Part shown: positions 1 through 64,000 of the stretch, in pieces
How the letters are laid out: every line of letters begins with the position of its first letter
Numbering within the stretch: position 1 is the first letter of the stretch
Assembly (NCBI GenBank): GCA_963674745.2
Contig: CAXXDV010000003.1
Location: 640,001-704,000 of the forward strand
From: Desulfosudaceae bacterium
Lineage (GTDB): Bacteria > Desulfobacterota > Desulfobacteria > Desulfobacterales > Desulfosudaceae
DNA length: 64,000 nt
Direction: 5' to 3'
Translations under genes and position numbers: made by a program
Notes under the pieces: model-generated
What the model was told of the DNA's origin: nothing
Seen by the model: the letters and a program-made list of their open reading frames with translations, nothing else
Databases searched by the model: none

Positions 1-846
1 CTGCGGGATGTGGCCGGCAGCTCCGGCGTAAAAGGGGTCTCGGCCACGTTTTCCGATAAAAACTTTGCCCGCACAACCACTATCTTCGGCTTTGAGCTTG
101 ATTTTGGCGAGGGCGGCGCCAGCGACCCCTATTTCCTGTCGGTGGCGGAAGTGGAAGCCTACCCGACAAAGACAAAAGGGCAGTATTTTACGCCGGCCTG
201 GAACAAGAAATGGTACACGGTCGATTATGATGCCAATGCCCCTATGACCGAATGGATGCCCATGGTCTTTCAGCAGCGTTACACAACCGGTGAGGTAACC
301 TATACCGAATACATGGCGGAAATCGATTATTACCAGGCAGAAAAAGATTACAGCGGTTATGATTTTCCCGCGGATTACGCCGTATTGCGTATTGTCGTGG
401 ACGAAAACAATCAGGTGGCCAATCATTTTGTCCAGACTTACAAGATTCTTTATGACGGTCCGGATGATGCGTATGGCAGAGTGCAGTTTGACAAGGTGAC
501 CCATCAGATACAGCCCGGTGATAAAATCCAGTTCTGGGCCTATGGCTTTCATCTGACGGATCCGGAACGGGATGACTGGTTTGAAACCGGTGATGTGATT
601 ACGTTTACCAAAGCGCCTGAATTCGGGGTGGAAACCCTGGAATTTGAAGACGAGGACGGCACCCCGTTGACATACAAATATGCCATGTGGGCCGAAGACG
701 CCAGTAAAAACGGTGTGCTGACGACACCGGCGGGGGCCGGTGATGACGGCACCAACAATGATGCTGCCGGAGAGACCGGCGATGGCAGTAGTCACGGCGG
801 TGGTGGCAGCTGCTTTATCGGCAGCGCGGCGGCTTCTATTTTTTAG
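1..846 (+). CDS. 5'-truncated secreted protein with Gly-rich Cys C-terminal tag (CFI-box-CTERM-like); possibly the C-terminal part of a clostripain-related (C11) peptidase
   Basis: Frame is open from base 1. Acidic/Gly linker ends in GGGGSCFIGSAAASIF. The beta-rich region (WNKKWY...QIQPGDKIQF) recalls C11 peptidase C-terminal domains, but no catalytic domain is visible. Confidence 0.55.
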   Translation: MRDVAGSSGVKGVSATFSDKNFARTTTIFGFELDFGEGGASDPYFLSVAEVEAYPTKTKGQYFTPAWNKKWYTVDYDANAPMTEWMPMVFQQRYTTGEVTYTEYMAEIDYYQAEKDYSGYDFPADYAVLRIVVDENNQVANHFVQTYKILYDGPDDAYGRVQFDKVTHQIQPGDKIQFWAYGFHLTDPERDDWFETGDVITFTKAPEFGVETLEFEDEDGTPLTYKYAMWAEDASKNGVLTTPAGAGDDGTNNDAAGETGDGSSHGGGGSCFIGSAAASIF

Positions 847-879
847 AGCGCTCTTTAATTCTAAAAAAAGGATGTTGAT

Positions 880-2085
880 ATGCGAATACTTTCTTTTTTG
901 TTGGCCGTCTGTATTATCGGCTGCGGGCACAACCTTCCCGCTGTCGAACAATCCCCGCCTGACACATCCGGACTGGCAAAGCAGAACAACCGCTTTGCGT
1001 TTGATCTTTACCGGCAGCTTTCACCGGATAGCGACAATCTTCTTTTTTCCCCTTATAGTCTGGTCAACGCGCTTTGTCTGACCCTGGGCGGTGCCCGGGG
1101 CGATACCAGGAAACAAATGGCTCAGGTGCTGGCGCTTGAAATGGGGGACGAGGACCTTTTTTCCGCTTTTTCCGCCATGAATAAAAGCATAAACAACATG
1201 AACCGAAAGGACGGCGTTTCGACTCTTTGCGCCAATGGCGTGTGGGCACAGGCCGGACATCCGTTTAGAAAAGCGTTTATGGCAATAGCCGGAAAGGCCT
1301 TTGACGCGGAAATACAGCAGGTCGATTTTGTTACCGGGTATGAATATCAGCGTCAACAAATTAACGACTGGGTGGAAAAGAAAACAAAGGATAAAATCAC
1401 GGACCTTCTCTCATCGGGTACGCTTGACCCGCAGACCCGCATGGTACTGGTCAATGCCATTTATTTTAAAGGTGACTGGGCGGTGCCTTTTAAAGAAGAC
1501 AGGACCAGAAAGGTACCGTTCTGGGTGACGCCGGAGACCTCTGTTAAAGTTCCCATGATGAGTCAGCAGGGCCCGTTTAAATATGCCCGTGATGACTATT
1601 TTCAGATGATCGAACTGCCCTACGAGGGGAAAGATGCCTCCATGCTGATCCTGCTGGGGCATCCCCGGGCCGCCATAAAAGCGATCGGGAAAATGCTGAC
1701 CCCTGACTATGTTAATAATCTGTATAATCACATGAATGAGTTCGAGGTAAGGATTTTCCTGCCGCGGTTTAAAGTCGAGGGGAATCTCAGCCTGTCTGAG
1801 ACACTGATAGCCATGGGCATGACGGACGCCTTTGATGACCGGGCGGACTTCTCAGACATGAACGGATCAAAAGATCTTTATATCAATGATGTGATCCATA
1901 AGGCCGTCATCGAGGTGGATGAAGAGGGCTCGGAGGCGGCGGCCGCAACAGGGGTGATCATGGAGACAAAAAGCGCCGTTTTCCAGGGCTTGACCTTTAA
2001 GGCCGATCACCCGTTTGTCTTTCTCATCCGGGAAAACACGACCGGGACGATTCTGTTTCTGGGACGGGTGATGAACCCGGTTTGA
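880..2085 (+). CDS. Serpin (serine protease inhibitor) family lipoprotein
   Basis: Lipobox IIGC; NNRFAFDLY, FSPYS, LVNAIYFKGDW; hinge EEGSEAAAAT; C-terminal FKADHPFVFLI...ILFLGRVMNP serpin signature. Confidence 0.95.
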   Translation: MRILSFLLAVCIIGCGHNLPAVEQSPPDTSGLAKQNNRFAFDLYRQLSPDSDNLLFSPYSLVNALCLTLGGARGDTRKQMAQVLALEMGDEDLFSAFSAMNKSINNMNRKDGVSTLCANGVWAQAGHPFRKAFMAIAGKAFDAEIQQVDFVTGYEYQRQQINDWVEKKTKDKITDLLSSGTLDPQTRMVLVNAIYFKGDWAVPFKEDRTRKVPFWVTPETSVKVPMMSQQGPFKYARDDYFQMIELPYEGKDASMLILLGHPRAAIKAIGKMLTPDYVNNLYNHMNEFEVRIFLPRFKVEGNLSLSETLIAMGMTDAFDDRADFSDMNGSKDLYINDVIHKAVIEVDEEGSEAAAATGVIMETKSAVFQGLTFKADHPFVFLIRENTTGTILFLGRVMNPV

Positions 2086-2091
2086 GGTTGG

Positions 2092-2721
2092 TTACAGCCG
2101 TTCGATGAGTTCCATCAGTTCATCAATGGAACGGCTGTAAATTGACTCTAAATCTTCGGCCACGTATATGGCGACTTTGCTGTTGTGCAGGCTGATCATG
2201 CCGTGCAGCAGGCTCCAGACCTGGATCAGCCGGCGGGTGACGAGGTCTTCTTCTACCGGCTGGGCGTATACTTCCCGGATGGCCTGTGCGGCCATATCGG
2301 CGATTTTCATGGAAATCCGAAGTTCTGTTGCAGACAGCTGCTCGTATGGTGTGCCCTTATAATCATTGTATTTCGGTGTCGGCAGTACAAACAAGATGTC
2401 ATAATAGCGTGAATAGGTGATGCCGAACCGGATGTAGGCCTCGATCATGGCCCGGGCTTTTTCTTTTCTGCCCTTTTGGCTGTCCCCGGCTTCGTGCAAT
2501 ACGGCCTGGAGCATTTCAAACCCCTGGACAACCAGGCAGAGGTAAATTTCATCTTTTCCGGAGTAATAATTGTAAATATTCGGTGCCGTCATTTTGACCC
2601 GTCCGGCCAGGTTGCGCATGGTCAGGTTGCCGAGCCCTTCCCGGGCGATGATGTCCAGTGCCTGGTCGAGAATGGTGGCTTTTATTTTTTCTATGGTTTC
2701 CGGTCTGCGGGGTGTTTTCAT
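2092..2721 (-). CDS. TetR/AcrR family transcriptional regulator
   Basis: N-terminal HTH (LTMRNLAGRVKMTAPNIYNYY); C-terminal WSLLHG motif. Confidence 0.92.
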   Translation of the reverse strand: MKTPRRPETIEKIKATILDQALDIIAREGLGNLTMRNLAGRVKMTAPNIYNYYSGKDEIYLCLVVQGFEMLQAVLHEAGDSQKGRKEKARAMIEAYIRFGITYSRYYDILFVLPTPKYNDYKGTPYEQLSATELRISMKIADMAAQAIREVYAQPVEEDLVTRRLIQVWSLLHGMISLHNSKVAIYVAEDLESIYSRSIDELMELIERL

Positions 2722-4301
2722 GATTGATCGTCTGTAACGCGGTTCAGTTTTTTGCAGATTTTTTTATGTGCCCCATACAGGTTTAAAAACTGCTGGAACA
2801 GCAAATCATATGTCTTCCGGTTTTCGGGGCGGGGTTGATAAATTCCGTCAAACTCGATCAGGTCCGGAATATCATCAAACCCGATATGACCCAGAGCGAC
2901 CGCGGCAATAAAAGCCGCGCCCCGGGCATTGGCCATCATGGGCTGCTTTACCCGGCGGATGCGCCTGTTCAGCACATCGGCAAAAATCCGGCACCAGAGG
3001 TCGGACCTGGCACCGCCGCCGATGATATTGATGGTATCCATTTTCCGGCCGATAAACCGCTCGACATACTTCAGGCTCCAGCGATTGTTAAAGGCCACGC
3101 CTTCCATGACGGATCGTACCATGTGAGCGGTGGTCGTGGTCTGGGAAAGGTTGAACAAACAGCCCCGGATGAATTCATTGTCAACCGGCGTTCGTTCGCC
3201 GTTAAGCCAGGGGGTGAAAATCAGGTTGCCGCTGCCGGCCGGCGCCCGGCCGGCCAGTTCATTGATGTGCCGGTATGGATTCTGTTCGCCGGTATCCTGT
3301 GAGGGGGCTGGCAGAATGTGTTCAATAAAATAGTCGACGGCTTCACCGGCAATATCCTGTTCATTGACGGCCTGATATTTACCCGGGATGGCGGTCGGAA
3401 ACGAGGCCACTGAATGGAAGACGTCTGTCTTTTTAAACGGTACGATGCATTGCACCCAGGATGATGTCCCGATATACATGTGACCGGCAAAATCGTCGAC
3501 CGCGCCGGAACCAATGCAGGCGGTCTGGTGATCCGGGGAACCGGCCACCACCGGTGTCCCGTGAGCGAGCCCCATACAATCGGCATTCTCATCGGTGATG
3601 GTACCCAGGATGTCGGTGGCCGCTATCAAAGGGGGCAGCTTTTCGCGGTCGATGCCAAATGTGTTGATCAGCCCCTGATCGTATCGGACGTTACGGATAT
3701 CCCGGATATCGGTTATCCAGAACAGATGGATGGAGTCAAACGTGGCCGCGAATTCCCCGGTCAGCTTCATGTTGAGATAGTCTTTGCTGGGTAGAAACAT
3801 ATATGTTCGGTCATGGATTTTGGGGAAGGCATGTTTTACCAGCAGAACGTGGCCGATATCATCCTTGCCGGACAGGGTCGGTGCGCCGCCGGTGCGGGAG
3901 ACCATCTTCAGTGCCTTGACAATCCCGTAACCGTCGAAGGATGGAAATCCGGCCATGGCTTTTTTAATGTACGGTCCGCCCCTGGTGTCCATCCAGGTAA
4001 TGGCGTTCATCAGAGCGCTGCCATCCTTGTCGACCGCCACGGTACTGGAAAAAGTGCTCGACACGGAAACAGCGGCGATGTCCTCTTTTCTGACCGTGCC
4101 TTTGGTCATCAACCGGGCGGACGTCGTCACAACCGCCCGCCACCACTGGTCGGGATCCTGCTCCACTCCGCCGCCGGGAAGAAAAAAAAGATCCGCTTTT
4201 TCAAAAGCAAAATCAACAACCCGGCCGGTAACGGAAATCAGCGCGGTTTTTACGCCGGAGGTGCCGTGGTCAACGGCCAGTATGTATTTTTCCGTGCTCA
4301 T
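2718..4301 (-). CDS. FGGY-family carbohydrate kinase (xylulokinase-like)
   Basis: ILAVDHGTSGVK, ITWMDTR, IGTSSW, WLNGERTP, IIGGGARSDLW. Confidence 0.9.
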   Translation of the reverse strand: MSTEKYILAVDHGTSGVKTALISVTGRVVDFAFEKADLFFLPGGGVEQDPDQWWRAVVTTSARLMTKGTVRKEDIAAVSVSSTFSSTVAVDKDGSALMNAITWMDTRGGPYIKKAMAGFPSFDGYGIVKALKMVSRTGGAPTLSGKDDIGHVLLVKHAFPKIHDRTYMFLPSKDYLNMKLTGEFAATFDSIHLFWITDIRDIRNVRYDQGLINTFGIDREKLPPLIAATDILGTITDENADCMGLAHGTPVVAGSPDHQTACIGSGAVDDFAGHMYIGTSSWVQCIVPFKKTDVFHSVASFPTAIPGKYQAVNEQDIAGEAVDYFIEHILPAPSQDTGEQNPYRHINELAGRAPAGSGNLIFTPWLNGERTPVDNEFIRGCLFNLSQTTTTAHMVRSVMEGVAFNNRWSLKYVERFIGRKMDTINIIGGGARSDLWCRIFADVLNRRIRRVKQPMMANARGAAFIAAVALGHIGFDDIPDLIEFDGIYQPRPENRKTYDLLFQQFLNLYGAHKKICKKLNRVTDDQS

Positions 4302-4362
4302 ATTCTTTACCGCTTTAAGGCCTCAATTTTTCCCAAAGCGAACATCTTTATCTGATATACTA

Positions 4363-5628
4363 TTAAATATCAAGGCTGCCCGAGGTCAGCATTTGTGCTG
4401 CTTCCATCATGTCCATTGTTGTTTTGTCGCCGTTTTCTTCAATGATATCGATCAACAGTTGTTCGCTGGAAGATGGCGTATGGGCTTTATTCTTTTCAAG
4501 AATACCGGGAATCAGCGATATAAAGTCCATGGGCTTGACACCGCCTTCCGGCGGGAAAATGCCCTTGCGGGTAATTTTGCCCTGCTGAAGCAATATGGCA
4601 CCAACGGCGGCCGGAATACCGGTGCCTTCTCCCAGGGCCTGGGAATCCGATGCCAGGTGAAACCGCAATTCCTGCCGCCGGCCGTCTTTGATACCGGTAA
4701 CCACTGTTGACGTACAACCCTTCTGACCTGAAAATTTGGTTTCTTTTAAAATGCGTTCCCGCTCCCGGATCAGAAAAGCGGTTGAGAAATCATAGGGCGT
4801 GACGGTCATTCCCCCGATGTCCAGAGGGGTTTTGTCGGCCAGGCCCAGTCGGCATACGTCCATGGTCAACTGATAATAAGCCGCCGGCAGAATCGTGCCC
4901 CGATTGGTTACCCGTTGAACGTTCAGGTATTGTGGTAACGTTACCTGTTCGGGGTGAGGGTAGGGGTATACCATGATGTCGTCACCCAGAATGGGGAATT
5001 CAAATGTCCGGCGAAGGGCCATACCGTCTTCTTCAAAAAATTTGACATGTTGAAGTTTGCCGTCAAGGTACATGGGAATATCAATGGACATGCAATGGAA
5101 GCGATGACCGATGACGCCCTTACCCTCAAAGGGTTCGCCTCCGTGGGCGTGAAAGATATCGACGGCCTCGGTTTGGTCGAGCATATGGTCGGCGGCGAAT
5201 TTGGCCAACAGGTTGGTGGCACCGGGGGAGTTCCCCATACCGATGACCATGGTAATGCCGGCCTGTTCGGCACGTTCGTTCATGGCCAGCAGGTCGAAGG
5301 TGACATCCACGTCGTCGCAGATATCCAGATAGTTGATGCCGCACGCAATGACCGTTTTGACGATGGGCATGACGGTTTTGTAAAACGGGCCCACGCAATT
5401 GACCACCAGATCGCATCCCGTGATCGCCGTTCTGACCGACTCCGGATCAAGGGCATCTATGGTTACGGCGGCGACATGGGATTTTCCCATTTCAGTCACC
5501 AGCGCTTCAGCTGTATTGAGATCAATGTCACCGATAACCACCTGGTCAAAGGTATCATCTTCGGCCAGGGTTTTGACTACCACCCGGCCGACTGCGCCAC
5601 ACCCGCCTAAAATTATTACTTTTGCCAT
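4363..5628 (-). CDS. Saccharopine dehydrogenase family oxidoreductase
   Basis: Rossmann ILGGCGAVG; VNCVGPFY, YLDICDD, GNSPG, HPEQVTLP, GIFPPE. Confidence 0.88.
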   Translation of the reverse strand: MAKVIILGGCGAVGRVVVKTLAEDDTFDQVVIGDIDLNTAEALVTEMGKSHVAAVTIDALDPESVRTAITGCDLVVNCVGPFYKTVMPIVKTVIACGINYLDICDDVDVTFDLLAMNERAEQAGITMVIGMGNSPGATNLLAKFAADHMLDQTEAVDIFHAHGGEPFEGKGVIGHRFHCMSIDIPMYLDGKLQHVKFFEEDGMALRRTFEFPILGDDIMVYPYPHPEQVTLPQYLNVQRVTNRGTILPAAYYQLTMDVCRLGLADKTPLDIGGMTVTPYDFSTAFLIRERERILKETKFSGQKGCTSTVVTGIKDGRRQELRFHLASDSQALGEGTGIPAAVGAILLQQGKITRKGIFPPEGGVKPMDFISLIPGILEKNKAHTPSSSEQLLIDIIEENGDKTTMDMMEAAQMLTSGSLDI

Positions 5629-5653
5629 TGTACAAGCCTCCTGAATAAATAAT

Positions 5654-5699
5654 TGAACAAAGTTAAATTTAACTTAGTTCATCAAAAGGGTGTTGTCAA
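5654..5699 (-). promoter_or_regulatory. Sigma70-like promoter overlapped by a 28-bp palindromic operator (probable TetR site)
   Basis: TGAACAAAGTTAAATTTAACTTAGTTCA (5654-5681) is palindromic with one mismatched pair. Minus-strand TTGACA (5699-5694), 17-nt spacer, TAAGTT (5676-5671). Confidence 0.7.
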
Positions 5700-5724
5700 G
5701 AAAAAAAATAATATTCATCATATT

Positions 5725-5833
5725 GCAGGGGCACGGCGCGCCGTGCCCGAATGCAGGACGTTTTCCTCATGTGCCCGGCGTCGCGTCCGATTGTGAATCA
5801 CGTCCATCAGGGCACGGCACGCCGTGCCCCTAC
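5725..5833. repeat. Inverted REP doublet (GTAG-family palindromes)
   Basis: GCAGGGGCACGGCGCGCCGTGCCC (5725-5748) and GGGCACGGCACGCCGTGCCCCTAC (5810-5833); the same unit recurs at 11270, 47123 and 53595. Confidence 0.85.
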
Positions 5834-8742
5834 AAATAACGTTTCATTATCGCCTCTTTTTTGGCGGGGGCGGCGTCGATGACGGCCTGGGCAGCGGCGA
5901 TTTTCTTTTCAAGGGCTTCGATTCTGGAAACAATTTGTTTTTGTTTTTTTAGCGAAATAATCGGAACAGGAAAATTTTCATAAAATGATGCCGGTACGCG
6001 TCGGTGACCGCTTGACCCGGTCATCACTTTTTCCGCTGCTTGCCGCACTGCTTTTCGATTCAGCAAGGCAAAAAGATACTCCGGCATAAAGTTGGCGGTA
6101 TTGGCGCGTATGACATGAAATTCACTGCTGCCCATGCCAAGGCCATTGGTCAACCCTTTGGCCAAGGCGCATTTGCCGTTTTCCATGCAAGGAGTGATTT
6201 TAGCGACAATAATGTCATTTTCGGCAAAATAGGTGTAGCTGCCTTTGCGAAGTTCGCCCAGCGGTCTTTCGACAAGGCTGGCGATAAACCCGGCCTCTGA
6301 AACAGAGGCCATTTCGACAAAAGAGACCAATGTGTCGTTATTGACTGTCTTTATTTCGGCTTTAGAGGGATTTATTTTAGAGACGCTATCTATGCCCAGC
6401 TTCTTTGACGATTTTGCTTTGGTTGATATGTCGGATGTGAGTGCCTCTATGCTTTGTTTTGCGTCGGTCAACGTTTTCTGGGCTTTCTCGGTTTCTTTTT
6501 CAACAACTTTGCATGCATCCGCTATTTGCTGTTGAACATCAAGCGGCGGAAGAGGGATTTGAAAATTTGAAATAGTATCGGTATTTATTTCTTTATATTT
6601 GGAACCAGCTGGGACCAAATTCTCTAGAATTGGTCTCAAATAAACAAAAACTTGGTATAAGTATTCATAATCAATCAATTTTGGATTGCAAACAAAATTT
6701 TTATACCCTTGGTTGGTAGCTGTTGGAACACGGTTTATACACACCTCTCCAATTGTTGCTCGACTGGAGAAAATGACTGTATTCAATGGTAATAGGGTAG
6801 TAACTTTAAGCCCTTCTTTGGTAATCTTGCGTTGAGTGTCGGTAAGATATTTTTGTTTGGTATCAACAAGTGTTGCCCAACAAATATCCCCTCCCTCCCA
6901 ATAAACCGCTTTTTTGGTATCTGGTGTACCACCATTCAATATTTGTGTCACACTTGATAGTTTTACTTTAGGCCATCTTGTTTCAATGTCGCTCTTTTTA
7001 TACGCCAACAAGGCTAACTGCTTTTCAAACACCGCCCGTGAAAAATCCAGCATATCCACCAGCCTCGCCGAGTTGGCCACTGCTTGCAATTCATCGGGAA
7101 TCGCGCCCAGCTCCCCATCAAAATTCGCAACAACGTAATGATTGAGCTTGGCCGGGTTCCGGCGGTTATAACGCGTGGGATGATCCCGATCCGGCCCATC
7201 ATAAAGGGCGGTGACGTGCTTGCCGGTGGCGTCTTCGATGAGTTTGATGCCCTCGTCGCCCTTGGATGAACTCCATTCATAACCAAGAAAATGCTTGATC
7301 TCTTTGGTTCCGGAAGGGCTGCGGATGATCAATACCGGGTTGCGCTGGTTGCTTGCCATCACAAAATGGTAAAGTTTGTCGCGCTCGATGGCTTGAACAA
7401 AATTCAGGTAACGTTTGGCGATCTCCTCCTCCTGTTCGGATTTAGGAAGCCCCTGAAATTTTCTTAACTTGCGCAGGTTGACCAACTCGGCGCTTTTCTT
7501 AAATTTATCGGCATAAGGTTTGAAATGTTCATGTCGGATCCAGGCACCGTCAATATCACTGTTCAACAGTGTTTGATAATCATCCACCGGCACATTGATA
7601 TGGGCGCAATACTGCTCGATTAAATGCCTGTCCTTGTATAGCGCATGTTTTCGTTTATTGCCGCCATGGCCTTTGAACCACTCTTCCACCCGCTCGCGGT
7701 AATGCTCGGCTGTGTCCGGCGAGGTTTGTTTGCGGCGCAGAAACAGGGTAACGGTGTTGGTGCCGGTCTTGCCGAAAGTGCCGCTGCCGAATTCGGCGAT
7801 GGCGATAATATCGAAATATTGCAGCAGAATTTCGCGGGCACGGATGTAAGTGGCGCCGCCGTTGGAGAGAATCGAAGATGGTAGAATAATGGCGGCCACA
7901 CCTCCGGACTTGAGCAGTTGTTTGGCGCGCTCCACGAAAAAAGTCTCGATGCTGTTGGCCGTTTCGGCATCGTGAATGGTTTTTGTAAGGGTATAGGCCT
8001 CACGTTCCTGGTCGGGAAGGGTTTCAAGAAAACCGCGTACACTGTAAGGCGGATTGGCGACCAAAAGGTCGAAGTTTCCGTCACGGATGTCGGGAAAGGC
8101 TTCGTGGGCGTTGACCAGGGCATCACCGTAGCAGATATGAATATCCTGCTGACCGTACATAAAGGCCGAAACCTTGGCAACCTTGGAAAGTCTGTACTCC
8201 TTTTCCATGCCGTACATGGCCCGGTGATATTCGGCCAGATCAGACTGTGGTTTGTGTTGCTTCAGCAAGGGCTGGATCTGGAGCGCCAGTTCGGTGAGAA
8301 AATGCCCGGCGCCGCAGGCAAAATCTATGGCCATGGGCGGCGTGGGGCTGTTTTTGATCAGGCTTTCCAGGGGCAGGCTCATCAGGATAAAACGGCAGAT
8401 CGGCATGGGGGTGAAAAACTGGCCTTCGCTCTGTTTGATGCCCTGATCAAGAAAGCCTTCAAACATATCCCCCAGAAACTGGTTGTGGCCGTTCTGATTG
8501 GTGAGCCGGATGTTTTGCCACATTTGCAGGATTTTAAGCAGCACCTCGGCATTTTGGTAAAACAGCTTTTCGTTGTGAACGTCGATAAATGAAAAATCGT
8601 TGTTGGTAAAAAATTTCTGTTGAATGAACAGGTTCCAGACTGCCCGCTGGGTGGCATCCGGGTTCTGCCGGATGAACCGCAGCGCGTTATTGACGTCGTT
8701 CTGGTTGATATAGGTGATGTCTTCGCCGAGAAACTTACCCAT
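5830..8742 (-). CDS. N-6 adenine DNA methyltransferase fused to HsdS-like specificity domains (distal part of split gene)
   Basis: GQFFTP, DFACGAGHF (SAM motif I), ANPPY (motif IV), FGKTGTNT; two TRDs (GGTP...NQG...IPLPPLDVQQQI and KITPCMENGK...GSSEFHV...TGSSGHRRVP). Confidence 0.85.
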   Translation of the reverse strand: MGKFLGEDITYINQNDVNNALRFIRQNPDATQRAVWNLFIQQKFFTNNDFSFIDVHNEKLFYQNAEVLLKILQMWQNIRLTNQNGHNQFLGDMFEGFLDQGIKQSEGQFFTPMPICRFILMSLPLESLIKNSPTPPMAIDFACGAGHFLTELALQIQPLLKQHKPQSDLAEYHRAMYGMEKEYRLSKVAKVSAFMYGQQDIHICYGDALVNAHEAFPDIRDGNFDLLVANPPYSVRGFLETLPDQEREAYTLTKTIHDAETANSIETFFVERAKQLLKSGGVAAIILPSSILSNGGATYIRAREILLQYFDIIAIAEFGSGTFGKTGTNTVTLFLRRKQTSPDTAEHYRERVEEWFKGHGGNKRKHALYKDRHLIEQYCAHINVPVDDYQTLLNSDIDGAWIRHEHFKPYADKFKKSAELVNLRKLRKFQGLPKSEQEEEIAKRYLNFVQAIERDKLYHFVMASNQRNPVLIIRSPSGTKEIKHFLGYEWSSSKGDEGIKLIEDATGKHVTALYDGPDRDHPTRYNRRNPAKLNHYVVANFDGELGAIPDELQAVANSARLVDMLDFSRAVFEKQLALLAYKKSDIETRWPKVKLSSVTQILNGGTPDTKKAVYWEGGDICWATLVDTKQKYLTDTQRKITKEGLKVTTLLPLNTVIFSSRATIGEVCINRVPTATNQGYKNFVCNPKLIDYEYLYQVFVYLRPILENLVPAGSKYKEINTDTISNFQIPLPPLDVQQQIADACKVVEKETEKAQKTLTDAKQSIEALTSDISTKAKSSKKLGIDSVSKINPSKAEIKTVNNDTLVSFVEMASVSEAGFIASLVERPLGELRKGSYTYFAENDIIVAKITPCMENGKCALAKGLTNGLGMGSSEFHVIRANTANFMPEYLFALLNRKAVRQAAEKVMTGSSGHRRVPASFYENFPVPIISLKKQKQIVSRIEALEKKIAAAQAVIDAAPAKKEAIMKRYL

Positions 8743-8760
8743 GCCCGACTGATAAAGCTG

Positions 8761-9681
8761 TTACATCCGGTCCATCAGATCGAAATGGGTGTCGTAGGCC
8801 ACGCCTTTCCAGTAAAACTTGAGATCGTCGGGATTCTCGATTTCGTCCACCAGTTTGCACAGGAACAAATTAACAAGCTTGTCAAAGGCGTTTTCACGGC
8901 CCGATACATTATGCTGCCGTAGAATCGTAGCAAACTCATGGTATTTCTTCTGCTGGTCGGAGGCGGAAATAATGTGCAGATCAGCCAGGGAATACTTGTC
9001 CTTGCCGATTTGGTAGGGCTGAATATTGTCTTCAAATATGCCCCTGCTGGTGAAATCAAGCTTGTAGGTGTCGCGCCAGACCGCAAAACGCTCCTTTACG
9101 TCCGTGGCATTGTTGAAACTTTTAAAATGCGGGTTGTCGGCCAGGTATCTTTCATTATCCCGGTGGGCGATGATATGACTATGATAAATCACTTGATCGT
9201 TTTCAAAATCCGCGGTGTAAAGGCACAGGAACTGGGTTTCACTGATTTGCTGGGCATAGGAAAAAAGTTGATCACCGTCTTGCTGTGTTTTGTTCCAGGC
9301 TTTTGTAAACTCGTTGCCCGCTGTTTTACATTCAATAAGCAGCAGCGGTTTACCGAAGTTATCCCGGACAAGAATATCCGCCCGCCCGCCGCTGGCGCCC
9401 CGGCCCAGTTTCCATTTTGGCTCCAGCTCGATGTGCTCCGGCTTATAGCCCTTTTCCAGCAATCGGTGAACGCACTCGAACACGACAAAATTTTCATTGG
9501 CTGAAAAATTACAGGTTTGGCGTTCGTTGACAAACAGGCCGTCGCTCTCCGGGTACTGGAGGCTTTGCTTGGGGATATCAGCAGCCAGAGGGTAGGTCCC
9601 GATAGTTTTAAGGTAACCGGATTGGCTTTTCGTAAATCCCAGGATTTCAAGCATTTTACAGATATTGTCTTGAGTGATCAT
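8761..9681 (-). CDS. HsdR N-terminal-like PD-(D/E)xK endonuclease domain (proximal part of split gene)
   Basis: ENFVVFECVHRLLEKGY, GGRADILV, LLIECKT, QLFSY; likely start is ATG 9681 (MITQDN). Confidence 0.82.
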   Translation of the reverse strand: MITQDNICKMLEILGFTKSQSGYLKTIGTYPLAADIPKQSLQYPESDGLFVNERQTCNFSANENFVVFECVHRLLEKGYKPEHIELEPKWKLGRGASGGRADILVRDNFGKPLLLIECKTAGNEFTKAWNKTQQDGDQLFSYAQQISETQFLCLYTADFENDQVIYHSHIIAHRDNERYLADNPHFKSFNNATDVKERFAVWRDTYKLDFTSRGIFEDNIQPYQIGKDKYSLADLHIISASDQQKKYHEFATILRQHNVSGRENAFDKLVNLFLCKLVDEIENPDDLKFYWKGVAYDTHFDLMDRM

Positions 9682-9689
9682 AACGCGAT

Positions 9690-11060
9690 TTAATCCTTTT
9701 TGCCTTTTATACCGCCAGTCCCAACAGAAGGGCCTTCTTTCATCACCTCCCATCGTCCGGCCTTGGTCGGTCCTACATGGCGGATTTTTCCAGCCTGTTT
9801 GAGCTTTTTCAGATGGTATTTAATACCGTTTTCAGAAATACCGATCTGTTGCGCCAGGCGTTTACCCGTTATCGACGGTAAAGACATCATGAGAACCATG
9901 ATTTTTTCTTGGGTAGTTTCTTGGGTAGTTTCTTGGGAAGTTTCTTGGGTAGTGCTACCCATAATATCTTCCCCTTTATAAGAGGGCCGGTCAAAGGCGG
10001 CAATAAAAAGGCCGCCGACCTCTTTAAATTGTACGGTCGGTTCTTTTTCCAGAATCAGGGTCATGCCCCGTCCCCAGGCCTCCACCATGTCAATGCGGCG
10101 GAAGAGATCGGCGATCAGCGGGTTGCGGCGTTTGGAGACATTGCCCTTGCGCAGATCGTCGATGGTCAGGTTGCCGTAAAGCTTTCCGGGATTGCGGATT
10201 TCCACGCGGTCTTTGAAGACGGCCACCTGCACGTAATCGGGATCGTAATAGTCCCGGTGACAAAAGGCGTTGATGATGGCCTCCCGCAGGGCCTCCACGG
10301 ATATTTCCGGCACATCCACCCGGCGCATCCCTTCCAGCCGCATGCCGATATGAATATTTTTTAAAATGTATTTCTGGGCCTCATCGATCAGCTCAAGGAT
10401 ATCACCGTCAAAATCGTGCCGATCGATGATAGTGGCGGTTTGGGTGGTCAGAAACACCGCGCATCGTAATTGCAGCGGTTTTTTGCCGAAAAAAAGTCTG
10501 GCTGCGTTGAGCAGACGTCCGTCTTTAATGAGCCCCAGTTTGGTCAAGGTATTGGCCGTATTATCCCAGGCAAGGTTTGCCCGGGCCACAAAGCGTTTCA
10601 GTTTGACCTGGCTAATGTCGGCCGGGGTAATTGTGCCGGGTTGATTGTCCCACCGCATGGATTCCCGGCTCTGGGCGGTCAGCAAAACGCTAAGTTGTTT
10701 TACACTCAGTTGACGGTCTTCATCGGCGACCCGCATAAAAGCCCGGCCATATGCAAAGTAGGGCGTGTCGTTACCACTGAACTCGATTTTGATGCACCGC
10801 TTGCCTTTGATGGTAACTTTTGTAACTTTTGGGAATATCTTGGGTTCGATATGAGCGGCAATGGCCTGGGACAGATCACGCAGGGTTTTGCCACCGACCG
10901 GCATCCCGGTGGCGACACCGTCATTGCGAACCCCGAACCACAGTGTTCCGGCCTGGTGCTTGTTCAATATGGCCGTCATGGATATGATCCCTTGCTTTAG
11001 TTCGGCCAGGCTTTTTTTCAACTCAACAGTCTCGCTCTCGTGAAGGTCATGCTTTGTCAT
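9690..11060 (-). CDS. AlbA_2 (Schlafen-like) + HATPase_c_4 + HTH protein (often annotated as RecG-like ATP-binding protein)
   Basis: ESETVELKKS, AILN...GTLWFGV; ALREAIINAFCHRDY, RNPG, RRNPLIA, EAWGRG; C-terminal wHTH and HVGPTKAGRW. Confidence 0.88.
   Translation of the reverse strand: MTKHDLHESETVELKKSLAELKQGIISMTAILNKHQAGTLWFGVRNDGVATGMPVGGKTLRDLSQAIAAHIEPKIFPKVTKVTIKGKRCIKIEFSGNDTPYFAYGRAFMRVADEDRQLSVKQLSVLLTAQSRESMRWDNQPGTITPADISQVKLKRFVARANLAWDNTANTLTKLGLIKDGRLLNAARLFFGKKPLQLRCAVFLTTQTATIIDRHDFDGDILELIDEAQKYILKNIHIGMRLEGMRRVDVPEISVEALREAIINAFCHRDYYDPDYVQVAVFKDRVEIRNPGKLYGNLTIDDLRKGNVSKRRNPLIADLFRRIDMVEAWGRGMTLILEKEPTVQFKEVGGLFIAAFDRPSYKGEDIMGSTTQETSQETTQETTQEKIMVLMMSLPSITGKRLAQQIGISENGIKYHLKKLKQAGKIRHVGPTKAGRWEVMKEGPSVGTGGIKGKKD
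9906..9953. repeat. Coding tandem repeat, 4 x 12 bp (TTQE linker)
   Basis: TTCTTGGGTAGT x4 with one variant copy, encoding TTQETSQETTQETTQE. Confidence 0.9.
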
Positions 11061-11227
11061 TGGATTATTCCTTCCATGGATTCTCTTTTATGGCATCCTG
11101 CCTGATTGTTATACCTATGCTGCGCCCCTTTTCTGAGATACCCTTTAATATAACATCCGCCGGAGCTTGTAAAATAAAAATGCGGATAAAAAACAAATAA
11201 ATTTCGGTTGGTTGGTAACCGAAAACA

Positions 11228-11536
11228 GGGTACGGCACGCCGTGCTCAAAATGGAAACGATTCACAATCGGGCACGGCACGCCGTGCCCCTACGGTTCGG
11301 GGTATCCCGTTGACATTGTAGGGTGGGCGACCGGCCGGTCTCCCAATTGTTCGCGATCCGGGATAGGGCGACCCGCCGGTCGCCCCTACAAGGCGCAGCA
11401 AATAACCCTGCCCCGCCGTTCGTCCGATTGTGTCGGTATGTGTGTGTAGGCACGACCCGCCGGTCGCCCCTCAGGCTCCGGCAATTAACCCTGTCGTACA
11501 GGCCCCGGCAATTAACGCTGGTCCGCCGTGCCCCTA
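11228..11536. repeat. REP cluster (mixed GTAG palindrome types) with a 22-bp direct repeat
   Basis: GGGCACGGCACGCCGTGCCCCTAC (11270-11293); GGGCGACC(C/G)GCCGGTC(G/T)CCC-type copies near 11325, 11366 and 11450; CAGGCYCCGGCAATTAACSCTG at 11472-11493 and 11499-11520. Confidence 0.85.
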
Positions 11537-12988
11537 AGGGTTTCCGCGGATGATGCGGATGATCAGGTTCTCCAGGATCAAACGCTGGTCCAGGCGGCTG
11601 CTCTTTAGCTGCCGGTCGGTTTCTGCCAGCGCCGTTAAAGCGGCCAGCAGTTCGGTAGTTGAAAAGGCGGCGGCTTTTTTGAAGTTCTGATAGGTGGGAA
11701 AAGGGCTGGCCGGGTTGGGGGAAATCAACAGATCAGAGGTTGGTGCTTTACGTTTGCCCGGTTTTTTGCCCGTGTCCTGGTCAGGCAGCAGCGCCTGTTG
11801 CTGGTCGAGGTGTTCGCGGATCCGGTTATCATAGTCGGTTATAGCCGGCAGCGTTTTTTTTCTGAAAGCGTCAAAAGGCATTGCATCATGCCAGTTCTTG
11901 TTTTGATCGTTGTCCATAAAGTCACGGATAACCAGCAACTTCCGGGTCTGGTTGACGATGGCGGCAATTACCTGGAGTGGGTGCAGGGGCTCGGCGCCGG
12001 ATAAAAGGCTGTCCAGCAGAAAAAGGGCCTGGGGAATATTCCTATCAAAAAGTGCCCCGGTGAGCTCATAAATCGGGTCTTTTTTTGTCCGCTTGAGCAG
12101 TTCGGTGACATCCGAAGCGGTTATGACCGTGCGGTCGCCTGTGAAAGCGATCAGTTTTTCCAGGCTGCTATGAAACGTCCGCAGGTCAAATCCGGTCATG
12201 TTGCGCAGTGCGTTAAATGCGTCCTGGGCCATGGTTTTCCCCCTGGCTTCAAGAACAGTCCGCATGATTTCGGCAAGGGCTGTTTCCTGTTTGGCGCGAT
12301 CCGCACGGTTGTCCCGGGTGGGGACACTGCAATCGATCACAACACCCCGTTCTTTTATGGTTTTGTATAGCTTGCGTCGTTTATCGACATTTTCGGCGGT
12401 GATCAGCAGGTGGTTGCCGGGTGCGAATCCTTTTTCAATGGCTGTTGTCAAGGTGGTGACCGCGTCAGCGACAGTTGTTGGGCCCAATGCCCGGTCACGA
12501 CAATAACCGGTTATCGTTTCAAGCCATGAGGGATCATTGTCTGTTGCTTCAGCGTCTTTTTGATGGATCCGTGAGCGGTCGTCGGCGGACATGTCCTCTA
12601 AATCGATGTCCATCAATGATAGCAGTTTTATAAACAGGTCGGCACCCTTTTTCAGATTCCCGTCCGTGACGGACGTTTTGATCCGTTGAACCAGATCACC
12701 GGCGTTATCTTTGGAATAAAAGATGCCGGCATCCGTCAGACCGATTACTTTGGACTCCGCATCCAGCGAAAAGGTATTGACGCGCTCAACAGCCTCATAC
12801 GTGTTGTCATCGGTCCCGGCCAGTTCTTCTAAAGAGAATTCCCGGCGATCTTCGGGGATGATACGGTCGATCAATTTCTGATAAACTGATTTGTAAAGGT
12901 ATTCTTCGCCGAAAATCAGGTAGACGCCGGCCGGTGAAAAATCGTCACTGATATAAGATTTAAACTGGCTGTAGGTTATTTCGGCCAT
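11534..12988 (-). CDS. holA: DNA polymerase III subunit delta
   Basis: VYLIFGEEYL, VDKRRKLYK, LEKLIAF, IYELT, TDRQLKSS; ATG at 12988 overlaps the lgt stop (TAATG). Confidence 0.85.
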   Translation of the reverse strand: MAEITYSQFKSYISDDFSPAGVYLIFGEEYLYKSVYQKLIDRIIPEDRREFSLEELAGTDDNTYEAVERVNTFSLDAESKVIGLTDAGIFYSKDNAGDLVQRIKTSVTDGNLKKGADLFIKLLSLMDIDLEDMSADDRSRIHQKDAEATDNDPSWLETITGYCRDRALGPTTVADAVTTLTTAIEKGFAPGNHLLITAENVDKRRKLYKTIKERGVVIDCSVPTRDNRADRAKQETALAEIMRTVLEARGKTMAQDAFNALRNMTGFDLRTFHSSLEKLIAFTGDRTVITASDVTELLKRTKKDPIYELTGALFDRNIPQALFLLDSLLSGAEPLHPLQVIAAIVNQTRKLLVIRDFMDNDQNKNWHDAMPFDAFRKKTLPAITDYDNRIREHLDQQQALLPDQDTGKKPGKRKAPTSDLLISPNPASPFPTYQNFKKAAAFSTTELLAALTALAETDRQLKSSRLDQRLILENLIIRIIRGNP

Positions 12989-13764
12989 TATTGGCTGTTG
13001 CGTTTGTTTCGAATGGTTATAATGATTAAACATATGGCGGCAAATATGGCTGCCGCCAGGCCGATCGTCTGGGATGTGGAAAGAAAATCAAATATCGGCC
13101 GACCTCGTTCATCGCCCCTGAAGAGTTCGATAAAGGATCGAGACAGACCGTAAAGCAGAAGATAGAAAAAAATCATCCGCCCGGAGAATTTACCTGAGCG
13201 GTGCATCAGCAGCAGGACAAGGAAAATCAGAAAATTACCGGCCGAACTGTAAAGCTGGGTCGGATGCAAAGGCGTGTGCAGTGGCCAGGCCAGGGAGTCC
13301 TTGTTGGTGAAGGTGACGGCCCAGGGCAGGCTGCATGACTTGCCGTAGCAGCATCCGGCAAAAAAGCATCCGATTCTGGCCACGCTGTGGGCCAGGGGCG
13401 TACCGACCGCAATTATATCCATGATTTTGCCTAACGGCAATTTCTGCTGTCTGACATAGATAAGCACAAAGGCAAAGCCGGCCAGAAAACCGCCATAAAA
13501 TACCAGCCCGCCCTTCCAGAGCTTGAAAATTTCAAGCGGATCGTCGCGGAATAATGGAAAGTACAAGACAACGTAAAACAAGCGGGAACCGACAAGTCCG
13601 GCAATAATGCTGTAAAAAAAAAGATTCAAAAGCGGTTCAGATGGCAATTCCTGCTTTTTGGCCTGATAAAGAACAAACCAGAGCGCGGTCAGCAGCGCCA
13701 ATGCTGAAAAAAAGCCGTAGGTATAAATGGTCAGCGGGCCGATTTTAAATAAGACAGGATGCAT
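12988..13764 (-). CDS. lgt: Prolipoprotein diacylglyceryl transferase
   Basis: MHPVLF, GSRLFYV, GGLVFYGG, RIGCFFAGCCYG, HPTQLY, IELFRGD. Confidence 0.95.
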   Translation of the reverse strand: MHPVLFKIGPLTIYTYGFFSALALLTALWFVLYQAKKQELPSEPLLNLFFYSIIAGLVGSRLFYVVLYFPLFRDDPLEIFKLWKGGLVFYGGFLAGFAFVLIYVRQQKLPLGKIMDIIAVGTPLAHSVARIGCFFAGCCYGKSCSLPWAVTFTNKDSLAWPLHTPLHPTQLYSSAGNFLIFLVLLLMHRSGKFSGRMIFFYLLLYGLSRSFIELFRGDERGRPIFDFLSTSQTIGLAAAIFAAICLIIITIRNKRNSQ

Positions 13765-13766
13765 GG

Positions 13767-14249
13767 TTATACCGGTACTTTTTTTACGATAATAAAGAAC
13801 AGCAGCACGGCCATTCCAATGGAAATGGCACTGTCAGCCAGGTTGAAAGCCGGCCAGTGCATCAGATACAGGTCAAAATCAAGAAAATCGACCACCGCGC
13901 CGTAGCGGAACCGGTCGATCAGGTTGCCCACCGCCCCGCCGAATATAAGGGACAGCCCGGCCAGTAAAAAGGGATGCTTGCGGGGGGTCTTGACATACAG
14001 GTAGAGAATGAACCCCGCGGCCAGCAAAGACACCAGAATAAAGAGGGTAATGCGGATCTGGTGTGTTTGCCCGGCCAGAAAGCCGAAGGCGCCGCCGGGG
14101 TTGTGGACCCGGGTAATATTAAAGAACCCGGGAATAACGGTAATGGTCTGATATGCTGAAAGGTACTTCAGAATTATCAGTTTTGTGACCTGATCCAGTA
14201 GGATGGTCAGGCCGGCAACAATAAAAATGATCAGATGTTTAGGGCTCAT
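13767..14249 (-). CDS. lspA: Lipoprotein signal peptidase II
   Basis: DQVTK, NPGGAFG, GGAVGNLIDR, VVDF, WPAFNLAD. Confidence 0.97.
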   Translation of the reverse strand: MSPKHLIIFIVAGLTILLDQVTKLIILKYLSAYQTITVIPGFFNITRVHNPGGAFGFLAGQTHQIRITLFILVSLLAAGFILYLYVKTPRKHPFLLAGLSLIFGGAVGNLIDRFRYGAVVDFLDFDLYLMHWPAFNLADSAISIGMAVLLFFIIVKKVPV

Positions 14250-14259
14250 TCTTTATGCT

Positions 14260-17055
14260 TTACATTCTGTCCAGGGCATCCCGGCATCGCTTGCAGAGGG
14301 TCGGATGGGTCTGGTCCTGCCCAACGCTGACATCATAAATCCAGCAACGCTCGCATTTGTTCCCCGGCGCCTGGCTGACCGCAATAGAAAGACCTTCCAG
14401 TTCCCGGCTTTGAAAACCGGCCGTTATATCCCCGCGGCCTGCCAGTTCTACCCGGGAAACAATAAACAGCTGTCGGAGGATGTCGGTATATTTTTTCAAT
14501 ACCTTTGCCGGTCGATGCTCCGCGTTCATGGTAATCTGGGCATCGAGGGGATGACCGATCAGTTTCTGGGCTCGCGCCGCCTCCAGGGCCTTGGTGACCT
14601 CCCCGCGGATTTTGAGCAGGATTGCCCATTCTTCAGCCAGCTGGCGGTCTTCCCAACGGGTATCGGCTTCCGGCAGCAGGGCTAAATGAATGCTTTCCGG
14701 CGCATTCGTTTCTTCGGGAAGAAACCGCCACAGTTCTTCGGCTGTAAAAGGAAGGATCGGCGCCATGAGACGTGCCAGGCTGCTGATGATGGTATACATG
14801 ACGGTCTGGGCGCTTTTTCGGTCAGGGTCCTTCGGGGCCGCCGGGTATAAACGATCTTTCATGATGTCGAGATAGAAAGCGGACAGGTCCACCGTACAGA
14901 AATTATAGAGCCGGTGATAGACGACATGAAACTCATACTCATCGTAGGCCTGACGGAGTTTGTTGATCAACCGGCCCAGGCTGAGCAGCATATAACGGTC
15001 GAGTTCAGGCATGTTTTCCAGGGGAACGACGTCCCTGGCCGGAGAAAAGTCGGACAGGTTGCCGAGAAGGAAACGGCAGGTGTTCCGGATTTTTTTATAG
15101 GCATCACTGAGCTGGTTGATGATGTTGTCGGAAATGCGGATATCTTCCCGGTAATCTGATGCCGCCGCCCATAACCGCAGGATTTCGGTCCCGTACTTTT
15201 TGATGATTTTATCCGGGGCAACCACGTTGCCGACCGACTTGGACATTTTCTTGCCTTTGCCGTCCACGACAAAGCCATGCGTCAGAACCGCCTTATACGG
15301 GGACGTGCCCCGGGTGCCCACCGCCGTCAGCATCGCGCTGTGAAACCATCCCCGGTGCTGATCGCTGCCTTCCAGGTAAAGGTCGGCCGGCCAGCCCAGG
15401 TTTTTCCTCATTTCAAGAACCGCAGCATGACTGACGCCGGAATCAAACCAGACATCAAGGATATCGTTTTCCTTGATCAGTTCTTTTGAGCCGCATGAAG
15501 GACAGACGGCATCGGCACCGATAAAGGTTTCAGCGTCCGTTTCAAACCAGATGTCCGAACCGTTGGTTTTAAACAGGTCATATATTTTTTCCTGAATCGT
15601 TTTGTTCATCAGGACAGCGCCGCAGACCTTGCAGAAAAAAATCGTGATGGGGACACCCCAGGAACGCTGGCGTGAAATACACCAGTCCGGCCGGTTTTCA
15701 ATCATGCCGTAAATCCGCTCTCTGCCCCAGGCGGGAATCCAGGTGACCTTGTCTATCTGTTCCAGTGCCTTCTGACGCAGGCCGGTTTTTTCCATGGAAA
15801 TGAACCATTGCGCCGTGGCCCGGAAGATAACCGGTTTTTTACAGCGCCAGCAATGGGGGTAGGAATGGGTAAAGGACGCCTCTTTGATCAGGGCCTGTTG
15901 TTCCGCCAGTTTTTCAGTGATGACGCTGTTGGCCTTAAACACGAACTGGCCTGCAAACATTTCGACATTTTCTGAAAAACAACCGTTGTCTTCAACCGGT
16001 GAGTAGATGTCGAGCCCGTATTTCAGTGCGGCTTCGTAGTCTTCGGCACCATGACCGGGAGCCGTATGCACGCAGCCGGTACCGGCTTCAAGGGTAACAT
16101 GGCGGCCGTTGATGACCAGGGATTTCCGGTCATATAAAGGATGGGAAAACGCTCTTTTCTCAAGCAGGGTACCCGGGAAACGCTTGAGGACCGTGTATTC
16201 GGCGATATCGAAGGCTCCCATGCAGCGGCTGACCAGTTCCGAGGCCAGGATCAGCACGCCGTGATCGGGTGTTTCAACGGCCGCGTATTCGAATTCCGGG
16301 TGCAGCGCGATGGCCAGGTTGGCCGGCAAGGTCCAGGGGGTCGTCGTCCAGATGACGATGGAAACGGATTTGTCATTTAATTCCGGCATGATGTCGGACA
16401 GGTCGTCTCTGGCCGCAAATTTGACGTAAATTGACGGCGACGGCACATCGGCATATTCAATTTCCGCTTCGGCCAGGGCGGTCTGGCAGCTGCAACACCA
16501 GTGAATCGGTTTTTTATGCCGGACCAGATTCCCGTTAAGGGCGAACTGGCAGCATTCTCTGGCAATAACGGCTTCGTATTCATAGTTCATGGTCAGATAG
16601 GGGTTTTCCCATTCTCCCATGACGCCAAGCCGTTTAAATTCATCCCGCTGAATATTGATATATTTATCCGCGTACTGCCGGCACAGGCCCCTTTTTTCAA
16701 CCTGTGACAGGGTGTGCTTTTTTGAGCCCAGCTCTTTATCGACATTATGTTCAATGGGAAGGCCGTGACAGTCCCAGCCCGGTACGTAACTGGCGCTGAA
16801 GCCGACCATTCTCCGACTGCGAATGATAAAATCTTTTAATATTTTGTTTAAGGCATGGCCGATATGAATCCTGCCGTTGGCATAGGGCGGGCCGTCATGC
16901 AGGATAAATCTGGGTTTGTCCTGGGTGGCGGTGTTGATTTTTTCATAAAGCCGATCCGTTTCCCATTGTTTTAACTGTTCCGGTTCACGCTGGACCAGGG
17001 AAGCCTTCATTGGAAACGATGTTGAAGGCAGGTTCAGCGTTTTTTTGTAATCCAT
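14260..17055 (-). CDS. ileS: Isoleucine--tRNA ligase
   Basis: MDYKKTLNLP start with GGAGG SD; LHDGPPYANG, HIGH, GWDCHGLPIE, EGSDQHRGWF, KMSKS; C-terminal CERCW...LCKRC zinc finger. Confidence 0.98.
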   Translation of the reverse strand: MDYKKTLNLPSTSFPMKASLVQREPEQLKQWETDRLYEKINTATQDKPRFILHDGPPYANGRIHIGHALNKILKDFIIRSRRMVGFSASYVPGWDCHGLPIEHNVDKELGSKKHTLSQVEKRGLCRQYADKYINIQRDEFKRLGVMGEWENPYLTMNYEYEAVIARECCQFALNGNLVRHKKPIHWCCSCQTALAEAEIEYADVPSPSIYVKFAARDDLSDIMPELNDKSVSIVIWTTTPWTLPANLAIALHPEFEYAAVETPDHGVLILASELVSRCMGAFDIAEYTVLKRFPGTLLEKRAFSHPLYDRKSLVINGRHVTLEAGTGCVHTAPGHGAEDYEAALKYGLDIYSPVEDNGCFSENVEMFAGQFVFKANSVITEKLAEQQALIKEASFTHSYPHCWRCKKPVIFRATAQWFISMEKTGLRQKALEQIDKVTWIPAWGRERIYGMIENRPDWCISRQRSWGVPITIFFCKVCGAVLMNKTIQEKIYDLFKTNGSDIWFETDAETFIGADAVCPSCGSKELIKENDILDVWFDSGVSHAAVLEMRKNLGWPADLYLEGSDQHRGWFHSAMLTAVGTRGTSPYKAVLTHGFVVDGKGKKMSKSVGNVVAPDKIIKKYGTEILRLWAAASDYREDIRISDNIINQLSDAYKKIRNTCRFLLGNLSDFSPARDVVPLENMPELDRYMLLSLGRLINKLRQAYDEYEFHVVYHRLYNFCTVDLSAFYLDIMKDRLYPAAPKDPDRKSAQTVMYTIISSLARLMAPILPFTAEELWRFLPEETNAPESIHLALLPEADTRWEDRQLAEEWAILLKIRGEVTKALEAARAQKLIGHPLDAQITMNAEHRPAKVLKKYTDILRQLFIVSRVELAGRGDITAGFQSRELEGLSIAVSQAPGNKCERCWIYDVSVGQDQTHPTLCKRCRDALDRM

Positions 17056-17193
17056 GGTGTCCTCCGGTAAAAGGTATAAACAACGCCCTATGTAAAGCAG
17101 AAACCCCGCAGGTGTCAAGCAAATACCTGACCAATGGCGGAGGGCCAGAGCCCCAGTAATACTCACAATTGACTCGTAAAGGCATTTGTGTTT

Positions 17194-17317
17194 GACGGCA
17201 ACGTAAAAAGTTCAAGGCCAAGGCGCGCAAATCTTGAGGAATGCAGCGTACTTAGGCGTACGTGAAATTCCGAAAGATGCAGCGCAACGCCGGCATTGGG
17301 CTTTTTACGTTGCCGTC
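17194..17317. mobile_element. MITE-like element, 124 bp, with perfect 17-bp terminal inverted repeats
   Basis: GACGGCAACGTAAAAAG (17194-17210) and CTTTTTACGTTGCCGTC (17301-17317); non-coding, between ccsB and ileS. Confidence 0.75.
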
Positions 17318-17318
17318 G

Positions 17319-18158
17319 TTATTGATAGCTGTGCAGGCCGGGCAGAAGGTTGACGCCGAAGTAGGTGAAAATGACGGCCGCGAAGCCGATAATGGATATC
17401 CAGGCAATGGTTTTGCCCTGCCAGCCCCGAACCAGCCGGGCATGAAGCAGGATGGCATAAATAAACCAGGTTACCAGGGACCATGTTTCTTTGGGGTCCC
17501 ATCCCCAGTAACGTCCCCAGGCGGTATTGGCCCAGACCGCGCCGGTGATGATGCCGATGGACAGGAAGAAGAACCCGAAAATAACGCTCTGGTAAATCAG
17601 GTCGTCCAGCACCTCCGCCGGTGGCAGCAGGGTGGCGGCCAGAGAATTTTTTTCCGTATCTCCGCCACGTTTCAACCCGATATACAGCAGGCTGATGCCG
17701 AAAGCGATGGCAAAGGCAGCATAACCGAGAAAACAGGTGATGACATGGGCGGTCAGCCAGTTGCTCTGCAAGGCCGGTATGAGCGGTTTGATCTGCTGGT
17801 CGATATCCGGCGACAAAGAAGCGTATGCCAGGGCGATGAATGCCAGGAGCACGGCAATGGCGCCGAAGGTCCGGGTTTTGAATTTGATTTCCATAAACAG
17901 GTAAATCGCACCGATGGAAAAGGCGAAAAAGACAAGTGATTCATAGAGGTTGGACAGGGGTGCGTGGCCTATCCCCATCTGATGGGATTCGATCCAGCGG
18001 GTAATAATGCCGGCCAGGTTGAGCATTACCGCTGCCGCCGTGACAATCGTACCCGCTTTTTCAGCCGGTTTGAACTTAAAGGAGAAACCCGCCATGTAAC
18101 AGACCACCGCCAGTCCGTAGACAAAGGTTGCTATTGATAACAAGAACGCGCTTTCCAT
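17319..18158 (-). CDS. ccsB: Cytochrome c biogenesis protein CcsB (CcsA/ResC family, system II)
   Basis: HAPLSNLYES, PALQSNWL, WWD domain GAVWA..AWGRYWGWDPKETW, GLHSY. Confidence 0.95.
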   Translation of the reverse strand: MESAFLLSIATFVYGLAVVCYMAGFSFKFKPAEKAGTIVTAAAVMLNLAGIITRWIESHQMGIGHAPLSNLYESLVFFAFSIGAIYLFMEIKFKTRTFGAIAVLLAFIALAYASLSPDIDQQIKPLIPALQSNWLTAHVITCFLGYAAFAIAFGISLLYIGLKRGGDTEKNSLAATLLPPAEVLDDLIYQSVIFGFFFLSIGIITGAVWANTAWGRYWGWDPKETWSLVTWFIYAILLHARLVRGWQGKTIAWISIIGFAAVIFTYFGVNLLPGLHSYQ

Positions 18159-18175
18159 ACAGCTTTCCTCATTTA

Positions 18176-19564
18176 TTACACGGTGTCTGTGTTAATTATT
18201 AATTCCGTCAGTTTGTGGCTCAGCATCCGGGCCTTATTCCTGGCCGCCGTCTGATTTTTGTTGGCTTTACCATAAACCGTTACCGTCGTTTTATTTCCTG
18301 AACCGGTCAGTTTGACGCAATATCTCTGATGGGAAAGGAAGAACGTAATATAAATGCCGGCGATAATCATCAGAAAACCGGCATAAACCAGGGGTACGCC
18401 CGGGTCATTTCTCATCTGCAGGCCGGTATAAAATACCGGCTCAAGACCGTTGACCGTGATGATCACCTCGCCCTGCCGCATCTTGTCAAAGCCGCGGAAT
18501 TTAACCGGCAGGGCCACCATTTCCCGATCGTCTCCCCTTGTCAGGGTGCCGATGAGGGTTTCGCCGATGTTGTGTTTCCCTTGAAACAGATATTCGTGAA
18601 GGAGCCTGTTGGCCGTAAATTTTCCCAGGTCCTCGGGGAGGTTGACGGCCTGGCCGATGTCAACGGTTTTTTGATACTGCATACCGGTTTTGCGGCTGGT
18701 AAAGGTGAGATCGATGTTTTTGGCCGAGGCCGTGCCGTAGCTGGACTGAAAAATGCGTACCCCCCGGAAACCAAGCGGTTTGTTGACCAGGATGTCCTTT
18801 TTCAAGACGAGTTCATTGCCATCCAGGATAGACAGGCTGGAACGGTACTCTTTGGGTTGGCCGTTATCGTGAAAGGAAACGCTAAAGTCATCACAACGAA
18901 CGGAAAACCCCAGGTTATAAGGCTGGTCTGAATTGGTCAGAAAAACATGGTCGGTGGTTTCGCCTTCCGGCAGGTTGATATAACCTTCAAAACCAAATAA
19001 AGAACCGATCAGCGCACCGGCCAGAAGGACCAGGATGCTCGAATGAACGATATAAACACCCAATCGGGAGAAACGGCCTTTTTCAGCAAACAGGAAGATA
19101 TCGTTGTCTGCCTGTTGTTCGGCGGTCCTGGAGAACTTCCGTTTAATCCGGGCCCGGAAAAGGGGCAGCACCTGGTCAACCGGTTTGTCTATCGTAACCG
19201 GCTCGGTGGCGCCGGATTTGCTGAAAGCGTTGGGAGAAAAAGAGGGGGTTTTTTCGAATACGATTTTAAAAACGGTTTTGATGCGATCCAGGGAACAGGC
19301 CAGGATGTTTAACGCCAGTAACAGCAGAAGCGCCTGAAACCAGAGAGAATGGTACATATCCAGAAGGTCGAGGCGGGACAGAACGGCGTAAAGTCGGTCG
19401 CCGAAATAATTCTGGTAATAAACCGTCGGCTTGTTCTGGGGGATCAGCGTGCCGATAACAGCAGCAGCGGCAATGGTTAACAGGATCCAGACCGTCAGCT
19501 TGATTGACGTCAGCTTTTTCCAAAGGGCCCCGGCAGGGGTTGATGTTGATTTTGACTCGGTCAT
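18176..19564 (-). CDS. resB: Cytochrome c biogenesis protein ResB/Ccs1
   Basis: GTLIPQ, MYHSLWF, ACSLDR, VHSSIL, VNKPL, FQSSY, TGLQMRNDPG; likely start ATG 19564. Confidence 0.92.
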   Translation of the reverse strand: MTESKSTSTPAGALWKKLTSIKLTVWILLTIAAAAVIGTLIPQNKPTVYYQNYFGDRLYAVLSRLDLLDMYHSLWFQALLLLLALNILACSLDRIKTVFKIVFEKTPSFSPNAFSKSGATEPVTIDKPVDQVLPLFRARIKRKFSRTAEQQADNDIFLFAEKGRFSRLGVYIVHSSILVLLAGALIGSLFGFEGYINLPEGETTDHVFLTNSDQPYNLGFSVRCDDFSVSFHDNGQPKEYRSSLSILDGNELVLKKDILVNKPLGFRGVRIFQSSYGTASAKNIDLTFTSRKTGMQYQKTVDIGQAVNLPEDLGKFTANRLLHEYLFQGKHNIGETLIGTLTRGDDREMVALPVKFRGFDKMRQGEVIITVNGLEPVFYTGLQMRNDPGVPLVYAGFLMIIAGIYITFFLSHQRYCVKLTGSGNKTTVTVYGKANKNQTAARNKARMLSHKLTELIINTDTV

Positions 19565-19715
19565 TATATTATTACTCTCAGAGACATCCGGGTTTACTAT
19601 GTTCGTTTGTAAATAACAAAATCCTCTGGTAAAGATCAATAGAAATATAACATATTGAAGGTTCATTTTCCGATTAGTTATAGTATACGGTTCAGTTCAG
19701 CCAAAGGTCTTGGAA

Positions 19716-19746
19716 GGGGCCAAGGGTTCAAGGGTTCAAGGGGTCA
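19716..19746 (+). repeat. 8-bp unit G-rich tandem repeat upstream of rsmI
   Basis: GGGGCCAA GGGTTCAA GGGTTCAA GGGGTCA; same unit family as at 39120 and 59968. Confidence 0.7.
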
Positions 19747-19764
19747 ATTGAAAGGTAGGGGATT

Positions 19765-20613
19765 ATGCCTGAAACCGTATTGTATGTAGTTGCCTGCCCT
19801 GTGGGTAATTTGGAGGATATCACCATAAGGGCTTTGAATGTATTGGGCCGGGTGGATATCATTGCCGCCGAAGATACCCGGGAGGCCCGCCGGTTGTTGT
19901 CTTACCATAAAATTGAGGCCGGCGGCCGGCTGGTATCCTGCCATGAACATAACGAACAGGGACGCCTGGCTGATTTGATTGTCCGCTTGCAGCATGGCGA
20001 GTCACTGGCCCTGATAACCGATGCCGGCACGCCCACCGTGTCCGACCCCGGTTTCCCCCTGGTCAGAAAAGCCATTGAAGAGGGTATTCCGGTGATCCCG
20101 GTCCCGGGCCCGTCCGCCGTAACCGCCGCCCTGGCCGTCAGTGGCCTGCCGACAGATTCTTTCTTTTTTGAGGGTTTTTTGCCGAAAAAACCGGGCAAAC
20201 GGGGAAAACGTCTGGAAGTCCTGGCTGATATCCCGGCCACCCTGGTGTTTTTTGAGTCACCCCGGAGAATTACCGAAACGCTGAGGGAAATGGTGAATTG
20301 TCTGGGTGACAGGGCAGGGGTGGTTTGCCGGGAAATGACCAAGCCGTACGAAGAATTCGTGCGCGGGCGGTTAACGGAAATTCTGCAGGTGTTGGAACAG
20401 CGTCCGTCCGTCAAGGGAGAGATTACCCTGGTGGTGGCGGGAAATACGGAAAAAACCCCCGGGTTTGATCTGGAGGACATCCGCCGGGAAGTTGAAAACG
20501 CCGACTGCGGTGCCTCGGAGCTGGCCTCAAGATTGTCCGCCAGGTACGGTGTCGCTAAAAAAAAGGTGTATAAAGAAATCCTGCGGGTCAAAAAAGAGAT
20601 GGAAGACACCTGA
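19765..20613 (+). CDS. rsmI: 16S rRNA (cytidine1402-2'-O)-methyltransferase
   Basis: PVGNLEDIT, AAEDTR, HEHNE, DAGTPTVSDPG, FEGFLP, FESPRR, REMTK.YEE, KGEI. Confidence 0.97.
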   Translation: MPETVLYVVACPVGNLEDITIRALNVLGRVDIIAAEDTREARRLLSYHKIEAGGRLVSCHEHNEQGRLADLIVRLQHGESLALITDAGTPTVSDPGFPLVRKAIEEGIPVIPVPGPSAVTAALAVSGLPTDSFFFEGFLPKKPGKRGKRLEVLADIPATLVFFESPRRITETLREMVNCLGDRAGVVCREMTKPYEEFVRGRLTEILQVLEQRPSVKGEITLVVAGNTEKTPGFDLEDIRREVENADCGASELASRLSARYGVAKKKVYKEILRVKKEMEDT

Positions 20614-20660
20614 TCTCCGGCGGGGTATCATTTCCTTAAAACAAATCAGGGAATAAAAAG

Positions 20661-22370
20661 ATGACAGAAGCACAGGTAATTTATGATGACAGTTCTCGTT
20701 CGCTGATCCGGGCCGAAAGGGGAACGCTGGAAACGGTCAAAGGGATTCATATTGTTCGTCTTAAAGGGTCAGACTATGAGATGGGACGACAGCACGGTCT
20801 GCTGGCGGCCGAGGTGTGCGGCGACATTGTTCCCGAATATTTCGATTCATTTCTTAAAACCCTGGTGGCACATGTCGTCCCGCCCCTGGCCGGCCCTGGA
20901 GCAGCCATGCTCAAATCCCTTTTCTATTATTTAAACCGGAAGCGGATCGGCAGCCAATTGCCTGATCACACCCGGGGTATGTGCGATTCCCAGGGGTTTA
21001 AGGCCCGTCATTACGCCAAAATGCTGCTGGTGCCGGACATTCTTCATTACCTGATCGGCAAATCAATGCCCATGTTTGTCTCGTCCCTGTCGTGCAGCGG
21101 TTTCATGGTCAGAGACAACGCCACGGCCGACGGGCGGCTGCTGGTGGGCCGAAATTTTGATTTTTACGGTAAGGGCATATGGAACACCAACAGCGCCCTG
21201 ATCATTTTTGAGCCGGAAGGAAAACAGAAATACTGCTGGATGGGTTCCCTGGGGCTGCCGGCCAGTGGTCAGGCCATGAACGAAAGCGGCCTGATTGTCT
21301 CTCTGCATACAAAATTTACCAGGGACGTCCGGCTCAGAGGGGTTCCCCTGTACTCGCTTTTTGTCAATATCCTGGAATCCTGTACCTGCCTGGAAGAGGC
21401 GATCAACCTTATCAAGGCCCAACCGAGAATCTGTGGGTTATCCATGTTTATCGTGGATACCCGGGCCAGGGATGCCGCGGTGGTAGGCTTTTCGGCCGGT
21501 AAGCAGGAAGTGATGCGGCCGGAAGATGACGTCCTGATCCGGACCAATCATTATCTTACGCCGGAAATGAAGGCCGGAGAAACGGTGCCCCTGCAGTTCA
21601 GGCTGAACACGGAAGGCCGGTATAACCGGATCAGGCAGCTAATAACGGAAAAATACGGAAAACTGACACCGGATGACATACCGCCGGTGTTGGCGGACCG
21701 GACCGATTTCTGGGAAAACCGGAAATGCCTGGCCGGCAATATCGTCTGTGCCACCAATAATGCCTATTCGGCGGTATTCTCACCGGAGGACGACGCCCTC
21801 TGGGTGGCCCGCGGGCCGTTCCCGGTATGCGCCGGCGAAACGTTTACAGGGTTTAATATCTCAGCCCTGTTTGACGGTGACAGGGATCGTTACGCCATCG
21901 ATGACCTGAAAGGCGGGGCCGATTATACGCCGGATGAACACAAGGCATTGATGTTATACGAAGATGCCTGGGAGGCCCATTTTGATGATCTTAGGGACGA
22001 CAAAGCGATCTTTTATCTGCGCCGGGCCATGAACCTGGCACCACACGAACCGATCATCCCCAAAATGGCGGGTTTTTTACTGCTGCGCAAAAAGAAATTC
22101 ATCCAGGCGCTGCCTTTTTTTGAAAAAAATGCGGCCTTTGCTCAACACAGCGATCTTATGCGTGCCGAGGCGCTGATCTGGCTTGGCCGTTGCCTGGATC
22201 TGATGAACAGGCGGAAGGAAGCCCTGGCGGCATATAAAGAATGCGTCGATCTTCAATCCCGGCCCATATCCGCCGCCGCCCGCCGTCACCTGGACCGGCC
22301 TTACAGGCCGCGGGAACTTTCAAAAATAACGCCGGAGTTTATCGTGGGTAATGTGTTTGCCAGATATTGA
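20661..22370 (+). CDS. C45/AAT family Ntn-hydrolase with C-terminal TPR repeats
   Basis: GSDYEMGRQHG; putative nucleophile SCSGF; LVGRNFDF, MNESGL, RTNHY; TPR-like C-terminus (ALIWLGRCLDLMNRRKEALAAY). Confidence 0.82.
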   Translation: MTEAQVIYDDSSRSLIRAERGTLETVKGIHIVRLKGSDYEMGRQHGLLAAEVCGDIVPEYFDSFLKTLVAHVVPPLAGPGAAMLKSLFYYLNRKRIGSQLPDHTRGMCDSQGFKARHYAKMLLVPDILHYLIGKSMPMFVSSLSCSGFMVRDNATADGRLLVGRNFDFYGKGIWNTNSALIIFEPEGKQKYCWMGSLGLPASGQAMNESGLIVSLHTKFTRDVRLRGVPLYSLFVNILESCTCLEEAINLIKAQPRICGLSMFIVDTRARDAAVVGFSAGKQEVMRPEDDVLIRTNHYLTPEMKAGETVPLQFRLNTEGRYNRIRQLITEKYGKLTPDDIPPVLADRTDFWENRKCLAGNIVCATNNAYSAVFSPEDDALWVARGPFPVCAGETFTGFNISALFDGDRDRYAIDDLKGGADYTPDEHKALMLYEDAWEAHFDDLRDDKAIFYLRRAMNLAPHEPIIPKMAGFLLLRKKKFIQALPFFEKNAAFAQHSDLMRAEALIWLGRCLDLMNRRKEALAAYKECVDLQSRPISAAARRHLDRPYRPRELSKITPEFIVGNVFARY

Positions 22371-22540
22371 CATGCATAAAATTCAATCCTGGCGGCAAAC
22401 TCGGCTCGCCCAAAGGGTGAAATTTTCTGATATAAAATTGACCGGATTACGTCAAATATAAATTACAGTTTGTTTTTTGTTAAAACGGATAGATCCAGTC
22501 ATAACAGATTGAAATATGACTATAATATGCCCAATATCAA

Positions 22541-22566
22541 AATTTTTCATGAAATATCCGGGCTAG
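22541..22566 (-). mobile_element. Solo terminal sequence of a probable IS/MITE family
   Basis: Minus strand CTAGCCCGGATATTTCATGAAAAATT resembles TAGCCCGGATATATCAAGAATT (46932) and TAGCCGGATATGTCACGAGTT (53521). Confidence 0.45.
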
Positions 22567-22591
22567 CCGCCTGGGAACATAATGTACAGGT

Positions 22592-23233
22592 TTACAGCAG
22601 ATCGGTTCCGTCTCCCGGTACCGCGCGGATTCCCCGAAGGATAATTTTAATGGATTTGTCACTGATCCTCTTCAGGCTTTCGGTGGCAAACAGGGCTTGG
22701 CCGGCGCCTTTGGCCAGCATGATATTCCCTGTGGCAGCGCCCAGAAAGACGCCGGCCGCCTCCCAGGGGTCAATAGGGATGACAATGCCGGCCTCAATCG
22801 CCCGGCGGGCGACCTTTGCGGCTTCTTCCAGACAGGCTTGAGACAGTTTTGCCAGTTTCTGCTGAACTTCTGCCGAAGTGTTGGCAACCAGTTCGGGGGT
22901 GGCTTCGGAAAAAGCCATCTTGAAATACGATTCGTATTGTGACGAAAAGTCATAATAAACCTTGAAAAAGGCGACGATGGCCTCCTCAACCTCGAGTCGT
23001 TCATGGGGGATCTGCAGCAGCTTGTCCAGTAAAATGGCCGTGCCTTCTACGACCAGGTTGAGAAACAGATCATCCTTGTTGCGATAGTCCAGGTATATCG
23101 ACTTTTTGCTGTACCCGGCTTGGCGGGCGATCATTTCCATGGATGTTCCCCGGTAACCATATTTAAAAAACAGGTCACGCGCGGCATTGTAGATTTTTAT
23201 TTTTCTCGCCTGAGGATCCCTTTTTTCAGCCAT
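22592..23233 (-). CDS. TetR/AcrR family transcriptional regulator
   Basis: ARDLFFKYGYRGTSMEMIARQAGYSKKSIYLDYRNKDDLF; likely start ATG 23233. Confidence 0.92.
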   Translation of the reverse strand: MAEKRDPQARKIKIYNAARDLFFKYGYRGTSMEMIARQAGYSKKSIYLDYRNKDDLFLNLVVEGTAILLDKLLQIPHERLEVEEAIVAFFKVYYDFSSQYESYFKMAFSEATPELVANTSAEVQQKLAKLSQACLEEAAKVARRAIEAGIVIPIDPWEAAGVFLGAATGNIMLAKGAGQALFATESLKRISDKSIKIILRGIRAVPGDGTDLL

Positions 23234-23342
23234 ATTTTTTCCGCCCGAATACCCCATGAAACAACGCTGGATGCCGTCGTCAAAGAAATGCGGACTCGAA
23301 TTGCGGCGCGCCGTCCAGGGCGTAATACGCCCCCATAACAAT

Positions 23343-24506
23343 CTATTCGAGTGTTTTAATGATATTTAAAAACCGGTCCACCCAAACCGGGTTTAAACCC
23401 TTGTTGCGTCTGGCAACCAGTTCCCTGATTGCCTGCGCAATGGCTTTCATATTAAAGGCACTTTTTTCGTGTATTAACGATTGATCAAATAAATCAGCAA
23501 TCCCTACCAGCTGGGCAAAGGGGTGCGGTTCTTTGGCGCGCATATTTTCAGGGTAACCGTCACCGTTCAAAAATCGGTGATGTTCATAAGCAACAATTGC
23601 CGGCAAGGGGGCTTCGGACGCATTTTTTAGCAGCCTTTGCGCACCTGAAAAGGGATGCGTCTCGACAAGCTGCGTCATTTCTTTTGTCGGCGATTGCTGT
23701 GATAATACATCCGAAGGAACGTCCAGCTTGCCCAGATCATGACTTAACGACGCTTTTATAATATCCAGCACATGCTCAGGCGGCATTTTCAGCTCAACGG
23801 CCATTCGGGCCGTGAGATAGGCAACGCGAAGCGAATGATGAAAACTGGCGGCGTCATAATTTTTGATGTCAACCAAGGGGGCAAACAAGGTGACAAACCG
23901 GTTCCAGTCATATATCAGATTCAGAAGCGCATTTGTTGTCTGTTTTTTTAAAATCCGGGCCTCTTTTTTTTCCTCAGATTCTTCTTCGTCAGGTTTTGGC
24001 TCACCATCCTCCTCAGCGTCAATGCCAAGAACGTCTGCAATATTTTCATTGTTGAATTTTTCTTCTTTGCTTGACGTTACAGATATTATTTCCCCGAGGC
24101 GAATATGCGTCGTCGATCTGGCCATTTTCTGATCGACAGGTTCACCGTTGGTGTCCAGACCGATGAGATAAAAAATGAACTGACGGAGTTCATCGGAAGT
24201 TACGCCTTTGTATATGCGAAGGACTTGAATACTAATTTTTTTCATGAATTCGCCCAACTTGTCAAAATGAACACCCGCTTTCCGCATGGAGCGACCATTG
24301 AAAATAATCTCTTTCTCAATGCCGATCAAAGAAATCGGATTTATTTGCGCAAAAACCTTTGAGGTTACGTTATCAAACTGTTTCAGTGACGTCAGTACCT
24401 GGGGATGATGAGGAGAATAGATCAGGCTGTTATGAAACACTGACATAAAAGCCGCCACAGTACCCTGAACAAGGTCTTCCAGCGTTTCTTGTTGATCAAT
24501 ACCCAT
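23343..24506 (-). CDS. HD-GYP domain protein
   Basis: HSLRVA, HDLGK, HP, EHH...NGDGYP, IADLFD. Confidence 0.88.
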   Translation of the reverse strand: MGIDQQETLEDLVQGTVAAFMSVFHNSLIYSPHHPQVLTSLKQFDNVTSKVFAQINPISLIGIEKEIIFNGRSMRKAGVHFDKLGEFMKKISIQVLRIYKGVTSDELRQFIFYLIGLDTNGEPVDQKMARSTTHIRLGEIISVTSSKEEKFNNENIADVLGIDAEEDGEPKPDEEESEEKKEARILKKQTTNALLNLIYDWNRFVTLFAPLVDIKNYDAASFHHSLRVAYLTARMAVELKMPPEHVLDIIKASLSHDLGKLDVPSDVLSQQSPTKEMTQLVETHPFSGAQRLLKNASEAPLPAIVAYEHHRFLNGDGYPENMRAKEPHPFAQLVGIADLFDQSLIHEKSAFNMKAIAQAIRELVARRNKGLNPVWVDRFLNIIKTLE

Positions 24507-24521
24507 TGTGTTTCCTTAGAA

Positions 24522-26654
24522 TTATTTTTTTGCCATGCGTTGACAGATTTTTACGATGTTATCATTCTTGCTATCCGCACCATAAATAAGGAATGCTTTC
24601 GTTTTTTTAGCTGGATATCCCTTTAAACTGCGAAAGATTTCTGTTTTGAGCGTTTCAAAGGCCTTGGCCCGGAAAAAATGACGAATTTTAACAAACTCCA
24701 GCAGAACATCAAGTACTTCCGGGTTGCCAACAGCGGACATGGCTCTTACGGCCTTAATTTTTCGTTCCAGATCGATTTTGCGCCAAAAGGGGCCGTCATT
24801 GCCAATGACGATATTCAACAGCGCGGCCAGGACGTCGGTGGAATCGTCTGCCATTGCAATATCTATGGTACCCATCGAGATGTCCCGGTCAGGACTTTCC
24901 AGATGTTCGACCAGAATCTGCGAGGAGTTCGGGGCATCCATTGTTACCAGGGTTTTTAGTGCGGCAAGTTTTATGGAAAGGTTATCGTTATTCAAAAGCC
25001 GGTTTATTTCTTTATTCAGTCCTTCATCGCCCAGATCAGGAACTATTTTGAGTAATTCTGTGATTTCGTCGGGTACTGCCCGGCGGAGTCTGCGTTTAAT
25101 ATCCAGGACATAATGCTTTTTGTTTAGCTTGATCAGCTTTATCAAAGCTTTTTGTTCATTCTTATCCTGGCTGCGTAAATAAGATTCAATAATCGCATCT
25201 GACGTAAATTCAGTGCTTAACTCTAAAAGTTTAATAAACGTTTTTACGGCGGGTTTGTCTCTGTCGCTGTATAGTGTGGTAAAAATCCCGGGAAGATCAA
25301 GCGGCAACAGCAGATGTTGGATAATCGTTTTCTTTTTTATGGTCTTCAATTCCGCTTCCGAATCGTTTTCTCCGGGTTCACGGTCTGAGGCAGGACTAAC
25401 ATGAAGACGTTTGATCTGTCTGAGAACTTCATTAAGCGCATAGTTCAATTCGTTCAAATTATCTTCCGGCTCAATGGATTTCAGTGTTTTAAGGAGCACG
25501 GCGCAATGATTTTGAACTTTATCAATAAACGTTTCCCGTCCCAGAAAATCAAGCAGCAACAGCATCATGTGCTTCCGGTTTTCCCTTGCCAGGGTATCCG
25601 TGTCCGGCAGCGTGGCCTTTTGTTCGGGCCGTGGGAATTTTTTTAATAATTCATCTATCTTGCTTCGCAACTGGGTCATCCGCAAAACCGGCTGGGGAAG
25701 GTTGTCGGAGAGAAGAACCTTGATATCACTTACTGCGACAACACTTTCGTTATTCGACTTGTTTTTTGTTGGCAGGACTTCCTGGCCCTCCTGGTCACTG
25801 CATACGGCGGATAAAACGTTAAGTAGTCGCAAAATATATGGGTGGAGATGATCTTCTCCACTATTGACGTCATTGATTACACTCAAAACATCCCTGGCCG
25901 GTGGTTGGGTGAACATTTCCTCGTCCATTAACGGTTTACGATCTTTTAGCTTAAGTGGTTTGGCCAGTAGTGCCGTTCTTAAGTCGGGCCGTACGTTCTC
26001 TACAAGAGCTTTAAAAACTTTCAAGGCGTCTAGATACTCCTGGGATTCTTCAGGCTCCCCCTCCCCGGCAGCTTCGGACCGCATCAGCTCCTGAAGATAA
26101 TCTGACCATGAAGATTCGCTTTCGGAACTTTTTTCCAGGAGTATTTCTTCGATATCCTCAAATTCAGCCGTGTTCCAGTTGAGAAAAACCGCTTCAATAT
26201 GGGGCAGGTCGGCGTTTTCTATGAGCTGGTTCAAATTTTCAAAAGAGGAATCCTCCTGGTCATTGCTGATGATTTCTGAGAATCTCTGGATCTCCTCAAT
26301 GGCGATGCCGGGTTTAAGTGTCAATGAATAGATTGAAAAGGCATGTAAATCCTCGGCAAGATCACCGAAAGCAGGATTTTTGGACGGCAGGTTCGTCCCG
26401 GAGAACATGAGACTGTCAGCGGAAACGCCAATCGTGATCGCGTCGTTTTCGGCAAAGTATGTGTCAAGTGTAATCTTGGTCTTTTCAAGTGTGCTTTTCA
26501 GTTGGGGGTGGCCACTCGGATACATACGAATATTTTTTCCGACTACGCTGATCTGCAATAAGACTTCGCCGACTTTCGCGAGCGTGTCGGCACCTACTCG
26601 CTTTCCTGTTGCAGGCTTATTTTCCTGAGAATCGGAACCGGATTTTTCGACCAT
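24522..26654 (-). CDS. HEAT-repeat domain protein
   Basis: N-terminal MYPSGHP domain, acidic linker, C-terminal HEAT-like helical repeats (IKLAALKTL, KAVRAMSAVGN). Confidence 0.72.
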   Translation of the reverse strand: MVEKSGSDSQENKPATGKRVGADTLAKVGEVLLQISVVGKNIRMYPSGHPQLKSTLEKTKITLDTYFAENDAITIGVSADSLMFSGTNLPSKNPAFGDLAEDLHAFSIYSLTLKPGIAIEEIQRFSEIISNDQEDSSFENLNQLIENADLPHIEAVFLNWNTAEFEDIEEILLEKSSESESSWSDYLQELMRSEAAGEGEPEESQEYLDALKVFKALVENVRPDLRTALLAKPLKLKDRKPLMDEEMFTQPPARDVLSVINDVNSGEDHLHPYILRLLNVLSAVCSDQEGQEVLPTKNKSNNESVVAVSDIKVLLSDNLPQPVLRMTQLRSKIDELLKKFPRPEQKATLPDTDTLARENRKHMMLLLLDFLGRETFIDKVQNHCAVLLKTLKSIEPEDNLNELNYALNEVLRQIKRLHVSPASDREPGENDSEAELKTIKKKTIIQHLLLPLDLPGIFTTLYSDRDKPAVKTFIKLLELSTEFTSDAIIESYLRSQDKNEQKALIKLIKLNKKHYVLDIKRRLRRAVPDEITELLKIVPDLGDEGLNKEINRLLNNDNLSIKLAALKTLVTMDAPNSSQILVEHLESPDRDISMGTIDIAMADDSTDVLAALLNIVIGNDGPFWRKIDLERKIKAVRAMSAVGNPEVLDVLLEFVKIRHFFRAKAFETLKTEIFRSLKGYPAKKTKAFLIYGADSKNDNIVKICQRMAKK

Positions 26655-26699
26655 AATTGTATCTGTCTCCGTGTTTTAAAAAAAGTGCGGTAACCGTCA

Positions 26700-29663
26700 T
26701 CAATGCCGGTGCTCCGTGCGTTCGATCAGTTCGATCTGCATGTTTCGGTTGAGTTTGACGAAGTAAGCATTATAGCCCGAGATCCGCACCAGCAGCCAGC
26801 GGTAATCATCCGGGTTTTCCATGGCGTCTTTCATCATGTCGGTGGTGACGACATTAAATTGCCACTGCATGCCGCCCATATCAAAATAACCGCTCAGATA
26901 GCTGGTAAACAGGTCCAGGGTGGCGGCGTGGGAATCGTTGCCGTGGGGCACGAGTTTTACGTTAAAGGCGATATTGTTGGGCATTTTCAAATGGTCCAGT
27001 CCGGCCACGGCGCGAAGGCCGGGCAGCAGCTGCTCGGAAGCACCCGGCGCCGGCGTCAGGCCCGGGGTAAAGGCCTTGCCTTTTTTCCGGCCCGAGGGCA
27101 GGGCTCCGGAAAGCATGCCGAACCCGACATGGTAGCTGATGGACCAGTAGCCGGGCACATATTTCCCGCCCCGGTAATTCTCCCGGGTGTTATAAACATC
27201 ATAGCTGTAATCGATCAGGTCCCGGGCAATGGCATTGGTTTCGGCGGTGTCCGAGCCGAATTTGGGAGCCTGCCGGATTTTTTCCAGCAGCATTTCATGG
27301 CCTTCAAAATCATGCGCCAGAGCGGTCATCAAGGTCGGGAAGTCAACGGCCTGTTCTTCATAAACCAGTTTTTTGATCACCATCAGGCTGTCAACCACAT
27401 CCGTGATGGAAACCAGGGCCACGCCCGAGGAGTTGTATACGGCACCGCCGTATATGAGGTCTTTGCCCTTTTCCATGGGGCCGGTAGTGAGCGATGATAA
27501 CAGCGGGGTGGGATGAATGTACTGATGGGCGTATCCCAGATAGTTGTTTATTTCGATGGACTTTTCCGCCAGGTACTGGAACTGGGTTTTGTAAGCGGCC
27601 ACAAAATCATCAAAGGCGGGAAAGGCGGTCCTGACATCTCCTGTTTCAGGTCCGATTTTTTCGCCCATGACCGGATGGATTCCGTTGTTCAAGGCCATCT
27701 CCAGGGGCGCCACCATGTTCAGCAGCATGCAGTTGGTGTGGCCGTAATGTTTTCCAGCGATGGTCGGTTCCACGCATCCGGTGGCGGCCCAGTCCCGGGC
27801 GTCTTCGATCCGGATGCCCTGGTTGACCAGGGACTCGATCATGGCTTTGTCGTTATGAATAATCGGAGAGGCCCCCATGTTGATGTTTACTTCGCACAGT
27901 CGTCTTAAATAGGCTTTGGAATTGACGCCGGGATAATAACGGGCGTTCATGTTCGGGTCTTGAAAACCCATCATCTCATTGGCTTTTAAGACGATATAGG
28001 TCATGTCGCAGACCGCGTTCTCGCCTTGGGCATCGACGCCGCCCACCGTTACGGTATCATCCGAGGAACTGCCACCGAACAGTTTGTTGCCCACGTCCGG
28101 CACAAAAGGGTCATGGTCGTTCAGGCGCAGAAAGAGGGATGCCACCAGTTCGATGGCTTCTTTAATCACCGCCTGTTTTTCAGCGTCGGTTGTTGCTTTT
28201 TCCATATCCCGGACAAACAGGGGCTGCAACAGTTGATCCAGCCGGCCGATGGACAGGGCCGAATCGGCGTTTTCAGCATGCAGGCAGACAAAACAGATCC
28301 ACACTGCCACAAGACCTTCGTAAACGGTTCGGGCGGGTTTGAGTGGGACCCGTTGGCAGATTTCGGCAATACGGGTTAATTCTTCGATTCGCCGGGCCTG
28401 CTCCGGTATATTTTTGTCCAGCGTGGAGATCTGGCTTAACGCTTCTTCCCGCAAATGCCGGGTATATTCCAAAATGCCGTCAACACAGAGTTGAATCGAC
28501 TTGTAAAAAGCCATAACGGCCGGATCATCACCCTGGTTTTCTTTTTCTTTTGCCTCAATCTTAATTCTTTCAAGCCCTTTTTCGATGACCAGCTTAAAGT
28601 CGGGTACGGTGTGGGAGATGGCATTGTTCTTCATCATAAAATAAAGCACGAACCGTTCTTCCAGTTGCTGTGAAACCGGGTTGTTGAATTTTTTTCGGCA
28701 ATATTCCCTGACATTGCGGTCCATCCAGAAAGGAAAAACATCGAAATTCAACGCTTCGGCATCTTCCGGACTGATATCGTTGGGGTTCAATCCCCGTTGA
28801 CCGATGCTTTTCAATTCCGGCCAGAGCAGGGTGCCGATCAGCTCCGGATAAATGGGCACACCGATTTCTTTGGTGGTGGTCGAACCCGGTATCAGGTGGC
28901 GGTCATGGATGATCGGTCGTTTATGGCTCAGTATGTAATGCATGGCCCGGGCCTGGCGGAGGTCCGGGTCTACGGGGTTGCCGTCAGCATCGTTCTCGAA
29001 TCCGTTTTGCCGGTGATACTCGGTCAAAAGCCGGGCCCGTTCGGCGCAGATGGCCGGTTTTAAGGCAAACCGCCTGTTTTTCAGATATTTCAAGCGGGGA
29101 AAATCATCGAGGGAAAAACGCCCCAGGTAAGGATCATCCAGAAACCGGACCTGGTCCACTTTTTCGGTCAGAATTTCGTTTTGATGTTTTCGTTTTTTCG
29201 GTTGTGTGTCGACATCTTCGACCGGGTAGAGCAGGCTGTTTTCCGGGCCGGTGTAGGTGGTTTTTTTGCCGGGTTTAACCAGCGTGCCCAGGTAGGAGAA
29301 CTTGGTCAGGTAGGCGATGTTGCCGGTATACGACATTTCATTGGTCAGCAGGTAGTCAAGAGACTCTTCAGGGCTTTTGCTGTATATCCTGGCCAGGGTC
29401 TCCTTGTTTTTATAAAAAATGGTCACATCGGGATTGTCGATGGTGCCGAACCCGGATTTCATTTTACCGTCGGCGAACACGACAAAGACATTGACCGTGT
29501 TGTCCCGGGTTTTGAACTGGTAACGGGCATTAAAAATAAAGCCGGTGTCCGGGTTGTTGATCTCTTTACGAATGTTGCCGCTGATTTTAAACAGCAGCCC
29601 CAGCAGTTTTAAAGAGATTAAAAACAGGTAAATGGACACATCGGTTTTAATTTTTCTAATCAT
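26700..29663 (-). CDS. Glycyl radical enzyme (eliminase/PFL2-like) with N-terminal SCP2-like domain
   Basis: Gly loop LLVRISGYNAYF; Cys loop ATGCVEP; GRLDQ, PKFG, ALPSGRK, QFNVV. The N-terminal ~130 aa have an SCP2-like pattern (YQFKT...VVFADGKMK..G....PDVTIFY...SYTGN). Confidence 0.9.
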   Translation of the reverse strand: MIRKIKTDVSIYLFLISLKLLGLLFKISGNIRKEINNPDTGFIFNARYQFKTRDNTVNVFVVFADGKMKSGFGTIDNPDVTIFYKNKETLARIYSKSPEESLDYLLTNEMSYTGNIAYLTKFSYLGTLVKPGKKTTYTGPENSLLYPVEDVDTQPKKRKHQNEILTEKVDQVRFLDDPYLGRFSLDDFPRLKYLKNRRFALKPAICAERARLLTEYHRQNGFENDADGNPVDPDLRQARAMHYILSHKRPIIHDRHLIPGSTTTKEIGVPIYPELIGTLLWPELKSIGQRGLNPNDISPEDAEALNFDVFPFWMDRNVREYCRKKFNNPVSQQLEERFVLYFMMKNNAISHTVPDFKLVIEKGLERIKIEAKEKENQGDDPAVMAFYKSIQLCVDGILEYTRHLREEALSQISTLDKNIPEQARRIEELTRIAEICQRVPLKPARTVYEGLVAVWICFVCLHAENADSALSIGRLDQLLQPLFVRDMEKATTDAEKQAVIKEAIELVASLFLRLNDHDPFVPDVGNKLFGGSSSDDTVTVGGVDAQGENAVCDMTYIVLKANEMMGFQDPNMNARYYPGVNSKAYLRRLCEVNINMGASPIIHNDKAMIESLVNQGIRIEDARDWAATGCVEPTIAGKHYGHTNCMLLNMVAPLEMALNNGIHPVMGEKIGPETGDVRTAFPAFDDFVAAYKTQFQYLAEKSIEINNYLGYAHQYIHPTPLLSSLTTGPMEKGKDLIYGGAVYNSSGVALVSITDVVDSLMVIKKLVYEEQAVDFPTLMTALAHDFEGHEMLLEKIRQAPKFGSDTAETNAIARDLIDYSYDVYNTRENYRGGKYVPGYWSISYHVGFGMLSGALPSGRKKGKAFTPGLTPAPGASEQLLPGLRAVAGLDHLKMPNNIAFNVKLVPHGNDSHAATLDLFTSYLSGYFDMGGMQWQFNVVTTDMMKDAMENPDDYRWLLVRISGYNAYFVKLNRNMQIELIERTEHRH

Positions 29664-31464
29664 TGAAACACTCCGGTGCCATCTCCCAGCAGATCGGCGC
29701 GTTATCCGTCAAACGCTCGGCCAGACCCGTTGTCCGGGGCAGTTCATAGTTGAAATAATATTTAAAGGCATACAGCTTTCCTTCGTAAAACAGGGCATCT
29801 TTACCGGTTGTTTTTTCTTCCAGCAGTTGTGTGGCCGAAACCGCCTGCTTGAGCCACTGCCAGGACACGACGATAATCCCGAAATACTCAAGATAGACCG
29901 TGGCATCGGAAAGATAGACCTCCGGCCCTTTTTCCTGAGCCACCCCGATTAAATGCATGGTCACTTCCTGTAATCTGTTCAGCGCCTTTTTCAGTTTTTT
30001 TCCGTATGGGGCAAGCGTGTCAAACTCCTGGGCCAGGGATATTGTTTTGTGGGCCTCCTCAAAGAAGAACAGCGAAGCTTTGCCGTCTTTCATGACGACT
30101 TTTCGACCCAGCAGGTCCATGCCCTGCATACCGGTGGTGCCTTCGTGGATGGGGTGAATGCGGACGTCCCGGTAATACTGCTCCAGGGGAAAGTCATCAC
30201 AATAGCCATAACCGCCGAAACACTGCAAACCGGTGCTGACGGATAAAACACCCATTTCCGAAGGAAAGGTCTTGGCCACCGGGGTCAGGATCTCCAGCAG
30301 CAGGCTGTATCGCTCTTTGTCTTCCGGGTTTTTTGAGACCAGCTGTAAATCATAATACAGGGAGCATTGCAGCAAAAGCGCCAGCGACCCTTCCACGATG
30401 GCGCGCTGAAACAGCAGCATCCGCCTGACGTCGGCATGCTCGATAATAGGGATTTGAGGCAGGTCGGGGTTTTTTTCCATCAGCCGCCTGCCCTGGGGCC
30501 TGGCCCTGGCGTAATCAAGAGCGGCATAATAGGCCGCGGTGGCGATACCGGCCGCGCCCATGCCTACTTCGAGCCGGGCCTCGTTCATCATCTGAAACAT
30601 GTACTTGAGCCCCTTGTGGGGTTCACCCACCAGGTATCCATGGCAGTCGTCTGATTCTCCGATACTCAGTTCCGTCAGCGGCGTGCCCTTATAGCCCAGT
30701 TTATGATAAACCTGTGTTACCTTGATGTCGTTGGGCGCCAGCTGACCATTCGGGTTGACTCTTTTTTTGGGAACCACGAACAGGGAAATGCCCTTGATGC
30801 CGGCCGGCGCGCCCTCGATTCTGGCCAGCATTAAATGCACCACGTTTTCAGCGCCGTTGTGGTCCCCGGCGGAGATAAAGATTTTCTGGCCCCGGATCAG
30901 GTAATGCCCCCCGTCCGTGGGACAGGCGGTGGTGGTGATGTCCGTAAGGGAGCTGCCGGCCTGGGGTTCGGTCATGGCCATGGTGCCCTGCCACTTGCCG
31001 GAAATCATGTTTTCGACAAAGGTATTATTCAGTTCCTCGCTCGCAAACGAGATGATCAGATGGGCGGCGCCGGTGGTCAGGTCGGCGTAAACACTGGCCG
31101 AATAGTTGGCCGCGGCAAAGATAAACCGGGCCACGTTGGAGAGAAGCAGCGGGAACTGGTCTCCGCCGTGATCGGTTGAAAAACTGGCGGCGATCCAGCC
31201 ACCCTCGCCGCATTCACGCATAATGTCTTTGACCCGTTTGTGAACGATCACTTCACCGTCAACCAGCTCCGGTGGCTCTGTGTCCATTTCCTTTAAAATG
31301 GGGAGCATCATGTTTTTAGCCAGTTTTATGGCCGCGTCGACAACCATGTCGAAAACCTGACGATTATGCATGCTGTAAAAATCGTATGAGGTAAGCTGCT
31401 CGACATCAAACACTTCGTACAACAGAAAATCCAGATTCCTTTTACTGATAAACTTTCCGGCCAT
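29656..31464 (-). CDS. Acyl-CoA dehydrogenase (long, ~600 aa class)
   Basis: GTMAMTEPQAGS, GQKIFIS, GIKGISLFVVPK, HKLG, MFQMMNEARL, QCFGGYGY, IHEGTTGMQ. Confidence 0.95.
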   Translation of the reverse strand: MAGKFISKRNLDFLLYEVFDVEQLTSYDFYSMHNRQVFDMVVDAAIKLAKNMMLPILKEMDTEPPELVDGEVIVHKRVKDIMRECGEGGWIAASFSTDHGGDQFPLLLSNVARFIFAAANYSASVYADLTTGAAHLIISFASEELNNTFVENMISGKWQGTMAMTEPQAGSSLTDITTTACPTDGGHYLIRGQKIFISAGDHNGAENVVHLMLARIEGAPAGIKGISLFVVPKKRVNPNGQLAPNDIKVTQVYHKLGYKGTPLTELSIGESDDCHGYLVGEPHKGLKYMFQMMNEARLEVGMGAAGIATAAYYAALDYARARPQGRRLMEKNPDLPQIPIIEHADVRRMLLFQRAIVEGSLALLLQCSLYYDLQLVSKNPEDKERYSLLLEILTPVAKTFPSEMGVLSVSTGLQCFGGYGYCDDFPLEQYYRDVRIHPIHEGTTGMQGMDLLGRKVVMKDGKASLFFFEEAHKTISLAQEFDTLAPYGKKLKKALNRLQEVTMHLIGVAQEKGPEVYLSDATVYLEYFGIIVVSWQWLKQAVSATQLLEEKTTGKDALFYEGKLYAFKYYFNYELPRTTGLAERLTDNAPICWEMAPECFND

Positions 31465-31488
31465 GTTTATTCCCTTATTCCAAAATGA

Positions 31489-32250
31489 TTATGTCTGTTG
31501 CGCCCCAATTCTTAGCCCCGCTATCATGAAGGCCTGGTTGCGGTTCTCCAGGTGAAGGGCCTGTTCCATTGAACTCACATCCAGGTTCTGATTGATCGCT
31601 TCTTTGGTCATGCGTAATCCCAGCGGGTTTTTTCCCACCATTTTACCCGCGATTTCATAAGCCGTATCCAGCAGCGCTTCTTTTTCCACCATTCGGCTGG
31701 CAAACCCCAGGGACATGGCCTCTTCGGCGGTCATGAACTCTCCGGTCAGCAGAAACTCGTTGGCCCGCCCCGAACCGATCAGTTTGGGCAGGAAATAACT
31801 GCTGGCCAGGTCCGCGCCGCCCAGGCCGATGTTGATATAGGCCGCGTTGAAACGGGCCTGAGGGGTAATGATTCGCACATCCGCGGCCATGGCAAAGCTG
31901 AATCCCGCGCCCGAGGCGGCGCCGTGAACGGCGGCAATAACAGGCTGAGGAATGCGTCTCATTTTGTAAAACAACCAGGAGGCCATGCTCTGGAATTTAT
32001 AAATCAGTTCCGGTGTGGCTTCAAATAATTTGGCAGCGGATTCTTTCATGTCCATTCCGGAGCAAAACCCTTTTTCACCGCTGCCGGTGATGATCAATAC
32101 CCGCACATTGTCATTATTCCGAAGATCGTCAAGCAGGGCATCCAGCTCTTCCACCATTTGCTGGTTCAGGGCATTGATGGTTTTGGGGCGGTTTAGTGTC
32201 AGCAGGCCGATATGGTCTTTTTCCGTAAACAGAATTGATTGATCCGTCAT
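31489..32250 (-). CDS. Enoyl-CoA hydratase/isomerase family protein
   Basis: LTLNRPKTINAL, FCSGMD, IAAVHGAASGAG, ADVRI. Confidence 0.93.
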   Translation of the reverse strand: MTDQSILFTEKDHIGLLTLNRPKTINALNQQMVEELDALLDDLRNNDNVRVLIITGSGEKGFCSGMDMKESAAKLFEATPELIYKFQSMASWLFYKMRRIPQPVIAAVHGAASGAGFSFAMAADVRIITPQARFNAAYINIGLGGADLASSYFLPKLIGSGRANEFLLTGEFMTAEEAMSLGFASRMVEKEALLDTAYEIAGKMVGKNPLGLRMTKEAINQNLDVSSMEQALHLENRNQAFMIAGLRIGAQQT

Positions 32251-32433
32251 TTTATTTGTCCCCGATTCCTCCGAATATATTTTTGAAATTCTTCAACAAA
32301 AGATGATAAGACAAAAGATAAAAATTTATTATGTTTTTCTGAGCCCTGGAAAAATGAAATTATATATTATAAAATATGACGGATATTCAGCCGGAATGCA
32401 AGTTCCATGTTACTTTTTCGAGGGAGGGATCAC

Positions 32434-32895
32434 ATGCCGCTTTTTCTGGTTCAGCACGGCAAAAGCTTACCAACCGAAACAGATCCCGAGAAGGGGCTTT
32501 CCAGCGAAGGGTTTTCCGAGGTCGAGCGGATCGCGAAAGTCGCTCAAGGATACAATGTGAAGGTATCACGCATTGTCCACAGCGGTAAGAAACGGGCCTT
32601 GCAGACGGCCGAAATCTTTGATTCCTTTTTGAAGCCCGCGGGAGGTGTTCACAAAGAAAGCGGGCTGTCCCCCATGGATGATGTGGCGGCCTGGGCGATC
32701 AGGGTTGATCCCGCAGACGACCTGATGCTGGTCGGCCATCTCCCTTTTATGAGCAGGCTCACGTCTCTTCTTATTGCCGGATCCACGGATAATCCGGTAT
32801 TCAAATTTCAGAACGGCGGTATCGTCTGCCTTGATATCGATCCGGACAGCCGTTCCTGGGTGATCCGCTGGACGCTTTGCCCGAATATTTCATGA
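32434..32895 (+). CDS. sixA: Phosphohistidine phosphatase SixA
   Basis: LFLVQHG, HSGKKRALQTA, MLVGHLP; GGAGG SD before ATG 32434. Confidence 0.85.
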   Translation: MPLFLVQHGKSLPTETDPEKGLSSEGFSEVERIAKVAQGYNVKVSRIVHSGKKRALQTAEIFDSFLKPAGGVHKESGLSPMDDVAAWAIRVDPADDLMLVGHLPFMSRLTSLLIAGSTDNPVFKFQNGGIVCLDIDPDSRSWVIRWTLCPNIS

Positions 32896-33003
32896 AATTT
32901 TTCAACAACAGATAACGAGATGTTGCCAGTAAAAAAAGCTGTATTTCAAAAAACAAACGGCCATTTACTGTATTTATGGAATTTTTGCATTGTTTAAGGA
33001 GCA

Positions 33004-33837
33004 GTGGTGCGGGTTAATATCATTTGTTTTTCCCAGACCGGTAATACACGGAAAGTCGCGCGGGACATGGCCGGTGTCTTCAAGCAGGATGGACATGACG
33101 TCGGTTATATCTCATTCAGAAAGGCCGGTTACCGGCATTTCACGGAAGCCGATCTCATCGGGGTCGGCGCACCCTGTTTCGAAAGCCAGGCACCGGAACC
33201 GGTCAGAACGTTTTTAAAGCCCCTGCCTCATCTGGAGGGGAAAAAAGCGTTTGTGTTCGCTACTTCCGGAGGCGGCCCCGGCCGGGTATTATATGATCTG
33301 GCCAGGCCCCTTATGGATGCCGGGGCTGATGTGATCGGCGGATTTCTTTGTCGGGGCACCTGCTACTATCCGGTACCCTGCCTGGTCAACCGTTTTCCCG
33401 ATCGGCCGGACCAGGCGGACCTGGCGGACGCCCGGTTTTTCGCCCGGTCGGTTTTGGAACATGTGACTTCCGGGCGGGCGGGGCCATTGCCGGAAACCCG
33501 GCCGGATGCCTTGAAGCATGGATTCGGGTTTTATCATATGCTGGCCGTTTTGTTAAAAGATCCGCTGATTCGAGCCGTCATGCCGGAACCCGTCCTTGAT
33601 CCGGAAAAGTGCGATGAATGCCGGTGGTGCTTTCACGCCTGCCCCACCGGCAGTATTGTGCTAAGCCCTTTACCGCAAATAGGTTCGACCTGCATCAGAT
33701 GCTATCGCTGCATGAATGGCTGCCGACCACAGGCCCTGTCTGTAAAATGGGGCATTTCCAATTTTTTGACATGGACGCTTTACAACAAAACGTTTGAGCG
33801 CTGGCTGGGGGATATTCAGCCCGGTGAAAAGATTTAG
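33004..33837 (+). CDS. EFR1-family flavodoxin + 2x[4Fe-4S] ferredoxin fusion
   Basis: FSQTGNT flavodoxin loop; CDECRWCFHACP and CIRCYRCMNGCR. Confidence 0.9.
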   Translation: MVRVNIICFSQTGNTRKVARDMAGVFKQDGHDVGYISFRKAGYRHFTEADLIGVGAPCFESQAPEPVRTFLKPLPHLEGKKAFVFATSGGGPGRVLYDLARPLMDAGADVIGGFLCRGTCYYPVPCLVNRFPDRPDQADLADARFFARSVLEHVTSGRAGPLPETRPDALKHGFGFYHMLAVLLKDPLIRAVMPEPVLDPEKCDECRWCFHACPTGSIVLSPLPQIGSTCIRCYRCMNGCRPQALSVKWGISNFLTWTLYNKTFERWLGDIQPGEKI

Positions 33838-33944
33838 AGCGCCTCTAAAAATTGCCTTTTGGCCCGATGTCGGTGTTGTGTCCAAATTTTTAATCCTCAC
33901 GCCTTGACCTCGAACCAACATCCTGATTTCTAGAGATGCACTAA
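33834..33944. mobile_element. MITE-like element with imperfect 20-bp terminal inverted repeats
   Basis: TTAGAGCGCCTCTAAAAATT (33834-33853) vs GATTTCTAGAGATGCACTAA (33925-33944), 15/20 complementary; the left end contains the upstream gene's TAG. Confidence 0.55.
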
Positions 33945-33969
33945 TGCTTCAAATATGAGGAGGCGGATG

Positions 33970-34356
33970 ATGGAAAAGATCGCTTATTACAAAAATCTTT
34001 TTTTAATCGGTGCCACCTGGAACTGGCTGGCGACCCTGTCTTTCGCGCTGGGTTACAAATGGATTTTTGCTTTGTTTAGCATGAATTTGCCCGTGTTCCC
34101 GGTATTTTTTATTCTTTTTCTGGGCCTGGCTTTTGTTTTTGGTATCGGATATTACTGGGTGTCCAGGGATATCAACAAAAACCATGATATCGTCAAAATG
34201 GGTATCATCGGAAAAGTGTTCGTCTTTGTGGCCCTCCTGTGGGCTGGTATTTCCGGTCAAATCGCCTGGCCCTTGGCCGGCGCAGGAGTCGTAGATCTGC
34301 TTTTTGCGCTGCTTTTTATCGAATTTCTCATAACCTCGAGTAAACATTTGAATTGA
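33970..34356 (+). CDS. Small 4-TM membrane protein of unknown function
   Basis: Four hydrophobic segments; GAGGAGG SD; paralog of 42325-42741. Confidence 0.75.
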   Translation: MEKIAYYKNLFLIGATWNWLATLSFALGYKWIFALFSMNLPVFPVFFILFLGLAFVFGIGYYWVSRDINKNHDIVKMGIIGKVFVFVALLWAGISGQIAWPLAGAGVVDLLFALLFIEFLITSSKHLN

Positions 34357-34563
34357 TTTAGGCTGATATCGATTTTTCCCATCGGAGCACTTTTTTTGTT
34401 TTGGTATTAAGCTTTTGAAAATTATGATACCGTATTTTGAAAAACCGCTATCCTGTCTTTTCTTCTTCTCTAAGAAACGCAGGGTAAACTTTTTTTATTT
34501 GAATCAACGGTAGCCGCCTTGGCTGCTGCCTGTTACAGAGACATCCAAAAGAAAGGATCTAAA

Positions 34564-35052
34564 ATGAAAAAACTGATCGCTGCAATAACCCTTCTGGTTT
34601 TATTAATCCCTTTTTATGCCGTTGCTGACGAGAAAACTGATCTGGCGGAAAAGCTGATAACCCTGACCAATATGGACAAGATGATGGAACAGACAAAACA
34701 GCAGATCCTGCAGATGGAATCGCAGATGGTCGGCCAGTTTGATGTCCCCGAAGAAAAAAAAGCTGATGCGATGGCTTTTCAAAAAAAGCTGACGGAAAAA
34801 ACGTTTGAAATTATGAATTTCGACGATCTGCACAAAGATTATGCGGCCCTCTTTGCGGAGGTTTATTCTCTTGAAGAATTAAAGGGGCTGGTTGCTTTTT
34901 ATGAGTCTCCGGTTGGTCAGAGCATGATTGAAAAACAACCCGTCGTTATTCAAAAGGCCATGCAGATTTCACAAAAACGAATGGCCTCCTTGATTCCCGA
35001 AATCCAGAAAATGTCCGAAGCGTTTAAGGCATCACTGGAAAAAGCGGAATAG
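34564..35052 (+). CDS. DUF2059-family secreted protein
   Basis: Signal peptide; YSLEELKGLVAFYESPVGQ..IEKQP motif. Confidence 0.85.
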   Translation: MKKLIAAITLLVLLIPFYAVADEKTDLAEKLITLTNMDKMMEQTKQQILQMESQMVGQFDVPEEKKADAMAFQKKLTEKTFEIMNFDDLHKDYAALFAEVYSLEELKGLVAFYESPVGQSMIEKQPVVIQKAMQISQKRMASLIPEIQKMSEAFKASLEKAE

Positions 35053-35071
35053 CGAACAAAAAAGTTGAATG

Positions 35072-35104
35072 ATGGGCGGTGGAAAAGACCACCGCCCATT
35101 TTTT
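35072..35104 (+). terminator. Intrinsic terminator between convergent genes
   Basis: Stem ATGGGCGGTGG / CCACCGCCCAT with a 6-nt loop, followed by a T-run. Confidence 0.8.
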
Positions 35105-35110
35105 ATCGTA

Positions 35111-36592
35111 TTATCTTGCTGTTACTGCTTTTAGAAAGCACCCGCCGCCGCTGCCGCTGCCGCTGCTGTTTGGATTAACGGGGGCGGTATCGTCACCGCC
35201 ATTATCATCGGTATCAAACAAACCCGGTCCGGACGGATCATTAAAGATGCCGTTGGCCTCACCGTCCGCGTCACCGGGACCGCCGTCCTGGGCCATGATG
35301 GTCAATGACATGCGGTCTTCGCTGATGACCACATAATCTGAAAAATCATACCAGCCGACAGCCGGGTCGTATTTATACCAGACCGCGCCTTCGGGGATCG
35401 GTTCTGAGAAATAGAAGGTCAGTTCGACGGTGTCTCCCGGGTTTGCCATCAAGGCGCTGAAGTTGATCAGCCCCAGCGGTAGCTGGTCCGGCCGGTTGCT
35501 GGAATCGTCAATAGTTGATGGGTCGATCCACTCCAGAAGTTCAAGGCTGATCCCCGGAGGAACCACAACACCGATAAATAAATCACCGGCGGTGCCACCG
35601 GGCGTGACCCGCATGTCGTCCTGGTCACGGTCGGGAATGCCGTTGCCGTCCATGTCCAGGTCTTCGGGTATCCCATTGTCATCATCTGCATCCAGACAGT
35701 CCGGTATGCCGTTCTGATCATTGTCATCGTCTGTCACACCGCAACCGCAGGCGCCCGGATCGATTTTGTCCGGATCGTTGGGGCAAAGATCTCTGTCATC
35801 GGGTGTGCCGTCGCCATCACTGTCCAGTTTGTCAAAATTGGCTGTAACCGCTTTGTTCCTGTTCATAATGAGGGTACAATCGGTGGTGCCGGTGCAGGCA
35901 TCAGACCATCCGACAAAGGTGCTTCCTTCATCCGCAATGGCCGTCAGCGGGACAAATGCGCCGGGGGTATAATACTGCATGCAATCGTCGCCGCAATCAA
36001 TGCCCGGAAACTCGCTGACGACCGTGCCATCGCCTTCCCCGGCCTTGACCACGGTCAGCCTGTAACGTTGCGGTGGTTGCGGGCCCTCATTGGGTTCTTG
36101 TTCAGGTTGATAGACATAGGTTTGATCATAAACGACGTCGTTACCGCCATTGGGATCGTATGTCGACGAGGAAACAAACGCCTGGTTAAGCAGTATACCT
36201 TCTCCGAAGCTGTCGACAGTGACGACAAGGGTATATTGGCCGCTGCCGCCGGCCGCGATCGATCCCAGAAAGCAGGTCGGGCAGCCAGCGGGGTCTTCCG
36301 CACACCCGGTAGTTGACACAAACGTTACTTCAGGCGGCAGAATGTCGCTAACGGTCACACCATCAGCCGTATCTGGTCCATGGTTGGTGACGGTAATGGT
36401 ATAGGTCAGGGTATCGCCCAGATTGACGGGATTATTGTCACCGGATTTGATGATCGACAGATCCGCTTCCAGAGGCCCGACAGCAGCCCAGCCGGTTGAG
36501 AATAATAGCGGAACGGCAATAAAACAAACGGCTGCCAATAATGAAAAGACAGGCGACGGTTTCGTTAAAGGATTTTTTGATGATGATTTCAC
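35111..36592 (-). CDS. Secreted surface protein: DUF11 + InlB B-repeat-like + Asp-rich TSP3-like repeats + choice-of-anchor-like domain + Gly-rich Cys C-terminal tag
   Basis: ADLSIIKS...LTYTITVTNHGPDTA; LTVVKAGEGDGTV...FVGWSDAC; DSDGDGTPDDRDLCPND; WYKYD...DGGPGDADG...DPSGP; ends GGGCFLKAVTAR. Confidence 0.8.
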   Translation of the reverse strand: MKSSSKNPLTKPSPVFSLLAAVCFIAVPLLFSTGWAAVGPLEADLSIIKSGDNNPVNLGDTLTYTITVTNHGPDTADGVTVSDILPPEVTFVSTTGCAEDPAGCPTCFLGSIAAGGSGQYTLVVTVDSFGEGILLNQAFVSSSTYDPNGGNDVVYDQTYVYQPEQEPNEGPQPPQRYRLTVVKAGEGDGTVVSEFPGIDCGDDCMQYYTPGAFVPLTAIADEGSTFVGWSDACTGTTDCTLIMNRNKAVTANFDKLDSDGDGTPDDRDLCPNDPDKIDPGACGCGVTDDDNDQNGIPDCLDADDDNGIPEDLDMDGNGIPDRDQDDMRVTPGGTAGDLFIGVVVPPGISLELLEWIDPSTIDDSSNRPDQLPLGLINFSALMANPGDTVELTFYFSEPIPEGAVWYKYDPAVGWYDFSDYVVISEDRMSLTIMAQDGGPGDADGEANGIFNDPSGPGLFDTDDNGGDDTAPVNPNSSGSGSGGGCFLKAVTAR

Positions 36593-36713
36593 TTGTAACC
36601 CCCATATTCTGATAATGATTCTGAAAAGTTAATCCCGCGTATGAATAATGTTATTTCCCCGTTTCACCTGAAGAATTTTAAATAGTCTATTTTTCGGTAT
36701 GATACAAGCTAAA

Positions 36714-37343
36714 TTACATCCAGCCAAGAATATTGACGAATACAATCCACAAAACGATATCTGCCGTCAGGAGGCTGAAAAACAGGGTGGCTTTGCCTTT
36801 TAATCCCAGGTTGTCATAAACCCAGACGACCAGAAAAAAAGGCGCGGTATAGGCAAGCAAAATAAATTCAATATGGGGCCAGGACCAGTATTTATATTCC
36901 CAGACAAGAATACCGAAATAGTTCAGCGCCACCTCGACCAGGATACAGAATATCCCCATGGCAACGGGAATAAAAATCCGGTTGGGGACGCCCAGGATGG
37001 TGATGTTTTTATCCATGGACAGGAGCTTGGCAAAAATAATGCCGGCCGTGCAGAACATCAGGCTGATTTCGATATTGACGCCGATCAGGATGACAAAGGC
37101 CGAGCTTTTCGGTGTCATCCACAAACCGGCGTAATTGGTAAAATGCAGAACAAGTCCATTGATAAATTCCGGCAGAAAAACGGCCACCGAAAATATCAGG
37201 CCCAGCAGGACGTTGTCCCAGGCTTTTCTTTCGATCTCAACCGTGTAAACATATAATAAAAATGGAATATAAAGAATAATGTAGGGCTGAAAATGGTCCG
37301 GGCTTCTGAGTATGCTCAGTGTCTGCAGGGTCGCTTCGGTCAT
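36714..37343 (-). CDS. Integral membrane protein of unknown function
   Basis: About 6 TM segments with intramembrane Glu residues (EFIN, NIEI, VEV); AGGAG SD. Confidence 0.75.
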   Translation of the reverse strand: MTEATLQTLSILRSPDHFQPYIILYIPFLLYVYTVEIERKAWDNVLLGLIFSVAVFLPEFINGLVLHFTNYAGLWMTPKSSAFVILIGVNIEISLMFCTAGIIFAKLLSMDKNITILGVPNRIFIPVAMGIFCILVEVALNYFGILVWEYKYWSWPHIEFILLAYTAPFFLVVWVYDNLGLKGKATLFFSLLTADIVLWIVFVNILGWM

Positions 37344-37388
37344 GGCTGGCTCCTGTCCTTGGTGGATCTTACGCTTTTTCCCGTTTGG

Positions 37389-38186
37389 TTATTTCAGAAT
37401 CATTTCAGGGGCGCAATCGGCCCTTTGTTCTTTCATTAATTGCAGCTTTTTCTTGTATCTCGATTGAACAATATCGGTCATCACCATGACAAAGATAATA
37501 AAATAAAAGGTGGCCTTGTTCATGGGGGTGATGGCATGACCTAATAACCGCAGATGCGCCAGGTGGCCGCCTTCGGAAAGAAGCATGACGCCGACCACAA
37601 AAAGAATAAACAGGCCAAGCACTTCATACATCCGGTTTTTTTGCAGGAAAGCCGCTACACGATCAGCCAGCCATATCATCAGAATCCCGCCCATGATAAT
37701 CGCCGCGGCCATTACCCAAAACACGTGGGTCAGGGCAATGGCGCTCAATATGGAGTCAAATGAGAAGACGGCATTCATGGAAACGATCAGAAAAACGATC
37801 ATGGCCACGGATTGCTGCTGCCGTATTTCATGGACAACATCTTCCATGCTCATCATATGAAGCACTTCCCGGGTTGCCGTGTACATAATAAACACGCCGC
37901 CCAGCAGGACAACCAGGCCGTGCAGATTTAATTCACTTTCGATCACACCGGTCATGTTGATACTCATAAAAGGCTCATGGAAATAGTCGATCAGCCTGAG
38001 CAGAATGAACAGTAAAAAAATCCGTAATAAAACGGCCAGACCGATTCCCAGCCGCCTGACAAAGGCCTGTCTGTGTTCCGGTGCCCGCCTGGATTCAATG
38101 GAGATGTAAAGCAGGTTGTCAAAACCCAGAACGGCCTGGAGCAGGGTCAATAAACCCAGTGTGATGAAGTTTTCAATGGTAAACAT
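37389..38186 (-). CDS. TerC family membrane protein
   Basis: LQAVLGFDNLLYIS, NAVFSFDSILSA; likely start ATG 38186. Confidence 0.9.
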   Translation of the reverse strand: MFTIENFITLGLLTLLQAVLGFDNLLYISIESRRAPEHRQAFVRRLGIGLAVLLRIFLLFILLRLIDYFHEPFMSINMTGVIESELNLHGLVVLLGGVFIMYTATREVLHMMSMEDVVHEIRQQQSVAMIVFLIVSMNAVFSFDSILSAIALTHVFWVMAAAIIMGGILMIWLADRVAAFLQKNRMYEVLGLFILFVVGVMLLSEGGHLAHLRLLGHAITPMNKATFYFIIFVMVMTDIVQSRYKKKLQLMKEQRADCAPEMILK

Positions 38187-38259
38187 TTGCTTGTTTTTCC
38201 TCCCGCAAAATAGGCAATAAATCAAAGCGACTGAAATTGTCATTCTAGAATTTTTCGGG

Positions 38260-39057
38260 TCAGGCACCCGAGAATTTGGGTTTGCGTTTCTGAAGATAGG
38301 CTTCGACACCTTCTTTAAAATCTTCGGAAAGCAGGGTCAACACAAACTGATCGACATCCATATGCGTGGTTGATTTGTCCAGGGCGTTGGCGACGGCGTT
38401 TACGGTCTGCTTGGTCATCGCGGCCGACACAGGCGGCAGGCAAAGGACTTTATCCGCGATTGCCCGGGCTTCATCCATGGTTTTGTTGTCAGGGCAGACC
38501 CTTTGGGCAAACCCCCAGTCATAAGCGTCTTTGGCGTAAACCTTATCACCGAACAGAACAATTTCCTTGGTCCTGGGCGGGCCAACCAGATGAACCAGCC
38601 GGGGGATCGTGGCCCAGCTCATGTTCATGGCCAGCCCGATTTCCGGAACCCGCATAAAGGCCGATTCCGCCATGACACGGAAGTCGCAGGCGCAGGCCAG
38701 GGAAACACCGCCGCCCACGCAGAAGCCTTCTATGGCGCATATGGTTATCTGATCCAGTTCTTCCCACATCCGGCACATCCTGGGGCCATATGCCATTAAT
38801 TTGCGTTTTTCAGCCAGGGTGGCGGTAAGCACTTGCGCCAGAGCAGGGTCGGCAAGATCGACGCCGGCACTGAAGCAACCGCCCGCGCCGGTTAAAATGA
38901 TCGCAGACACATCGGAACGCTTTTGAAAGCTTGCGGCCACGTCACAGAGTTTGTCCAGTACGTCCACGGACATGGCATTTTTTTGCCCGGGCCGGTTGAT
39001 GGTCACAATCGCCAGGGCGCCGTCATGGGTTGTGGTAATGACATTTTCATGAGTCAT
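38260..39057 (-). CDS. Enoyl-CoA hydratase/isomerase family protein
   Basis: INRPGQKNAM, FSAGVDL, AIEGFCVGGG, ACDFR, VPEI, EDFKEGV. Confidence 0.93.
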   Translation of the reverse strand: MTHENVITTTHDGALAIVTINRPGQKNAMSVDVLDKLCDVAASFQKRSDVSAIILTGAGGCFSAGVDLADPALAQVLTATLAEKRKLMAYGPRMCRMWEELDQITICAIEGFCVGGGVSLACACDFRVMAESAFMRVPEIGLAMNMSWATIPRLVHLVGPPRTKEIVLFGDKVYAKDAYDWGFAQRVCPDNKTMDEARAIADKVLCLPPVSAAMTKQTVNAVANALDKSTTHMDVDQFVLTLLSEDFKEGVEAYLQKRKPKFSGA

Positions 39058-39094
39058 ACGAACACCTTGTTATTGATTGATTAATATTTTTGGT

Positions 39095-39143
39095 TCTTCT
39101 CCAATTTAGTGAGCACACAGGGTTCAAGGGGTCGAGGGGTCAA
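39095..39143 (+). repeat. Dispersed ~50-bp element with 8-bp G-rich units
   Basis: TCTTCTCCAATTTAGTGAGCACACAGGGTTCAAGGGGTCGAGGGGTCAA; near-identical to 59943-59999. Confidence 0.75.
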
Positions 39144-39186
39144 ACACTTTTCTGGAATCGGCCGAAGCGATATCTTCAAAGATTTC

Positions 39187-39951
39187 TCAGCCGATAATCG
39201 AATCCAGCAATGAAGTGAGTTGACCCAGGGCCGGGCTGTCGTCCGGTATCTCCATCAGCGACCGGCCGGACAGATCAAAATCCGAAATCACCCGGTCCGG
39301 CTTGATACATCCGTAACACAGCATTTTTTGATCCGTGATCAGTTGAACCAGCTTGTTATCCGCTTCGTCAACACGGTTGAAAATGACGCCGGTTTTAATC
39401 GGGGCCATTTTAGGGATATCGTTGATAATCTCGTCGATCATGACTGCTGTTCTGACACTCCGCATGGAATTGTCGCAGACAATCACCGGGTAGTGAACTG
39501 TTTCGACCACCTTCCGGTTGACCTGTTCCAGGCCGGCTTCGGCGTCAATGATGATCACGTCATACTGGGATGAAATGGCAGCGATGGTTCCCCTGAGCAG
39601 TTCATTTAACGGACAGTAGCAGCCGATGTTATCGGTCCTGCCCATTACCAGGAGACTGAAATCGGGCGCTTCGTACAAGGCTTCGAGTATCAGATAATCG
39701 ATCATGTTGAAAAGGTCGGCCTTTTCTCCGGCGGCCTTTTTTTGCGCGGCTTTGCGGATAATTTTTTCCCGTGCCTGTCCGATTGTCTTCAAGTCTAAAA
39801 CGCCCAGCGAACCTTCAAGGCCCCTGGCCGGATCGGCGTCAACAAAAAGAACCCGTTTGCCCTGACCGGAGAAAATCTTGCCCGTGAGGGCGGACAGGAT
39901 TGTTTTCCCCACCCCGCCTTTGCCGGTAAACGCCATGATCAGGGGACTCAT
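39187..39951 (-). CDS. CooC/AcsF-type nickel-insertion ATPase
   Basis: Deviant Walker A GKGGVGKT, VDADP, LLVMG....GCYC metal motif, DAEAGLEQ. Confidence 0.88.
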   Translation of the reverse strand: MSPLIMAFTGKGGVGKTILSALTGKIFSGQGKRVLFVDADPARGLEGSLGVLDLKTIGQAREKIIRKAAQKKAAGEKADLFNMIDYLILEALYEAPDFSLLVMGRTDNIGCYCPLNELLRGTIAAISSQYDVIIIDAEAGLEQVNRKVVETVHYPVIVCDNSMRSVRTAVMIDEIINDIPKMAPIKTGVIFNRVDEADNKLVQLITDQKMLCYGCIKPDRVISDFDLSGRSLMEIPDDSPALGQLTSLLDSIIG

Positions 39952-39952
39952 A

Positions 39953-40723
39953 TCATGATCTCCTTTTTTTCCTTATCGCGGTTCTTATGGTGTCACAAAT
40001 CGGTTTGTCATCGCAGGCGCTGCAATCCAGGTCCGAACAACTGATGGTGCCGTCCGCTTCGAGTCTGAGCCGGGTGTGTTCCCCCCGGATGGCCGCCGCC
40101 CGTTTATGGATATCATCAATGGCGCTGATGACCTCCGGTATTTCCGCCACAATGATCACTTTGACATCTTTTATGTCGGGAAAAGCGTCCCTGTATGCAA
40201 AGATCAGGCACTGACCCAGAGCGGCCAGGGTGAACCCTTTTTTCATCAGGTCGTGGCTGATTCTGATCCAGAGCTTTCCGGGAATACTCCGGGTCATAAA
40301 ACCCGGAATTTTATTCGAGAGGTTTTTTGCGTTGTTAAAATCCGGCGACAGCGGATCAATATCCGGGCCCGGGTTGGTGATGACGGTTACGGCTATCGAT
40401 GCCGGCCCTTTTCCCATATCAGCCAATTCCGTTCCCAGTGTATAAACGGCATCCCGGCCGATATCCGATTCGCAGGTCCACAGAACGGCACTTGACGAAA
40501 TATGTGAGGGGGATCCGATTTCAAGAGCGGTATCACTTTCCGGGACGATAAAGGCGGTTTTCTTTCCGGATTTTTTTGAAACAAAACCAAGCCGTCCGGC
40601 TTCTTTGCCGTTATCAAAGGCGTAAGTCCTGAACGCGTTTTCATTTAGCATGTTCTCGATCAGATGGATCAGCGGCAGGTGGTCGCATACCGGCTGGTCT
40701 GTCCCGTTGCCCGTGTCAGTCAT
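39953..40723 (-). CDS. Stand-alone CdhC/AcsB (acetyl-CoA synthase) middle-domain-like protein with C-terminal 4-Cys motif
   Basis: LEIGSP, G.E/D, GFM...LWIRIS...KKGFTL..LG pattern as in ACS domain 2; ends CSDLDCSACDDKPIC; lacks the full A-cluster domain. Confidence 0.7.
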   Translation of the reverse strand: MTDTGNGTDQPVCDHLPLIHLIENMLNENAFRTYAFDNGKEAGRLGFVSKKSGKKTAFIVPESDTALEIGSPSHISSSAVLWTCESDIGRDAVYTLGTELADMGKGPASIAVTVITNPGPDIDPLSPDFNNAKNLSNKIPGFMTRSIPGKLWIRISHDLMKKGFTLAALGQCLIFAYRDAFPDIKDVKVIIVAEIPEVISAIDDIHKRAAAIRGEHTRLRLEADGTISCSDLDCSACDDKPICDTIRTAIRKKRRS

Positions 40724-41535
40724 TGGCGTTGCCTTTTGGGGGAAATGAAATTACCTCCGGCAATAACAGCGGCGCCGTAGGCCGCCATAAGTTGCGGATC
40801 AATATCCGAGTGTTTGACGGTTAGATTGGCCATTTTCTTCAACCGGGCCGTAAAAGCCGGCACCTTGGCCAGACCGCCTGACAGAATAATGTCGCTGTCG
40901 GTATCCGCACTGCTGAACATGGATGTCGTTTTGGAGGCGATGGAATCAATCACGCCGGCGATGACATCGTTTTTGTTTTTGCCGGCATTGACCTGGCTGA
41001 TGACACTGCTTTCGGCAAATACGGCGCAATTGCCGGCAATCATGAATTGCTCGGTGGCCTGTTCCGCGTAAGCTGAAATTTTTTCAAACGGAATCTGGAT
41101 GGCTTCGGCGACCATTTCCAGAAACTTACCGCTTCCGGCGGCACATCTTTCATTAACATAGTCCTGCTCGGCAAAGCCGCTATCGTCAATGGTAACGACT
41201 TTAATAAAAAAACCGCCGACATCAATAATGGTTCGGGCATTATTGTCAATCGAAAAGGCCCCGCGCGCAAGGCAGACGGGCTCGCTTAACCGGTAAGTCG
41301 CCTTGTTTACCAGCCTGGCACCGTATCCGGTTGCAACGGACTTTTTTACGGACCGGTTCCGTATTTTTTTCCCCCGGGCCGTGGCCGCCAGATCAAGCGC
41401 CTCGCGAAACGCGTGCCGGTACAATCTGTCAAACCGCCGGTCCATTTCGCGGCAGGCGTATCCGAGGAGCCTGGCATCTTCAACAAGGCAGATTTTCAGG
41501 AACCGTGTTCCGACGTCTATTCCGGCCGTTATCAT
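40720..41535 (-). CDS. ASKHA ATP-dependent [4Fe-4S] activase (HgdC/BcrAD-like), divergent copy
   Basis: GIDVGT, ATGYG, IDVGG, NERCAAGSGKFLE, CAVFAES, SGGLAK. Confidence 0.88.
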   Translation of the reverse strand: MITAGIDVGTRFLKICLVEDARLLGYACREMDRRFDRLYRHAFREALDLAATARGKKIRNRSVKKSVATGYGARLVNKATYRLSEPVCLARGAFSIDNNARTIIDVGGFFIKVVTIDDSGFAEQDYVNERCAAGSGKFLEMVAEAIQIPFEKISAYAEQATEQFMIAGNCAVFAESSVISQVNAGKNKNDVIAGVIDSIASKTTSMFSSADTDSDIILSGGLAKVPAFTARLKKMANLTVKHSDIDPQLMAAYGAAVIAGGNFISPKRQRQ

Positions 41536-42323
41536 GTTAAGCCTTTCATGGCGAAAACAGCCGCCCCCAGCGCCCCGGTTATTTGGGGGTCGATGTTCAG
41601 CCGGGTAAATTTCAGGCTCAGGTGCTTTTCAAGCTGCCGCACAACCCCCTGATTTTTTGATACGCCCCCGGTCAGACAGACATTTTTTTGAATTTCAATC
41701 ACCGTGGAAAGATCTGCGACCCTTTTGGCCACAGCATCAGAAAGCCCGGCGGCGATGTGTTTTAATTTCTTTTTTTCGTAAAGGGCTTCTAAAATTTCAA
41801 GTTCCATGAATATGCTGCATTTATTGGTAATATTTAATGGTTTGCGTGATTTTAACGTCAAGGGGCCTAAATCCTCAAGTTTTACCCCGATTGTTCTGGC
41901 CAGTATCTCCAGGGAGCGACCGGTGCCGGCCGCGCATTTATCGTTCATGGCGAAGTTTTTGATCAACCCCTTTTCATCGATTGAAATCACTTTGCAATCC
42001 TGGCCGCCGATATCGATGATCGTTCGAATGCTGTTATCGGCATAAAAAGCACCCATGCCATGGCAGGATATCTCGCTTAAATTCATATCCGCAAAAGGAA
42101 TACCGGTTCTTCCATATCCGGTACTGCAGCAGCGGGTAATATTGTCAAACGTCAGGCCGCTTGAGGAGAGTACCCGCTGCATGACGCAGGTCGCGGATTC
42201 TAAAACCGTCGGCTTTACCCTGATAATATCCGTGGCCAGGATCGATTGACCGTCCATGATCACGGCTTTTGCCGTAAGTGAACCCACATCACAACCGGCA
42301 AATATCTCTGTTTTCTGAATCAT
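41532..42323 (-). CDS. ASKHA ATP-dependent [4Fe-4S] activase (HgdC/BcrAD-like)
   Basis: GCDVGSLTAK, STGYGR, EISCHG, DIGGQDCK, MNDKCAAGTG, CSIF, TGGVSKN, GALGAA. Confidence 0.92.
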   Translation of the reverse strand: MIQKTEIFAGCDVGSLTAKAVIMDGQSILATDIIRVKPTVLESATCVMQRVLSSSGLTFDNITRCCSTGYGRTGIPFADMNLSEISCHGMGAFYADNSIRTIIDIGGQDCKVISIDEKGLIKNFAMNDKCAAGTGRSLEILARTIGVKLEDLGPLTLKSRKPLNITNKCSIFMELEILEALYEKKKLKHIAAGLSDAVAKRVADLSTVIEIQKNVCLTGGVSKNQGVVRQLEKHLSLKFTRLNIDPQITGALGAAVFAMKGLT

Positions 42324-42324
42324 T

Positions 42325-42741
42325 TTATCCGATAAAATGGTTAACCGTCACGTTATCCCTGGTCAGCTGGAGAAAGCGGAAAAACAGTAGTGCCCATAAG
42401 AAATCTCCGAAAAGGGTTGAAAATGCCAGAAAGGTGGCCTGGCCGATGATAAAACACCAGGTAAATATCGCGAAAAGAATCAGTTTTGCGATGATTCCCA
42501 GCCAGATCACGACCCTGTTTTTCGTCAGGTCTGCGGCAACCGAGCAGTATCCGACACCGAAAATCACTACTGCCAGCATAAAAACCTTAAAAAACAGAAC
42601 CTGGTAAAAATTACCAGTCAGTGCCTGATCCCCCAGCAACAGCTTTGTCGCAAGAGTACCGAACGCCAGACCGAATACGCCCAATCCGATATTCCACAGC
42701 CCGCCCACAAAGAAAGCCTTCTTATAAAAATGGTAATTCAT
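42325..42741 (-). CDS. Small 4-TM membrane protein of unknown function
   Basis: Four hydrophobic segments; paralog of 33970-34356. Confidence 0.75.
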   Translation of the reverse strand: MNYHFYKKAFFVGGLWNIGLGVFGLAFGTLATKLLLGDQALTGNFYQVLFFKVFMLAVVIFGVGYCSVAADLTKNRVVIWLGIIAKLILFAIFTWCFIIGQATFLAFSTLFGDFLWALLFFRFLQLTRDNVTVNHFIG

Positions 42742-42797
42742 TTTTTTGCCTCATATTTATACGATTTTAAAAGCTTTTATTCGATATGATGGATGCC

Positions 42798-42867
42798 ATG
42801 ACAACAGGTCATTTTTTTTGCACCCGTAGAATTTTACTTGACACGGAATCTACCATTTGTCAATAAT
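42798..42867. promoter_or_regulatory. Divergent promoter region with TGAC-N5-GTCA operator
   Basis: ATGACAACAGGTCAT (42798-42812); TTGACA on + (42838-42843) and on - (42863-42858). Confidence 0.55.
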
Positions 42868-42947
42868 CAAAGCGTAGAACATTTAAGGTCGCCCCTTAAG
42901 AAATATTATGCTTTTTTATTCTTTAACGCTACGGTAGAGGTGCAGGT

Positions 42948-44132
42948 CTGTCAATCTTAGATGAAATAAAAAAAATCGCGGCAACAGATTACCATTCCCT
43001 CCTGGTGGATGAAAAAAAATCAGGCAGGAAAATTATCGGCTATTTTTGTTCTTATTTTCCGGAAGAAATCGTCCATGCGGCCGGTTTTGTGCCGTACAGG
43101 ATGAGAGCCGTCGGCAGTACCGGAACGACAAAAGGCGATATCTATTTTTCTTCGCTTAATTGCACATTTGTCAAACGGTGTTTTGATAAAGCCCTCCATG
43201 GTGACTTTGATTTTTTAGACGGGGTCGTCTTTTTGAACGGCTGTGACCATACCCGAAGAATGTATGACAACTGGCGGCATGCCGGGATTGATCCCGATTT
43301 TCGTTACATGTTTGTTGTGCCCCATAAGACCGGCAGGCTGGCGGAAAAAAGGTTTACGGCCGAGATGGAAACATTCAAGGCCGCCCTTGAAAAAGCCTTC
43401 AGCATCACCATATCTGAAGATTCGATCCGGGCCTCTATCCGTCTTTACAATCAGAAAAGATGTCTGCTGTCTGAATTGTACCGGCGACGGTATGAAAAAA
43501 AGGTCCCCATCAACGGCAGTGAAATCCTGAGTGTCATGCTTGCCATAACCGCCATACCGGTTGAACAGGCGATTGATCTCCTGGACAAGGTCCTGGCTGA
43601 AATATCCGGCAGGGATGTGGGCGCGGAAAACAAAATCAGGGTGTTTGTCAGCTCCGGGTGTATGGAAGAGGTTGACCATCTGCAGCTTATTGAAGAATGC
43701 GGTGGGATCGTGGTCGCTGATAACCTGTGTCTGGGGGCCCGTCATTTTGACGGTATGGTGGATGAAACGGCACCCGTATTTGAGGCCCTTTCCCGTCGAT
43801 ATCTTAACCACTTGTCCTGCCCGCGGATGGTCAATGATTTTGCCGGCCGGAACGCATTTCTGAAAAAGACGATTCAAGAATCAGGAGCCGAAGCTATCAT
43901 CGCCGAAAAACTGAAGTTTTGTGATATCTGGGGGGGCGAGCTGTATCTGATGCGGCAGGAAGCAGGAAAAAGCCATCTCCCCATACTCGCCCTTGAACGT
44001 GAGCTTTACGGCGGCGGCGAAGGACAGATCAGAACCAGGGTGCAGGCCTTTTTTGAACAGGTCAGAAACCGGGCGGTGGTTGATGCCGGTCTGCTGCCGA
44101 CTGCGGGCAGGGATTACCAGGCCAAACTGTGA
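42948..44132 (+). CDS. 2-hydroxyacyl-CoA dehydratase / class I benzoyl-CoA reductase subunit (HgdB/BcrC-like)
   Basis: IGYFCSYFPEEIVHAAG, LNCTF, GCDHTRR, DNLCLG, SCPR, KFCD, GQIRTRVQAF; start is CTG 42948 or GTG 43005. Confidence 0.9.
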   Translation: MSILDEIKKIAATDYHSLLVDEKKSGRKIIGYFCSYFPEEIVHAAGFVPYRMRAVGSTGTTKGDIYFSSLNCTFVKRCFDKALHGDFDFLDGVVFLNGCDHTRRMYDNWRHAGIDPDFRYMFVVPHKTGRLAEKRFTAEMETFKAALEKAFSITISEDSIRASIRLYNQKRCLLSELYRRRYEKKVPINGSEILSVMLAITAIPVEQAIDLLDKVLAEISGRDVGAENKIRVFVSSGCMEEVDHLQLIEECGGIVVADNLCLGARHFDGMVDETAPVFEALSRRYLNHLSCPRMVNDFAGRNAFLKKTIQESGAEAIIAEKLKFCDIWGGELYLMRQEAGKSHLPILALERELYGGGEGQIRTRVQAFFEQVRNRAVVDAGLLPTAGRDYQAKL

Positions 44133-44158
44133 ACGAATGCATAAAGTATGGATGAAAA

Positions 44159-45511
44159 ATGACTGCACAGAAACATTATGAGTACATTGTCATCGGTACC
44201 GGCCCCGGGGGCGGGCCGGTGGCGCTGGAACTGGCCAAGGCCGGAAAAAGTGTCCTGGTCGTTGAAAGGGGCGCCTACCACAAACGGTTTCTCGGGTCAC
44301 CGCTGGGTGCCAGGCTTTCCGAACGGTTTTTCTGTTTCAACCGTTCAAAAGAAGGGGTCGTGCTTGAACGGGGGCTGACCGTGGGCGGATCATCCATGAT
44401 TTATCAGGGCAATGTTTTTGATCCGGCCAAACATCTTCTGAATGCCATGGGGCTTGATTTTTCTCCCGAGGCGGACGAGATCAAAAAAGAGATCGGTACC
44501 AATACCCTGCCGGACAGATTTTACAACCGGTTGACCAACGGTACGGCCAGGCTTCTGGAAGCCGCGGAAAAAATGGGCTGCCCGTTCGAGGAGCAGGAAA
44601 AGTTTGTGGAGCCGGACAAATGCCGGCTGGGTTGTGACTGGTGCATGATGGGATGCCCGTATGATGCCAAGTGGTCCACCAGGCGCCTGGTAGAAGAAGG
44701 TCTTGAAAAATATGGCGATAATTATGAGTTGCTGGTAAAAAGTCCGGTCGACAGGCTGCTCATGGATACCAATAAAAAAGTGACCGGGGTGAAGCTCAAA
44801 AACGGGCAACAGATTTTTGGAGACAATGTCATTCTGGCGGCCGGCGGTATCGGCTCGCCGGGTGTTATGCTCAGGTCCGGAGACAATCGGGTCGGCAAGC
44901 GGTTTTTTATGGACCCCATGCATATTCTTTACGGCATCAATAAACATAAAGACGGCGGCCTCTGGGGAGAACAGACGTTTACCCATGCCATTGAAACGTT
45001 CGCCCAAAGCGACGGTTTCATGATCGGCAACAGCTCGGCTTTCGGTACCTATGCGGTAATGAATATCGTCAGGCTCAAGGCTGCCATGAAAACATGGTAC
45101 AAGGCGCCGTTTGTCAAACAGGGTGTCGGTCTGTTCGTAAAGCTGGCTGAAGATGACAGGGGGGAGATTTTCCCCAATGAAAGAACCAGCAAGCCCATGA
45201 CCGAGAACGATAAAAAAAGAATGAAAAAAGGGACGGATATCGCCTCCGAACTGATGATAAAGGCCGGTGTCAAGCCGGATTCCATCGCCATGCTGGAGTG
45301 GGCCGGCGGGCACCCGGGCGGTACCATCGAAATGGGCAAGCTTGTTGACAGGACATTTCGGTCGGAATATCAGAACCTTTATGTTTGTGACGCCAGTGTA
45401 TTCCCGGTTTCACCGGGTTCACCGCCAAGCCTGTCGGTTATGGCCATGTCCAGGCTATTGTCAAAGTTCCTGTTGAAAAAAGTAAAGCCCGAAGACCGGT
45501 TTATCGATTAA
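44159..45511 (+). CDS. GMC-family FAD oxidoreductase with a CxxxCxxCxxxCP Fe-S motif
   Basis: IVIGTGPGG...VVERG, VGGSS, CRLGCDWCMMGCP, ILAAGGIGSP, GHPGGT, LYVCDASVFP. Confidence 0.88.
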   Translation: MTAQKHYEYIVIGTGPGGGPVALELAKAGKSVLVVERGAYHKRFLGSPLGARLSERFFCFNRSKEGVVLERGLTVGGSSMIYQGNVFDPAKHLLNAMGLDFSPEADEIKKEIGTNTLPDRFYNRLTNGTARLLEAAEKMGCPFEEQEKFVEPDKCRLGCDWCMMGCPYDAKWSTRRLVEEGLEKYGDNYELLVKSPVDRLLMDTNKKVTGVKLKNGQQIFGDNVILAAGGIGSPGVMLRSGDNRVGKRFFMDPMHILYGINKHKDGGLWGEQTFTHAIETFAQSDGFMIGNSSAFGTYAVMNIVRLKAAMKTWYKAPFVKQGVGLFVKLAEDDRGEIFPNERTSKPMTENDKKRMKKGTDIASELMIKAGVKPDSIAMLEWAGGHPGGTIEMGKLVDRTFRSEYQNLYVCDASVFPVSPGSPPSLSVMAMSRLLSKFLLKKVKPEDRFID

Positions 45512-45530
45512 CTTAAATTGCAGGTCACCA

Positions 45531-46934
45531 ATGGCGCCAAATTTAGAAAAACTGAAACCCTATGAGTTGTTAAGGAAAAACGCGGGCGGGAATGTGCGAA
45601 AAGTTTTTTTCTCATTAAGTTCCCCGTACGTTGTAAAAGCTCTTTTATATCTTCTCAGACCGCTTTATATGAAAAAGGAAACCTGGTTCAACAGATCGTT
45701 CCGGTATTATGCGCTTTCACTGGGGGCGGGCAGCATGGCGCCTGAAGATATCAAGGCCATGCTTTTTTCTATCAGAGCAGTAGCCGCAAATTTTTTGAAA
45801 GCCATTGACGCCGCTGAAAACAATCAACCCGTTGTCTGGGTGGAGTGGATACTTCAGGGGGAAATCGGGGAGGCCTTTGACCTGACGACGATTAATCCTG
45901 AAGCGTTGAATGTTTACGGCAATTCCTTGAGTGGCGAGTATCCGCCGCTTTTGATTGAAGCCGCCGAAAAGCAGGGCACGCCGATTGAAAACTGCTCGGC
46001 CCAGAAACTGGCCATCGGCGCCTACATTTCAAAGCAGACACCGCCGCCGTCTTTAATTATCGGCGGATCCCATCCCTGCGATACCAGTGTTTCGGTTTAC
46101 CAGACACTTGAATATCTGACCGGTGCGCCTGCATTTATCCTCGACGTGCCATACTGGAAAGACGAAGGCGCTTATAAATATTTTGAAGATAATATTTGGG
46201 AACTGATCGCTTTTCTTGAAAAACATACCGGCAAACCGGCTGACTGGGATAAATTAAGAACCGTCCTGGAACGGGTCAATCAGATTAATTACTATCTGCG
46301 GGAAGTCTGTGAGATGGCGCGGGCCATTCCCTGTCCGTCTTCAATCAATACGCTTCTTTTTGCCTGGGCAACCCGTGAGATTGATGTGCGGTCGCCCCAT
46401 ATGCTTGATATGGCCAAGGCCCTTTATGAGAATTCAAAGAAGCGTTTCGATAAAGGGCAGGGCGTTATTAAAAACGAAAAAGTCCGCATCATCATGTGGT
46501 TTCCGCCCATCGCATTCTATCTTTATTTTTTTACATGGCTGGAAAAGGAGTTCGGTGCTGTTGTGGTCGCCGATTTTATCGGTCATATTTCAACGATTCA
46601 GGTAGACACCTCTTCAAAAGAATCCATGGTCGAAGGCCTGGCTAAAGCCCAGATGCACCTTGCCATGGGCCGGCAATGTCACGGTCCCATGGACTTTTTT
46701 ACCGATGAACTGAATAAAATGATAGATGACTATTCGCCGGACTGCATTTTCTTTATGGGCCACAACGGATGTAAGCACGGCTGGGCCGGTCTGAAGATTG
46801 TCCAGGACACCATTAAGCAAAGAGGGCTGCCGGCGCTTTATTTAAATATCGATATTATGGACAAACGCCATACGTCCGAGACCGAAATCAAGAAACAGAT
46901 TACAGATTTTATGGTTAGCCACGGTTGGGGATAG
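45531..46934 (+). CDS. 2-hydroxyacyl-CoA dehydratase / class I benzoyl-CoA reductase subunit (HgdA/BcrB-like)
   Basis: NCSAQK, HPCD, FILDVPY, LIAFLEKHTG, AIPCP, GHNGCKH, PALYLNIDIMD; N-terminal extension. Confidence 0.88.
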   Translation: MAPNLEKLKPYELLRKNAGGNVRKVFFSLSSPYVVKALLYLLRPLYMKKETWFNRSFRYYALSLGAGSMAPEDIKAMLFSIRAVAANFLKAIDAAENNQPVVWVEWILQGEIGEAFDLTTINPEALNVYGNSLSGEYPPLLIEAAEKQGTPIENCSAQKLAIGAYISKQTPPPSLIIGGSHPCDTSVSVYQTLEYLTGAPAFILDVPYWKDEGAYKYFEDNIWELIAFLEKHTGKPADWDKLRTVLERVNQINYYLREVCEMARAIPCPSSINTLLFAWATREIDVRSPHMLDMAKALYENSKKRFDKGQGVIKNEKVRIIMWFPPIAFYLYFFTWLEKEFGAVVVADFIGHISTIQVDTSSKESMVEGLAKAQMHLAMGRQCHGPMDFFTDELNKMIDDYSPDCIFFMGHNGCKHGWAGLKIVQDTIKQRGLPALYLNIDIMDKRHTSETEIKKQITDFMVSHGWG

Positions 46935-47146
46935 CCCGGATATATCAAGAATTGATTCGACCCCGCGCACCTGACACATTCTGCGATACGCCACTCCGCC
47001 CGCTGATATTGTAGGGGCGGCCCCCTGTGGCCGCCCTGCACAAGGGCAACCACAGGGGGTTGCCCCTACATGGTTATCCGATAAAAGGGCAACCCCATAG
47101 GGGGGGGACGTGATTCACAATCGGGCACGGCACGCCGTGCCCCTAC
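46932..47146. repeat. IS/MITE-like end plus REP cluster
   Basis: TAGCCCGGATAT... at 46932; GTAGGGGCGGCCCCCTGTGGCCGCCC (47011); GGGCAACCACAGGGGGTTGCCCCTAC (47044-47069); GATTCACAATCGGGCACGGCACGCCGTGCCCCTAC (47112-47146). Confidence 0.85.
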
Positions 47147-47227
47147 GTGAGTCTGCGGCCTGCGCCTTGCGGGTGCCGCCAGACAGCGTCCAACGCGGCC
47201 CCGTTATTTTTCCGGGTATAAAATGTC

Positions 47228-47275
47228 TTGACATTGGCATGAGAAATCCCTATTTTTTAAATGACCAGCGGTCAG
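47228..47275 (+). promoter_or_regulatory. Sigma70 promoter with downstream TGACC-N3-GGTCA operator
   Basis: TTGACA (47228) - 17 nt - TATTTT (47251); ATGACCAGCGGTCAG (47261-47275) just upstream of tetR. Confidence 0.7.
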
Positions 47276-47288
47276 TTAAGCGCAGGGG

Positions 47289-47981
47289 GTGATTGTTGAA
47301 CCTATATCAATTTCAACGGGGAAGATGAAACGAGCCAGACAATCAGACCAGAAGACGGCCCGGCGTCAGGACATTTTAACGGCTGCCTGGGATTTGTTTT
47401 TAGAGTCATCCGGAGAATTGCCGACCGTAACACGCGTGGCGCGGCGGGTCGGTCTGTCAAAGGGAACCCTTTATCTCTATTTTTCTTCCAAAGAAGAATT
47501 ATTTTTTTCTGTTTTTGAAAGCCGGGTAGAGGAATGGGTGCGGTCAATTGAAACCGTCCTGGGAGAGAGGATGGCGGATATCGGTATAATAGACTTATCC
47601 CGTGCACTGACCGGGTATGCGGCTGAAAATCCCCTGGTGATCAAACTAGGCACCATCACCAAGAGTTTTATTCAAAACAACATCGATGCCAACATTATTT
47701 ATGATTGCGATAAGCGCATCGTGACCCTTGTCGATATGGCGGCCGGGGTAATCTCGGAACGATTTTCCTTTATCACCCGCAAGCAGGCCTCGCAGATGCT
47801 GGCACGGGGTTATGCCCTGACGCTCGGGCTTTGGCAGGTACTGGATCGGCCACCGGCGGTCAGCAGCCGGTTACTGGATGAGGGAATCGATATGTTTATG
47901 CCGGAATTTGAGAAAAATATTGTTGAGACAACGGAAATATTTTTAAACGGCTATTTGCGTTACCTGAAAGAAACCGGATGA
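47289..47981 (+). CDS. TetR family transcriptional regulator
   Basis: KRARQ...RRQDIL, VARRVGLSKGTLYLYFSSKEELF; start may be ATG 47325. Confidence 0.92.
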   Translation: MIVEPISISTGKMKRARQSDQKTARRQDILTAAWDLFLESSGELPTVTRVARRVGLSKGTLYLYFSSKEELFFSVFESRVEEWVRSIETVLGERMADIGIIDLSRALTGYAAENPLVIKLGTITKSFIQNNIDANIIYDCDKRIVTLVDMAAGVISERFSFITRKQASQMLARGYALTLGLWQVLDRPPAVSSRLLDEGIDMFMPEFEKNIVETTEIFLNGYLRYLKETG

Positions 47982-48003
47982 TACATCGGGTTGGGAACCG
48001 GAT

Positions 48004-49377
48004 ATGAAAAGAATTTTCTTGTTTTTGTTGATTGTCGTAATGCCGGTCAGTGGCCGGGCATTGACGTTGCAGGAGGCGGTGTCCGTCGGGTTAAAAAAGA
48101 ACCTGGAATTGTCGGCCGCGGAAAAGCAGCAGGACGCGGCCCGGGCCGAGGCGTCCGGACAAATGCGCGATTTCTTCCCCAAACTTCTGGCGGAAGGTAA
48201 ATACATGGATTTGACGGATCAGGGAAGCATGGAAATCCCTCAAGGGGCATATAATATGGGTGTTCCCATGACGCCCATACCCGCTTATGATGTGGCGACA
48301 TACTTAAACGACAAGACCATGCATGACTATTCCTTCACCCTGGCCCAGCCGATTCTGGGGCTTTATAAAATCAACAAAGCCTGGCGTTTAAAAAAGAAAA
48401 TAGCCGCCATTGCCGGGGCCGATGTCGGGGTCTTGAAGCATAAAGTCACCATGGACGTGATCGAAGCCTTCTGTCATGTCAAGATGGTGGAAAAAAAGAT
48501 TGATCTGGCAAAAACCAATATCACGGAACTTACCGCTCACCTGGCGCGAATCCAAAGCCTCCACCGGGTGGGGCATGTGCTGGACCGGGACCTTTTCCAG
48601 GTCCAGCTGGGGCTGGACAATGCCCGGCTGGAACTGGAAATAGCCGAGCGTGAACGATTGCTGGCCATTGAAAAACTGTTCTGGGTGATGGGCGGGGAGG
48701 TTGAGCCACCGGTTTTTGACGAGCCGGTGGTAGAATTGCCCATGGATGTCGGTGTCAATGACGTTGACGCGGCCCGTTTTGTTAAAAGCGGTCTTCAAAA
48801 TCGCTGGGAAATGAAGAAAGCCGTTGAAGCGGTCAAGGCCGCCGGACTCCAGGTGGGACTGGCGGTCAGTGAATATCTGCCGGAGTTGAACGTATTTGCC
48901 CGATACACGGAGCAGGACGGCGACCATTCTTTGCCGGACAAAAACACGATTGTCGGAGTAGAGGTGACGGCCACACTTTTTGAATGGGGAAAGACCGGTA
49001 AACAGAAGACCGCGGCGGGCATGCGCCTGGACAGCGCCCGAAAGAACCTTGAAAATGCCAAAGAAATGATCCGCCTTGATGTGCTGCTGGCACTGAAGAC
49101 CTTTGAAGACAGCCGCTCCAGGCACCGGCTGGCCGATCAGAGCTTAACGCTGGCCGAAGAATCCCTGCGCATCACCCAGAAGCAGTATGAAGCGGGCCGG
49201 GCCACCATAACCGACCTTTTGAATGACCAGACGGTTTTTCACCAGGCCCGAACAGACCTTGCCCTGGTCGCGGACCAGATGATTATCGATTATGCCGCGG
49301 TGCGGACGGCAGCCGGAATGCCGCCGCTTCCCGACATGGATATCAACGAATCTCGTTATACAGGTGACACATATTAA
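48004..49377 (+). CDS. TolC-family outer membrane efflux protein
   Basis: Signal peptide; LTLQEAV..GLKKN, YLPELN, LFEWG, YEAGRAT. Confidence 0.9.
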   Translation: MKRIFLFLLIVVMPVSGRALTLQEAVSVGLKKNLELSAAEKQQDAARAEASGQMRDFFPKLLAEGKYMDLTDQGSMEIPQGAYNMGVPMTPIPAYDVATYLNDKTMHDYSFTLAQPILGLYKINKAWRLKKKIAAIAGADVGVLKHKVTMDVIEAFCHVKMVEKKIDLAKTNITELTAHLARIQSLHRVGHVLDRDLFQVQLGLDNARLELEIAERERLLAIEKLFWVMGGEVEPPVFDEPVVELPMDVGVNDVDAARFVKSGLQNRWEMKKAVEAVKAAGLQVGLAVSEYLPELNVFARYTEQDGDHSLPDKNTIVGVEVTATLFEWGKTGKQKTAAGMRLDSARKNLENAKEMIRLDVLLALKTFEDSRSRHRLADQSLTLAEESLRITQKQYEAGRATITDLLNDQTVFHQARTDLALVADQMIIDYAAVRTAAGMPPLPDMDINESRYTGDTY

Positions 49378-49388
49378 AGAGGCGCCTT

Positions 49389-50435
49389 ATGAAGAAAGTT
49401 TTTTTGTTGCTGCTCGTTTTTTCGTTGCTGTGCTACGGGTGTAAGGAAAGCGAAAAAGAAGATGCGCAGGTCCTGCCCATCCCCGTCAAGGTGCGCAAGA
49501 TCGAAACAAGTGTTCTGACAAACACCATCCGTCTGACAGGTACCATCCGTCCCCGGGAGAAAGCGGGGCTGTCATTCAAGGTGCCGGGCCGGATTGCGGA
49601 TATACTGGTCGATGAAGGCGACCGGATCGGCAAAGGCGATGTGGTGGCCCTGCTGGAAGCTAATGATTACGAGCTGAACGTCAAAATGGCGGAAGCGCAA
49701 GTTAAAGCCCTGGCCCCGGAATACCAGCGGCAGCGGTCCCTGCTCAAGGATAAAGCCATTACCCAGGCCGAGTTCGAGCAGTTTGAAGCCCAGTACAAGG
49801 TGGCCACCTATAAATTGAACCTGGCCAGAAACAACCTGAAGGACTGCCAATTAAAAGCGCCTTTCGACGGCGAGATCGCCCGGCGCCAGGCCGATTCCGG
49901 TGAACTGGCTGCGCCTGACCGGGTCATCGTTCTATTAATGGATATGAGCGGGGTGGAGGCGGAGATCGGCGTGCCCGACCTTGATATCAACCGGTTTAAA
50001 CTGGGTGAGGAAGTGGCTTTTACCATGAGCGCGTTTCCGGAAAAAAAGTTTACCGGCAAAGTCGTACTCATCGGTTCCATGCCGGATCCGGTTTCCAGAA
50101 CCTATCGGGTCCGGGTCAGCCTGCCCAATCCGGGCGGCCTGCTCAAGGCCGGCATGATCGTGACCATGAATTTTAAGATCAAAAACGGGGGGAAGAAACT
50201 GGCCGGCGCACCGCTTTCCGCCATTCTTCATTCGGTTGACGCCGGTCCGTACGTATTTGTGGTCAAAGACGGTAAGGCCGTCAAAAAGGATATTGTCCTC
50301 GGTCCCATGTTTCAGAAGCTGGTGGGAGTGGAAAGCGGTCTGGAAGATGGTGACATGCTGATCGTCGAGGGACAGCATTACGTCCGGCCCGGACAGCAAA
50401 TCAAGATTATGAACCAGACGACCCAGGCAGGTTGA
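49389..50435 (+). CDS. RND efflux membrane fusion (periplasmic adaptor) lipoprotein
   Basis: Lipobox YGC; LSFKVPGRI..ILVDEGD, LKAPFDG, SRTYRVRV, LKAGM, GLEDGD. Confidence 0.93.
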   Translation: MKKVFLLLLVFSLLCYGCKESEKEDAQVLPIPVKVRKIETSVLTNTIRLTGTIRPREKAGLSFKVPGRIADILVDEGDRIGKGDVVALLEANDYELNVKMAEAQVKALAPEYQRQRSLLKDKAITQAEFEQFEAQYKVATYKLNLARNNLKDCQLKAPFDGEIARRQADSGELAAPDRVIVLLMDMSGVEAEIGVPDLDINRFKLGEEVAFTMSAFPEKKFTGKVVLIGSMPDPVSRTYRVRVSLPNPGGLLKAGMIVTMNFKIKNGGKKLAGAPLSAILHSVDAGPYVFVVKDGKAVKKDIVLGPMFQKLVGVESGLEDGDMLIVEGQHYVRPGQQIKIMNQTTQAG

Positions 50436-50436
50436 T

Positions 50437-53400
50437 ATGAACATCCCCAAAGCGTCCATTCAAAGAGGGCCGGCCCTGATCGTGGCCGTTGTCCTGATCG
50501 TCATCTGGGGTATTTTCGGGTACCGGGATATCCCCAAAAGAGAATACCCGGAAGTTGATTTCCCGGCCTGCAACATCATAACGATCTGGCCGGGTGCTTC
50601 ACCTGAAAAGGTGGAACAGCTTATCAGCGAGAAAATAGAGGACGCGGCCGGCAAGGCGGAAAATATCGAAAAAACCGTTTCCTGGAGCCGGACGGGTATC
50701 AGTATTGTTTTTGCCTATGTCGACACCGACAAATTGTTTCTGGACAAGCAGAAGATCTGGGACGAAGTCAAGGAAGAGGTGGACCGGGTCCGGGATGAGA
50801 TGCCCGAGGGAATTTATTTCGGGCCTTTTGTGAACGACCGCTTTTCCGAAGTAAAATCCATGCTCATTTCACTGTCTTCGGACGAAAGGTCTTATCCGGA
50901 GCTGATCGATTACGCCGAAAGTCTGTCCGATGAATTAACCTATCTTGATACCGTAAACCGGTCGGAAATTTCCGGAAATACCCGGGAAGTGATTTATCTT
51001 GTTTCAACCGAGCGTTTTAATGAATACGGTGTCCATCTTCTGGATGTCATGCGCGCCCTTTCCGCGCGAAACATCACCATGAGCGGCGGAATCCTGAGCC
51101 TTTCCGGCAATGAAATGATTATCGAGCCTTCGGGTGAGTTCAACAGCCTGTCTGAAATCGGTGACGTGGTTATCAATGTCAGCCCGGAAACCGGCCATGC
51201 CGTGTACCTGAGGGACCTGTTTACCATCAGGCGGGGACTGGAAGACCCGCCCGACCAGATGGCCCATGTCAACGGCAAACGGGCGATCCTGGTGGATGTG
51301 GAGCTGAAAAAAGGGGAGAACGTCATCCGCATGGGCGAGCAGGTGGAAGAAATGCTCGAGCGGGCGAAAAAGACGTTTCCTTCGGACGTAAATATCAATG
51401 TGGTGGTCAGCCAGGCTGAGGTTGTGTCTGAAAAACTGAGTGAATTTTCCAGGAACCTCTATCAGGGCATTATCCTTGTTTTGGCGGTGGCCCTTTTATC
51501 CATCGGCATCAGGCCGGCCGTTATCATGGCTGTGGCCATTCCCCTGTCTCTTTTATTTACCTTTGGTGTTCTGCCCGTCATGGGACGTGACATGGAAAAC
51601 ATGGTCATCACCGGACTGATCGTGGCCCTGGGGATGATCGTGGACAATGCCGTGGTGATTACCGAAAATATCGACCGTTATATGCAAATGGGGTATGACA
51701 AAGTTCGTGCCGCCTGGACCGGAACCGGCGAGGTGGCCATCCCCATGCTCAGCGCCACGGCCACGACCATCGCGGCTTTCGGACCGCTGGCCTTTATCCC
51801 CGGAACCGTGGGCGAGTTCATCGTCTCCATTCCCCTGGTGGTGATCATTGCCTTGAGTGCTTCTTACGCCATTGCCATTACCATTACCCCCTGGATGTGT
51901 TCCCGTATCCTTGTCGCCAGAGAGGTCGAGCAGAAACCGGAGAAATCAGCCATAAACGAACAACTGCCCGGTTTTTGGGGCAGAATCGGTCGCGTTTACA
52001 ATACTGTGATCGGCGTTTCATTAAAGCGGCCGAAACTGGTGATCATGGCGGCCCTGCTTGTTTTTATTGTCTCCCTGATGTTGATTCCCAGGCTGGGGAT
52101 GCAGTTTTTTCCCCTGGCGCAGAAAGACCTTTTTTTAATCGAAGTCTGGGCGCCGGAGGGTACCAATGTCGATAAAACCAGAGAAATCGCCGCGCAGGCA
52201 GAGGATATTTTAAAGGAAGAAAAGAAGATTAAATCCTTTGTAACCTATACCGGTATCGGTTCACCCCGGATTGAACTCGGTGTCATACAGCAGAACCTGA
52301 CGCCCAATTATGCCATGATCTGGGTGAAAACGCACGACTGGCATGAAACCAACGACCTGGTGCCGGAGATAAGAGAGAAAATAAGAAGAAACGTGGTCGG
52401 TGCCCGGGTGGAAACAAAACTTCTGGAAACCGGCCCGCCGGTCGGGGCACCGGTGTCCATAGAGATCCAGGGGGAAGATATCGATATTTTGAGAGGCCTC
52501 TCCGAACAGGTCCAGCAGTTGATTGCCGGACAGAAAGGGGTTTTTGCCATTCATGACGATTTCGGGACCAACGCCTACAAGATCAGCGGTGATTTTGACG
52601 AGGACGAAATAAAAAGGATCGGCCTGACCAACCAGGAAATCGCCCTGTCGCTGATGGCCAATTTTTCCGGGCTGCATGTCACCAATTTCAGAGAGGACGA
52701 CAAGACCATTCCGATCAAGCTGAAAGCCGCCGATTACCTGATTGATGACTTTAATGACCTGGCCGAAACCCGGGTGCGTTCGTCTCTTACCCAAAAAGAA
52801 ATTGCCATAAAGCAGGTGGCAAAAATTACGGCCCGGCCCTATGTGCCGGTGATCCGCCACAAAAACGGCAAAAGAACCTTAAAAGTCAACGCCTTTGTGG
52901 AAGAAGGGGTTCTGGCCGATACTATTCTTAAGAATATCTGGCCGGACATCGAGAAGCTGGAAATACCGGAAGGTTATCATCTGAAAAAGGCCGGTGAGTT
53001 TGAAGAGCGCGAAAAGGCTTTCGGCCGTATTTCCCGGGCTTTCATGAATGCGATCCTGCTCATGCTGCTGGTGCTGATGATCAATTTCAACTCCGTTAAA
53101 AAGACCCTGATTATTTTTTCCACCATACCCCTTTCCCTGGTCGGTTCGGTAACCGGGTTGTTTGTCACGGGTTACCCTTTCGGTTTCATGGCGTTTCTGG
53201 GGGTGGTGGCCTTAAGCGGGATTGTGGTCAATAACGCCATTATCCTGATTGATTTTATCGATAAAAGAATAAAGGATGGTGAAAAGCCGTCGTCTGCCAT
53301 CCGGAACGCAGGGCGGTTAAGAATGCGGCCGATTTTTGTGACAACCGCCACCACCATGGGCGGCATGCTGCCCCTGGGCCTGGCCGGCGGGCCGCTTTTC

Positions 53401-53523
53401 GCGCCCATGGCCTGGGTGATTATTTTCGGTTTGGCCGCTTCCACGGTACTGACCCTGATCGTGGTGCCTAATTTATATTATGTGCTGATCGGTAAGAAAC
53501 TCGAAAGTGCCATGGCGGTTTAG
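50437..53523 (+). CDS. RND efflux permease (AcrB/D/F family)
   Basis: WPGASPEKVE, IPLSL, GMIVDNAVV, GPPVG, GIVVNNAI, RMRPI; 1028 aa. Confidence 0.95.
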   Translation: MNIPKASIQRGPALIVAVVLIVIWGIFGYRDIPKREYPEVDFPACNIITIWPGASPEKVEQLISEKIEDAAGKAENIEKTVSWSRTGISIVFAYVDTDKLFLDKQKIWDEVKEEVDRVRDEMPEGIYFGPFVNDRFSEVKSMLISLSSDERSYPELIDYAESLSDELTYLDTVNRSEISGNTREVIYLVSTERFNEYGVHLLDVMRALSARNITMSGGILSLSGNEMIIEPSGEFNSLSEIGDVVINVSPETGHAVYLRDLFTIRRGLEDPPDQMAHVNGKRAILVDVELKKGENVIRMGEQVEEMLERAKKTFPSDVNINVVVSQAEVVSEKLSEFSRNLYQGIILVLAVALLSIGIRPAVIMAVAIPLSLLFTFGVLPVMGRDMENMVITGLIVALGMIVDNAVVITENIDRYMQMGYDKVRAAWTGTGEVAIPMLSATATTIAAFGPLAFIPGTVGEFIVSIPLVVIIALSASYAIAITITPWMCSRILVAREVEQKPEKSAINEQLPGFWGRIGRVYNTVIGVSLKRPKLVIMAALLVFIVSLMLIPRLGMQFFPLAQKDLFLIEVWAPEGTNVDKTREIAAQAEDILKEEKKIKSFVTYTGIGSPRIELGVIQQNLTPNYAMIWVKTHDWHETNDLVPEIREKIRRNVVGARVETKLLETGPPVGAPVSIEIQGEDIDILRGLSEQVQQLIAGQKGVFAIHDDFGTNAYKISGDFDEDEIKRIGLTNQEIALSLMANFSGLHVTNFREDDKTIPIKLKAADYLIDDFNDLAETRVRSSLTQKEIAIKQVAKITARPYVPVIRHKNGKRTLKVNAFVEEGVLADTILKNIWPDIEKLEIPEGYHLKKAGEFEEREKAFGRISRAFMNAILLMLLVLMINFNSVKKTLIIFSTIPLSLVGSVTGLFVTGYPFGFMAFLGVVALSGIVVNNAIILIDFIDKRIKDGEKPSSAIRNAGRLRMRPIFVTTATTMGGMLPLGLAGGPLFAPMAWVIIFGLAASTVLTLIVVPNLYYVLIGKKLESAMAV

Positions 53524-53594
53524 CCGGATATGTCACGAGTTGATTCGGACCCGATCTCCCGGTTCTTTCAGCAAGTCGTGGTACGCGAATTTCT

Positions 53595-53634
53595 GTAGGG
53601 GCACGGCGTGCCGTGCCCGATTGTGAATTACGTC
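53595..53634 (+). repeat. GTAG-family REP
   Basis: GTAGGGGCACGGCGTGCCGTGCCCGATTGTGAATTACGTC; near reverse complement of 47107-47146. Confidence 0.85.
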
Positions 53635-53904
53635 ACAGTTACTTCCCAGTCTGGTTTTATGCATTTGTTGTCAGGCGTTGTCACTGCCCGATTAAATTCA
53701 TGTTTTTGATTCAACCGGCTGCTTTTCATTGCATATTCCTTTTAATATTAAAAATATACAGTAGTACAAAAGTTGCAGCCGTCCGCCAGAATAAAAATTT
53801 TACCTGTGGTGTATAGGCGCATTTATTACTTGACTGGTCGGTCTATTCGTGCCAGATTGATTATCAGTAATTCACTTTGGTTTGTATGTTATACAGGGGG
53901 GGAA

Positions 53905-54258
53905 ATGGAAAAAAAAGTTGAATGGATCCGTCACAAAGACAAACGTATTCTGTGCACCAATTATTCCGGTTTAAATGATGACGAGTATTGCCGGACTGCG
54001 GATGAAGCCCGACGGATTCTGGAAAAAGAGCCGGAAAATTCCGTATTGTGCATGGCCATTGTTGACTCCGGAAAGGTGAACGAGCGGATCCGTCAGAAAG
54101 CCAAAGAGCAGAGAGAGGCCACAAGGAAATACTTAAAAGCGTTGGCCGCCGTGGGCATGAAGGGGCCGGCCAAGATCCTGGCCCAATTGATCTATCGGGA
54201 CGTCAATTTCTTCAATAATACTGAAGAAGCAATGGACTGGCTGGCGGCTCAGGAATGA
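53905..54258 (+). CDS. Small STAS/SEC14 (SpoIIAA-like) domain protein
   Basis: VEWIRHKDKRIL..NYSGL, ALAAVG, FFNNTEEAMDWL; G-rich SD. Confidence 0.65.
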   Translation: MEKKVEWIRHKDKRILCTNYSGLNDDEYCRTADEARRILEKEPENSVLCMAIVDSGKVNERIRQKAKEQREATRKYLKALAAVGMKGPAKILAQLIYRDVNFFNNTEEAMDWLAAQE

Positions 54259-54354
54259 GGTCTTGTGTCGTTTCCGCCGGTTGCGCTCTAATCTCTCACG
54301 GACTGCTATCGTAGCGCCAGGCTTTTGCCGTCTGCCGGAACCTTTTCTCTTCAG

Positions 54355-54575
54355 CTAAACGCCTTGTTCATCAAGAAACCCGACCAGTGTACGATGCCAG
54401 TGATCGGTCTGCTCCAGATAGCAGGGGTGAGGTGCGTCCTTCAGAAACACCGGTGATGTGATCCCCTCCTGTTTGAGTAATTCATAAACCAGGTCAACCG
54501 GCGAAGCCGGGCAGGATGGCGAGCGGCCGAATCCCGGCATATCCAGGGCATGTACCCGGTAACCGGGCCAGTTGT
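54355..54575 (-). pseudogene. Alpha/beta hydrolase remnant with internal deletion
   Basis: GYRVHALDMPGFGRS joined almost directly to the C-terminal APHPCYLE; nucleophile elbow and N-terminus are missing. Confidence 0.6.
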
Positions 54576-54721
54576 TAAACTGCCGTTCGGTAGGCGCCGG
54601 CACTGCGTTCAAGGGAGGGAATGTAAACGTATTTTGTATTGACAGACAGAGACCGCCTATGCGATAGATAGTCGCCATATAAGCACTCCGCTTATATGGC
54701 TCCTGCCCGGATATTTTCCAT

Positions 54722-56146
54722 ATGAATGATATGACATCGTCAAAAGCGAAAGAGATGCTTTTGTCCGTCAGCCAGGGCGCTGTCGGCCTTTTTGTCAGCA
54801 TTGTCAGCCTGGTTATCATAGAGCGGACGTATGGCGAAAAAGGTCTGGGCACTTTCTCTTTTCTGATTTCCCTTTACATTCTTTCGGGATTTATCACCGA
54901 ATTCGGTATGGCCGGTCTGGTTGAACGGGAAACGGCCATCAACAGCGGCAGAAAAGAGATCCTTTTGCGGGAAGCCTACTGCGCCCTTTTCTGGTGGGGC
55001 TTTTTGTTTACTGTTCTGTTTGTCCTGACAGCCGTCTACGATGCCTCCTGGACAAAAGTTGATGAAAAACGTATGGCTTATCTGATCATTGCCTTAACCT
55101 TCCCCATCAGAAACCTCAACAAACTCAGGCTGGCCGTTCTAGACGGCAGTAAACATCACGACCAGGCGGCCATGTTGCGGCTGCAAAAGCATCTGATATT
55201 TATTTTTGCGGTTTTCTGGCTGGCACTGATTGAAATTCCCGTCTCCTTTCTGACCCTGGGGTTTCTGGCTGCTGAGATCGGACAGGCCGGTTTTGCAAAA
55301 AAACACCTTCGGCTGCCGCCGCTGTCAAACCTGTGGCGTCCGTTTGGGGCCATACCCCGGACGCTGAAACAGGGATATCAATATATTTTTACTGACGAAG
55401 CACTGGATGTGGTTCTGTACATGGACTTTTTTATCCTTGGCTTTTTTGTTTCGTCGTGGAATCTGGGGATTTATGCCGAAGCCTCGGTGCTGGTGAAGAT
55501 TTTTTTGCTGATCCCCATGTGTTTGAAGCCCATTTACCGGGAGAGCTATTGCGAGCAGGCCGCCCTGGAATGTCATGAAGATCTGGCCGCCCGGGTGCGA
55601 CGGACATCGACCTGGATTTTTTTTCTTCACGCCCTCGTCGGGCTGTATATGCTGATATATTATCCCAGGGTGATCAACTGTCTGTTTGATTTTCACGGAC
55701 AGCGGGAAATCTCTTTCCGGTTGTTTGCCACCCTGCTGCCCGGTCTGCTCTATTTTTCTGCTGTTATTGTCAGGGAACCGGTTTATGAGGCCGTGGGCCG
55801 ATCCGGGGCACTTCAGCAGATCATTATTTTAATCGCCGTTGTGAATGCGGTTCTTAATTTTTATTTTATTCCCTTTGCCGGTCATTTTGGGGCCGCTTTT
55901 TCAACCGCCACGGCCCTGCTGGTTTATTTCTTTGTTTTTGATTACGATCTCGATCCGGTATATAAAACCGATCGAATGCTATATATTGTCGCCGGTGCCG
56001 CCATTTACCTGATTTATATGTTGTTTTCACATGTCAAGGTGAAGCCCGCCATCAGTTTCTGGTTGATTCCGGCGGTGTTGTTTGTGTTGCTGGTGTTGAC
56101 CGGGTTCTTTACGACTGGAAACAAAGAAGAGGGAAAAAACCCTTGA
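54722..56146 (+). CDS. MOP-superfamily flippase-like membrane protein (Wzx/MATE-like)
   Basis: Many TM segments; RTYGEKGLG, EFG, DFFILG...GIY, NAVLNFYFIP..G..GAA.ST. Confidence 0.78.
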   Translation: MNDMTSSKAKEMLLSVSQGAVGLFVSIVSLVIIERTYGEKGLGTFSFLISLYILSGFITEFGMAGLVERETAINSGRKEILLREAYCALFWWGFLFTVLFVLTAVYDASWTKVDEKRMAYLIIALTFPIRNLNKLRLAVLDGSKHHDQAAMLRLQKHLIFIFAVFWLALIEIPVSFLTLGFLAAEIGQAGFAKKHLRLPPLSNLWRPFGAIPRTLKQGYQYIFTDEALDVVLYMDFFILGFFVSSWNLGIYAEASVLVKIFLLIPMCLKPIYRESYCEQAALECHEDLAARVRRTSTWIFFLHALVGLYMLIYYPRVINCLFDFHGQREISFRLFATLLPGLLYFSAVIVREPVYEAVGRSGALQQIIILIAVVNAVLNFYFIPFAGHFGAAFSTATALLVYFFVFDYDLDPVYKTDRMLYIVAGAAIYLIYMLFSHVKVKPAISFWLIPAVLFVLLVLTGFFTTGNKEEGKNP

Positions 56147-56177
56147 GCTTAAAAATCTATAGACAAGGAGCCAAACC

Positions 56178-57269
56178 ATGGAAGATCAAGAGGTCATTAA
56201 AAGGGTGCCTGAAATACCCCGGAATTTTAAAAGAATTAAAATCCCGAAGATCAGGATTTCGGGCAAGCTGGGATTGATTATCCTCTTTCTGGCGGTCATT
56301 GTCGTTCTTTACAATTCTTTTCTGGTTTATGTCGGTCCCAATGAGTACGGGATCAAACAGGTGAAAATCGGTACAAACCGGGGCATCCAGAAAAAGACTT
56401 TTACGCCGGGACTTCATATTATCATTCCGGTGTTTCAACGCATGCATTATCTGCCGAAAGATGCCCAGGTGTTGGAGCTGACCAATTATCCCGCTACCGC
56501 CTCCCGCTATGCGCGAAGGGAACGGGCGGCCCACATCCAGACATCGGACGGATTTTTTGTGGATGTCGATGTTTCCATCCTTTATCACATTGCAGATCCT
56601 TACAAGGTGTTCACCATGATCGGCCCGGGCACCCTGTTTGAAGACAACGGCATTATCCCCAAAACCGAACCGGCCTTAAAAGACACCCTTGGTAAGTTGA
56701 CCACCGAGGAGTTTTACAACAGCCCCCTGCGGGTCGAACGGGCTCTGGCGGCCAAGGAGAAACTGAACCAGGAGTTAAACGAAAAAGGCATTGCCGTTGA
56801 CCAGGTTCTGGTCCGGTATTTCAAATACAGTGATGAAATTCAGAAAAATATCGAAGAGAAAAAGTTAAAAGACCAGCTGGTGTTTAAGAATCAGGCCGAA
56901 GCCCGGGCGGCGACTGAAGAAGCCACGCTCAAAAAGATCGAGCAGGAAGGAAAAGTCAACGTATCAGTGGAGATGGAAAAAGGCAGCGCCTATGTTACCA
57001 GAAAGCGGGCGGAAAAAGACCTTTATGCCCGAAGTAAACGGGCGGAAGCCGATTTGCTGGTCAAACTGGCCGAAGCCGAGAAAGTCCGGCTTAAAAACGA
57101 GGCCCTTAAAGGCGCCGGCGCCGAGCGGATGGTCGGTCTTAAAATGGCTGAAGTGTATCAGGGCCTGGAACTGATCATCCTGCCCAGCGACGGCCCGTCC
57201 GGCGTCAACCCCCTGGATCTGGATAATGCCCTCAATCTGTTTGATGTCCGCAAAGGAGGTGCCAAATGA
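56178..57269 (+). CDS. SPFH/band 7 domain protein (TM anchored)
   Basis: VYVGPNEYGI, PGLH, QTSDG..VDVDVSILY, IQKNIEEK, coiled-coil with AEA repeats. Confidence 0.88.
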   Translation: MEDQEVIKRVPEIPRNFKRIKIPKIRISGKLGLIILFLAVIVVLYNSFLVYVGPNEYGIKQVKIGTNRGIQKKTFTPGLHIIIPVFQRMHYLPKDAQVLELTNYPATASRYARRERAAHIQTSDGFFVDVDVSILYHIADPYKVFTMIGPGTLFEDNGIIPKTEPALKDTLGKLTTEEFYNSPLRVERALAAKEKLNQELNEKGIAVDQVLVRYFKYSDEIQKNIEEKKLKDQLVFKNQAEARAATEEATLKKIEQEGKVNVSVEMEKGSAYVTRKRAEKDLYARSKRAEADLLVKLAEAEKVRLKNEALKGAGAERMVGLKMAEVYQGLELIILPSDGPSGVNPLDLDNALNLFDVRKGGAK

Positions 57270-58300
57270 GAAAAATGATGATTACCATAATGCTGTTGAT
57301 GATATTGCCATTAACGCAGGCCTGTGTCCCCCATACCACCGGTGAAACCGAAGTCGGGGTCCAGGTCAAGAAACTGGCTTTGTGGGGTGAAAAAGGCGTG
57401 TCCGACAGGATATTCTCTCCAGGTTCAACCTTCTTTTTTCTCCCCTTTATAAATGACTGGTACACCTTCGACACCAAACTGCAGAACATGGAAATGACCT
57501 TTCAGCGAACACGGGGCGACCGGCCCACCCAGGACGACCTGTTATTTAAAACCATCGACGGTAATGATATCGGTCTGGACGTGATTATCGCCTATCGCAT
57601 CATGCCGGAAAAGGCGCCCTATATTCTGCAGTATGTGGCTGAAAACGATGATACCCTGAGGGATAAAATCGTCAGGACCATTGCCCGCAGCAAACCCAGG
57701 GATATTTTCGGCGAACTGAAAACCGAAGATTTTTATATTGCCAAAAATCGTGAAGCCCAGGCTCAGGAAGTCAAGAAACAACTACAGGCCATGTTTGACC
57801 CCATGGGTGTTATCATTGAAAGGGTTTTGACTAAGGATTACCGGTTTAACCCGGCCTATCAGAAGGCCATTGAAGACAAGAAAGTGGCCGATCAGATGGT
57901 GGAAAAAAACCGCTCCGCCCAGCACGCCACGCAAGAGGAGTACCTGCGCAAATTGGAACAGGCCAAAGGCGAGGTCAATAAAATGGTGGCCGATATTGAC
58001 GGTGAATACCTGAAAGCCAAAATCGAAGTGGATGCCTACTATGAGAAGCAGAAGCTCATCGCCCAGGCTATAAAAGCCGAAGGTATTGCCGAGGCCCAGG
58101 GCATTCAGGAAATGAACACCGCCATGGCCAGCGCCGGCGGAGAGGCCTTTGTCAAACTGAGAATCGCCGAGTCCCTGCAGGGCAAGGAAATTTTTCTGCT
58201 GCCGGTTTCTGAAGGCGGAATGAACCTGAAAACCACCGACATCAATGACCTGATCAACACCATGGGGATTAAAAAACTGTCGGACAAAAGCAGGAAATGA
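57266..58300 (+). CDS. SPFH/band 7 domain protein (putative lipoprotein)
   Basis: Signal ending TQAC; EVGV, KTIDGNDI.LDV.I.YRI, YQKAIEDK, AEAQG; ATGA overlap with the upstream SPFH gene. Confidence 0.85.
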   Translation: MRKMMITIMLLMILPLTQACVPHTTGETEVGVQVKKLALWGEKGVSDRIFSPGSTFFFLPFINDWYTFDTKLQNMEMTFQRTRGDRPTQDDLLFKTIDGNDIGLDVIIAYRIMPEKAPYILQYVAENDDTLRDKIVRTIARSKPRDIFGELKTEDFYIAKNREAQAQEVKKQLQAMFDPMGVIIERVLTKDYRFNPAYQKAIEDKKVADQMVEKNRSAQHATQEEYLRKLEQAKGEVNKMVADIDGEYLKAKIEVDAYYEKQKLIAQAIKAEGIAEAQGIQEMNTAMASAGGEAFVKLRIAESLQGKEIFLLPVSEGGMNLKTTDINDLINTMGIKKLSDKSRK

Positions 58301-58380
58301 TTGGATCGAACCGGTACCTCAAGGCGTGATGGTTGTAAACAATCTTCGGGTCCGTCAACCGGCTGTGCCCGGATTCGGCA

Positions 58381-58438
58381 GTAGGGGCACCCCCCTGTGG
58401 GTGCCCTTGCATCGTACGGCCACAGGGGCCGCCCCTGC
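58381..58438. repeat. Degenerate REP doublet
   Basis: GTAGGGGCACCCCCCTGTGGGTGCCC followed by GGCCACAGGGGCCGCCCCTGC; same type as 47011-47069. Confidence 0.75.
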
Positions 58439-58478
58439 AATATCTAAGGTGACTCCTTCGCAGGGTGAAGTATTCGGT

Positions 58479-58934
58479 CTAACCGGGTGTGCCGGGATCC
58501 AGCAGTTTAAAGCCCAGGTCGGGTTCAAGACGTCTTATCGCGGTTGTGTCCAGTAATTCAAAAATAATGATTTCCAGGATCTGCCAGGTAATGACACCGC
58601 TTCGGATGCAGCCGGTGGTGGTTTGGCCTTCACGGCCGCAGGCCATGTGCATGTGCAGCATGGGAAGTCCTTCCTCGTCCGGGAACAATGTCCCCACGCC
58701 GGCGATTTCGTGAACATTATCCAGTAACCGTTGCATGGGGATGACCGGAGTGGCGCGCCCGTCTTCCGGGCCGACCACCAGTGCGCTGTACTGGTCAGCG
58801 CCGCCTACGGCGACCAGCGCTGCTGCGGTTATTCCCTTGTCCCGGGCAAAAGACTCAATCACCTGGTGAACGATTTCGCCGTCCTCCAAACGCAGGATAA
58901 AAATACGGCCCTGCCGGGCTTCTGAATATTTCAT
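58479..58934 (-). CDS. PPC domain (DUF296) protein
   Basis: GRIFILRLEDGE, HEIAGVGT, LHMHMACG, GCI...EIIIFE. Confidence 0.88.
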   Translation of the reverse strand: MKYSEARQGRIFILRLEDGEIVHQVIESFARDKGITAAALVAVGGADQYSALVVGPEDGRATPVIPMQRLLDNVHEIAGVGTLFPDEEGLPMLHMHMACGREGQTTTGCIRSGVITWQILEIIIFELLDTTAIRRLEPDLGFKLLDPGTPG

Positions 58935-59098
58935 GGCGGACTCCTTATTACGTTCAATTGTTTTGAGACATTTTTATCATGAAACCGTATCGTTTTCCAG
59001 AGACATGTGTTGAAAAACAGGCGGTGGTATTCTATTATCAGTCCGTATCAAGAGGGGGACTTAGGTTATCCGGTAATAAAATGCAAGAAGGAGCAGCA

Positions 59099-59935
59099 AT
59101 GAAATGGAGACAGTTTTTCACGCCTGTTAAATCCATGGACAGCGCACAAGCCCGGGAGATGATTGAGAACACGCCCCGGGAAGATATTTCTATTATTGAT
59201 GTGCGTCAGCCCGGTGAGTATAAGTCCGGTCATATTCCCGGCGCCCGTTTGATCCCGGTGGGTGAACTGGGTAACCGGCTGAACGAAATACCGGCTGATA
59301 AACCGGCTGTGGTTTATTGTGCTGTCGGCGGCCGCAGCCGGGTAGCGGCCCAGATGATGGCCGCCAAAGGGTTTTCCGATGTCATTAACCTGGCCGGAGG
59401 TTTCAAGGCCTGGAAGGGTAATGCGGCTGTCGGACCGGTGGACCAGGGCCTGGATTTTTTTTCAGGTCAGGAAACCATCGACCAGATACTGGCGGTGGCT
59501 TATTCCATTGAAGATGGTTTAAGGGATTTTTATCTCATCATGGCCGAAAAGGTCCGAAACGCTGAAGCCGCCGACCTGTTTGCAAAACTGGCGGAAATAG
59601 AAGTCAAACACCAGGATCGCGTCTACGGGATTTATAAAGCCCTGGCCGACCAGCCTATGCCAAGGGAGGCTTTTGTCACCGACCGGGTCGGTAATGTGAT
59701 TGAAGGCGGCCTGACGACCGAAGCCTATATCGCCATGTTCAAACCCGATATGGAATCGGTTGTCGATATTATCAGCCTGGCCATGTCCATCGAAGCCCAG
59801 GCCCTGGATCTTTATTCCCGGGCGGCTGAAGCGGTTACCCCTCCTGAGGGGCAGAAGGCGCTGGCACAGCTGGCCGATGAGGAACGGACGCATATCAGGC
59901 GGCTGGGAGAATTGATTGATGGGCTGTCTGAATAA
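59099..59935 (+). CDS. Rhodanese + rubrerythrin/ferritin-like fusion
   Basis: IDVRQPGEY..GHIPGA, VYCAVGGRS, NLAGGFKAW; two ExxH di-iron halves (EVKH, EERTH). Confidence 0.88.
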   Translation: MKWRQFFTPVKSMDSAQAREMIENTPREDISIIDVRQPGEYKSGHIPGARLIPVGELGNRLNEIPADKPAVVYCAVGGRSRVAAQMMAAKGFSDVINLAGGFKAWKGNAAVGPVDQGLDFFSGQETIDQILAVAYSIEDGLRDFYLIMAEKVRNAEAADLFAKLAEIEVKHQDRVYGIYKALADQPMPREAFVTDRVGNVIEGGLTTEAYIAMFKPDMESVVDIISLAMSIEAQALDLYSRAAEAVTPPEGQKALAQLADEERTHIRRLGELIDGLSE

Positions 59936-59942
59936 TACAGGC

Positions 59943-59999
59943 TCTTCTCCAATTTAATGTGCACAAAGGGTTCAAGGATTCAAGGGGTCGAGGGCTCAA
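59943..59999 (+). repeat. Dispersed element with 8-bp G-rich units (copy 2)
   Basis: TCTTCTCCAATTTAATGTGCACAAAGGGTTCAAGGATTCAAGGGGTCGAGGGCTCAA; one extra unit relative to the 39095 copy. Confidence 0.75.
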
Positions 60000-60069
60000 G
60001 TGTTTGTCATTGAAAGTTTTATGAATGCTAAACACATAATTTTTACAAAAGTTCATGAAAGGTCCGGAT

Positions 60070-61194
60070 ATGGGGCATCTAGTATTAGCTGGCGGCGGTC
60101 ATGCCCACATGGTAACGCTGGAACATATTGATGATTTTGTCGGTCGCGGACACCGGGTCACGGTTATCGGCCCTTCGCCATATCATTATTATTCGGGTAT
60201 GGGGCCGGGCATGCTGGGTGGTTTTTATTCTCCGGACGATATCCGTTTTGCTACCCGACTGGTTACTGAAAAAAAAGGCGGGACGTTCGTGCATGACAGG
60301 GTTGAGCGTATCGACCCTGCAGAGAAAAGAGTCCACCTGGCATCCGGTGACACCATTGATTATGACGTTCTCTCCTGTAACCTGGGCAGTCAGGTGCCTG
60401 GGGATCTGATTACAAACGATTATGGTGACATCTACGCGGTCAAACCCATCGAAAAACTGCTTGAAGCACGGCAGCGGGCCATCGAAATCATGTCCGACAA
60501 TCAGGCTTCTATCGCTGTTGCCGGCGGTGGGCCGGCGGCATCCGAGATCGCGGGTAATATTTATCACCTGGCCAAAACCACGGGCAAGGCCATGCCTACC
60601 ATATACATGTGTGCCGGAAAAGGGTTTATGGGCCGGTTTCCTGAATCGGTCCGCAGCCGTGTTTATCACTCGCTGACCGAACGGGGTATTATTGTTGATG
60701 AATCCGGTTACGTTAAATCCATCGAAACCGGTGCCGTCACACTTGAGTCGGCTAAGATTATCGCCGCGGACCTGATTTTTGTGGCCCTGGGGGTGAAGCC
60801 ATCGCCGGTTTTCGCCGCTTCCGGTCTGCCGCTCGGTCCTGACGGCGGCCTGCTGGTCAACCAATTCCTGCAATCGCCGAAATATCCCGAAATTTTCGGC
60901 GGCGGTGACTGTATCTATTTTGAACCCCGTCCACTTGACAAGGTCGGTGTTTTTGCGGTCCGGCAGAATCCTGTTCTGTGTCATAATTTGATGGCAACCC
61001 TTGAAGACCAATCGTTGAAACCGTTTGACCCGGGCGGAGATTACCTGCTGATTTTCAACCTGGGCGATCGCCGGGGCGTGCTCAAAAAGAAATGGCTGAC
61101 CTTCAGCGGCCGGTCGGCATTCATGCTCAAGGATTATATCGACCGCCGGTTCATGAAAAAATTCCAGCGCATGGAGAAAAGTCAAAAGGCTTAA
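60070..61194 (+). CDS. FAD-dependent pyridine nucleotide-disulfide/NDH-2-like oxidoreductase (resembles the N-terminal domain fused to SelD)
   Basis: LVLAGGGHAH, YSGMGPG, YDVLS.NLGS, VKPIE, GGGPAASE, FGGGDC, KVGVFAVRQ, LKDYIDRRFM. Confidence 0.85.
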   Translation: MGHLVLAGGGHAHMVTLEHIDDFVGRGHRVTVIGPSPYHYYSGMGPGMLGGFYSPDDIRFATRLVTEKKGGTFVHDRVERIDPAEKRVHLASGDTIDYDVLSCNLGSQVPGDLITNDYGDIYAVKPIEKLLEARQRAIEIMSDNQASIAVAGGGPAASEIAGNIYHLAKTTGKAMPTIYMCAGKGFMGRFPESVRSRVYHSLTERGIIVDESGYVKSIETGAVTLESAKIIAADLIFVALGVKPSPVFAASGLPLGPDGGLLVNQFLQSPKYPEIFGGGDCIYFEPRPLDKVGVFAVRQNPVLCHNLMATLEDQSLKPFDPGGDYLLIFNLGDRRGVLKKKWLTFSGRSAFMLKDYIDRRFMKKFQRMEKSQKA

Positions 61195-61253
61195 ACGCCG
61201 CAAAGAAAAAGTTTTTAACGATAAAAAAGTAAATGGAAAACAGGGTATCCCGG

Positions 61254-61940
61254 TCAGGGGTAGTATTTTTTCAGTTTTTCCGGATGAACACCGGCGTAGA
61301 ACAGGGTGGATAATATCCAGTTACGCAGGGTGGTATAAATCAGGCCTTCTTTTTTCCAGCGCCGGGCGGAAGTCGTCACCGGCTCGGGGATCAACCGGAT
61401 GCGATAACCGCGTTTCTTGATTCGCCGCATGAGGTCGATATCTTCCATGAGCGGCATCTCTGTAAACCCGCCCAGTTCCCTGAAACAGCCGGCTTTTATG
61501 AATATGGCCTGATCACCGTAAGGGATATGTGTGAGGCGGGAGCGAATCGAGGCGGCCTTTTCGATGATTCGAAAAGCCGGTCCGGGCGCATCTATGGCAA
61601 GGTCAAAGGCCCCGCCCACGGTCCCTGAATCGCGACAAACGTCCAGGATCGACCTGACAGCGGTTTCGGGCAGAATCGTGTCAGCATGAAGAAACAGCAG
61701 GATCTCTCCGGCGGCTTTTTCCGCGCCGGCGTTCATCTGGACGCTTCGGCCTGATGAGGCCTTTGTTTTGGTGACATCCGGGTCGGCAATCGCCCGCAGG
61801 GTGGTCTCCGACGGGTCTCCATCCACCACGATGATTTCCGTATCGGCATTTTTGTCCGTTGTCTTTATTTGAACAATTGTCCGATTGATCCGGTCAGCCT
61901 CGTCAAGCGCGGGGATAATTATGGATATCATCGGTTTCAT
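61254..61940 (-). CDS. GT2 glycosyltransferase, TIGR04283-like (rSAM/selenodomain/arsenosugar-associated)
   Basis: ISIIIPAL.E, GRSVQMNAGA, LFLHADT, PYGDQAIF, LMEDI, TSARRW. Confidence 0.9.
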   Translation of the reverse strand: MKPMISIIIPALDEADRINRTIVQIKTTDKNADTEIIVVDGDPSETTLRAIADPDVTKTKASSGRSVQMNAGAEKAAGEILLFLHADTILPETAVRSILDVCRDSGTVGGAFDLAIDAPGPAFRIIEKAASIRSRLTHIPYGDQAIFIKAGCFRELGGFTEMPLMEDIDLMRRIKKRGYRIRLIPEPVTTSARRWKKEGLIYTTLRNWILSTLFYAGVHPEKLKKYYP

Positions 61941-61966
61941 AAGCCGGTAGAACGGTTCGGAATCGG

Positions 61967-62770
61967 TCAGGGCTGGTCAGCGTTCGTGCCTGATTTGAAA
62001 ATGATATCGCCGTAAAAGGCGGTTGTTGCCTCGCCGGTGTTGTCTGAATCGGTCATGATGGCCACCCCGGAAATCATGGGGGGCGGCTGACCGAAACTGT
62101 CCACATAATCCTGATAGATATTTCTTTCTTCATTGACCCAGGTACCGGCCTTGTCCGGTCCGCTTTCCACGACAATCATCATGACCCGGTCGGTATAGGG
62201 GTTGGTTACCCGGGTGCCTTTTGCCGTCCGGCTTTCCCAGATATAATTGATGGCTCCGATGGGGGGATACTCGCCGTAAAGAATCCGGACTGTCTCAAAT
62301 TTTGCCTTTTCCAGAAACCCCACCCGATCGGCGTCATACTCAAAAGCAATATATATCCGGACCGGATAGTCATCACCGCTTTTTTTGGTAACATCTCCGT
62401 TTTCATATACACCGGTGATTTTCCAGTTCCACTGGATGACGGGATATTCCCGCGGGTCAATCCGCATTTTACGGATCAGCCCGGAAGCCGAAGCCTTGCT
62501 TTTGGCCCGGATGACGGTTTTCCCGTCTTCAACAACCGCTTCATACAGGGTATGATTGTCGATTTTTTTGAACGTCAACGGCTCCCAGTTTTCCGGAAGC
62601 CGGTCGGCCGCAGCGACAGCATTGGAAAAATCGCCCACCTTCAACACCTCTTCAGCTTTGATCCATCCGGGCTGAAAAAGTGCCATCAGGATAACCGCCA
62701 GTCCGCATAATGATATATTCTTTATATCGTTCATTTGTTGTAACCCCGTTGGTTGTATTACAGTCATCAC
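61967..62770 (-). CDS. DUF3047 domain secreted protein
   Basis: SASGL, WNWK, GDDYP.RIY, INYIW, NPY, W..EERNIYQDY..FG, AIMTDSDNT; start may be ATG 62734. Confidence 0.88.
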   Translation of the reverse strand: MMTVIQPTGLQQMNDIKNISLCGLAVILMALFQPGWIKAEEVLKVGDFSNAVAAADRLPENWEPLTFKKIDNHTLYEAVVEDGKTVIRAKSKASASGLIRKMRIDPREYPVIQWNWKITGVYENGDVTKKSGDDYPVRIYIAFEYDADRVGFLEKAKFETVRILYGEYPPIGAINYIWESRTAKGTRVTNPYTDRVMMIVVESGPDKAGTWVNEERNIYQDYVDSFGQPPPMISGVAIMTDSDNTGEATTAFYGDIIFKSGTNADQP

Positions 62771-63459
62771 TTGATCTTTGCCTGTTGCAGGTAAGCCCGG
62801 GTGTGTTTGGCCAGCCCGGGGACTTCTTTCAGCGTCAGTGACAGGTTGTCAAGGTCTACGATGGTGTCAATATCCCGCCAGACCGGCAATATTATGGGCA
62901 CGATACCATTATCCCGGAACCGCTTCAGGGTGTTACTCAAAACCGTATCCGTTCCCCAGGAAATGTTGTCAAAAATTTCCGGTAGAAAACCGTCTGCCGT
63001 AAATCCGATCAGGTAATATCCGCCGTCCCGGCTGGGCCCGATGACGGCCGAGTTTTCCTTTAAACGATCAAAGGCTTCATCGATAATTTCCGGCAAAAGA
63101 TCGGGTAAATCAGAACCGATGATAATGGCCCGTTTAAAGCCCGCAAAAAATGTTTCAGCCAGGGCGTTTTTCATTTTTTCGCCCAGATTGTCGCCAGTTT
63201 GCGGGAAAATATCAAACCCGTCGCCCAGCCAGGACCGGATTTGATCGCCGGCCCGGGCCGGATAATAATAGACGCTGATATTCAAGCCGGTGGATTGAGC
63301 CATGGTCAGGACATCCGCAACAAAGCATCGATAGAGTTCCAGGGCGGCCGCATCACCGATTGATTCGGCCAGACGGGTTTTGACCGCGCCTTTTATTGGT
63401 GCCTTGAGAAAAAGAATAATGCGGAAGTCTTCTGATGTTTCATTTTGTTGTGTTGTCAT
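62767..63459 (-). CDS. TIGR04282/DUF2064-like transferase (rSAM/selenodomain/arsenosugar-associated)
   Basis: KAP..G.VKTRL, Q.G.NLGEKM, IIGSDLP, IGPSRDGGYYLIG, ISWGT, DIDT..DL. Confidence 0.9.
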   Translation of the reverse strand: MTTQQNETSEDFRIILFLKAPIKGAVKTRLAESIGDAAALELYRCFVADVLTMAQSTGLNISVYYYPARAGDQIRSWLGDGFDIFPQTGDNLGEKMKNALAETFFAGFKRAIIIGSDLPDLLPEIIDEAFDRLKENSAVIGPSRDGGYYLIGFTADGFLPEIFDNISWGTDTVLSNTLKRFRDNGIVPIILPVWRDIDTIVDLDNLSLTLKEVPGLAKHTRAYLQQAKIK

Positions 63460-63464
63460 AAGGC

Positions 63465-64000
63465 TTACTTGACGAATTCAAAGCTCTGATCAAAAAGGTC
63501 AGGGTCTGAAAAATAGGCTTTGCCGACCAGTTTCAATGCATGATGGCTGCGCTGGCGCATGCTGCCGACCTTGGGAATCCCCATGGAAAAAAGCAATAGC
63601 GGCTCTATGCGTTTTGAATTTTTGGCGATGCCGTGCCGGTTGAACATGCTTGCAAAGGTGCCGTCGGACGCGGGCAGCATCTCAAGAGACTTATAAGGGA
63701 CAAGCCGGTAGGGGATGTCCTTTGCCGGGGGCGGTTCGTAAGACAGACCGACCACCTGGTGCCAGTCGGCGTTGACATGGACATTGAGCGGGGTCCCGGA
63801 GAAGGATTCCGGCAGTCCGGCTGGCGCAAAGGCGTCTATGGTCAGGGACTGCGGTCTGACGGCCTTGACGGACCCGTCGGCCGGGACAAAAAAATGGTAA
63901 CAGCCGCAGTTGTTCATGATATCCACCATCACCGGCCGTCCGTCCTGCCCCAGGCTGATGCGGAAGGTCAGCCCGTCCAGCGTTCCTCTTTCAATCGATG
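63465..64000 (-). CDS. 5'-truncated conserved hypothetical protein
   Basis: Frame is open to the window end; GTLDGL...DIMNNCGCYHFF, R.EP.LLF.MG, MRQ..HHA. Confidence 0.65.
   Translation of the reverse strand, partial: SIERGTLDGLTFRISLGQDGRPVMVDIMNNCGCYHFFVPADGSVKAVRPQSLTIDAFAPAGLPESFSGTPLNVHVNADWHQVVGLSYEPPPAKDIPYRLVPYKSLEMLPASDGTFASMFNRHGIAKNSKRIEPLLLFSMGIPKVGSMRQRSHHALKLVGKAYFSDPDLFDQSFEFVK

Follow-up and report, generated by a model that had tools for sequence, protein, structure and literature searches.

A predicted SCP2-fold domain fused to a putative CXE-type glycyl radical enzyme encoded beside an acyl-CoA dehydrogenase and a crotonase-like protein

A 64,000-nucleotide stretch (hereafter the window) of the genome of a sulfate-reducer-type member of the Desulfosudaceae carries the gene for a 987-aa, oxygen-sensitive glycyl radical enzyme (GRE) whose N-terminus is modelled as an SCP2 fold and whose active site is predicted to be of the CXE (1,2-eliminase/dehydratase) type. 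As judged by sequence comparison, this GRE belongs to a distinct, tightly conserved and uncharacterised family of ~987-aa proteins. We suggest that its probable reaction is the O2-independent conversion of a lipophilic alcohol or ether to an aldehyde. More specifically, we lean towards a reading in which a CXE-type GRE, carrying an SCP2 lipid carrier on a ~45-residue tether, would convert a hydroxylated lipid to an aldehyde that passes on to CoA enzymes. The literature searches turned up no report of an SCP2 domain fused to a GRE.

The features of the locus are collected in Table 1. The preliminary description had reported a GRE with intact RISG and GCVEP motifs, and the ORF, its translation and its Pfam matches bear this out. 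The ORF coordinates likewise place the GRE start within the end of the gene for a long acyl-CoA dehydrogenase (ACAD), overlapping its stop by 8 nt, with the crotonase-like gene upstream of ACAD, as had been stated. ACAD is therefore translationally coupled to the GRE, whose ATG is preceded by a GGAG ~8 nt to its 5' side. The extra N-terminal region is real and translated, since homologues of the same length span residues 1-200 at 47-86% identity. The label "beta-oxidation operon" held only in part: the locus does encode a crotonase-like protein and an ACAD, but the operon contains no 3-hydroxyacyl-CoA dehydrogenase or thiolase, and its crotonase lacks both canonical catalytic Glu residues, so the label was overstated.

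Table 1. Positions of the features discussed, in window coordinates
Feature	Positions	Strand	Basis
GRE ORF, 987 aa	26700..29663	(-)	ORF list, Pfam
Predicted SCP2-fold domain, GRE residues 1-130	29274..29663	(-)	AF2, Foldseek, VIA
GRE linker, residues 131-175	29139..29273	(-)	Low pLDDT, conserved motifs
GRE catalytic core, residues 176-987 and stop	26700..29138	(-)	Pfam PFL-like, Gly_radical
GRE Cys loop G629-C630-V-E632-P633 (CXE motif)	27765..27779	(-)	Translation, alignment
Glycyl radical motif R960-I-S-G963	26775..26786	(-)	Translation, Pfam
Long ACAD, 602 aa	29656..31464	(-)	Pfam Acyl-CoA_dh_N/M/1, Acyl-CoA_dh_C
Crotonase-like ORF, non-canonical	31489..32250	(-)	Pfam ECH_1 (PF00378), E 6e-50
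Downstream genes: HEAT-repeat (710 aa), HD-domain (387 aa), TetR (249 aa)	22592..26654	(-)	Pfam HEAT_2, HD/HD_5, TetR_N
Polytopic membrane protein, 209 aa, AF_1327-like	36714..37343	(-)	Orthologue matches, Atlas feature search
EFR1-type flavodoxin/ferredoxin fusion	33004..33837	(+)	NCBIfam ferrodoxin_EFR1; Pfam Flavodoxin_3, Fer4

The N-terminal extension consists of a ~130-residue folded domain and a ~45-residue linker in an AF2 model built on a 40-row alignment. Residues 1-130 were modelled with a pLDDT of 84-97. Foldseek returned 32 matches to them at E<=1e-3, headed by UbiJ-SCP2 (6h6p; E 4.5e-6, TMt 0.71), SCP2-like domains of alkylsulfatases and the SCP-2L domain of MFE-2. VIA gave a Z of 11.9 to human SCP2 (8af2; rmsd 2.7 A, 111 aligned residues), and its ten best rows were SCP2-fold chains throughout. 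Sequence identity to SCP2 and SCP2-like domains is only 8-19%, and the Pfam SCP2 (PF02036) score of 13.5-14.3 bits lies below the gathering cut-off of 21.3; two relatives matched by the N-domain profile pass that cut-off (P0163, 26.2 bits; P0140, 21.7 bits). Hence, on the AF2 model and both structural searches, residues 1-130 are an SCP2 fold, the point on which the preliminary description had staked its reading of the N-terminus.

The alpha/beta fold is common to human SCP2, MFE-2 SCP-2L (1ikt), UbiJ and the alkylsulfatase SdsA1 (2cfu); in each of these, the domain carries a hydrophobic ligand, either to supply a catalytic partner or alongside one. We suggest that the domain described here would deliver substrate to the GRE barrel. 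Where the N-domain occurs in a fusion, its partner is nearly always a GRE: among profile matches of at least 370 aa, 14 of 16 carry a PFL-like domain. The linker had a pLDDT of 39-57 when the domain was modelled in isolation, and four of its residues (L165, D170, V172, and L175) are invariant across 19 homologues. Bacterial members have a strongly hydrophobic first helix (SIYLFLISLKLLGLLF).

Pfam matched the remainder of the protein to PFL-like (PF02901; residues 192-849, E 1.5e-159) and Gly_radical (PF01228; residues 865-969, E 2e-19). The radical motif R960-I-S-G963 lies in 'LLVRISGYNAYF', within the Gly_radical match, and the Cys loop G629-C630-V-E632-P633 in 'ATGCVEPT'; both are invariant in the 19 full-length homologues. 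Barrel domain, glycyl radical domain and catalytic Cys (C630) are thus all present, as in members of the GRE superfamily. The best solved relatives of the core are A. fulgidus PFL2 (2f3o; E 1.8e-108) and glycerol dehydratase (1r8w; E 1.4e-107). In the 1r8w alignment, C630 and E632 align with C433 and E435, and H351 with His164 (positions counted by hand); SH(T/S) is retained in all three own-genome SCP2-GRE paralogues. The excerpted text of PMC13450708 describes the roles of the catalytic Cys, Glu and His in glycerol dehydratase, with His164 as the proton donor, and defines the CXE motif of GRE 1,2-eliminases. It also states that GRE isomerases retain the CXE loop, so the loop by itself is no proof of 1,2-elimination. 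From the complete Cys/Glu/His set, we predict that the window GRE is of the CXE type.

The B12-independent glycerol dehydratase of C. butyricum (1r8w/1r9d) and the GRE 1,2-propanediol dehydratase (5i2a) have in common with the window GRE a ten-stranded barrel, the Gly-radical domain, a GCVEP loop carrying the catalytic Cys and Glu, and a His164-type His. The logic of radical dehydration to an aldehyde is probably the same. However, their solved chains (787 and 843 aa) have no SCP2 domain, and they do not share the gene partners of the window GRE family, namely aldehyde:ferredoxin oxidoreductase (AOR), crotonase, ACAD and TetR. These enzymes are the nearest characterised relatives and have an identical Cys/Glu/His set, which would suit a conventional dehydratase of small diols or glycerol with an SCP2 domain that serves in membrane tethering, regulation or oligomerisation; the hydrophobic first helix of bacterial members might simply be a membrane anchor. 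We consider this unlikely. The pocket departs from that of glycerol dehydratase at S282 (A469) and D447 (N644), both of which have roles in that enzyme, and in the GGYPMYQN loop (GGSSSDDT), and all three changes are family-invariant. The GRE also misses the cut-off of TIGR01774, the PFL2/glycerol dehydratase subfamily (520.4 versus 678.2 bits), neither microcompartment nor 1,3-propanediol genes turned up near GRE loci, and the co-travelling genes encode CoA-ester enzymes and TetR regulators.

None of the NCBIfam cut-offs of characterised GREs was reached (GRE score/equivalog cut-off in bits: CutC 392/1050, HypD 388/1100, HpsG 361/1000, HpfG 339/1000). With the CutC, HypD, HpsG and TIGR01774 cut-offs all missed, the enzyme falls outside the known small-substrate families, in keeping with the preliminary description. 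Weak matches extend to indoleacetate decarboxylase (264 bits) and 4-hydroxyphenylacetate decarboxylase (188 bits). Such enzymes exist, but it is highly improbable that the window GRE decarboxylates a fatty or aryl-alkanoic acid: the scores lie far under cut-offs of 1100-1150 and below the eliminase scores, a small subunit gene was not recognised, and the AOR neighbour would go unexplained.

The best solved match, A. fulgidus PFL2/PflD (2f3o), has Ala at the position of glycerol dehydratase S282 and a CVE loop, as in the window GRE. It differs in being a 776-aa chain without a fused SCP2 domain, in reading 'GCVEIAP', and in having Asp, not Asn, at the D447 position. Its function is disputed between glycerol dehydratase and alkylsuccinate synthase, according to the excerpted PMC13450708, and the part of PMC8163825 consulted applies the label Ass/Bss to Hermodarchaeota GREs that are 33-38% identical to PflD. 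An X-succinate synthase (alkyl-/benzylsuccinate synthase-like), acting on a hydrocarbon and fumarate, would agree with a host genome of the alkane-degrader type with several GREs, and an SCP2 domain could in principle carry an alkane; MasD and BssA, of the same superfamily, have lipophilic substrates. Even so, we regard this assignment as very unlikely for the window GRE. The same genome encodes a true MasD (1259 bits to 9o8u) with a Glu-less Cys loop, ACMSP, whereas the window GRE reaches no more than 212.8 bits against MasD (9o8u) and 196.1 against BSS, and retains the CVE and His of diol dehydratases. Genes for small beta/gamma subunits were not recognised beside it, and the recurrent AOR neighbour (below) fits an aldehyde and not a succinate adduct. 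The X-succinate-synthase label is likewise a poor fit for the Asgard homologues.

A search with GRE residues 1-200 gave 126 matches, nearly all of ~987 aa. The 19 full-length homologues, of bacterial and Asgard archaeal origin, show 62-87% identity. The family is widespread, with hosts among Desulfobacterota, Syntrophomonas, Bacteriovoracaceae and many Asgard archaea.

We compared gene context across 56 loci with a full-length GRE (39 archaeal and 17 bacterial, window included); many are cut by contig ends, and neighbour counts are therefore lower bounds. Within 5 kb of the GRE, at least 36 of the 56 have an activase, at least 23 an AOR and at least 11 a crotonase of the window type; a long ACAD and an acyl-CoA ligase, which accompany the GRE in some bacteria, occur in at least two each. 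No adjacent activase was seen in 20 loci and no adjacent AOR in 33. Adjacency to AOR suggests that the GRE product is an aldehyde. In the 64-kb window itself, neither a GRE activase (Pfam/profile annotation) nor an AOR was found, and the window GRE would have to be activated in trans. Its own genome encodes four stand-alone activase homologues, the best of which (E 2e-92; TIGR02494, 280.9 versus 174.35 bits) adjoins a 982-aa GRE paralogue; this gene (C1:2192916-2193815) is the likeliest candidate activase. An AOR orthologue maps elsewhere in this genome, to C3:1631152-1633023, and shares 77% identity with an AOR found next to a GRE.

Other neighbours differ in how they recur. The downstream HEAT, HD and TetR genes are co-directional (gaps of 45 nt and 15 nt, and one overlap) and probably co-transcribed with the GRE operon. 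No homologue of the HEAT or HD protein was found among 70 related loci. Among the downstream gene types, only TetR-type regulators recur at other loci; they flank the GRE in four (L018, L032, L051, and L052) and adjoin the own-genome paralogue. Near the operon, on the opposite strand, is an EFR1-type fusion (ferrodoxin_EFR1, 82.3 bits versus a cut-off of 75), which could be a reductant for the GRE activase and is offered as a lead only. The 209-aa membrane protein is 79% identical to the protein whose gene immediately follows that of the GRE in L045 and 34% identical to that after AOR in L009; it has no Pfam or NCBIfam match, and an Atlas feature search scored 0.95 to AF_1327 family clusters. 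It, too, is a lead only.

The crotonase and ACAD orthologues are far closer across loci than to own-genome paralogues. Crotonase orthologues are 80% identical in L010 and L015 and 41-46% identical in seven further bacterial and Asgard loci (best own-genome paralogue, 34%); ACAD orthologues in L044 and L069, where the crotonase-ACAD-GRE order is the same, are 62% identical (best own-genome paralogue, 40%). The GRE-linked crotonases have Ser/Ala/Gly and Tyr/Phe/Ser at two columns that are Glu in the canonical crotonases of the same genome; we take the canonical catalytic pair to be Glu144 and Glu164 of rat ECH. Their motifs are GAGFS and AAY(I/F), with an inserted GGAD, versus GGGxE and xxE in own-genome crotonases. 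No NCBIfam cut-off was reached by the crotonase-like protein (best PRK08258, 193 versus 330). The alignments indicate that a crotonase subfamily lacking both canonical Glu residues co-travels with the GRE.

SCP2 domains, including those of peroxisomal enzymes, bind acyl-CoAs too, so the ligand could be a thioester instead of a free lipid. A CoA thioester (e.g., a hydroxy-acyl-CoA) would then sit on SCP2 and undergo radical dehydration or isomerisation in a CoA pathway with ACAD and the odd crotonase. The translational coupling to ACAD, the co-inherited crotonase and the retention of CXE by GRE isomerases are all consistent with this. We nevertheless think it improbable: the class list in the excerpted PMC13450708 includes no GRE acting on a CoA ester, and the recurrence of AOR and of a ligase suggests that free aldehyde and acid precede CoA activation.

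In our favoured reading, that of a hydroxylated lipid converted to an aldehyde, the SCP2 domain would bind the lipid by its hydrophobic tail. The lipid might be a vicinal diol with a long chain, or have a glycerol-type head group in which a beta-hydroxy or beta-alkoxy substituent is the leaving group. A hydrogen would pass from the carbinol carbon to the thiyl radical, Glu632 would deprotonate the hydroxyl, and His351 would protonate the leaving O-group. The released aldehyde would be oxidised by the AOR encoded elsewhere in the genome, and the resulting acid would become a CoA ester for the co-transcribed ACAD and crotonase-like enzyme. The earlier proposal of a radical eliminase for a lipophilic substrate agrees with the CXE Glu, the His164 match, AOR adjacency and the co-travelling crotonase; the substrate class itself we infer. 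A link to beta-oxidation proper is likewise conjectural, as the operon has no hydroxyacyl-CoA dehydrogenase or thiolase and its crotonase is non-canonical.

A bolder and rather doubtful idea is that the family is a missing anaerobic route for cleavage of glycerol ether lipids. Substrates would be bacterial alkylglycerols and plasmalogen remnants, or archaeol-type lipids in Asgard archaea. With the alkyl chain on SCP2, the GRE would dehydrate the glycerol head to a 3-alkoxypropanal or, alternatively, directly expel an alkoxide beta to the carbinol radical. AOR would oxidise the aldehyde and a ligase would form the CoA ester. The Glu-less crotonase might then catalyse a retro-oxa-Michael elimination to a fatty alcohol and acryloyl-CoA, the latter processed by an ACAD-type enzyme. 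Such a route would explain every recurrent neighbour, as well as the absence of hydroxyacyl-CoA dehydrogenase and thiolase from the conserved set.

In the excerpted text of PMC13450708, characterised GRE eliminases all act on small polar molecules. If a whole GRE clade has its lipid carrier built in, the reach of glycyl-radical chemistry would widen to lipids of the membrane type or derived from hydrocarbons. Anoxic sediments would then also have a means of breaking down hydroxylated or ether lipids, for whose attack aerobes use O2. The finding also bears on the long-debated function of archaeal PFL-like GREs and on the claim of Ass/Bss-like alkane activation in Asgard archaea, which is unsupported here for the SCP2-GRE family. 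Bacterial members, including that of the cultured Desulfatibacillum alkenivorans DSM 16219 (L025), make the function experimentally tractable.

The six genes from a crotonase-like gene to a TetR regulator form a tight string on the minus strand of the window (see the table). The preliminary description of a 987-aa glycyl radical enzyme (GRE) with RISG and GCVEP motifs, overlapping the acyl-CoA dehydrogenase (ACAD) stop by 8 nt and with a crotonase upstream, is correct, because we found the ORF layout, the Pfam domains, both motifs (RISG at residues 960-963, GCVEP at 629-633), the overlap, and a GGAG upstream of the GRE start. Scanning 22000-33200 for promoters and terminators yielded 17 and 20 sites (11.7 ± 3.6 and 14.4 ± 3.8 expected), none of them convincing in the gap between the GRE and the HEAT-repeat gene. 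The HEAT-repeat and HD-domain proteins were rejected as partners of the GRE family since neither has a homologue in the 70 related loci described below. Neither a GRE activase nor an aldehyde:ferredoxin oxidoreductase (AOR) is present in the 64-kb window.

Features of the window and of the genome it comes from (G000, contigs C1 and C3)
Feature	Location	Strand	Description
Crotonase-like gene	32250..31489	-	253 aa; Pfam ECH_1
ACAD	31464..29656	-	602 aa; four ACAD Pfam domains, Acyl-CoA_dh_C among them
GRE	29663..26700	-	987 aa; Pfam PFL-like 192-849 (E 1.5e-159), Gly_radical 865-969
HEAT-repeat protein	26654..24522	-	710 aa
HD-domain protein	24506..23343	-	387 aa
TetR regulator	23341..22592	-	249 aa
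Serpin	880-2085	+	full-length, bacterial; Pfam Serpin E 3e-121
Methylase-specificity fusion	5830-8742	-	970 aa; N6 DNA methylase and type I specificity (Methylase_S)
Schlafen/AlbA_2-HATPase_c_4 protein	9690-11060		follows the 970-aa fusion
Membrane protein	36714-37343	-	209 aa, polytopic; no Pfam or NCBIfam family
Second crotonase	38260-39057		adjoins the cluster in the next line
Gene cluster	39953-46934		two BcrAD/BadFG-type ATPases, CdhC-like protein, MinD/CbiA-type ATPase, two HGD-D subunits (2-hydroxyacyl-CoA dehydratase/benzoyl-CoA reductase-like), GMC oxidoreductase
SCP2-GRE paralogue	C3:604081-607170		1029 aa; locus L088 (C3:595000-614999)
SCP2-GRE paralogue	C1:2193849-2196797		982 aa; locus L087 (C1:2184000-2203999)
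Activase	C1:2192916-2193815		adjoins the C1 paralogue
MasD	C3:114514-117012		activase homologue ~3 kb upstream
AOR-like ORF	C3:1627558-1627875		105 aa; 3 kb from intact AOR orthologue
Activase-GRE frame	C1:1680962-1684291		1109 aa, outside the window; activase match ~25-240, then PFL-like GRE
Stand-alone SCP2-like ORF	C1:696860-697231

The extra N-terminal domain had been proposed to be SCP2-like, and modelling bears this out. An AlphaFold2 model based on 40 N-terminal fragments (alignment A2, in-frame references out of related loci) reaches a pLDDT of 84-97 over residues 1-130, dropping to 39-57 over residues 131-172. Foldseek returned 32 PDB matches at E<=1e-3, headed by UbiJ-SCP2 6h6p (E 4.5e-6, TMt 0.71); alkylsulfatase SCP2-like C-terminal domains, human SCP2/MFE-2 SCP-2L and A. 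fulgidus AF1534 were other leading matches. VIA, which is independent of Foldseek and covered 48,161 chains, gave Z 11.9 to human SCP2 (rmsd 2.7 Å, 111 residues), and its ten best rows were SCP2-fold chains in all ten cases. We consider the assignment of the model to the SCP2 fold solid. This identity is seen by fold comparison only: a profile of the domain found nothing meaningful among PDB sequences (best E 0.65), and Pfam SCP2 stayed below its cut-off (13.5-14.3 bits vs 21.3). Searched against 1.84 billion representatives, the same profile matched 386 clusters at E<=1e-3, of which 172 reach E<=1e-10; two of the 34 clusters scanned with Pfam (P0163 and P0140) exceeded the SCP2 cut-off. Where the domain is fused, its partner is almost always a GRE (PFL-like in 14/16 scanned matches of at least 370 aa). 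Stand-alone SCP2-like ORFs were checked for a neighbouring unfused GRE at two sites, one in the window's own genome and one on contig C88 of genome G027, and neither has a GRE, activase or AOR within ~10 kb. In alignment A1, bacterial members have a strongly hydrophobic first SCP2 helix (residues 8-26, window 29586-29642; SIYLFLISLKLLGLLF), whereas that of Asgard members is amphipathic and charged (EIENFKEQLNLLAMIF), a contrast that could possibly reflect a difference in membrane association.

Of 636 candidates, 126 proteins match residues 1-200 at E<=1e-3. Their length is about 987 aa in nearly every case, and they belong to Desulfatibacillum, other Thermodesulfobacteriota, Anaerolineales and many Asgard lineages. 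Identity to the window GRE ranges from 62 to 87% across 19 full-length members of this SCP2-GRE family. SCP2-type N-domains occur in 15 of 41 relatives' genomes (own genome included), among them 9 of the 12 from its own family, often with 2-4 copies per carrying genome and nearly all in ~1000-aa frames. A locus scan with one genome per species gave 221 pattern matches, 72 of them confirmed, yielding 70 loci. In a careful maximum-likelihood tree of 34 GRE cores and two own-genome paralogues, all 19 Asgard rows fall on one side of a branch (support 99/97), within a 100/99 group that also holds four Desulfobacterota rows; the window GRE lies among deeper bacterial branches. Given the root on the long-branched paralogues, the Asgard clade is nested inside bacterial diversity, a nesting that suggests, without proving, the direction of SCP2-GRE transfer.

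Placement among GRE classes draws on curated model scores and this within-family tree only. The window GRE reached no cut-off among the curated NCBIfam GRE models: TIGR01774 (520 bits, cut-off 678), CutC (392, 1050), HypD (388, 1100), HpsG (361, 1000) and HpfG (339, 1000). Among solved structures it is closest to A. fulgidus PFL2 (2f3o, E 1.8e-108), followed by glycerol dehydratase (1r8w, E 1.4e-107). That the window GRE is a decarboxylase seems to us extremely improbable. The relationship to 1r8w bears on a further alternative, a small-diol dehydratase with the SCP2 domain as an anchor. At residue level, C433/E435 and H164 of 1r8w correspond to C630/E632 and H351 of the window GRE; unlike 1r8w, the window GRE has A469 for S282, N644 for D447 (S282 and D447 have ascribed roles in glycerol dehydratase) and GGSSSDDT for the GGYPMYQN loop. 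A469, N644 and GGSSSDDT are invariant throughout the family, and we judge the small-diol reading improbable. The three own-genome SCP2-GREs share GGSSSD(D/Q), GCVEPTxxGxHxGHT and SH(T/S). In glycerol dehydratase, as set out in a 2026 GRE review (PMC13450708), Glu435 deprotonates the C1-OH and His164 protonates the departing C2-OH.

An X-succinate synthase is a very remote prospect: the window GRE scores 213 bits against MasD and 196 bits against BSS, far below PFL2 and glycerol dehydratase. PMC8163825 labels Asgard PflD-like genes Ass/Bss. That label misfits the SCP2-GRE family because the true MasD of this same genome (1259 bits to PDB 9o8u), unlike SCP2-GREs, has an ACMSP Cys loop without Glu; the five Hermodarchaeota genes in that paper are not necessarily members of the exact family.

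We clustered 849 ORFs from all loci and scanned the cluster representatives. Partners no more than 5 kb from the GRE were counted in the 56 loci whose GRE ORF is at least 900 aa long (39 archaeal and 17 bacterial, window included; the 14 loci without a full-length GRE ORF were left out). Because of contig ends, the counts are lower bounds. An activase passing TIGR02494 was present in 36/56 (30/39 archaeal, 6/17 bacterial), an AOR (AFOR_N/AFOR_C) in 23/56 (18/39, 5/17), the window-type crotonase in 11/56 (4/39, 7/17), a long ACAD in 2/56 (0/39, 2/17) and an acyl-CoA ligase in 2/56 (1/39, 1/17). TetR regulators recur at several loci. L044 and L069 have 62% identical orthologues of the long ACAD, with gene order preserved; its best own-genome paralogue is 40% identical. 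The partner counts bear on the reading in which the GRE itself acts on a CoA ester, which we think unlikely. The window-type crotonase shares 80% identity with its counterparts in L010/L015 and 41-46% with those of seven more loci, bacterial and Asgard (best own-genome paralogue, 34%), and by these identities the GRE-linked crotonases make up an orthologue set of their own. They lack both canonical catalytic Glu positions and carry an inserted GGAD. The boldest reading of the system, which we consider unlikely, is that it cleaves glycerol ether lipids anaerobically and that the beta-alkoxy elimination falls to the crotonase.

A CrtI-family FAD enzyme occurs in 19/70 loci, all 19 archaeal, mostly directly upstream of the GRE and usually with a PaaE-like reductase; three loci have a second such pair. 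At Asgard loci including L011, L013, L019, L030 and L037, this CrtI/carotenoid-isomerase-family enzyme (522 aa) stands beside the GRE-activase-AOR set, its partner being a 409-aa FAD/NAD/2Fe-2S reductase. We treat the pair as a lead, not evidence, towards isoprenoid-type chains. Separately, the window's 209-aa membrane protein is AF_1327-like by language-model features and 79% identical to the product of the gene directly after the SCP2-GRE in L045.

The own genome (5.55 Mb, 3 contigs) encodes about ten GREs, including two SCP2-GRE paralogues (45% identity). Their N-termini match no Pfam family and are homologous to the window N-domain by BLASTP (E 6.6e-10 and 8.8e-5) and profile search. The C1 paralogue lies in a TetR-GRE-activase-3beta-HSD/epimerase-SDR string, and the activase in that string matches the SCP2-GRE family activase better than any other in the genome (E 2e-92). 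The C3 paralogue has an MFS transporter next to it, and a PUFA/PKS-like megasynthase gene (AT-ACPx3-KR-DH) ends 4.5 kb away. At other sites, the genome has its own orthologues of the GRE-adjacent enzymes, AOR (77%) and ligase (64%). The 105-aa ORF, which matches only the AOR C-terminal end (71-80% identity), may be a gene remnant, and the 1109-aa frame looks like an activase-GRE fusion.

We lean towards a hydroxylated lipid, carried by SCP2, as the GRE substrate. Its tail would be held by the SCP2 domain, and a radical on Gly963 would generate a thiyl radical on Cys630, two residues that are present and invariant. Hydrogen would be taken from the carbinol carbon, and loss of the beta O-substituent would be promoted by Glu632 and His351. 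The resulting aldehyde would pass to AOR and ligase, and the CoA ester to ACAD and the odd crotonase.

Among the papers searched, we found no relevant one joining SCP2/sterol carrier protein or ether lipids with GREs; a limonene GRE paper (PMC12583861) and an Asgard microcompartment preprint (PMC12747264) proved unrelated. Archaeal PFL-like GREs remain unassigned according to the 2026 review (PMC13450708). The genome's MasD is a genuine (1-methylalkyl)succinate synthase, which makes anaerobic alkane degradation a likely trait of the organism. What is new here is a bacterial SCP2-GRE translationally coupled to a dedicated ACAD and Glu-less crotonase, three SCP2-GRE paralogues plus a true MasD in one genome, and a window GRE that would have to be activated in trans.

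Follow-up and report, generated by a model that had tools for sequence, protein, structure and literature searches.

A Benzoyl-CoA Reductase-Like Gene Cluster Encoding a Truncated Acetyl-CoA Synthase Homolog and a CooC-Type ATPase in a Desulfosudaceae Bacterium

Introduction

Class I benzoyl-CoA reductases (BCRs) of the Bzd type (BzdNOPQ or MbdONQP; PDB 8s02 and 9g87; PMC11971306) combine two HGD-D subunits with two different ASKHA activases. Six cysteines of the small HGD-D subunit serve a double-cubane cluster and three of the large subunit an open-site [4Fe-4S] cluster; we rely on sections 7 and 8 of PMC11971306 for the cluster chemistry of BzdNO and on section 8 for the cluster ligands of BzdO. 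The 2-hydroxyacyl-CoA dehydratases (HadBC/HadI and HgdAB/HgdC; PDB 3o3m) belong to the same superfamily and are likewise activated, at the expense of ATP, by an ASKHA protein with a [4Fe-4S] cluster. Another relative is DCCP with its DCCP reductase (PDB 6eno and 7yyl; NF040772). DCCP consists of one HGD-D protein, whose motif, as quoted in a preprint (bioRxiv 10.1101/2022.07.06.499078), has 7 Cys.

Two further systems share components with the locus described here. The acetyl-CoA synthase (ACS; AcsB/CdhC) is served by a nickel chaperone, AcsF/CooC, a CxC ATPase. The FAD-dependent dehydrogenase complexes (B. cepacia FAD-GDH alpha and Gluconobacter fructose dehydrogenase; PDB 6a2u and 7w2j) have a GMC fold and a Cys-rich Fe-S loop that relays electrons from FAD, their catalytic subunits binding a [3Fe-4S] cluster on Cys212, Cys218, and Cys222 (PMC6719666).

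Organization of the Locus

In a window of 64,000 nt, the whole stretch of DNA analyzed, nine genes form two divergent runs. Their coordinates, order, and overlaps are those given by a sequence-only reading of the same DNA, and Pfam and PDB matches support the families. The leftward run (minus strand) begins with a gene encoding a small hydrophobic membrane protein of 138 aa (42325–42741), which has no Pfam or NCBIfam match; homologs with 41–46% identity are encoded in three close orthologous loci (L002, L004, and L033). One nucleotide separates this gene from that of activase 1. The genes of activases 1 and 2 overlap by 4 nt, as do those of activase 2 and of a truncated ACS homolog, hereafter mini-ACS, which is followed after 1 nt by a CooC-like gene. 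Beyond a 129-nt gap lies a gene for a 265-aa crotonase (enoyl-CoA hydratase/isomerase; 38260–39057; Pfam ECH_1, 149.6 bits), which is probably cotranscribed with the leftward run here. Only 4 of 55 nonredundant mini-ACS loci have a crotonase homolog within 8 kb; this protein is outside the conserved module.

The rightward run (plus strand) encodes the small HGD-D subunit, a GMC-fold protein, and the large HGD-D subunit. Between the runs lies a divergent intergenic region (42742–43004), whose best promoter-like site is found at 42838–42867 on the plus strand, with 11 of 12 positions in agreement. It is a consensus match only, and the number of such sites in the region (14, versus 12.9 in shuffles) is not above that of the shuffles. 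As the sequence-only reading had stated, CODH and full-length ACS are absent from the window (53 ORFs scanned); the full-length ACS of this genome is encoded on another contig. The cluster holds no gene for CooT, a His-rich protein, or another recognizable nickel chaperone.

The Reductase Core

Judged by its motifs, the core is predicted to be a four-subunit BCR-type ATP-driven iron-sulfur radical enzyme, with two HGD-D subunits and two different activases. The small subunit (375 aa, 43005–44132, plus strand; Pfam HGD-D, 278.8 bits) is BzdN/BcrC-like. Among PDB entries, it scores 113.7 bits with BzdN (8s02_B), 110.8 with HadC, 105.3 with DCCP, and 101.6 with MbdN. Its Cys15, 53, 80, 242, 272, and 306 align with cysteines of both BzdN and DCCP and are retained in all 59–60 homologs from associated loci, and they make it the predicted carrier of an [8Fe-9S] double cubane. 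HadC has Pro and Ala at the positions of Cys15 and Cys242. The large subunit (467 aa, 45531–46934, plus strand; Pfam HGD-D, 187.3 bits), which is BzdO/HadB-like with ~70 additional N-terminal residues, is the predicted catalytic subunit. Three cysteines, Cys155, Cys183, and Cys414 (conserved in 63/64, 64/64, and 55/63 sequences), fall on the cluster cysteines of BzdO and would hold the open-site [4Fe-4S]. Ser186 occupies the place of the catalytic His131 of BzdO in this alignment.

Both activases, which differ from one another, have the cluster Cys pair. Activase 1 (263 aa, 41532–42323, minus strand; Pfam BcrAD_BadFG, 173.9 bits) is a BcrA/BzdQ-like ASKHA ATPase with the motifs KCAAGTG and NKCS. 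It scores 232.7 with TIGR00241 (cut-off 125.4) and 188.2 with the BzdQ family, under the cut-off of 380.2. Activase 2 (271 aa, 40720–41535, minus strand; BcrAD_BadFG, 107.3 bits; TIGR00241, 166.6) is a divergent ASKHA ATPase with the motifs RCAAGSG and GNCA, and is a putative counterpart of BcrD/BzdP. Two activases are also encoded in the close orthologous loci L001, L002, L004, and L033. Dehydratases have one homodimeric activator gene, whereas two different activase genes are present here.

The BCR-like architecture proposed from the sequence is therefore backed by the six-Cys BzdN-type motif. However, the core differs from Bzd-type BCRs in several respects. Similarity amounts to only ~114 bits with BzdN and 39 with BzdO, all equivalog cut-offs are missed, His131 is replaced by Ser, and the subunit genes are separated by a GMC FAD/Fe-S gene. 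The mini-ACS and CooC-like helpers are without mention for BCR in the parts of PMC11971306 available to us. The dehydratase-family cut-offs are missed as well (135.3 versus 700 and 57.3 versus 750). DCCP is the top NCBIfam match of the small subunit, but NF040772 gives 191.3 bits, under its cut-off of 350, and the locus has an alpha/beta gene pair with 6 Cys instead of a single protein. Every subunit stays under the curated family cut-offs for BCRs, dehydratases, and DCCP, and none can be placed in a characterized, curated family.

The GMC-Fold Protein

The gene between those of the two HGD-D subunits (44159–45511, plus strand) encodes a GMC-fold FAD dehydrogenase of 450 aa (Pfam GMC_oxred_N, 48.3 bits; GMC_oxred_C, 40.9 bits). 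The best Foldseek matches of its structure model (pLDDT 81) are the catalytic subunits of fructose dehydrogenase (9jqa_A, E = 1.6e-24) and of B. cepacia FAD-GDH (6a2u_B and 8grj_B), and the protein resembles FAD/Fe-S dehydrogenases. An inserted loop, C155-x3-C159-x2-C162-x3-C166-P, is a putative Fe-S site; its four cysteines and H385-P386-G387 are present without exception in the 12 sequences compared. Unlike the three-Cys site of the FAD-dependent dehydrogenases, with which identity is ~13–15%, these four cysteines with a CxxCxxxCP ending could hold a [4Fe-4S] cluster, and the GMC gene has no neighboring gene for a cytochrome c or hitchhiker subunit. This gene is found in only 14 of the 55 nonredundant mini-ACS loci, and constant membership of the GMC protein in the system is not supported.

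The Truncated ACS Homolog

The mini-ACS (256 aa, 39953–40723, minus strand; Pfam CdhC, 31.5 bits, cut-off 24) is composed of an N-terminal helix, the ACS middle domain (A2, residues 37–220), a Cys4 stub (C229-x4-C234-x2-C237-x5-C243), and a terminal helix. Its model (pLDDT 92; block means of 73–86 in the Cys4 stretch) superposes on residues 316–495 of 1oao_D with a Z score of 20.2 and an rmsd of 2.4 Å over 176 aligned residues (VIA-align), and W152 and R154 match the WVRIS stretch of ACS. In 107 sequences, each of the cysteines is either invariant or conserved to 90% or more. The protein ends 36 residues beyond A2 and has no match to A3, the Ni-binding A-cluster domain, nor to A1. What had been read as an ACS fragment is thus only an A2 domain with a C-terminal Cys4 stub in place of the A-cluster. 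A2 is metal-free in ACS, so that metal could be bound only at the stub, a putative site, and nickel loading of such a protein would be without direct precedent.

The sequence-only reading, in its strong form, placed on this protein an A-cluster-like Ni/Fe-S site for carbonylation or decarbonylation of an acyl-CoA, in view of its homology to ACS and of the adjoining CooC-type ATPase. As the A-cluster domain is missing, such a site is very improbable. Four cysteines are also insufficient to supply both the cubane and the binuclear Ni site of ACS. Instead of CODH or the corrinoid protein, the mini-ACS has BCR-like radical enzymes as its genomic partners.

Alternatively, the mini-ACS could be a ferredoxin-like carrier, with a Cys4 [4Fe-4S] cluster donating to the activases and perhaps fed by the GMC protein; the CooC-like ATPase would then be an Mrp/NBP35-style Fe-S loader and not a nickel chaperone. 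Four conserved cysteines within a short C-terminal stretch fit this proposal, and they sit where the A-cluster [4Fe-4S] cysteines begin in the genome's own ACS (YYSCTLCQSF...). The mini-ACS gene lies directly 3′ of an activase gene in most loci, and class I BCR operons have their own ferredoxin gene. Nevertheless, we consider a ferredoxin-like role rather unlikely: C-x4-C-x2-C-x5-C is not a standard ferredoxin spacing, the pLDDT of this stretch is only 73–86, and the CxC of CooC is the Ni/Zn site in CooC1.

Pairing with the CooC-Like ATPase

The CooC/AcsF-type P-loop ATPase (254 aa, 39187–39951, minus strand) has CooC1 as its best PDB match (3kje_A, E = 5e-11, residues 6–234 on 3–233). It carries the motifs GKGGVGKT and C111-Y-C113; the GCYC stretch, rightly described as intact, aligns with CYC of CooC1. 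C[YF]C and GKGGxGK[TS] are present in 32 of 32 unique orthologs.

Adjacency, phyletic match, and a complex model support the functional coupling of this ATPase with the mini-ACS, as suggested from the gene order. A CooC-like gene lies within 8 kb in 32 of the 55 mini-ACS loci, 27 of these within 300 nt, and the other 23 loci have none within 8 kb. When one sample of the phylum, comprising 401 genomes, was surveyed, 34 genomes (16 families) had stand-alone mini-ACSs. The best 35 CooC-like places in these 401 genomes (at least 291.9 bits, a line chosen after the data were seen) fall in 32 genomes, all within these 34. The complex model passes with a score of 0.61 (runs 0.61, 0.51, and 0.61), versus 0.00 for the best of three controls. 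The mark of the model is attained by 116 of 157 complexes of solved structure, and among 215 mismatched pairs by 2. The runs share at least 73% of contacts, with a partner pLDDT of at least 78. The modeled interface involves residues conserved on both sides (G70, P72, R145–P148, and W152 of the mini-ACS; D85, Y86, L92, and E94 of CooC), and its contact list includes neither the CxC nor the Cys4 stub. Several genomes (G117, G269, and G211, for example) have 2–3 mini-ACS places but only one of the top 35 CooC-like places, which fits a chaperone acting in trans.

Conservation of the Neighborhood

HGD-D or activase genes lie within ~8 kb of the mini-ACS gene in 10 of 10 loci in one survey and 41 of 47 in another. 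Because it recurs in this way, the arrangement is not a chance neighborhood. Among the 55 nonredundant loci (8 kb), 46 have activases, 45 have HGD-D genes, and 49 have one or the other. It could still be argued that the linkage is incidental, with the CooC-like gene serving the canonical CODH/ACS and the mini-ACS being a decaying ACS fragment, since a complete ACS locus and further CooC paralogs are present in the genome. This explanation, already disfavored, is most improbable in view of the 49 linked loci and of a family of 303 stand-alone cluster representatives (50% identity) with invariant residues and a uniform length, nearly all ~250 aa. In addition, the CooC/AcsF genes beside true ACS in the two genomes checked (G001 and G243) score ~215 bits, versus at least 291.9 for the CooC-like clade.

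The closest paralogous cluster of the genome (C1:1335333–1340871) has neither mini-ACS nor CooC-like gene. Elsewhere, mini-ACS without CooC (C1:1303816–1312126) and CooC without mini-ACS (C3:812896–817781) are found beside HGD-D genes. These single occurrences would fit a reductase maturation machine, which would build or modify the [8Fe-9S] cluster or insert a heterometal into one of the HGD-D clusters, the mini-ACS docking the ATPase on its target. The A2 domain may likewise dock AcsF on ACS. CooC-like genes are also fewer than mini-ACS genes per genome, and all associated small subunits keep the double-cubane cysteines. However, many HGD-D pairs of the same genome have neither helper, and we regard a maturation role as quite unlikely.

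Discussion

We favor, as fairly probable, that both runs together encode a single enzyme system, made of a BCR-like core, a GMC dehydrogenase, and a mini-ACS loaded by the CooC-type ATPase. The heterodimeric activase would accept an electron and drive it to very low potential through ATP hydrolysis. The electron would enter the double cubane of the small subunit and pass on to the large subunit. There, at the open-site [4Fe-4S], a ketyl-type radical mechanism like that of class I BCR would reduce or dehydrate an acyl-CoA. The substrate of the core enzyme would be other than benzoyl-CoA. Close orthologous loci additionally hold CoA ligase, thiolase-like protein, and nitroreductase genes, consistent with activation of a carboxylic acid to its CoA ester. 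The GMC FAD/Fe-S protein may serve the same pathway either as a dehydrogenase of a hydroxyl or C-H group or as a source of electrons.

The mini-ACS would be an accessory protein dedicated to this class of enzymes, as a rule with one copy for each HGD-D/activase unit, and the CooC-type ATPase would bind it at its conserved A2 surface. Acting like CooC/AcsF, the ATPase would then, by means of CxC and ATP, load a metal on the Cys4 stub or, via the mini-ACS, onto the reductase. The metal may be nickel, by family precedent, or possibly iron or an Fe-S cluster. However, according to the methods headings of PMC11971306, BzdNO has been produced in E. coli, indicating that a double cubane can form without such helpers.

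Of the sequence-only interpretation, the gene content, BCR-like architecture, CooC/ACS-like coupling, and conserved neighborhood stand; the Ni/Fe-S carbonylation or decarbonylation site does not, and crotonase and GMC protein are not constant members. We found no paper on this module or on the job of the helper pair. In this genome, as in dozens of others from anaerobes, a BCR-family-like enzyme is accompanied by a mini-ACS and a CooC-type ATPase.

Gene Organization

The five minus-strand genes of the cluster are separated by 4-nt overlaps or 1-nt gaps. They comprise an ORF for a small hydrophobic (membrane) protein of 138 aa (42325–42741), two activases, Act1 (41532–42323) and Act2 (40720–41535), both matching Pfam BcrAD_BadFG, an ACS-like protein of 256 aa that we call mini-ACS (39953–40723; Pfam CdhC, 31.5 bits), and a CooC-like ATPase of 254 aa (39187–39951), recognized by its PDB match to CooC1 (3kje). 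A crotonase gene (38260–39057) follows on the same strand after a gap of 129 nt. Its end is overlapped by 50 nt by the longest ORF of a TerC-family membrane protein (37389–38309, minus strand), the start codon of which is uncertain. The facing plus-strand run encodes a small HGD-D subunit (43005–44132), a GMC-like protein (44159–45511; Pfam/NCBIfam family call), and a large HGD-D subunit (45531–46934), both subunits being assigned by Pfam HGD-D. The sequence-only reading had positioned every ORF correctly, and Pfam and NCBIfam agree with it on the families. CooC/AcsF genes normally lie beside CODH/ACS, whereas here, as that reading had also claimed, neither CODH nor full-length ACS occurs among the 53 ORFs of the window.

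The full-length ACS gene of this genome is located on a different contig (C1:2387743–2391207) and is split by a frameshift near position 2125 of the locus. The first reading frame stops at 2250, following ...SPERTGL, and the A-cluster domain (CGAYNWMDCK...TTCGCCECIA...) resumes in another frame (2126–2731). The split marks a sequencing error or else a pseudogene. The next gene encodes a corrinoid-protein-like product.

A Predicted BCR-Type Core Enzyme

As proposed earlier, the combination of two HGD-D and two BcrAD-type ATPase subunits (Pfam HGD-D ×2, BcrAD_BadFG ×2) is that of class I benzoyl-CoA reductases (BCR; BcrCBAD/BzdNOPQ). Against the PDB, the small HGD-D subunit obtained near-equal scores with BzdN (113.7 bits), HadC (110.8), the double-cubane cluster protein DCCP (105.3), and MbdN (101.6). 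Its top NCBIfam match is the double-cubane model NF040772, with 191.3 bits (192.5 in a second scan) versus a cut-off of 350. Cys15, Cys53, Cys80, Cys242, Cys272, and Cys306 align with cysteines in both BzdN and DCCP, and all six are conserved in 59–60 of 59–60 homologues from associated loci. According to the available text of its description (PMC11971306), BzdN holds an [8Fe-9S] double cubane through six cysteines, the ligand identity being taken from the wording "six cysteine thiolates" rather than from coordinates. The small subunit is therefore predicted to carry such a cluster. In the large subunit, Cys155, Cys183, and Cys414 occupy the places of Cys95, Cys128, and Cys380, which the same text gives as the cluster ligands of BzdO, together with an acid–base pair Glu65/His131 (PMC11971306). 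The catalytic His131 is replaced by Ser186, and Glu65 falls outside the aligned stretch. Both activases contain CAAG[TS]G and a second Cys motif, which we take, after the HgdC structure, to be the ligands of a bridging [4Fe-4S] cluster.

The subunits score below all the equivalog cut-offs of class I BCR (BzdN, O, and Q; BcrA–D). The core subunits reached 121.5 versus 453.8 for BzdN, 45.1 versus 448.6 for BzdO, and 121.8 versus 421.2 for BcrC, and the two activases 188.2 and 112.7 versus 380.2 for BzdQ. Every NCBIfam equivalog cut-off was missed by a wide margin, and the placement outside the curated characterized families comes from NCBIfam and PDB scores. None of the 19 HGD-D matches in the genome attains the BzdN or DCCP cut-off (best BzdN score, 136.8).

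The 2-hydroxyacyl-CoA dehydratases (HgdAB, HadBC, FldBC) are characterized by a beta subunit with a single [4Fe-4S] cluster and by one gene for a homodimeric activator, neither of which fits the present cluster with its two different activase genes. HadC has Pro and Ala where the small subunit has Cys15 and Cys242, and the HadB and HadC cut-offs were missed. DCCP, in turn, is a single-gene HGD-D protein with a seven-Cys motif and at least 350 bits to NF040772, whereas here the HGD-D genes are paired and six of the seven cysteines are present. With two different activases and a six-Cys small subunit, the enzyme resembles BCR more than a dehydratase. We are confident in predicting a core that acts as a BCR-type radical enzyme on acyl-CoA, driven by ATP. 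In its predicted working it is class I BCR-like, yet it lies outside the benzoyl-CoA clade.

Mini-ACS Is a Protein Family

In sequence searches, mini-ACS matches only residues ~318–500 of bacterial ACS. Residues 37–220 of its structural model (pLDDT 92, built on 107 relatives) superpose on the middle domain, A2, of the Moorella enzyme (1oao_D, 316–495) with a Z of 20.2 and an rmsd of 2.4 Å over 176 residues (VIA-align), the next unrelated match having a Z of 3.8. Scores against the ACS models are far below their cut-offs (NCBIfam cdhC, 35.3 vs. 355.95; PRK04456, 45.9 vs. 372). The claim of an ACS domain therefore holds for A2, but the protein is not a truncated ACS. An exhaustive search recovered 303 cluster representatives at 50% identity, 137 of them at E ≤ 1e-10 and nearly all ~250 aa long; a word-index search had returned only six relatives. 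At E ≤ 1e-10 no longer, fused forms were found, which is weak evidence. Mini-ACS is thus a stand-alone protein family and not a fragment. In the Atlas, its clusters go under two names, "CO-methylating acetyl-CoA synthase family protein" and "hypothetical protein."

Beyond the A2 domain, the stretch C229-x4-C234-x2-C237-x5-C243 is invariant, or conserved to at least 90%, among the 107 sequences, as are E68, G70, P72, W152, and R154. This Cys4 stretch is placed where the genome's own ACS starts its cluster cysteines (…YYSCTLCQSF…). In one rival explanation, mini-ACS has a catalytic site like the A-cluster, the Ni-Ni-[4Fe-4S] site of ACS. However, structural matches end at residue 220–222 of 256, and neither A1 nor A3, the domain with the A-cluster ligands, was found. 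The A-cluster is accordingly missing, and the Ni/Fe-S site suggested by the sequence-only reading is unlikely to be of that type.

The CooC-like ATPase and Its Predicted Contact with Mini-ACS

The top solved relative of the ATPase is CooC1 (3kje; E = 5e-11), over its full length (residues 6–234). It shares the deviant Walker A and the CxC metal motif with the nickel-insertion ATPases CooC and AcsF. Both GKGGVGKT and C111-Y-C113 align to CooC1, which confirms that the CxC motif is intact, and C[YF]C and GKGGxGK[TS] are kept in 32 of 32 unique orthologues.

We modeled two copies of the ATPase with mini-ACS, each supplied as an alignment. The complex scored 0.61 (runs 0.61, 0.51, and 0.61) versus 0.00 for the best of three controls. 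Among solved complexes, 116 of 157 attain that mark, and among mismatched pairs, 2 of 215; these counts are rough for custom alignments and three chains. The runs share at least 73% of their contacts, with a partner pLDDT of at least 78. The predicted interface involves residues 53–59, 70–75, 127–137, and 145–152 of mini-ACS and 79–97 and 122–129 of the ATPase; it includes conserved residues of both (mini-ACS G70, P72, and W152; ATPase D85, Y86, L92, and E94). Neither the CxC motif nor the Cys4 stretch is among the named contacts. We know of no solved CooC–ACS complex, and the CooC entries recovered by a PDB sequence search carry only the name of the accessory protein.

Conserved Linkage of Mini-ACS, CooC, and BCR-Type Genes

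A pattern scan of species-representative genomes yielded ten loci, in metagenome-assembled genomes of Thermodesulfobacteriota, Spirochaetes, Bacteriovoracaceae, and Polyangiaceae. Mini-ACS is adjoined by an activase gene in all ten; HGD-D and CooC genes are present at eight loci each and a GMC gene at six. When 401 genomes of the phylum were searched with a profile, 272 gave matches, mostly to true ACS with frames of ~740 aa. Stand-alone mini-ACS (at least 123 bits, frames of 219–552 aa) occupies 49 places in 34 genomes of 16 families. Of the 47 places outside the window's own genome, 41 lie within ~8 kb of HGD-D or activase genes, and CooC is present at 25; four of the six places devoid of HGD-D and activase neighbors are on contigs shorter than 9 kb. 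Altogether, 55 non-redundant loci include 46 with activase genes, 45 with HGD-D genes, and 49 with either, so that the neighborhood proved to be conserved. CooC genes are present at 32 loci (27 within 300 nt), GMC genes at 14, and crotonase genes at 4; the crotonase is not a conserved member. Chance linkage is one rival explanation. With 19 HGD-D matches in 5.55 Mb, a 17-kb stretch drawn at random from this genome would contain a match in only a few per cent of cases, a rough estimate rather than a computed control.

The phyletic distribution also couples CooC-like genes to mini-ACS. In a 401-genome phylum sample (same size and genome labels as for mini-ACS), the 35 best places of the CooC profile (at least 291.9 bits) are in 32 genomes, all within the 34 mini-ACS genomes, although the dividing score was picked with the ranking already in view and related genomes do not count as independent cases. 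The remaining two carry a CooC match of 275 bits adjoining mini-ACS (G288) and one of 256 bits in a genome 85% complete (G150). Matches below ~280 bits include genomes devoid of mini-ACS, and CooC/AcsF genes adjoining true ACS, where checked, score ~215 bits. Several genomes, among them G117, G269, and G211, have two or three mini-ACS places each but contribute only one of the 35 top CooC-like places. The window's genome has a second mini-ACS among HGD-D genes with no CooC (C1:1303816–1312126); conversely, another CooC gene lies next to HGD-D and GMC genes with no mini-ACS (C3:812896–817781). These observations fit an arrangement in which each enzyme unit has its own mini-ACS while the ATPase is shared. 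We consider it likely that the core enzyme is the common target or partner of mini-ACS and the CooC-like ATPase.

The second mini-ACS (23% identity) is surrounded by three activases and two pairs of HGD-D genes. Both helpers are missing from the cluster most closely paralogous to that of the window (C1:1335333–1340871; two activases, HGD-D pair, and GMC), in which the small subunit is split in two (1336931–1337149 and 1337154–1338014). At a single locus, a LarA-like gene (lactate racemase N-terminal domain; L007:13026–14345, minus strand) is adjacent to a CooC-less mini-ACS/HGD-D cluster. LarA is a nickel-pincer enzyme family.

GMC-like Protein and Substrate Context

The GMC-like protein is an occasional partner of the module. 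It retains the FAD-binding GxGxxG, and H385-P386-G387 is invariant, as is a loop C155-x3-C159-x2-C162-x3-C166-P in 12 of 12 sequences. The best matches of its model (pLDDT 81) are the catalytic subunits of Gluconobacter fructose dehydrogenase (FDH) and Burkholderia cepacia FAD-glucose dehydrogenase (FAD-GDH), which share the GMC fold and a Cys-rich Fe-S loop. In the latter, as far as the consulted text describes, a surface [3Fe-4S] cluster on Cys212, Cys218, and Cys222 relays electrons from FAD (PMC6719666). Given the fold match and this relay, the GMC-like protein is probably a substrate dehydrogenase with a predicted Fe-S exit wire. FAD-GDH and FDH are partnered by a multihaem cytochrome c and a hitchhiker subunit, whereas here the gene is flanked by two HGD-D genes and Pfam scans of the cluster and flanks (35111–53523) revealed no cytochrome c.

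Three close orthologous loci (L002, L004, and L033; 59% identity in the small HGD-D subunit) encode, after CooC, a thiolase-like protein, an AMP-forming CoA ligase (L002:12788–14563), the small membrane protein, and a nitroreductase. Such neighbors fit a carboxylic acid activated to its CoA ester. In the window, the crotonase occupies the place of this set, and the plus-strand run is followed by a TetR gene and an RND efflux system. Encoded ~5 kb from the cluster (33004–33837, plus strand) is a fusion of flavodoxin-like and 4Fe-4S ferredoxin domains, which might serve as a low-potential electron carrier.

Other Features of the Window

A 987-aa glycyl radical enzyme (PFL-like and Gly_radical domains, ~190 extra N-terminal residues) is encoded on the minus strand in the region 26700–32250, directly preceded by a long acyl-CoA dehydrogenase (29656–31464) and a second crotonase (31489–32250). 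No activating enzyme for it was seen among the scanned window ORFs. The segment 5830–11060 (minus strand) resembles a restriction or defense island; its products are a 970-aa fusion of N6-methylase and specificity protein, an HSDR_N-domain protein, and a Schlafen/AlbA_2 ATPase that also carries an HTH domain. A bacterial serpin is encoded at 880–2085 (plus strand; 405 bits to Pfam Serpin).

Possible Roles of the Helper Pair

That the metal handled by the pair is nickel is a tentative reading, for which the kinship with CooC1 speaks. No His-rich ORF in a credible frame was found in the window cluster or 57 loci, and the only CooT copy of the genome (C1:1261583) is far from all these clusters. 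We regard as rather unlikely the proposal that the two proteins install a heterometal, nickel or a different one, either on mini-ACS or in one of the clusters of the BCR-type enzyme. If true, radical reductases that depend on nickel and are driven by ATP would form a new class, and the way in which AcsF-type chaperones dock on the ACS A2 domain would be revealed. Two rival explanations are likewise considered unlikely. Mini-ACS might be a ferredoxin-like carrier loaded with Fe-S by the ATPase, for which the conserved Cys4 stretch would provide ligands. Alternatively, the pair might be a maturase for the double cubane predicted in the small subunit.

HypA/HypB encoded beside isoprene reductase offer only a loose parallel in the part of that paper available (PMC10134865). 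A review of naphthalene degradation gives the THN-CoA reductase genes, and the terms "GMC" and "acetyl-CoA synthase" are absent from its accessible portion (PMC12016498). In the literature covered, part of it as partial text and with subscription journals outside its scope, we found no paper in which BCR, dehydratase, or DCCP enzymes are connected with CooC or with a CdhC-like protein.

The BCR/dehydratase/double-cubane family performs some of the most reducing chemistry in biology. The helpers, drawn from acetyl-CoA synthase systems, are widely and tightly linked to it, with 303 clusters at 50% identity and, in a single phylum sample, 16 families. Such linkage points to a step, so far undescribed, in how these enzymes are assembled or operated, perhaps one that involves nickel. 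With 256 and 254 residues, mini-ACS and the CooC-like ATPase also constitute a small soluble two-protein system for studying CooC/AcsF-type docking on an ACS domain.
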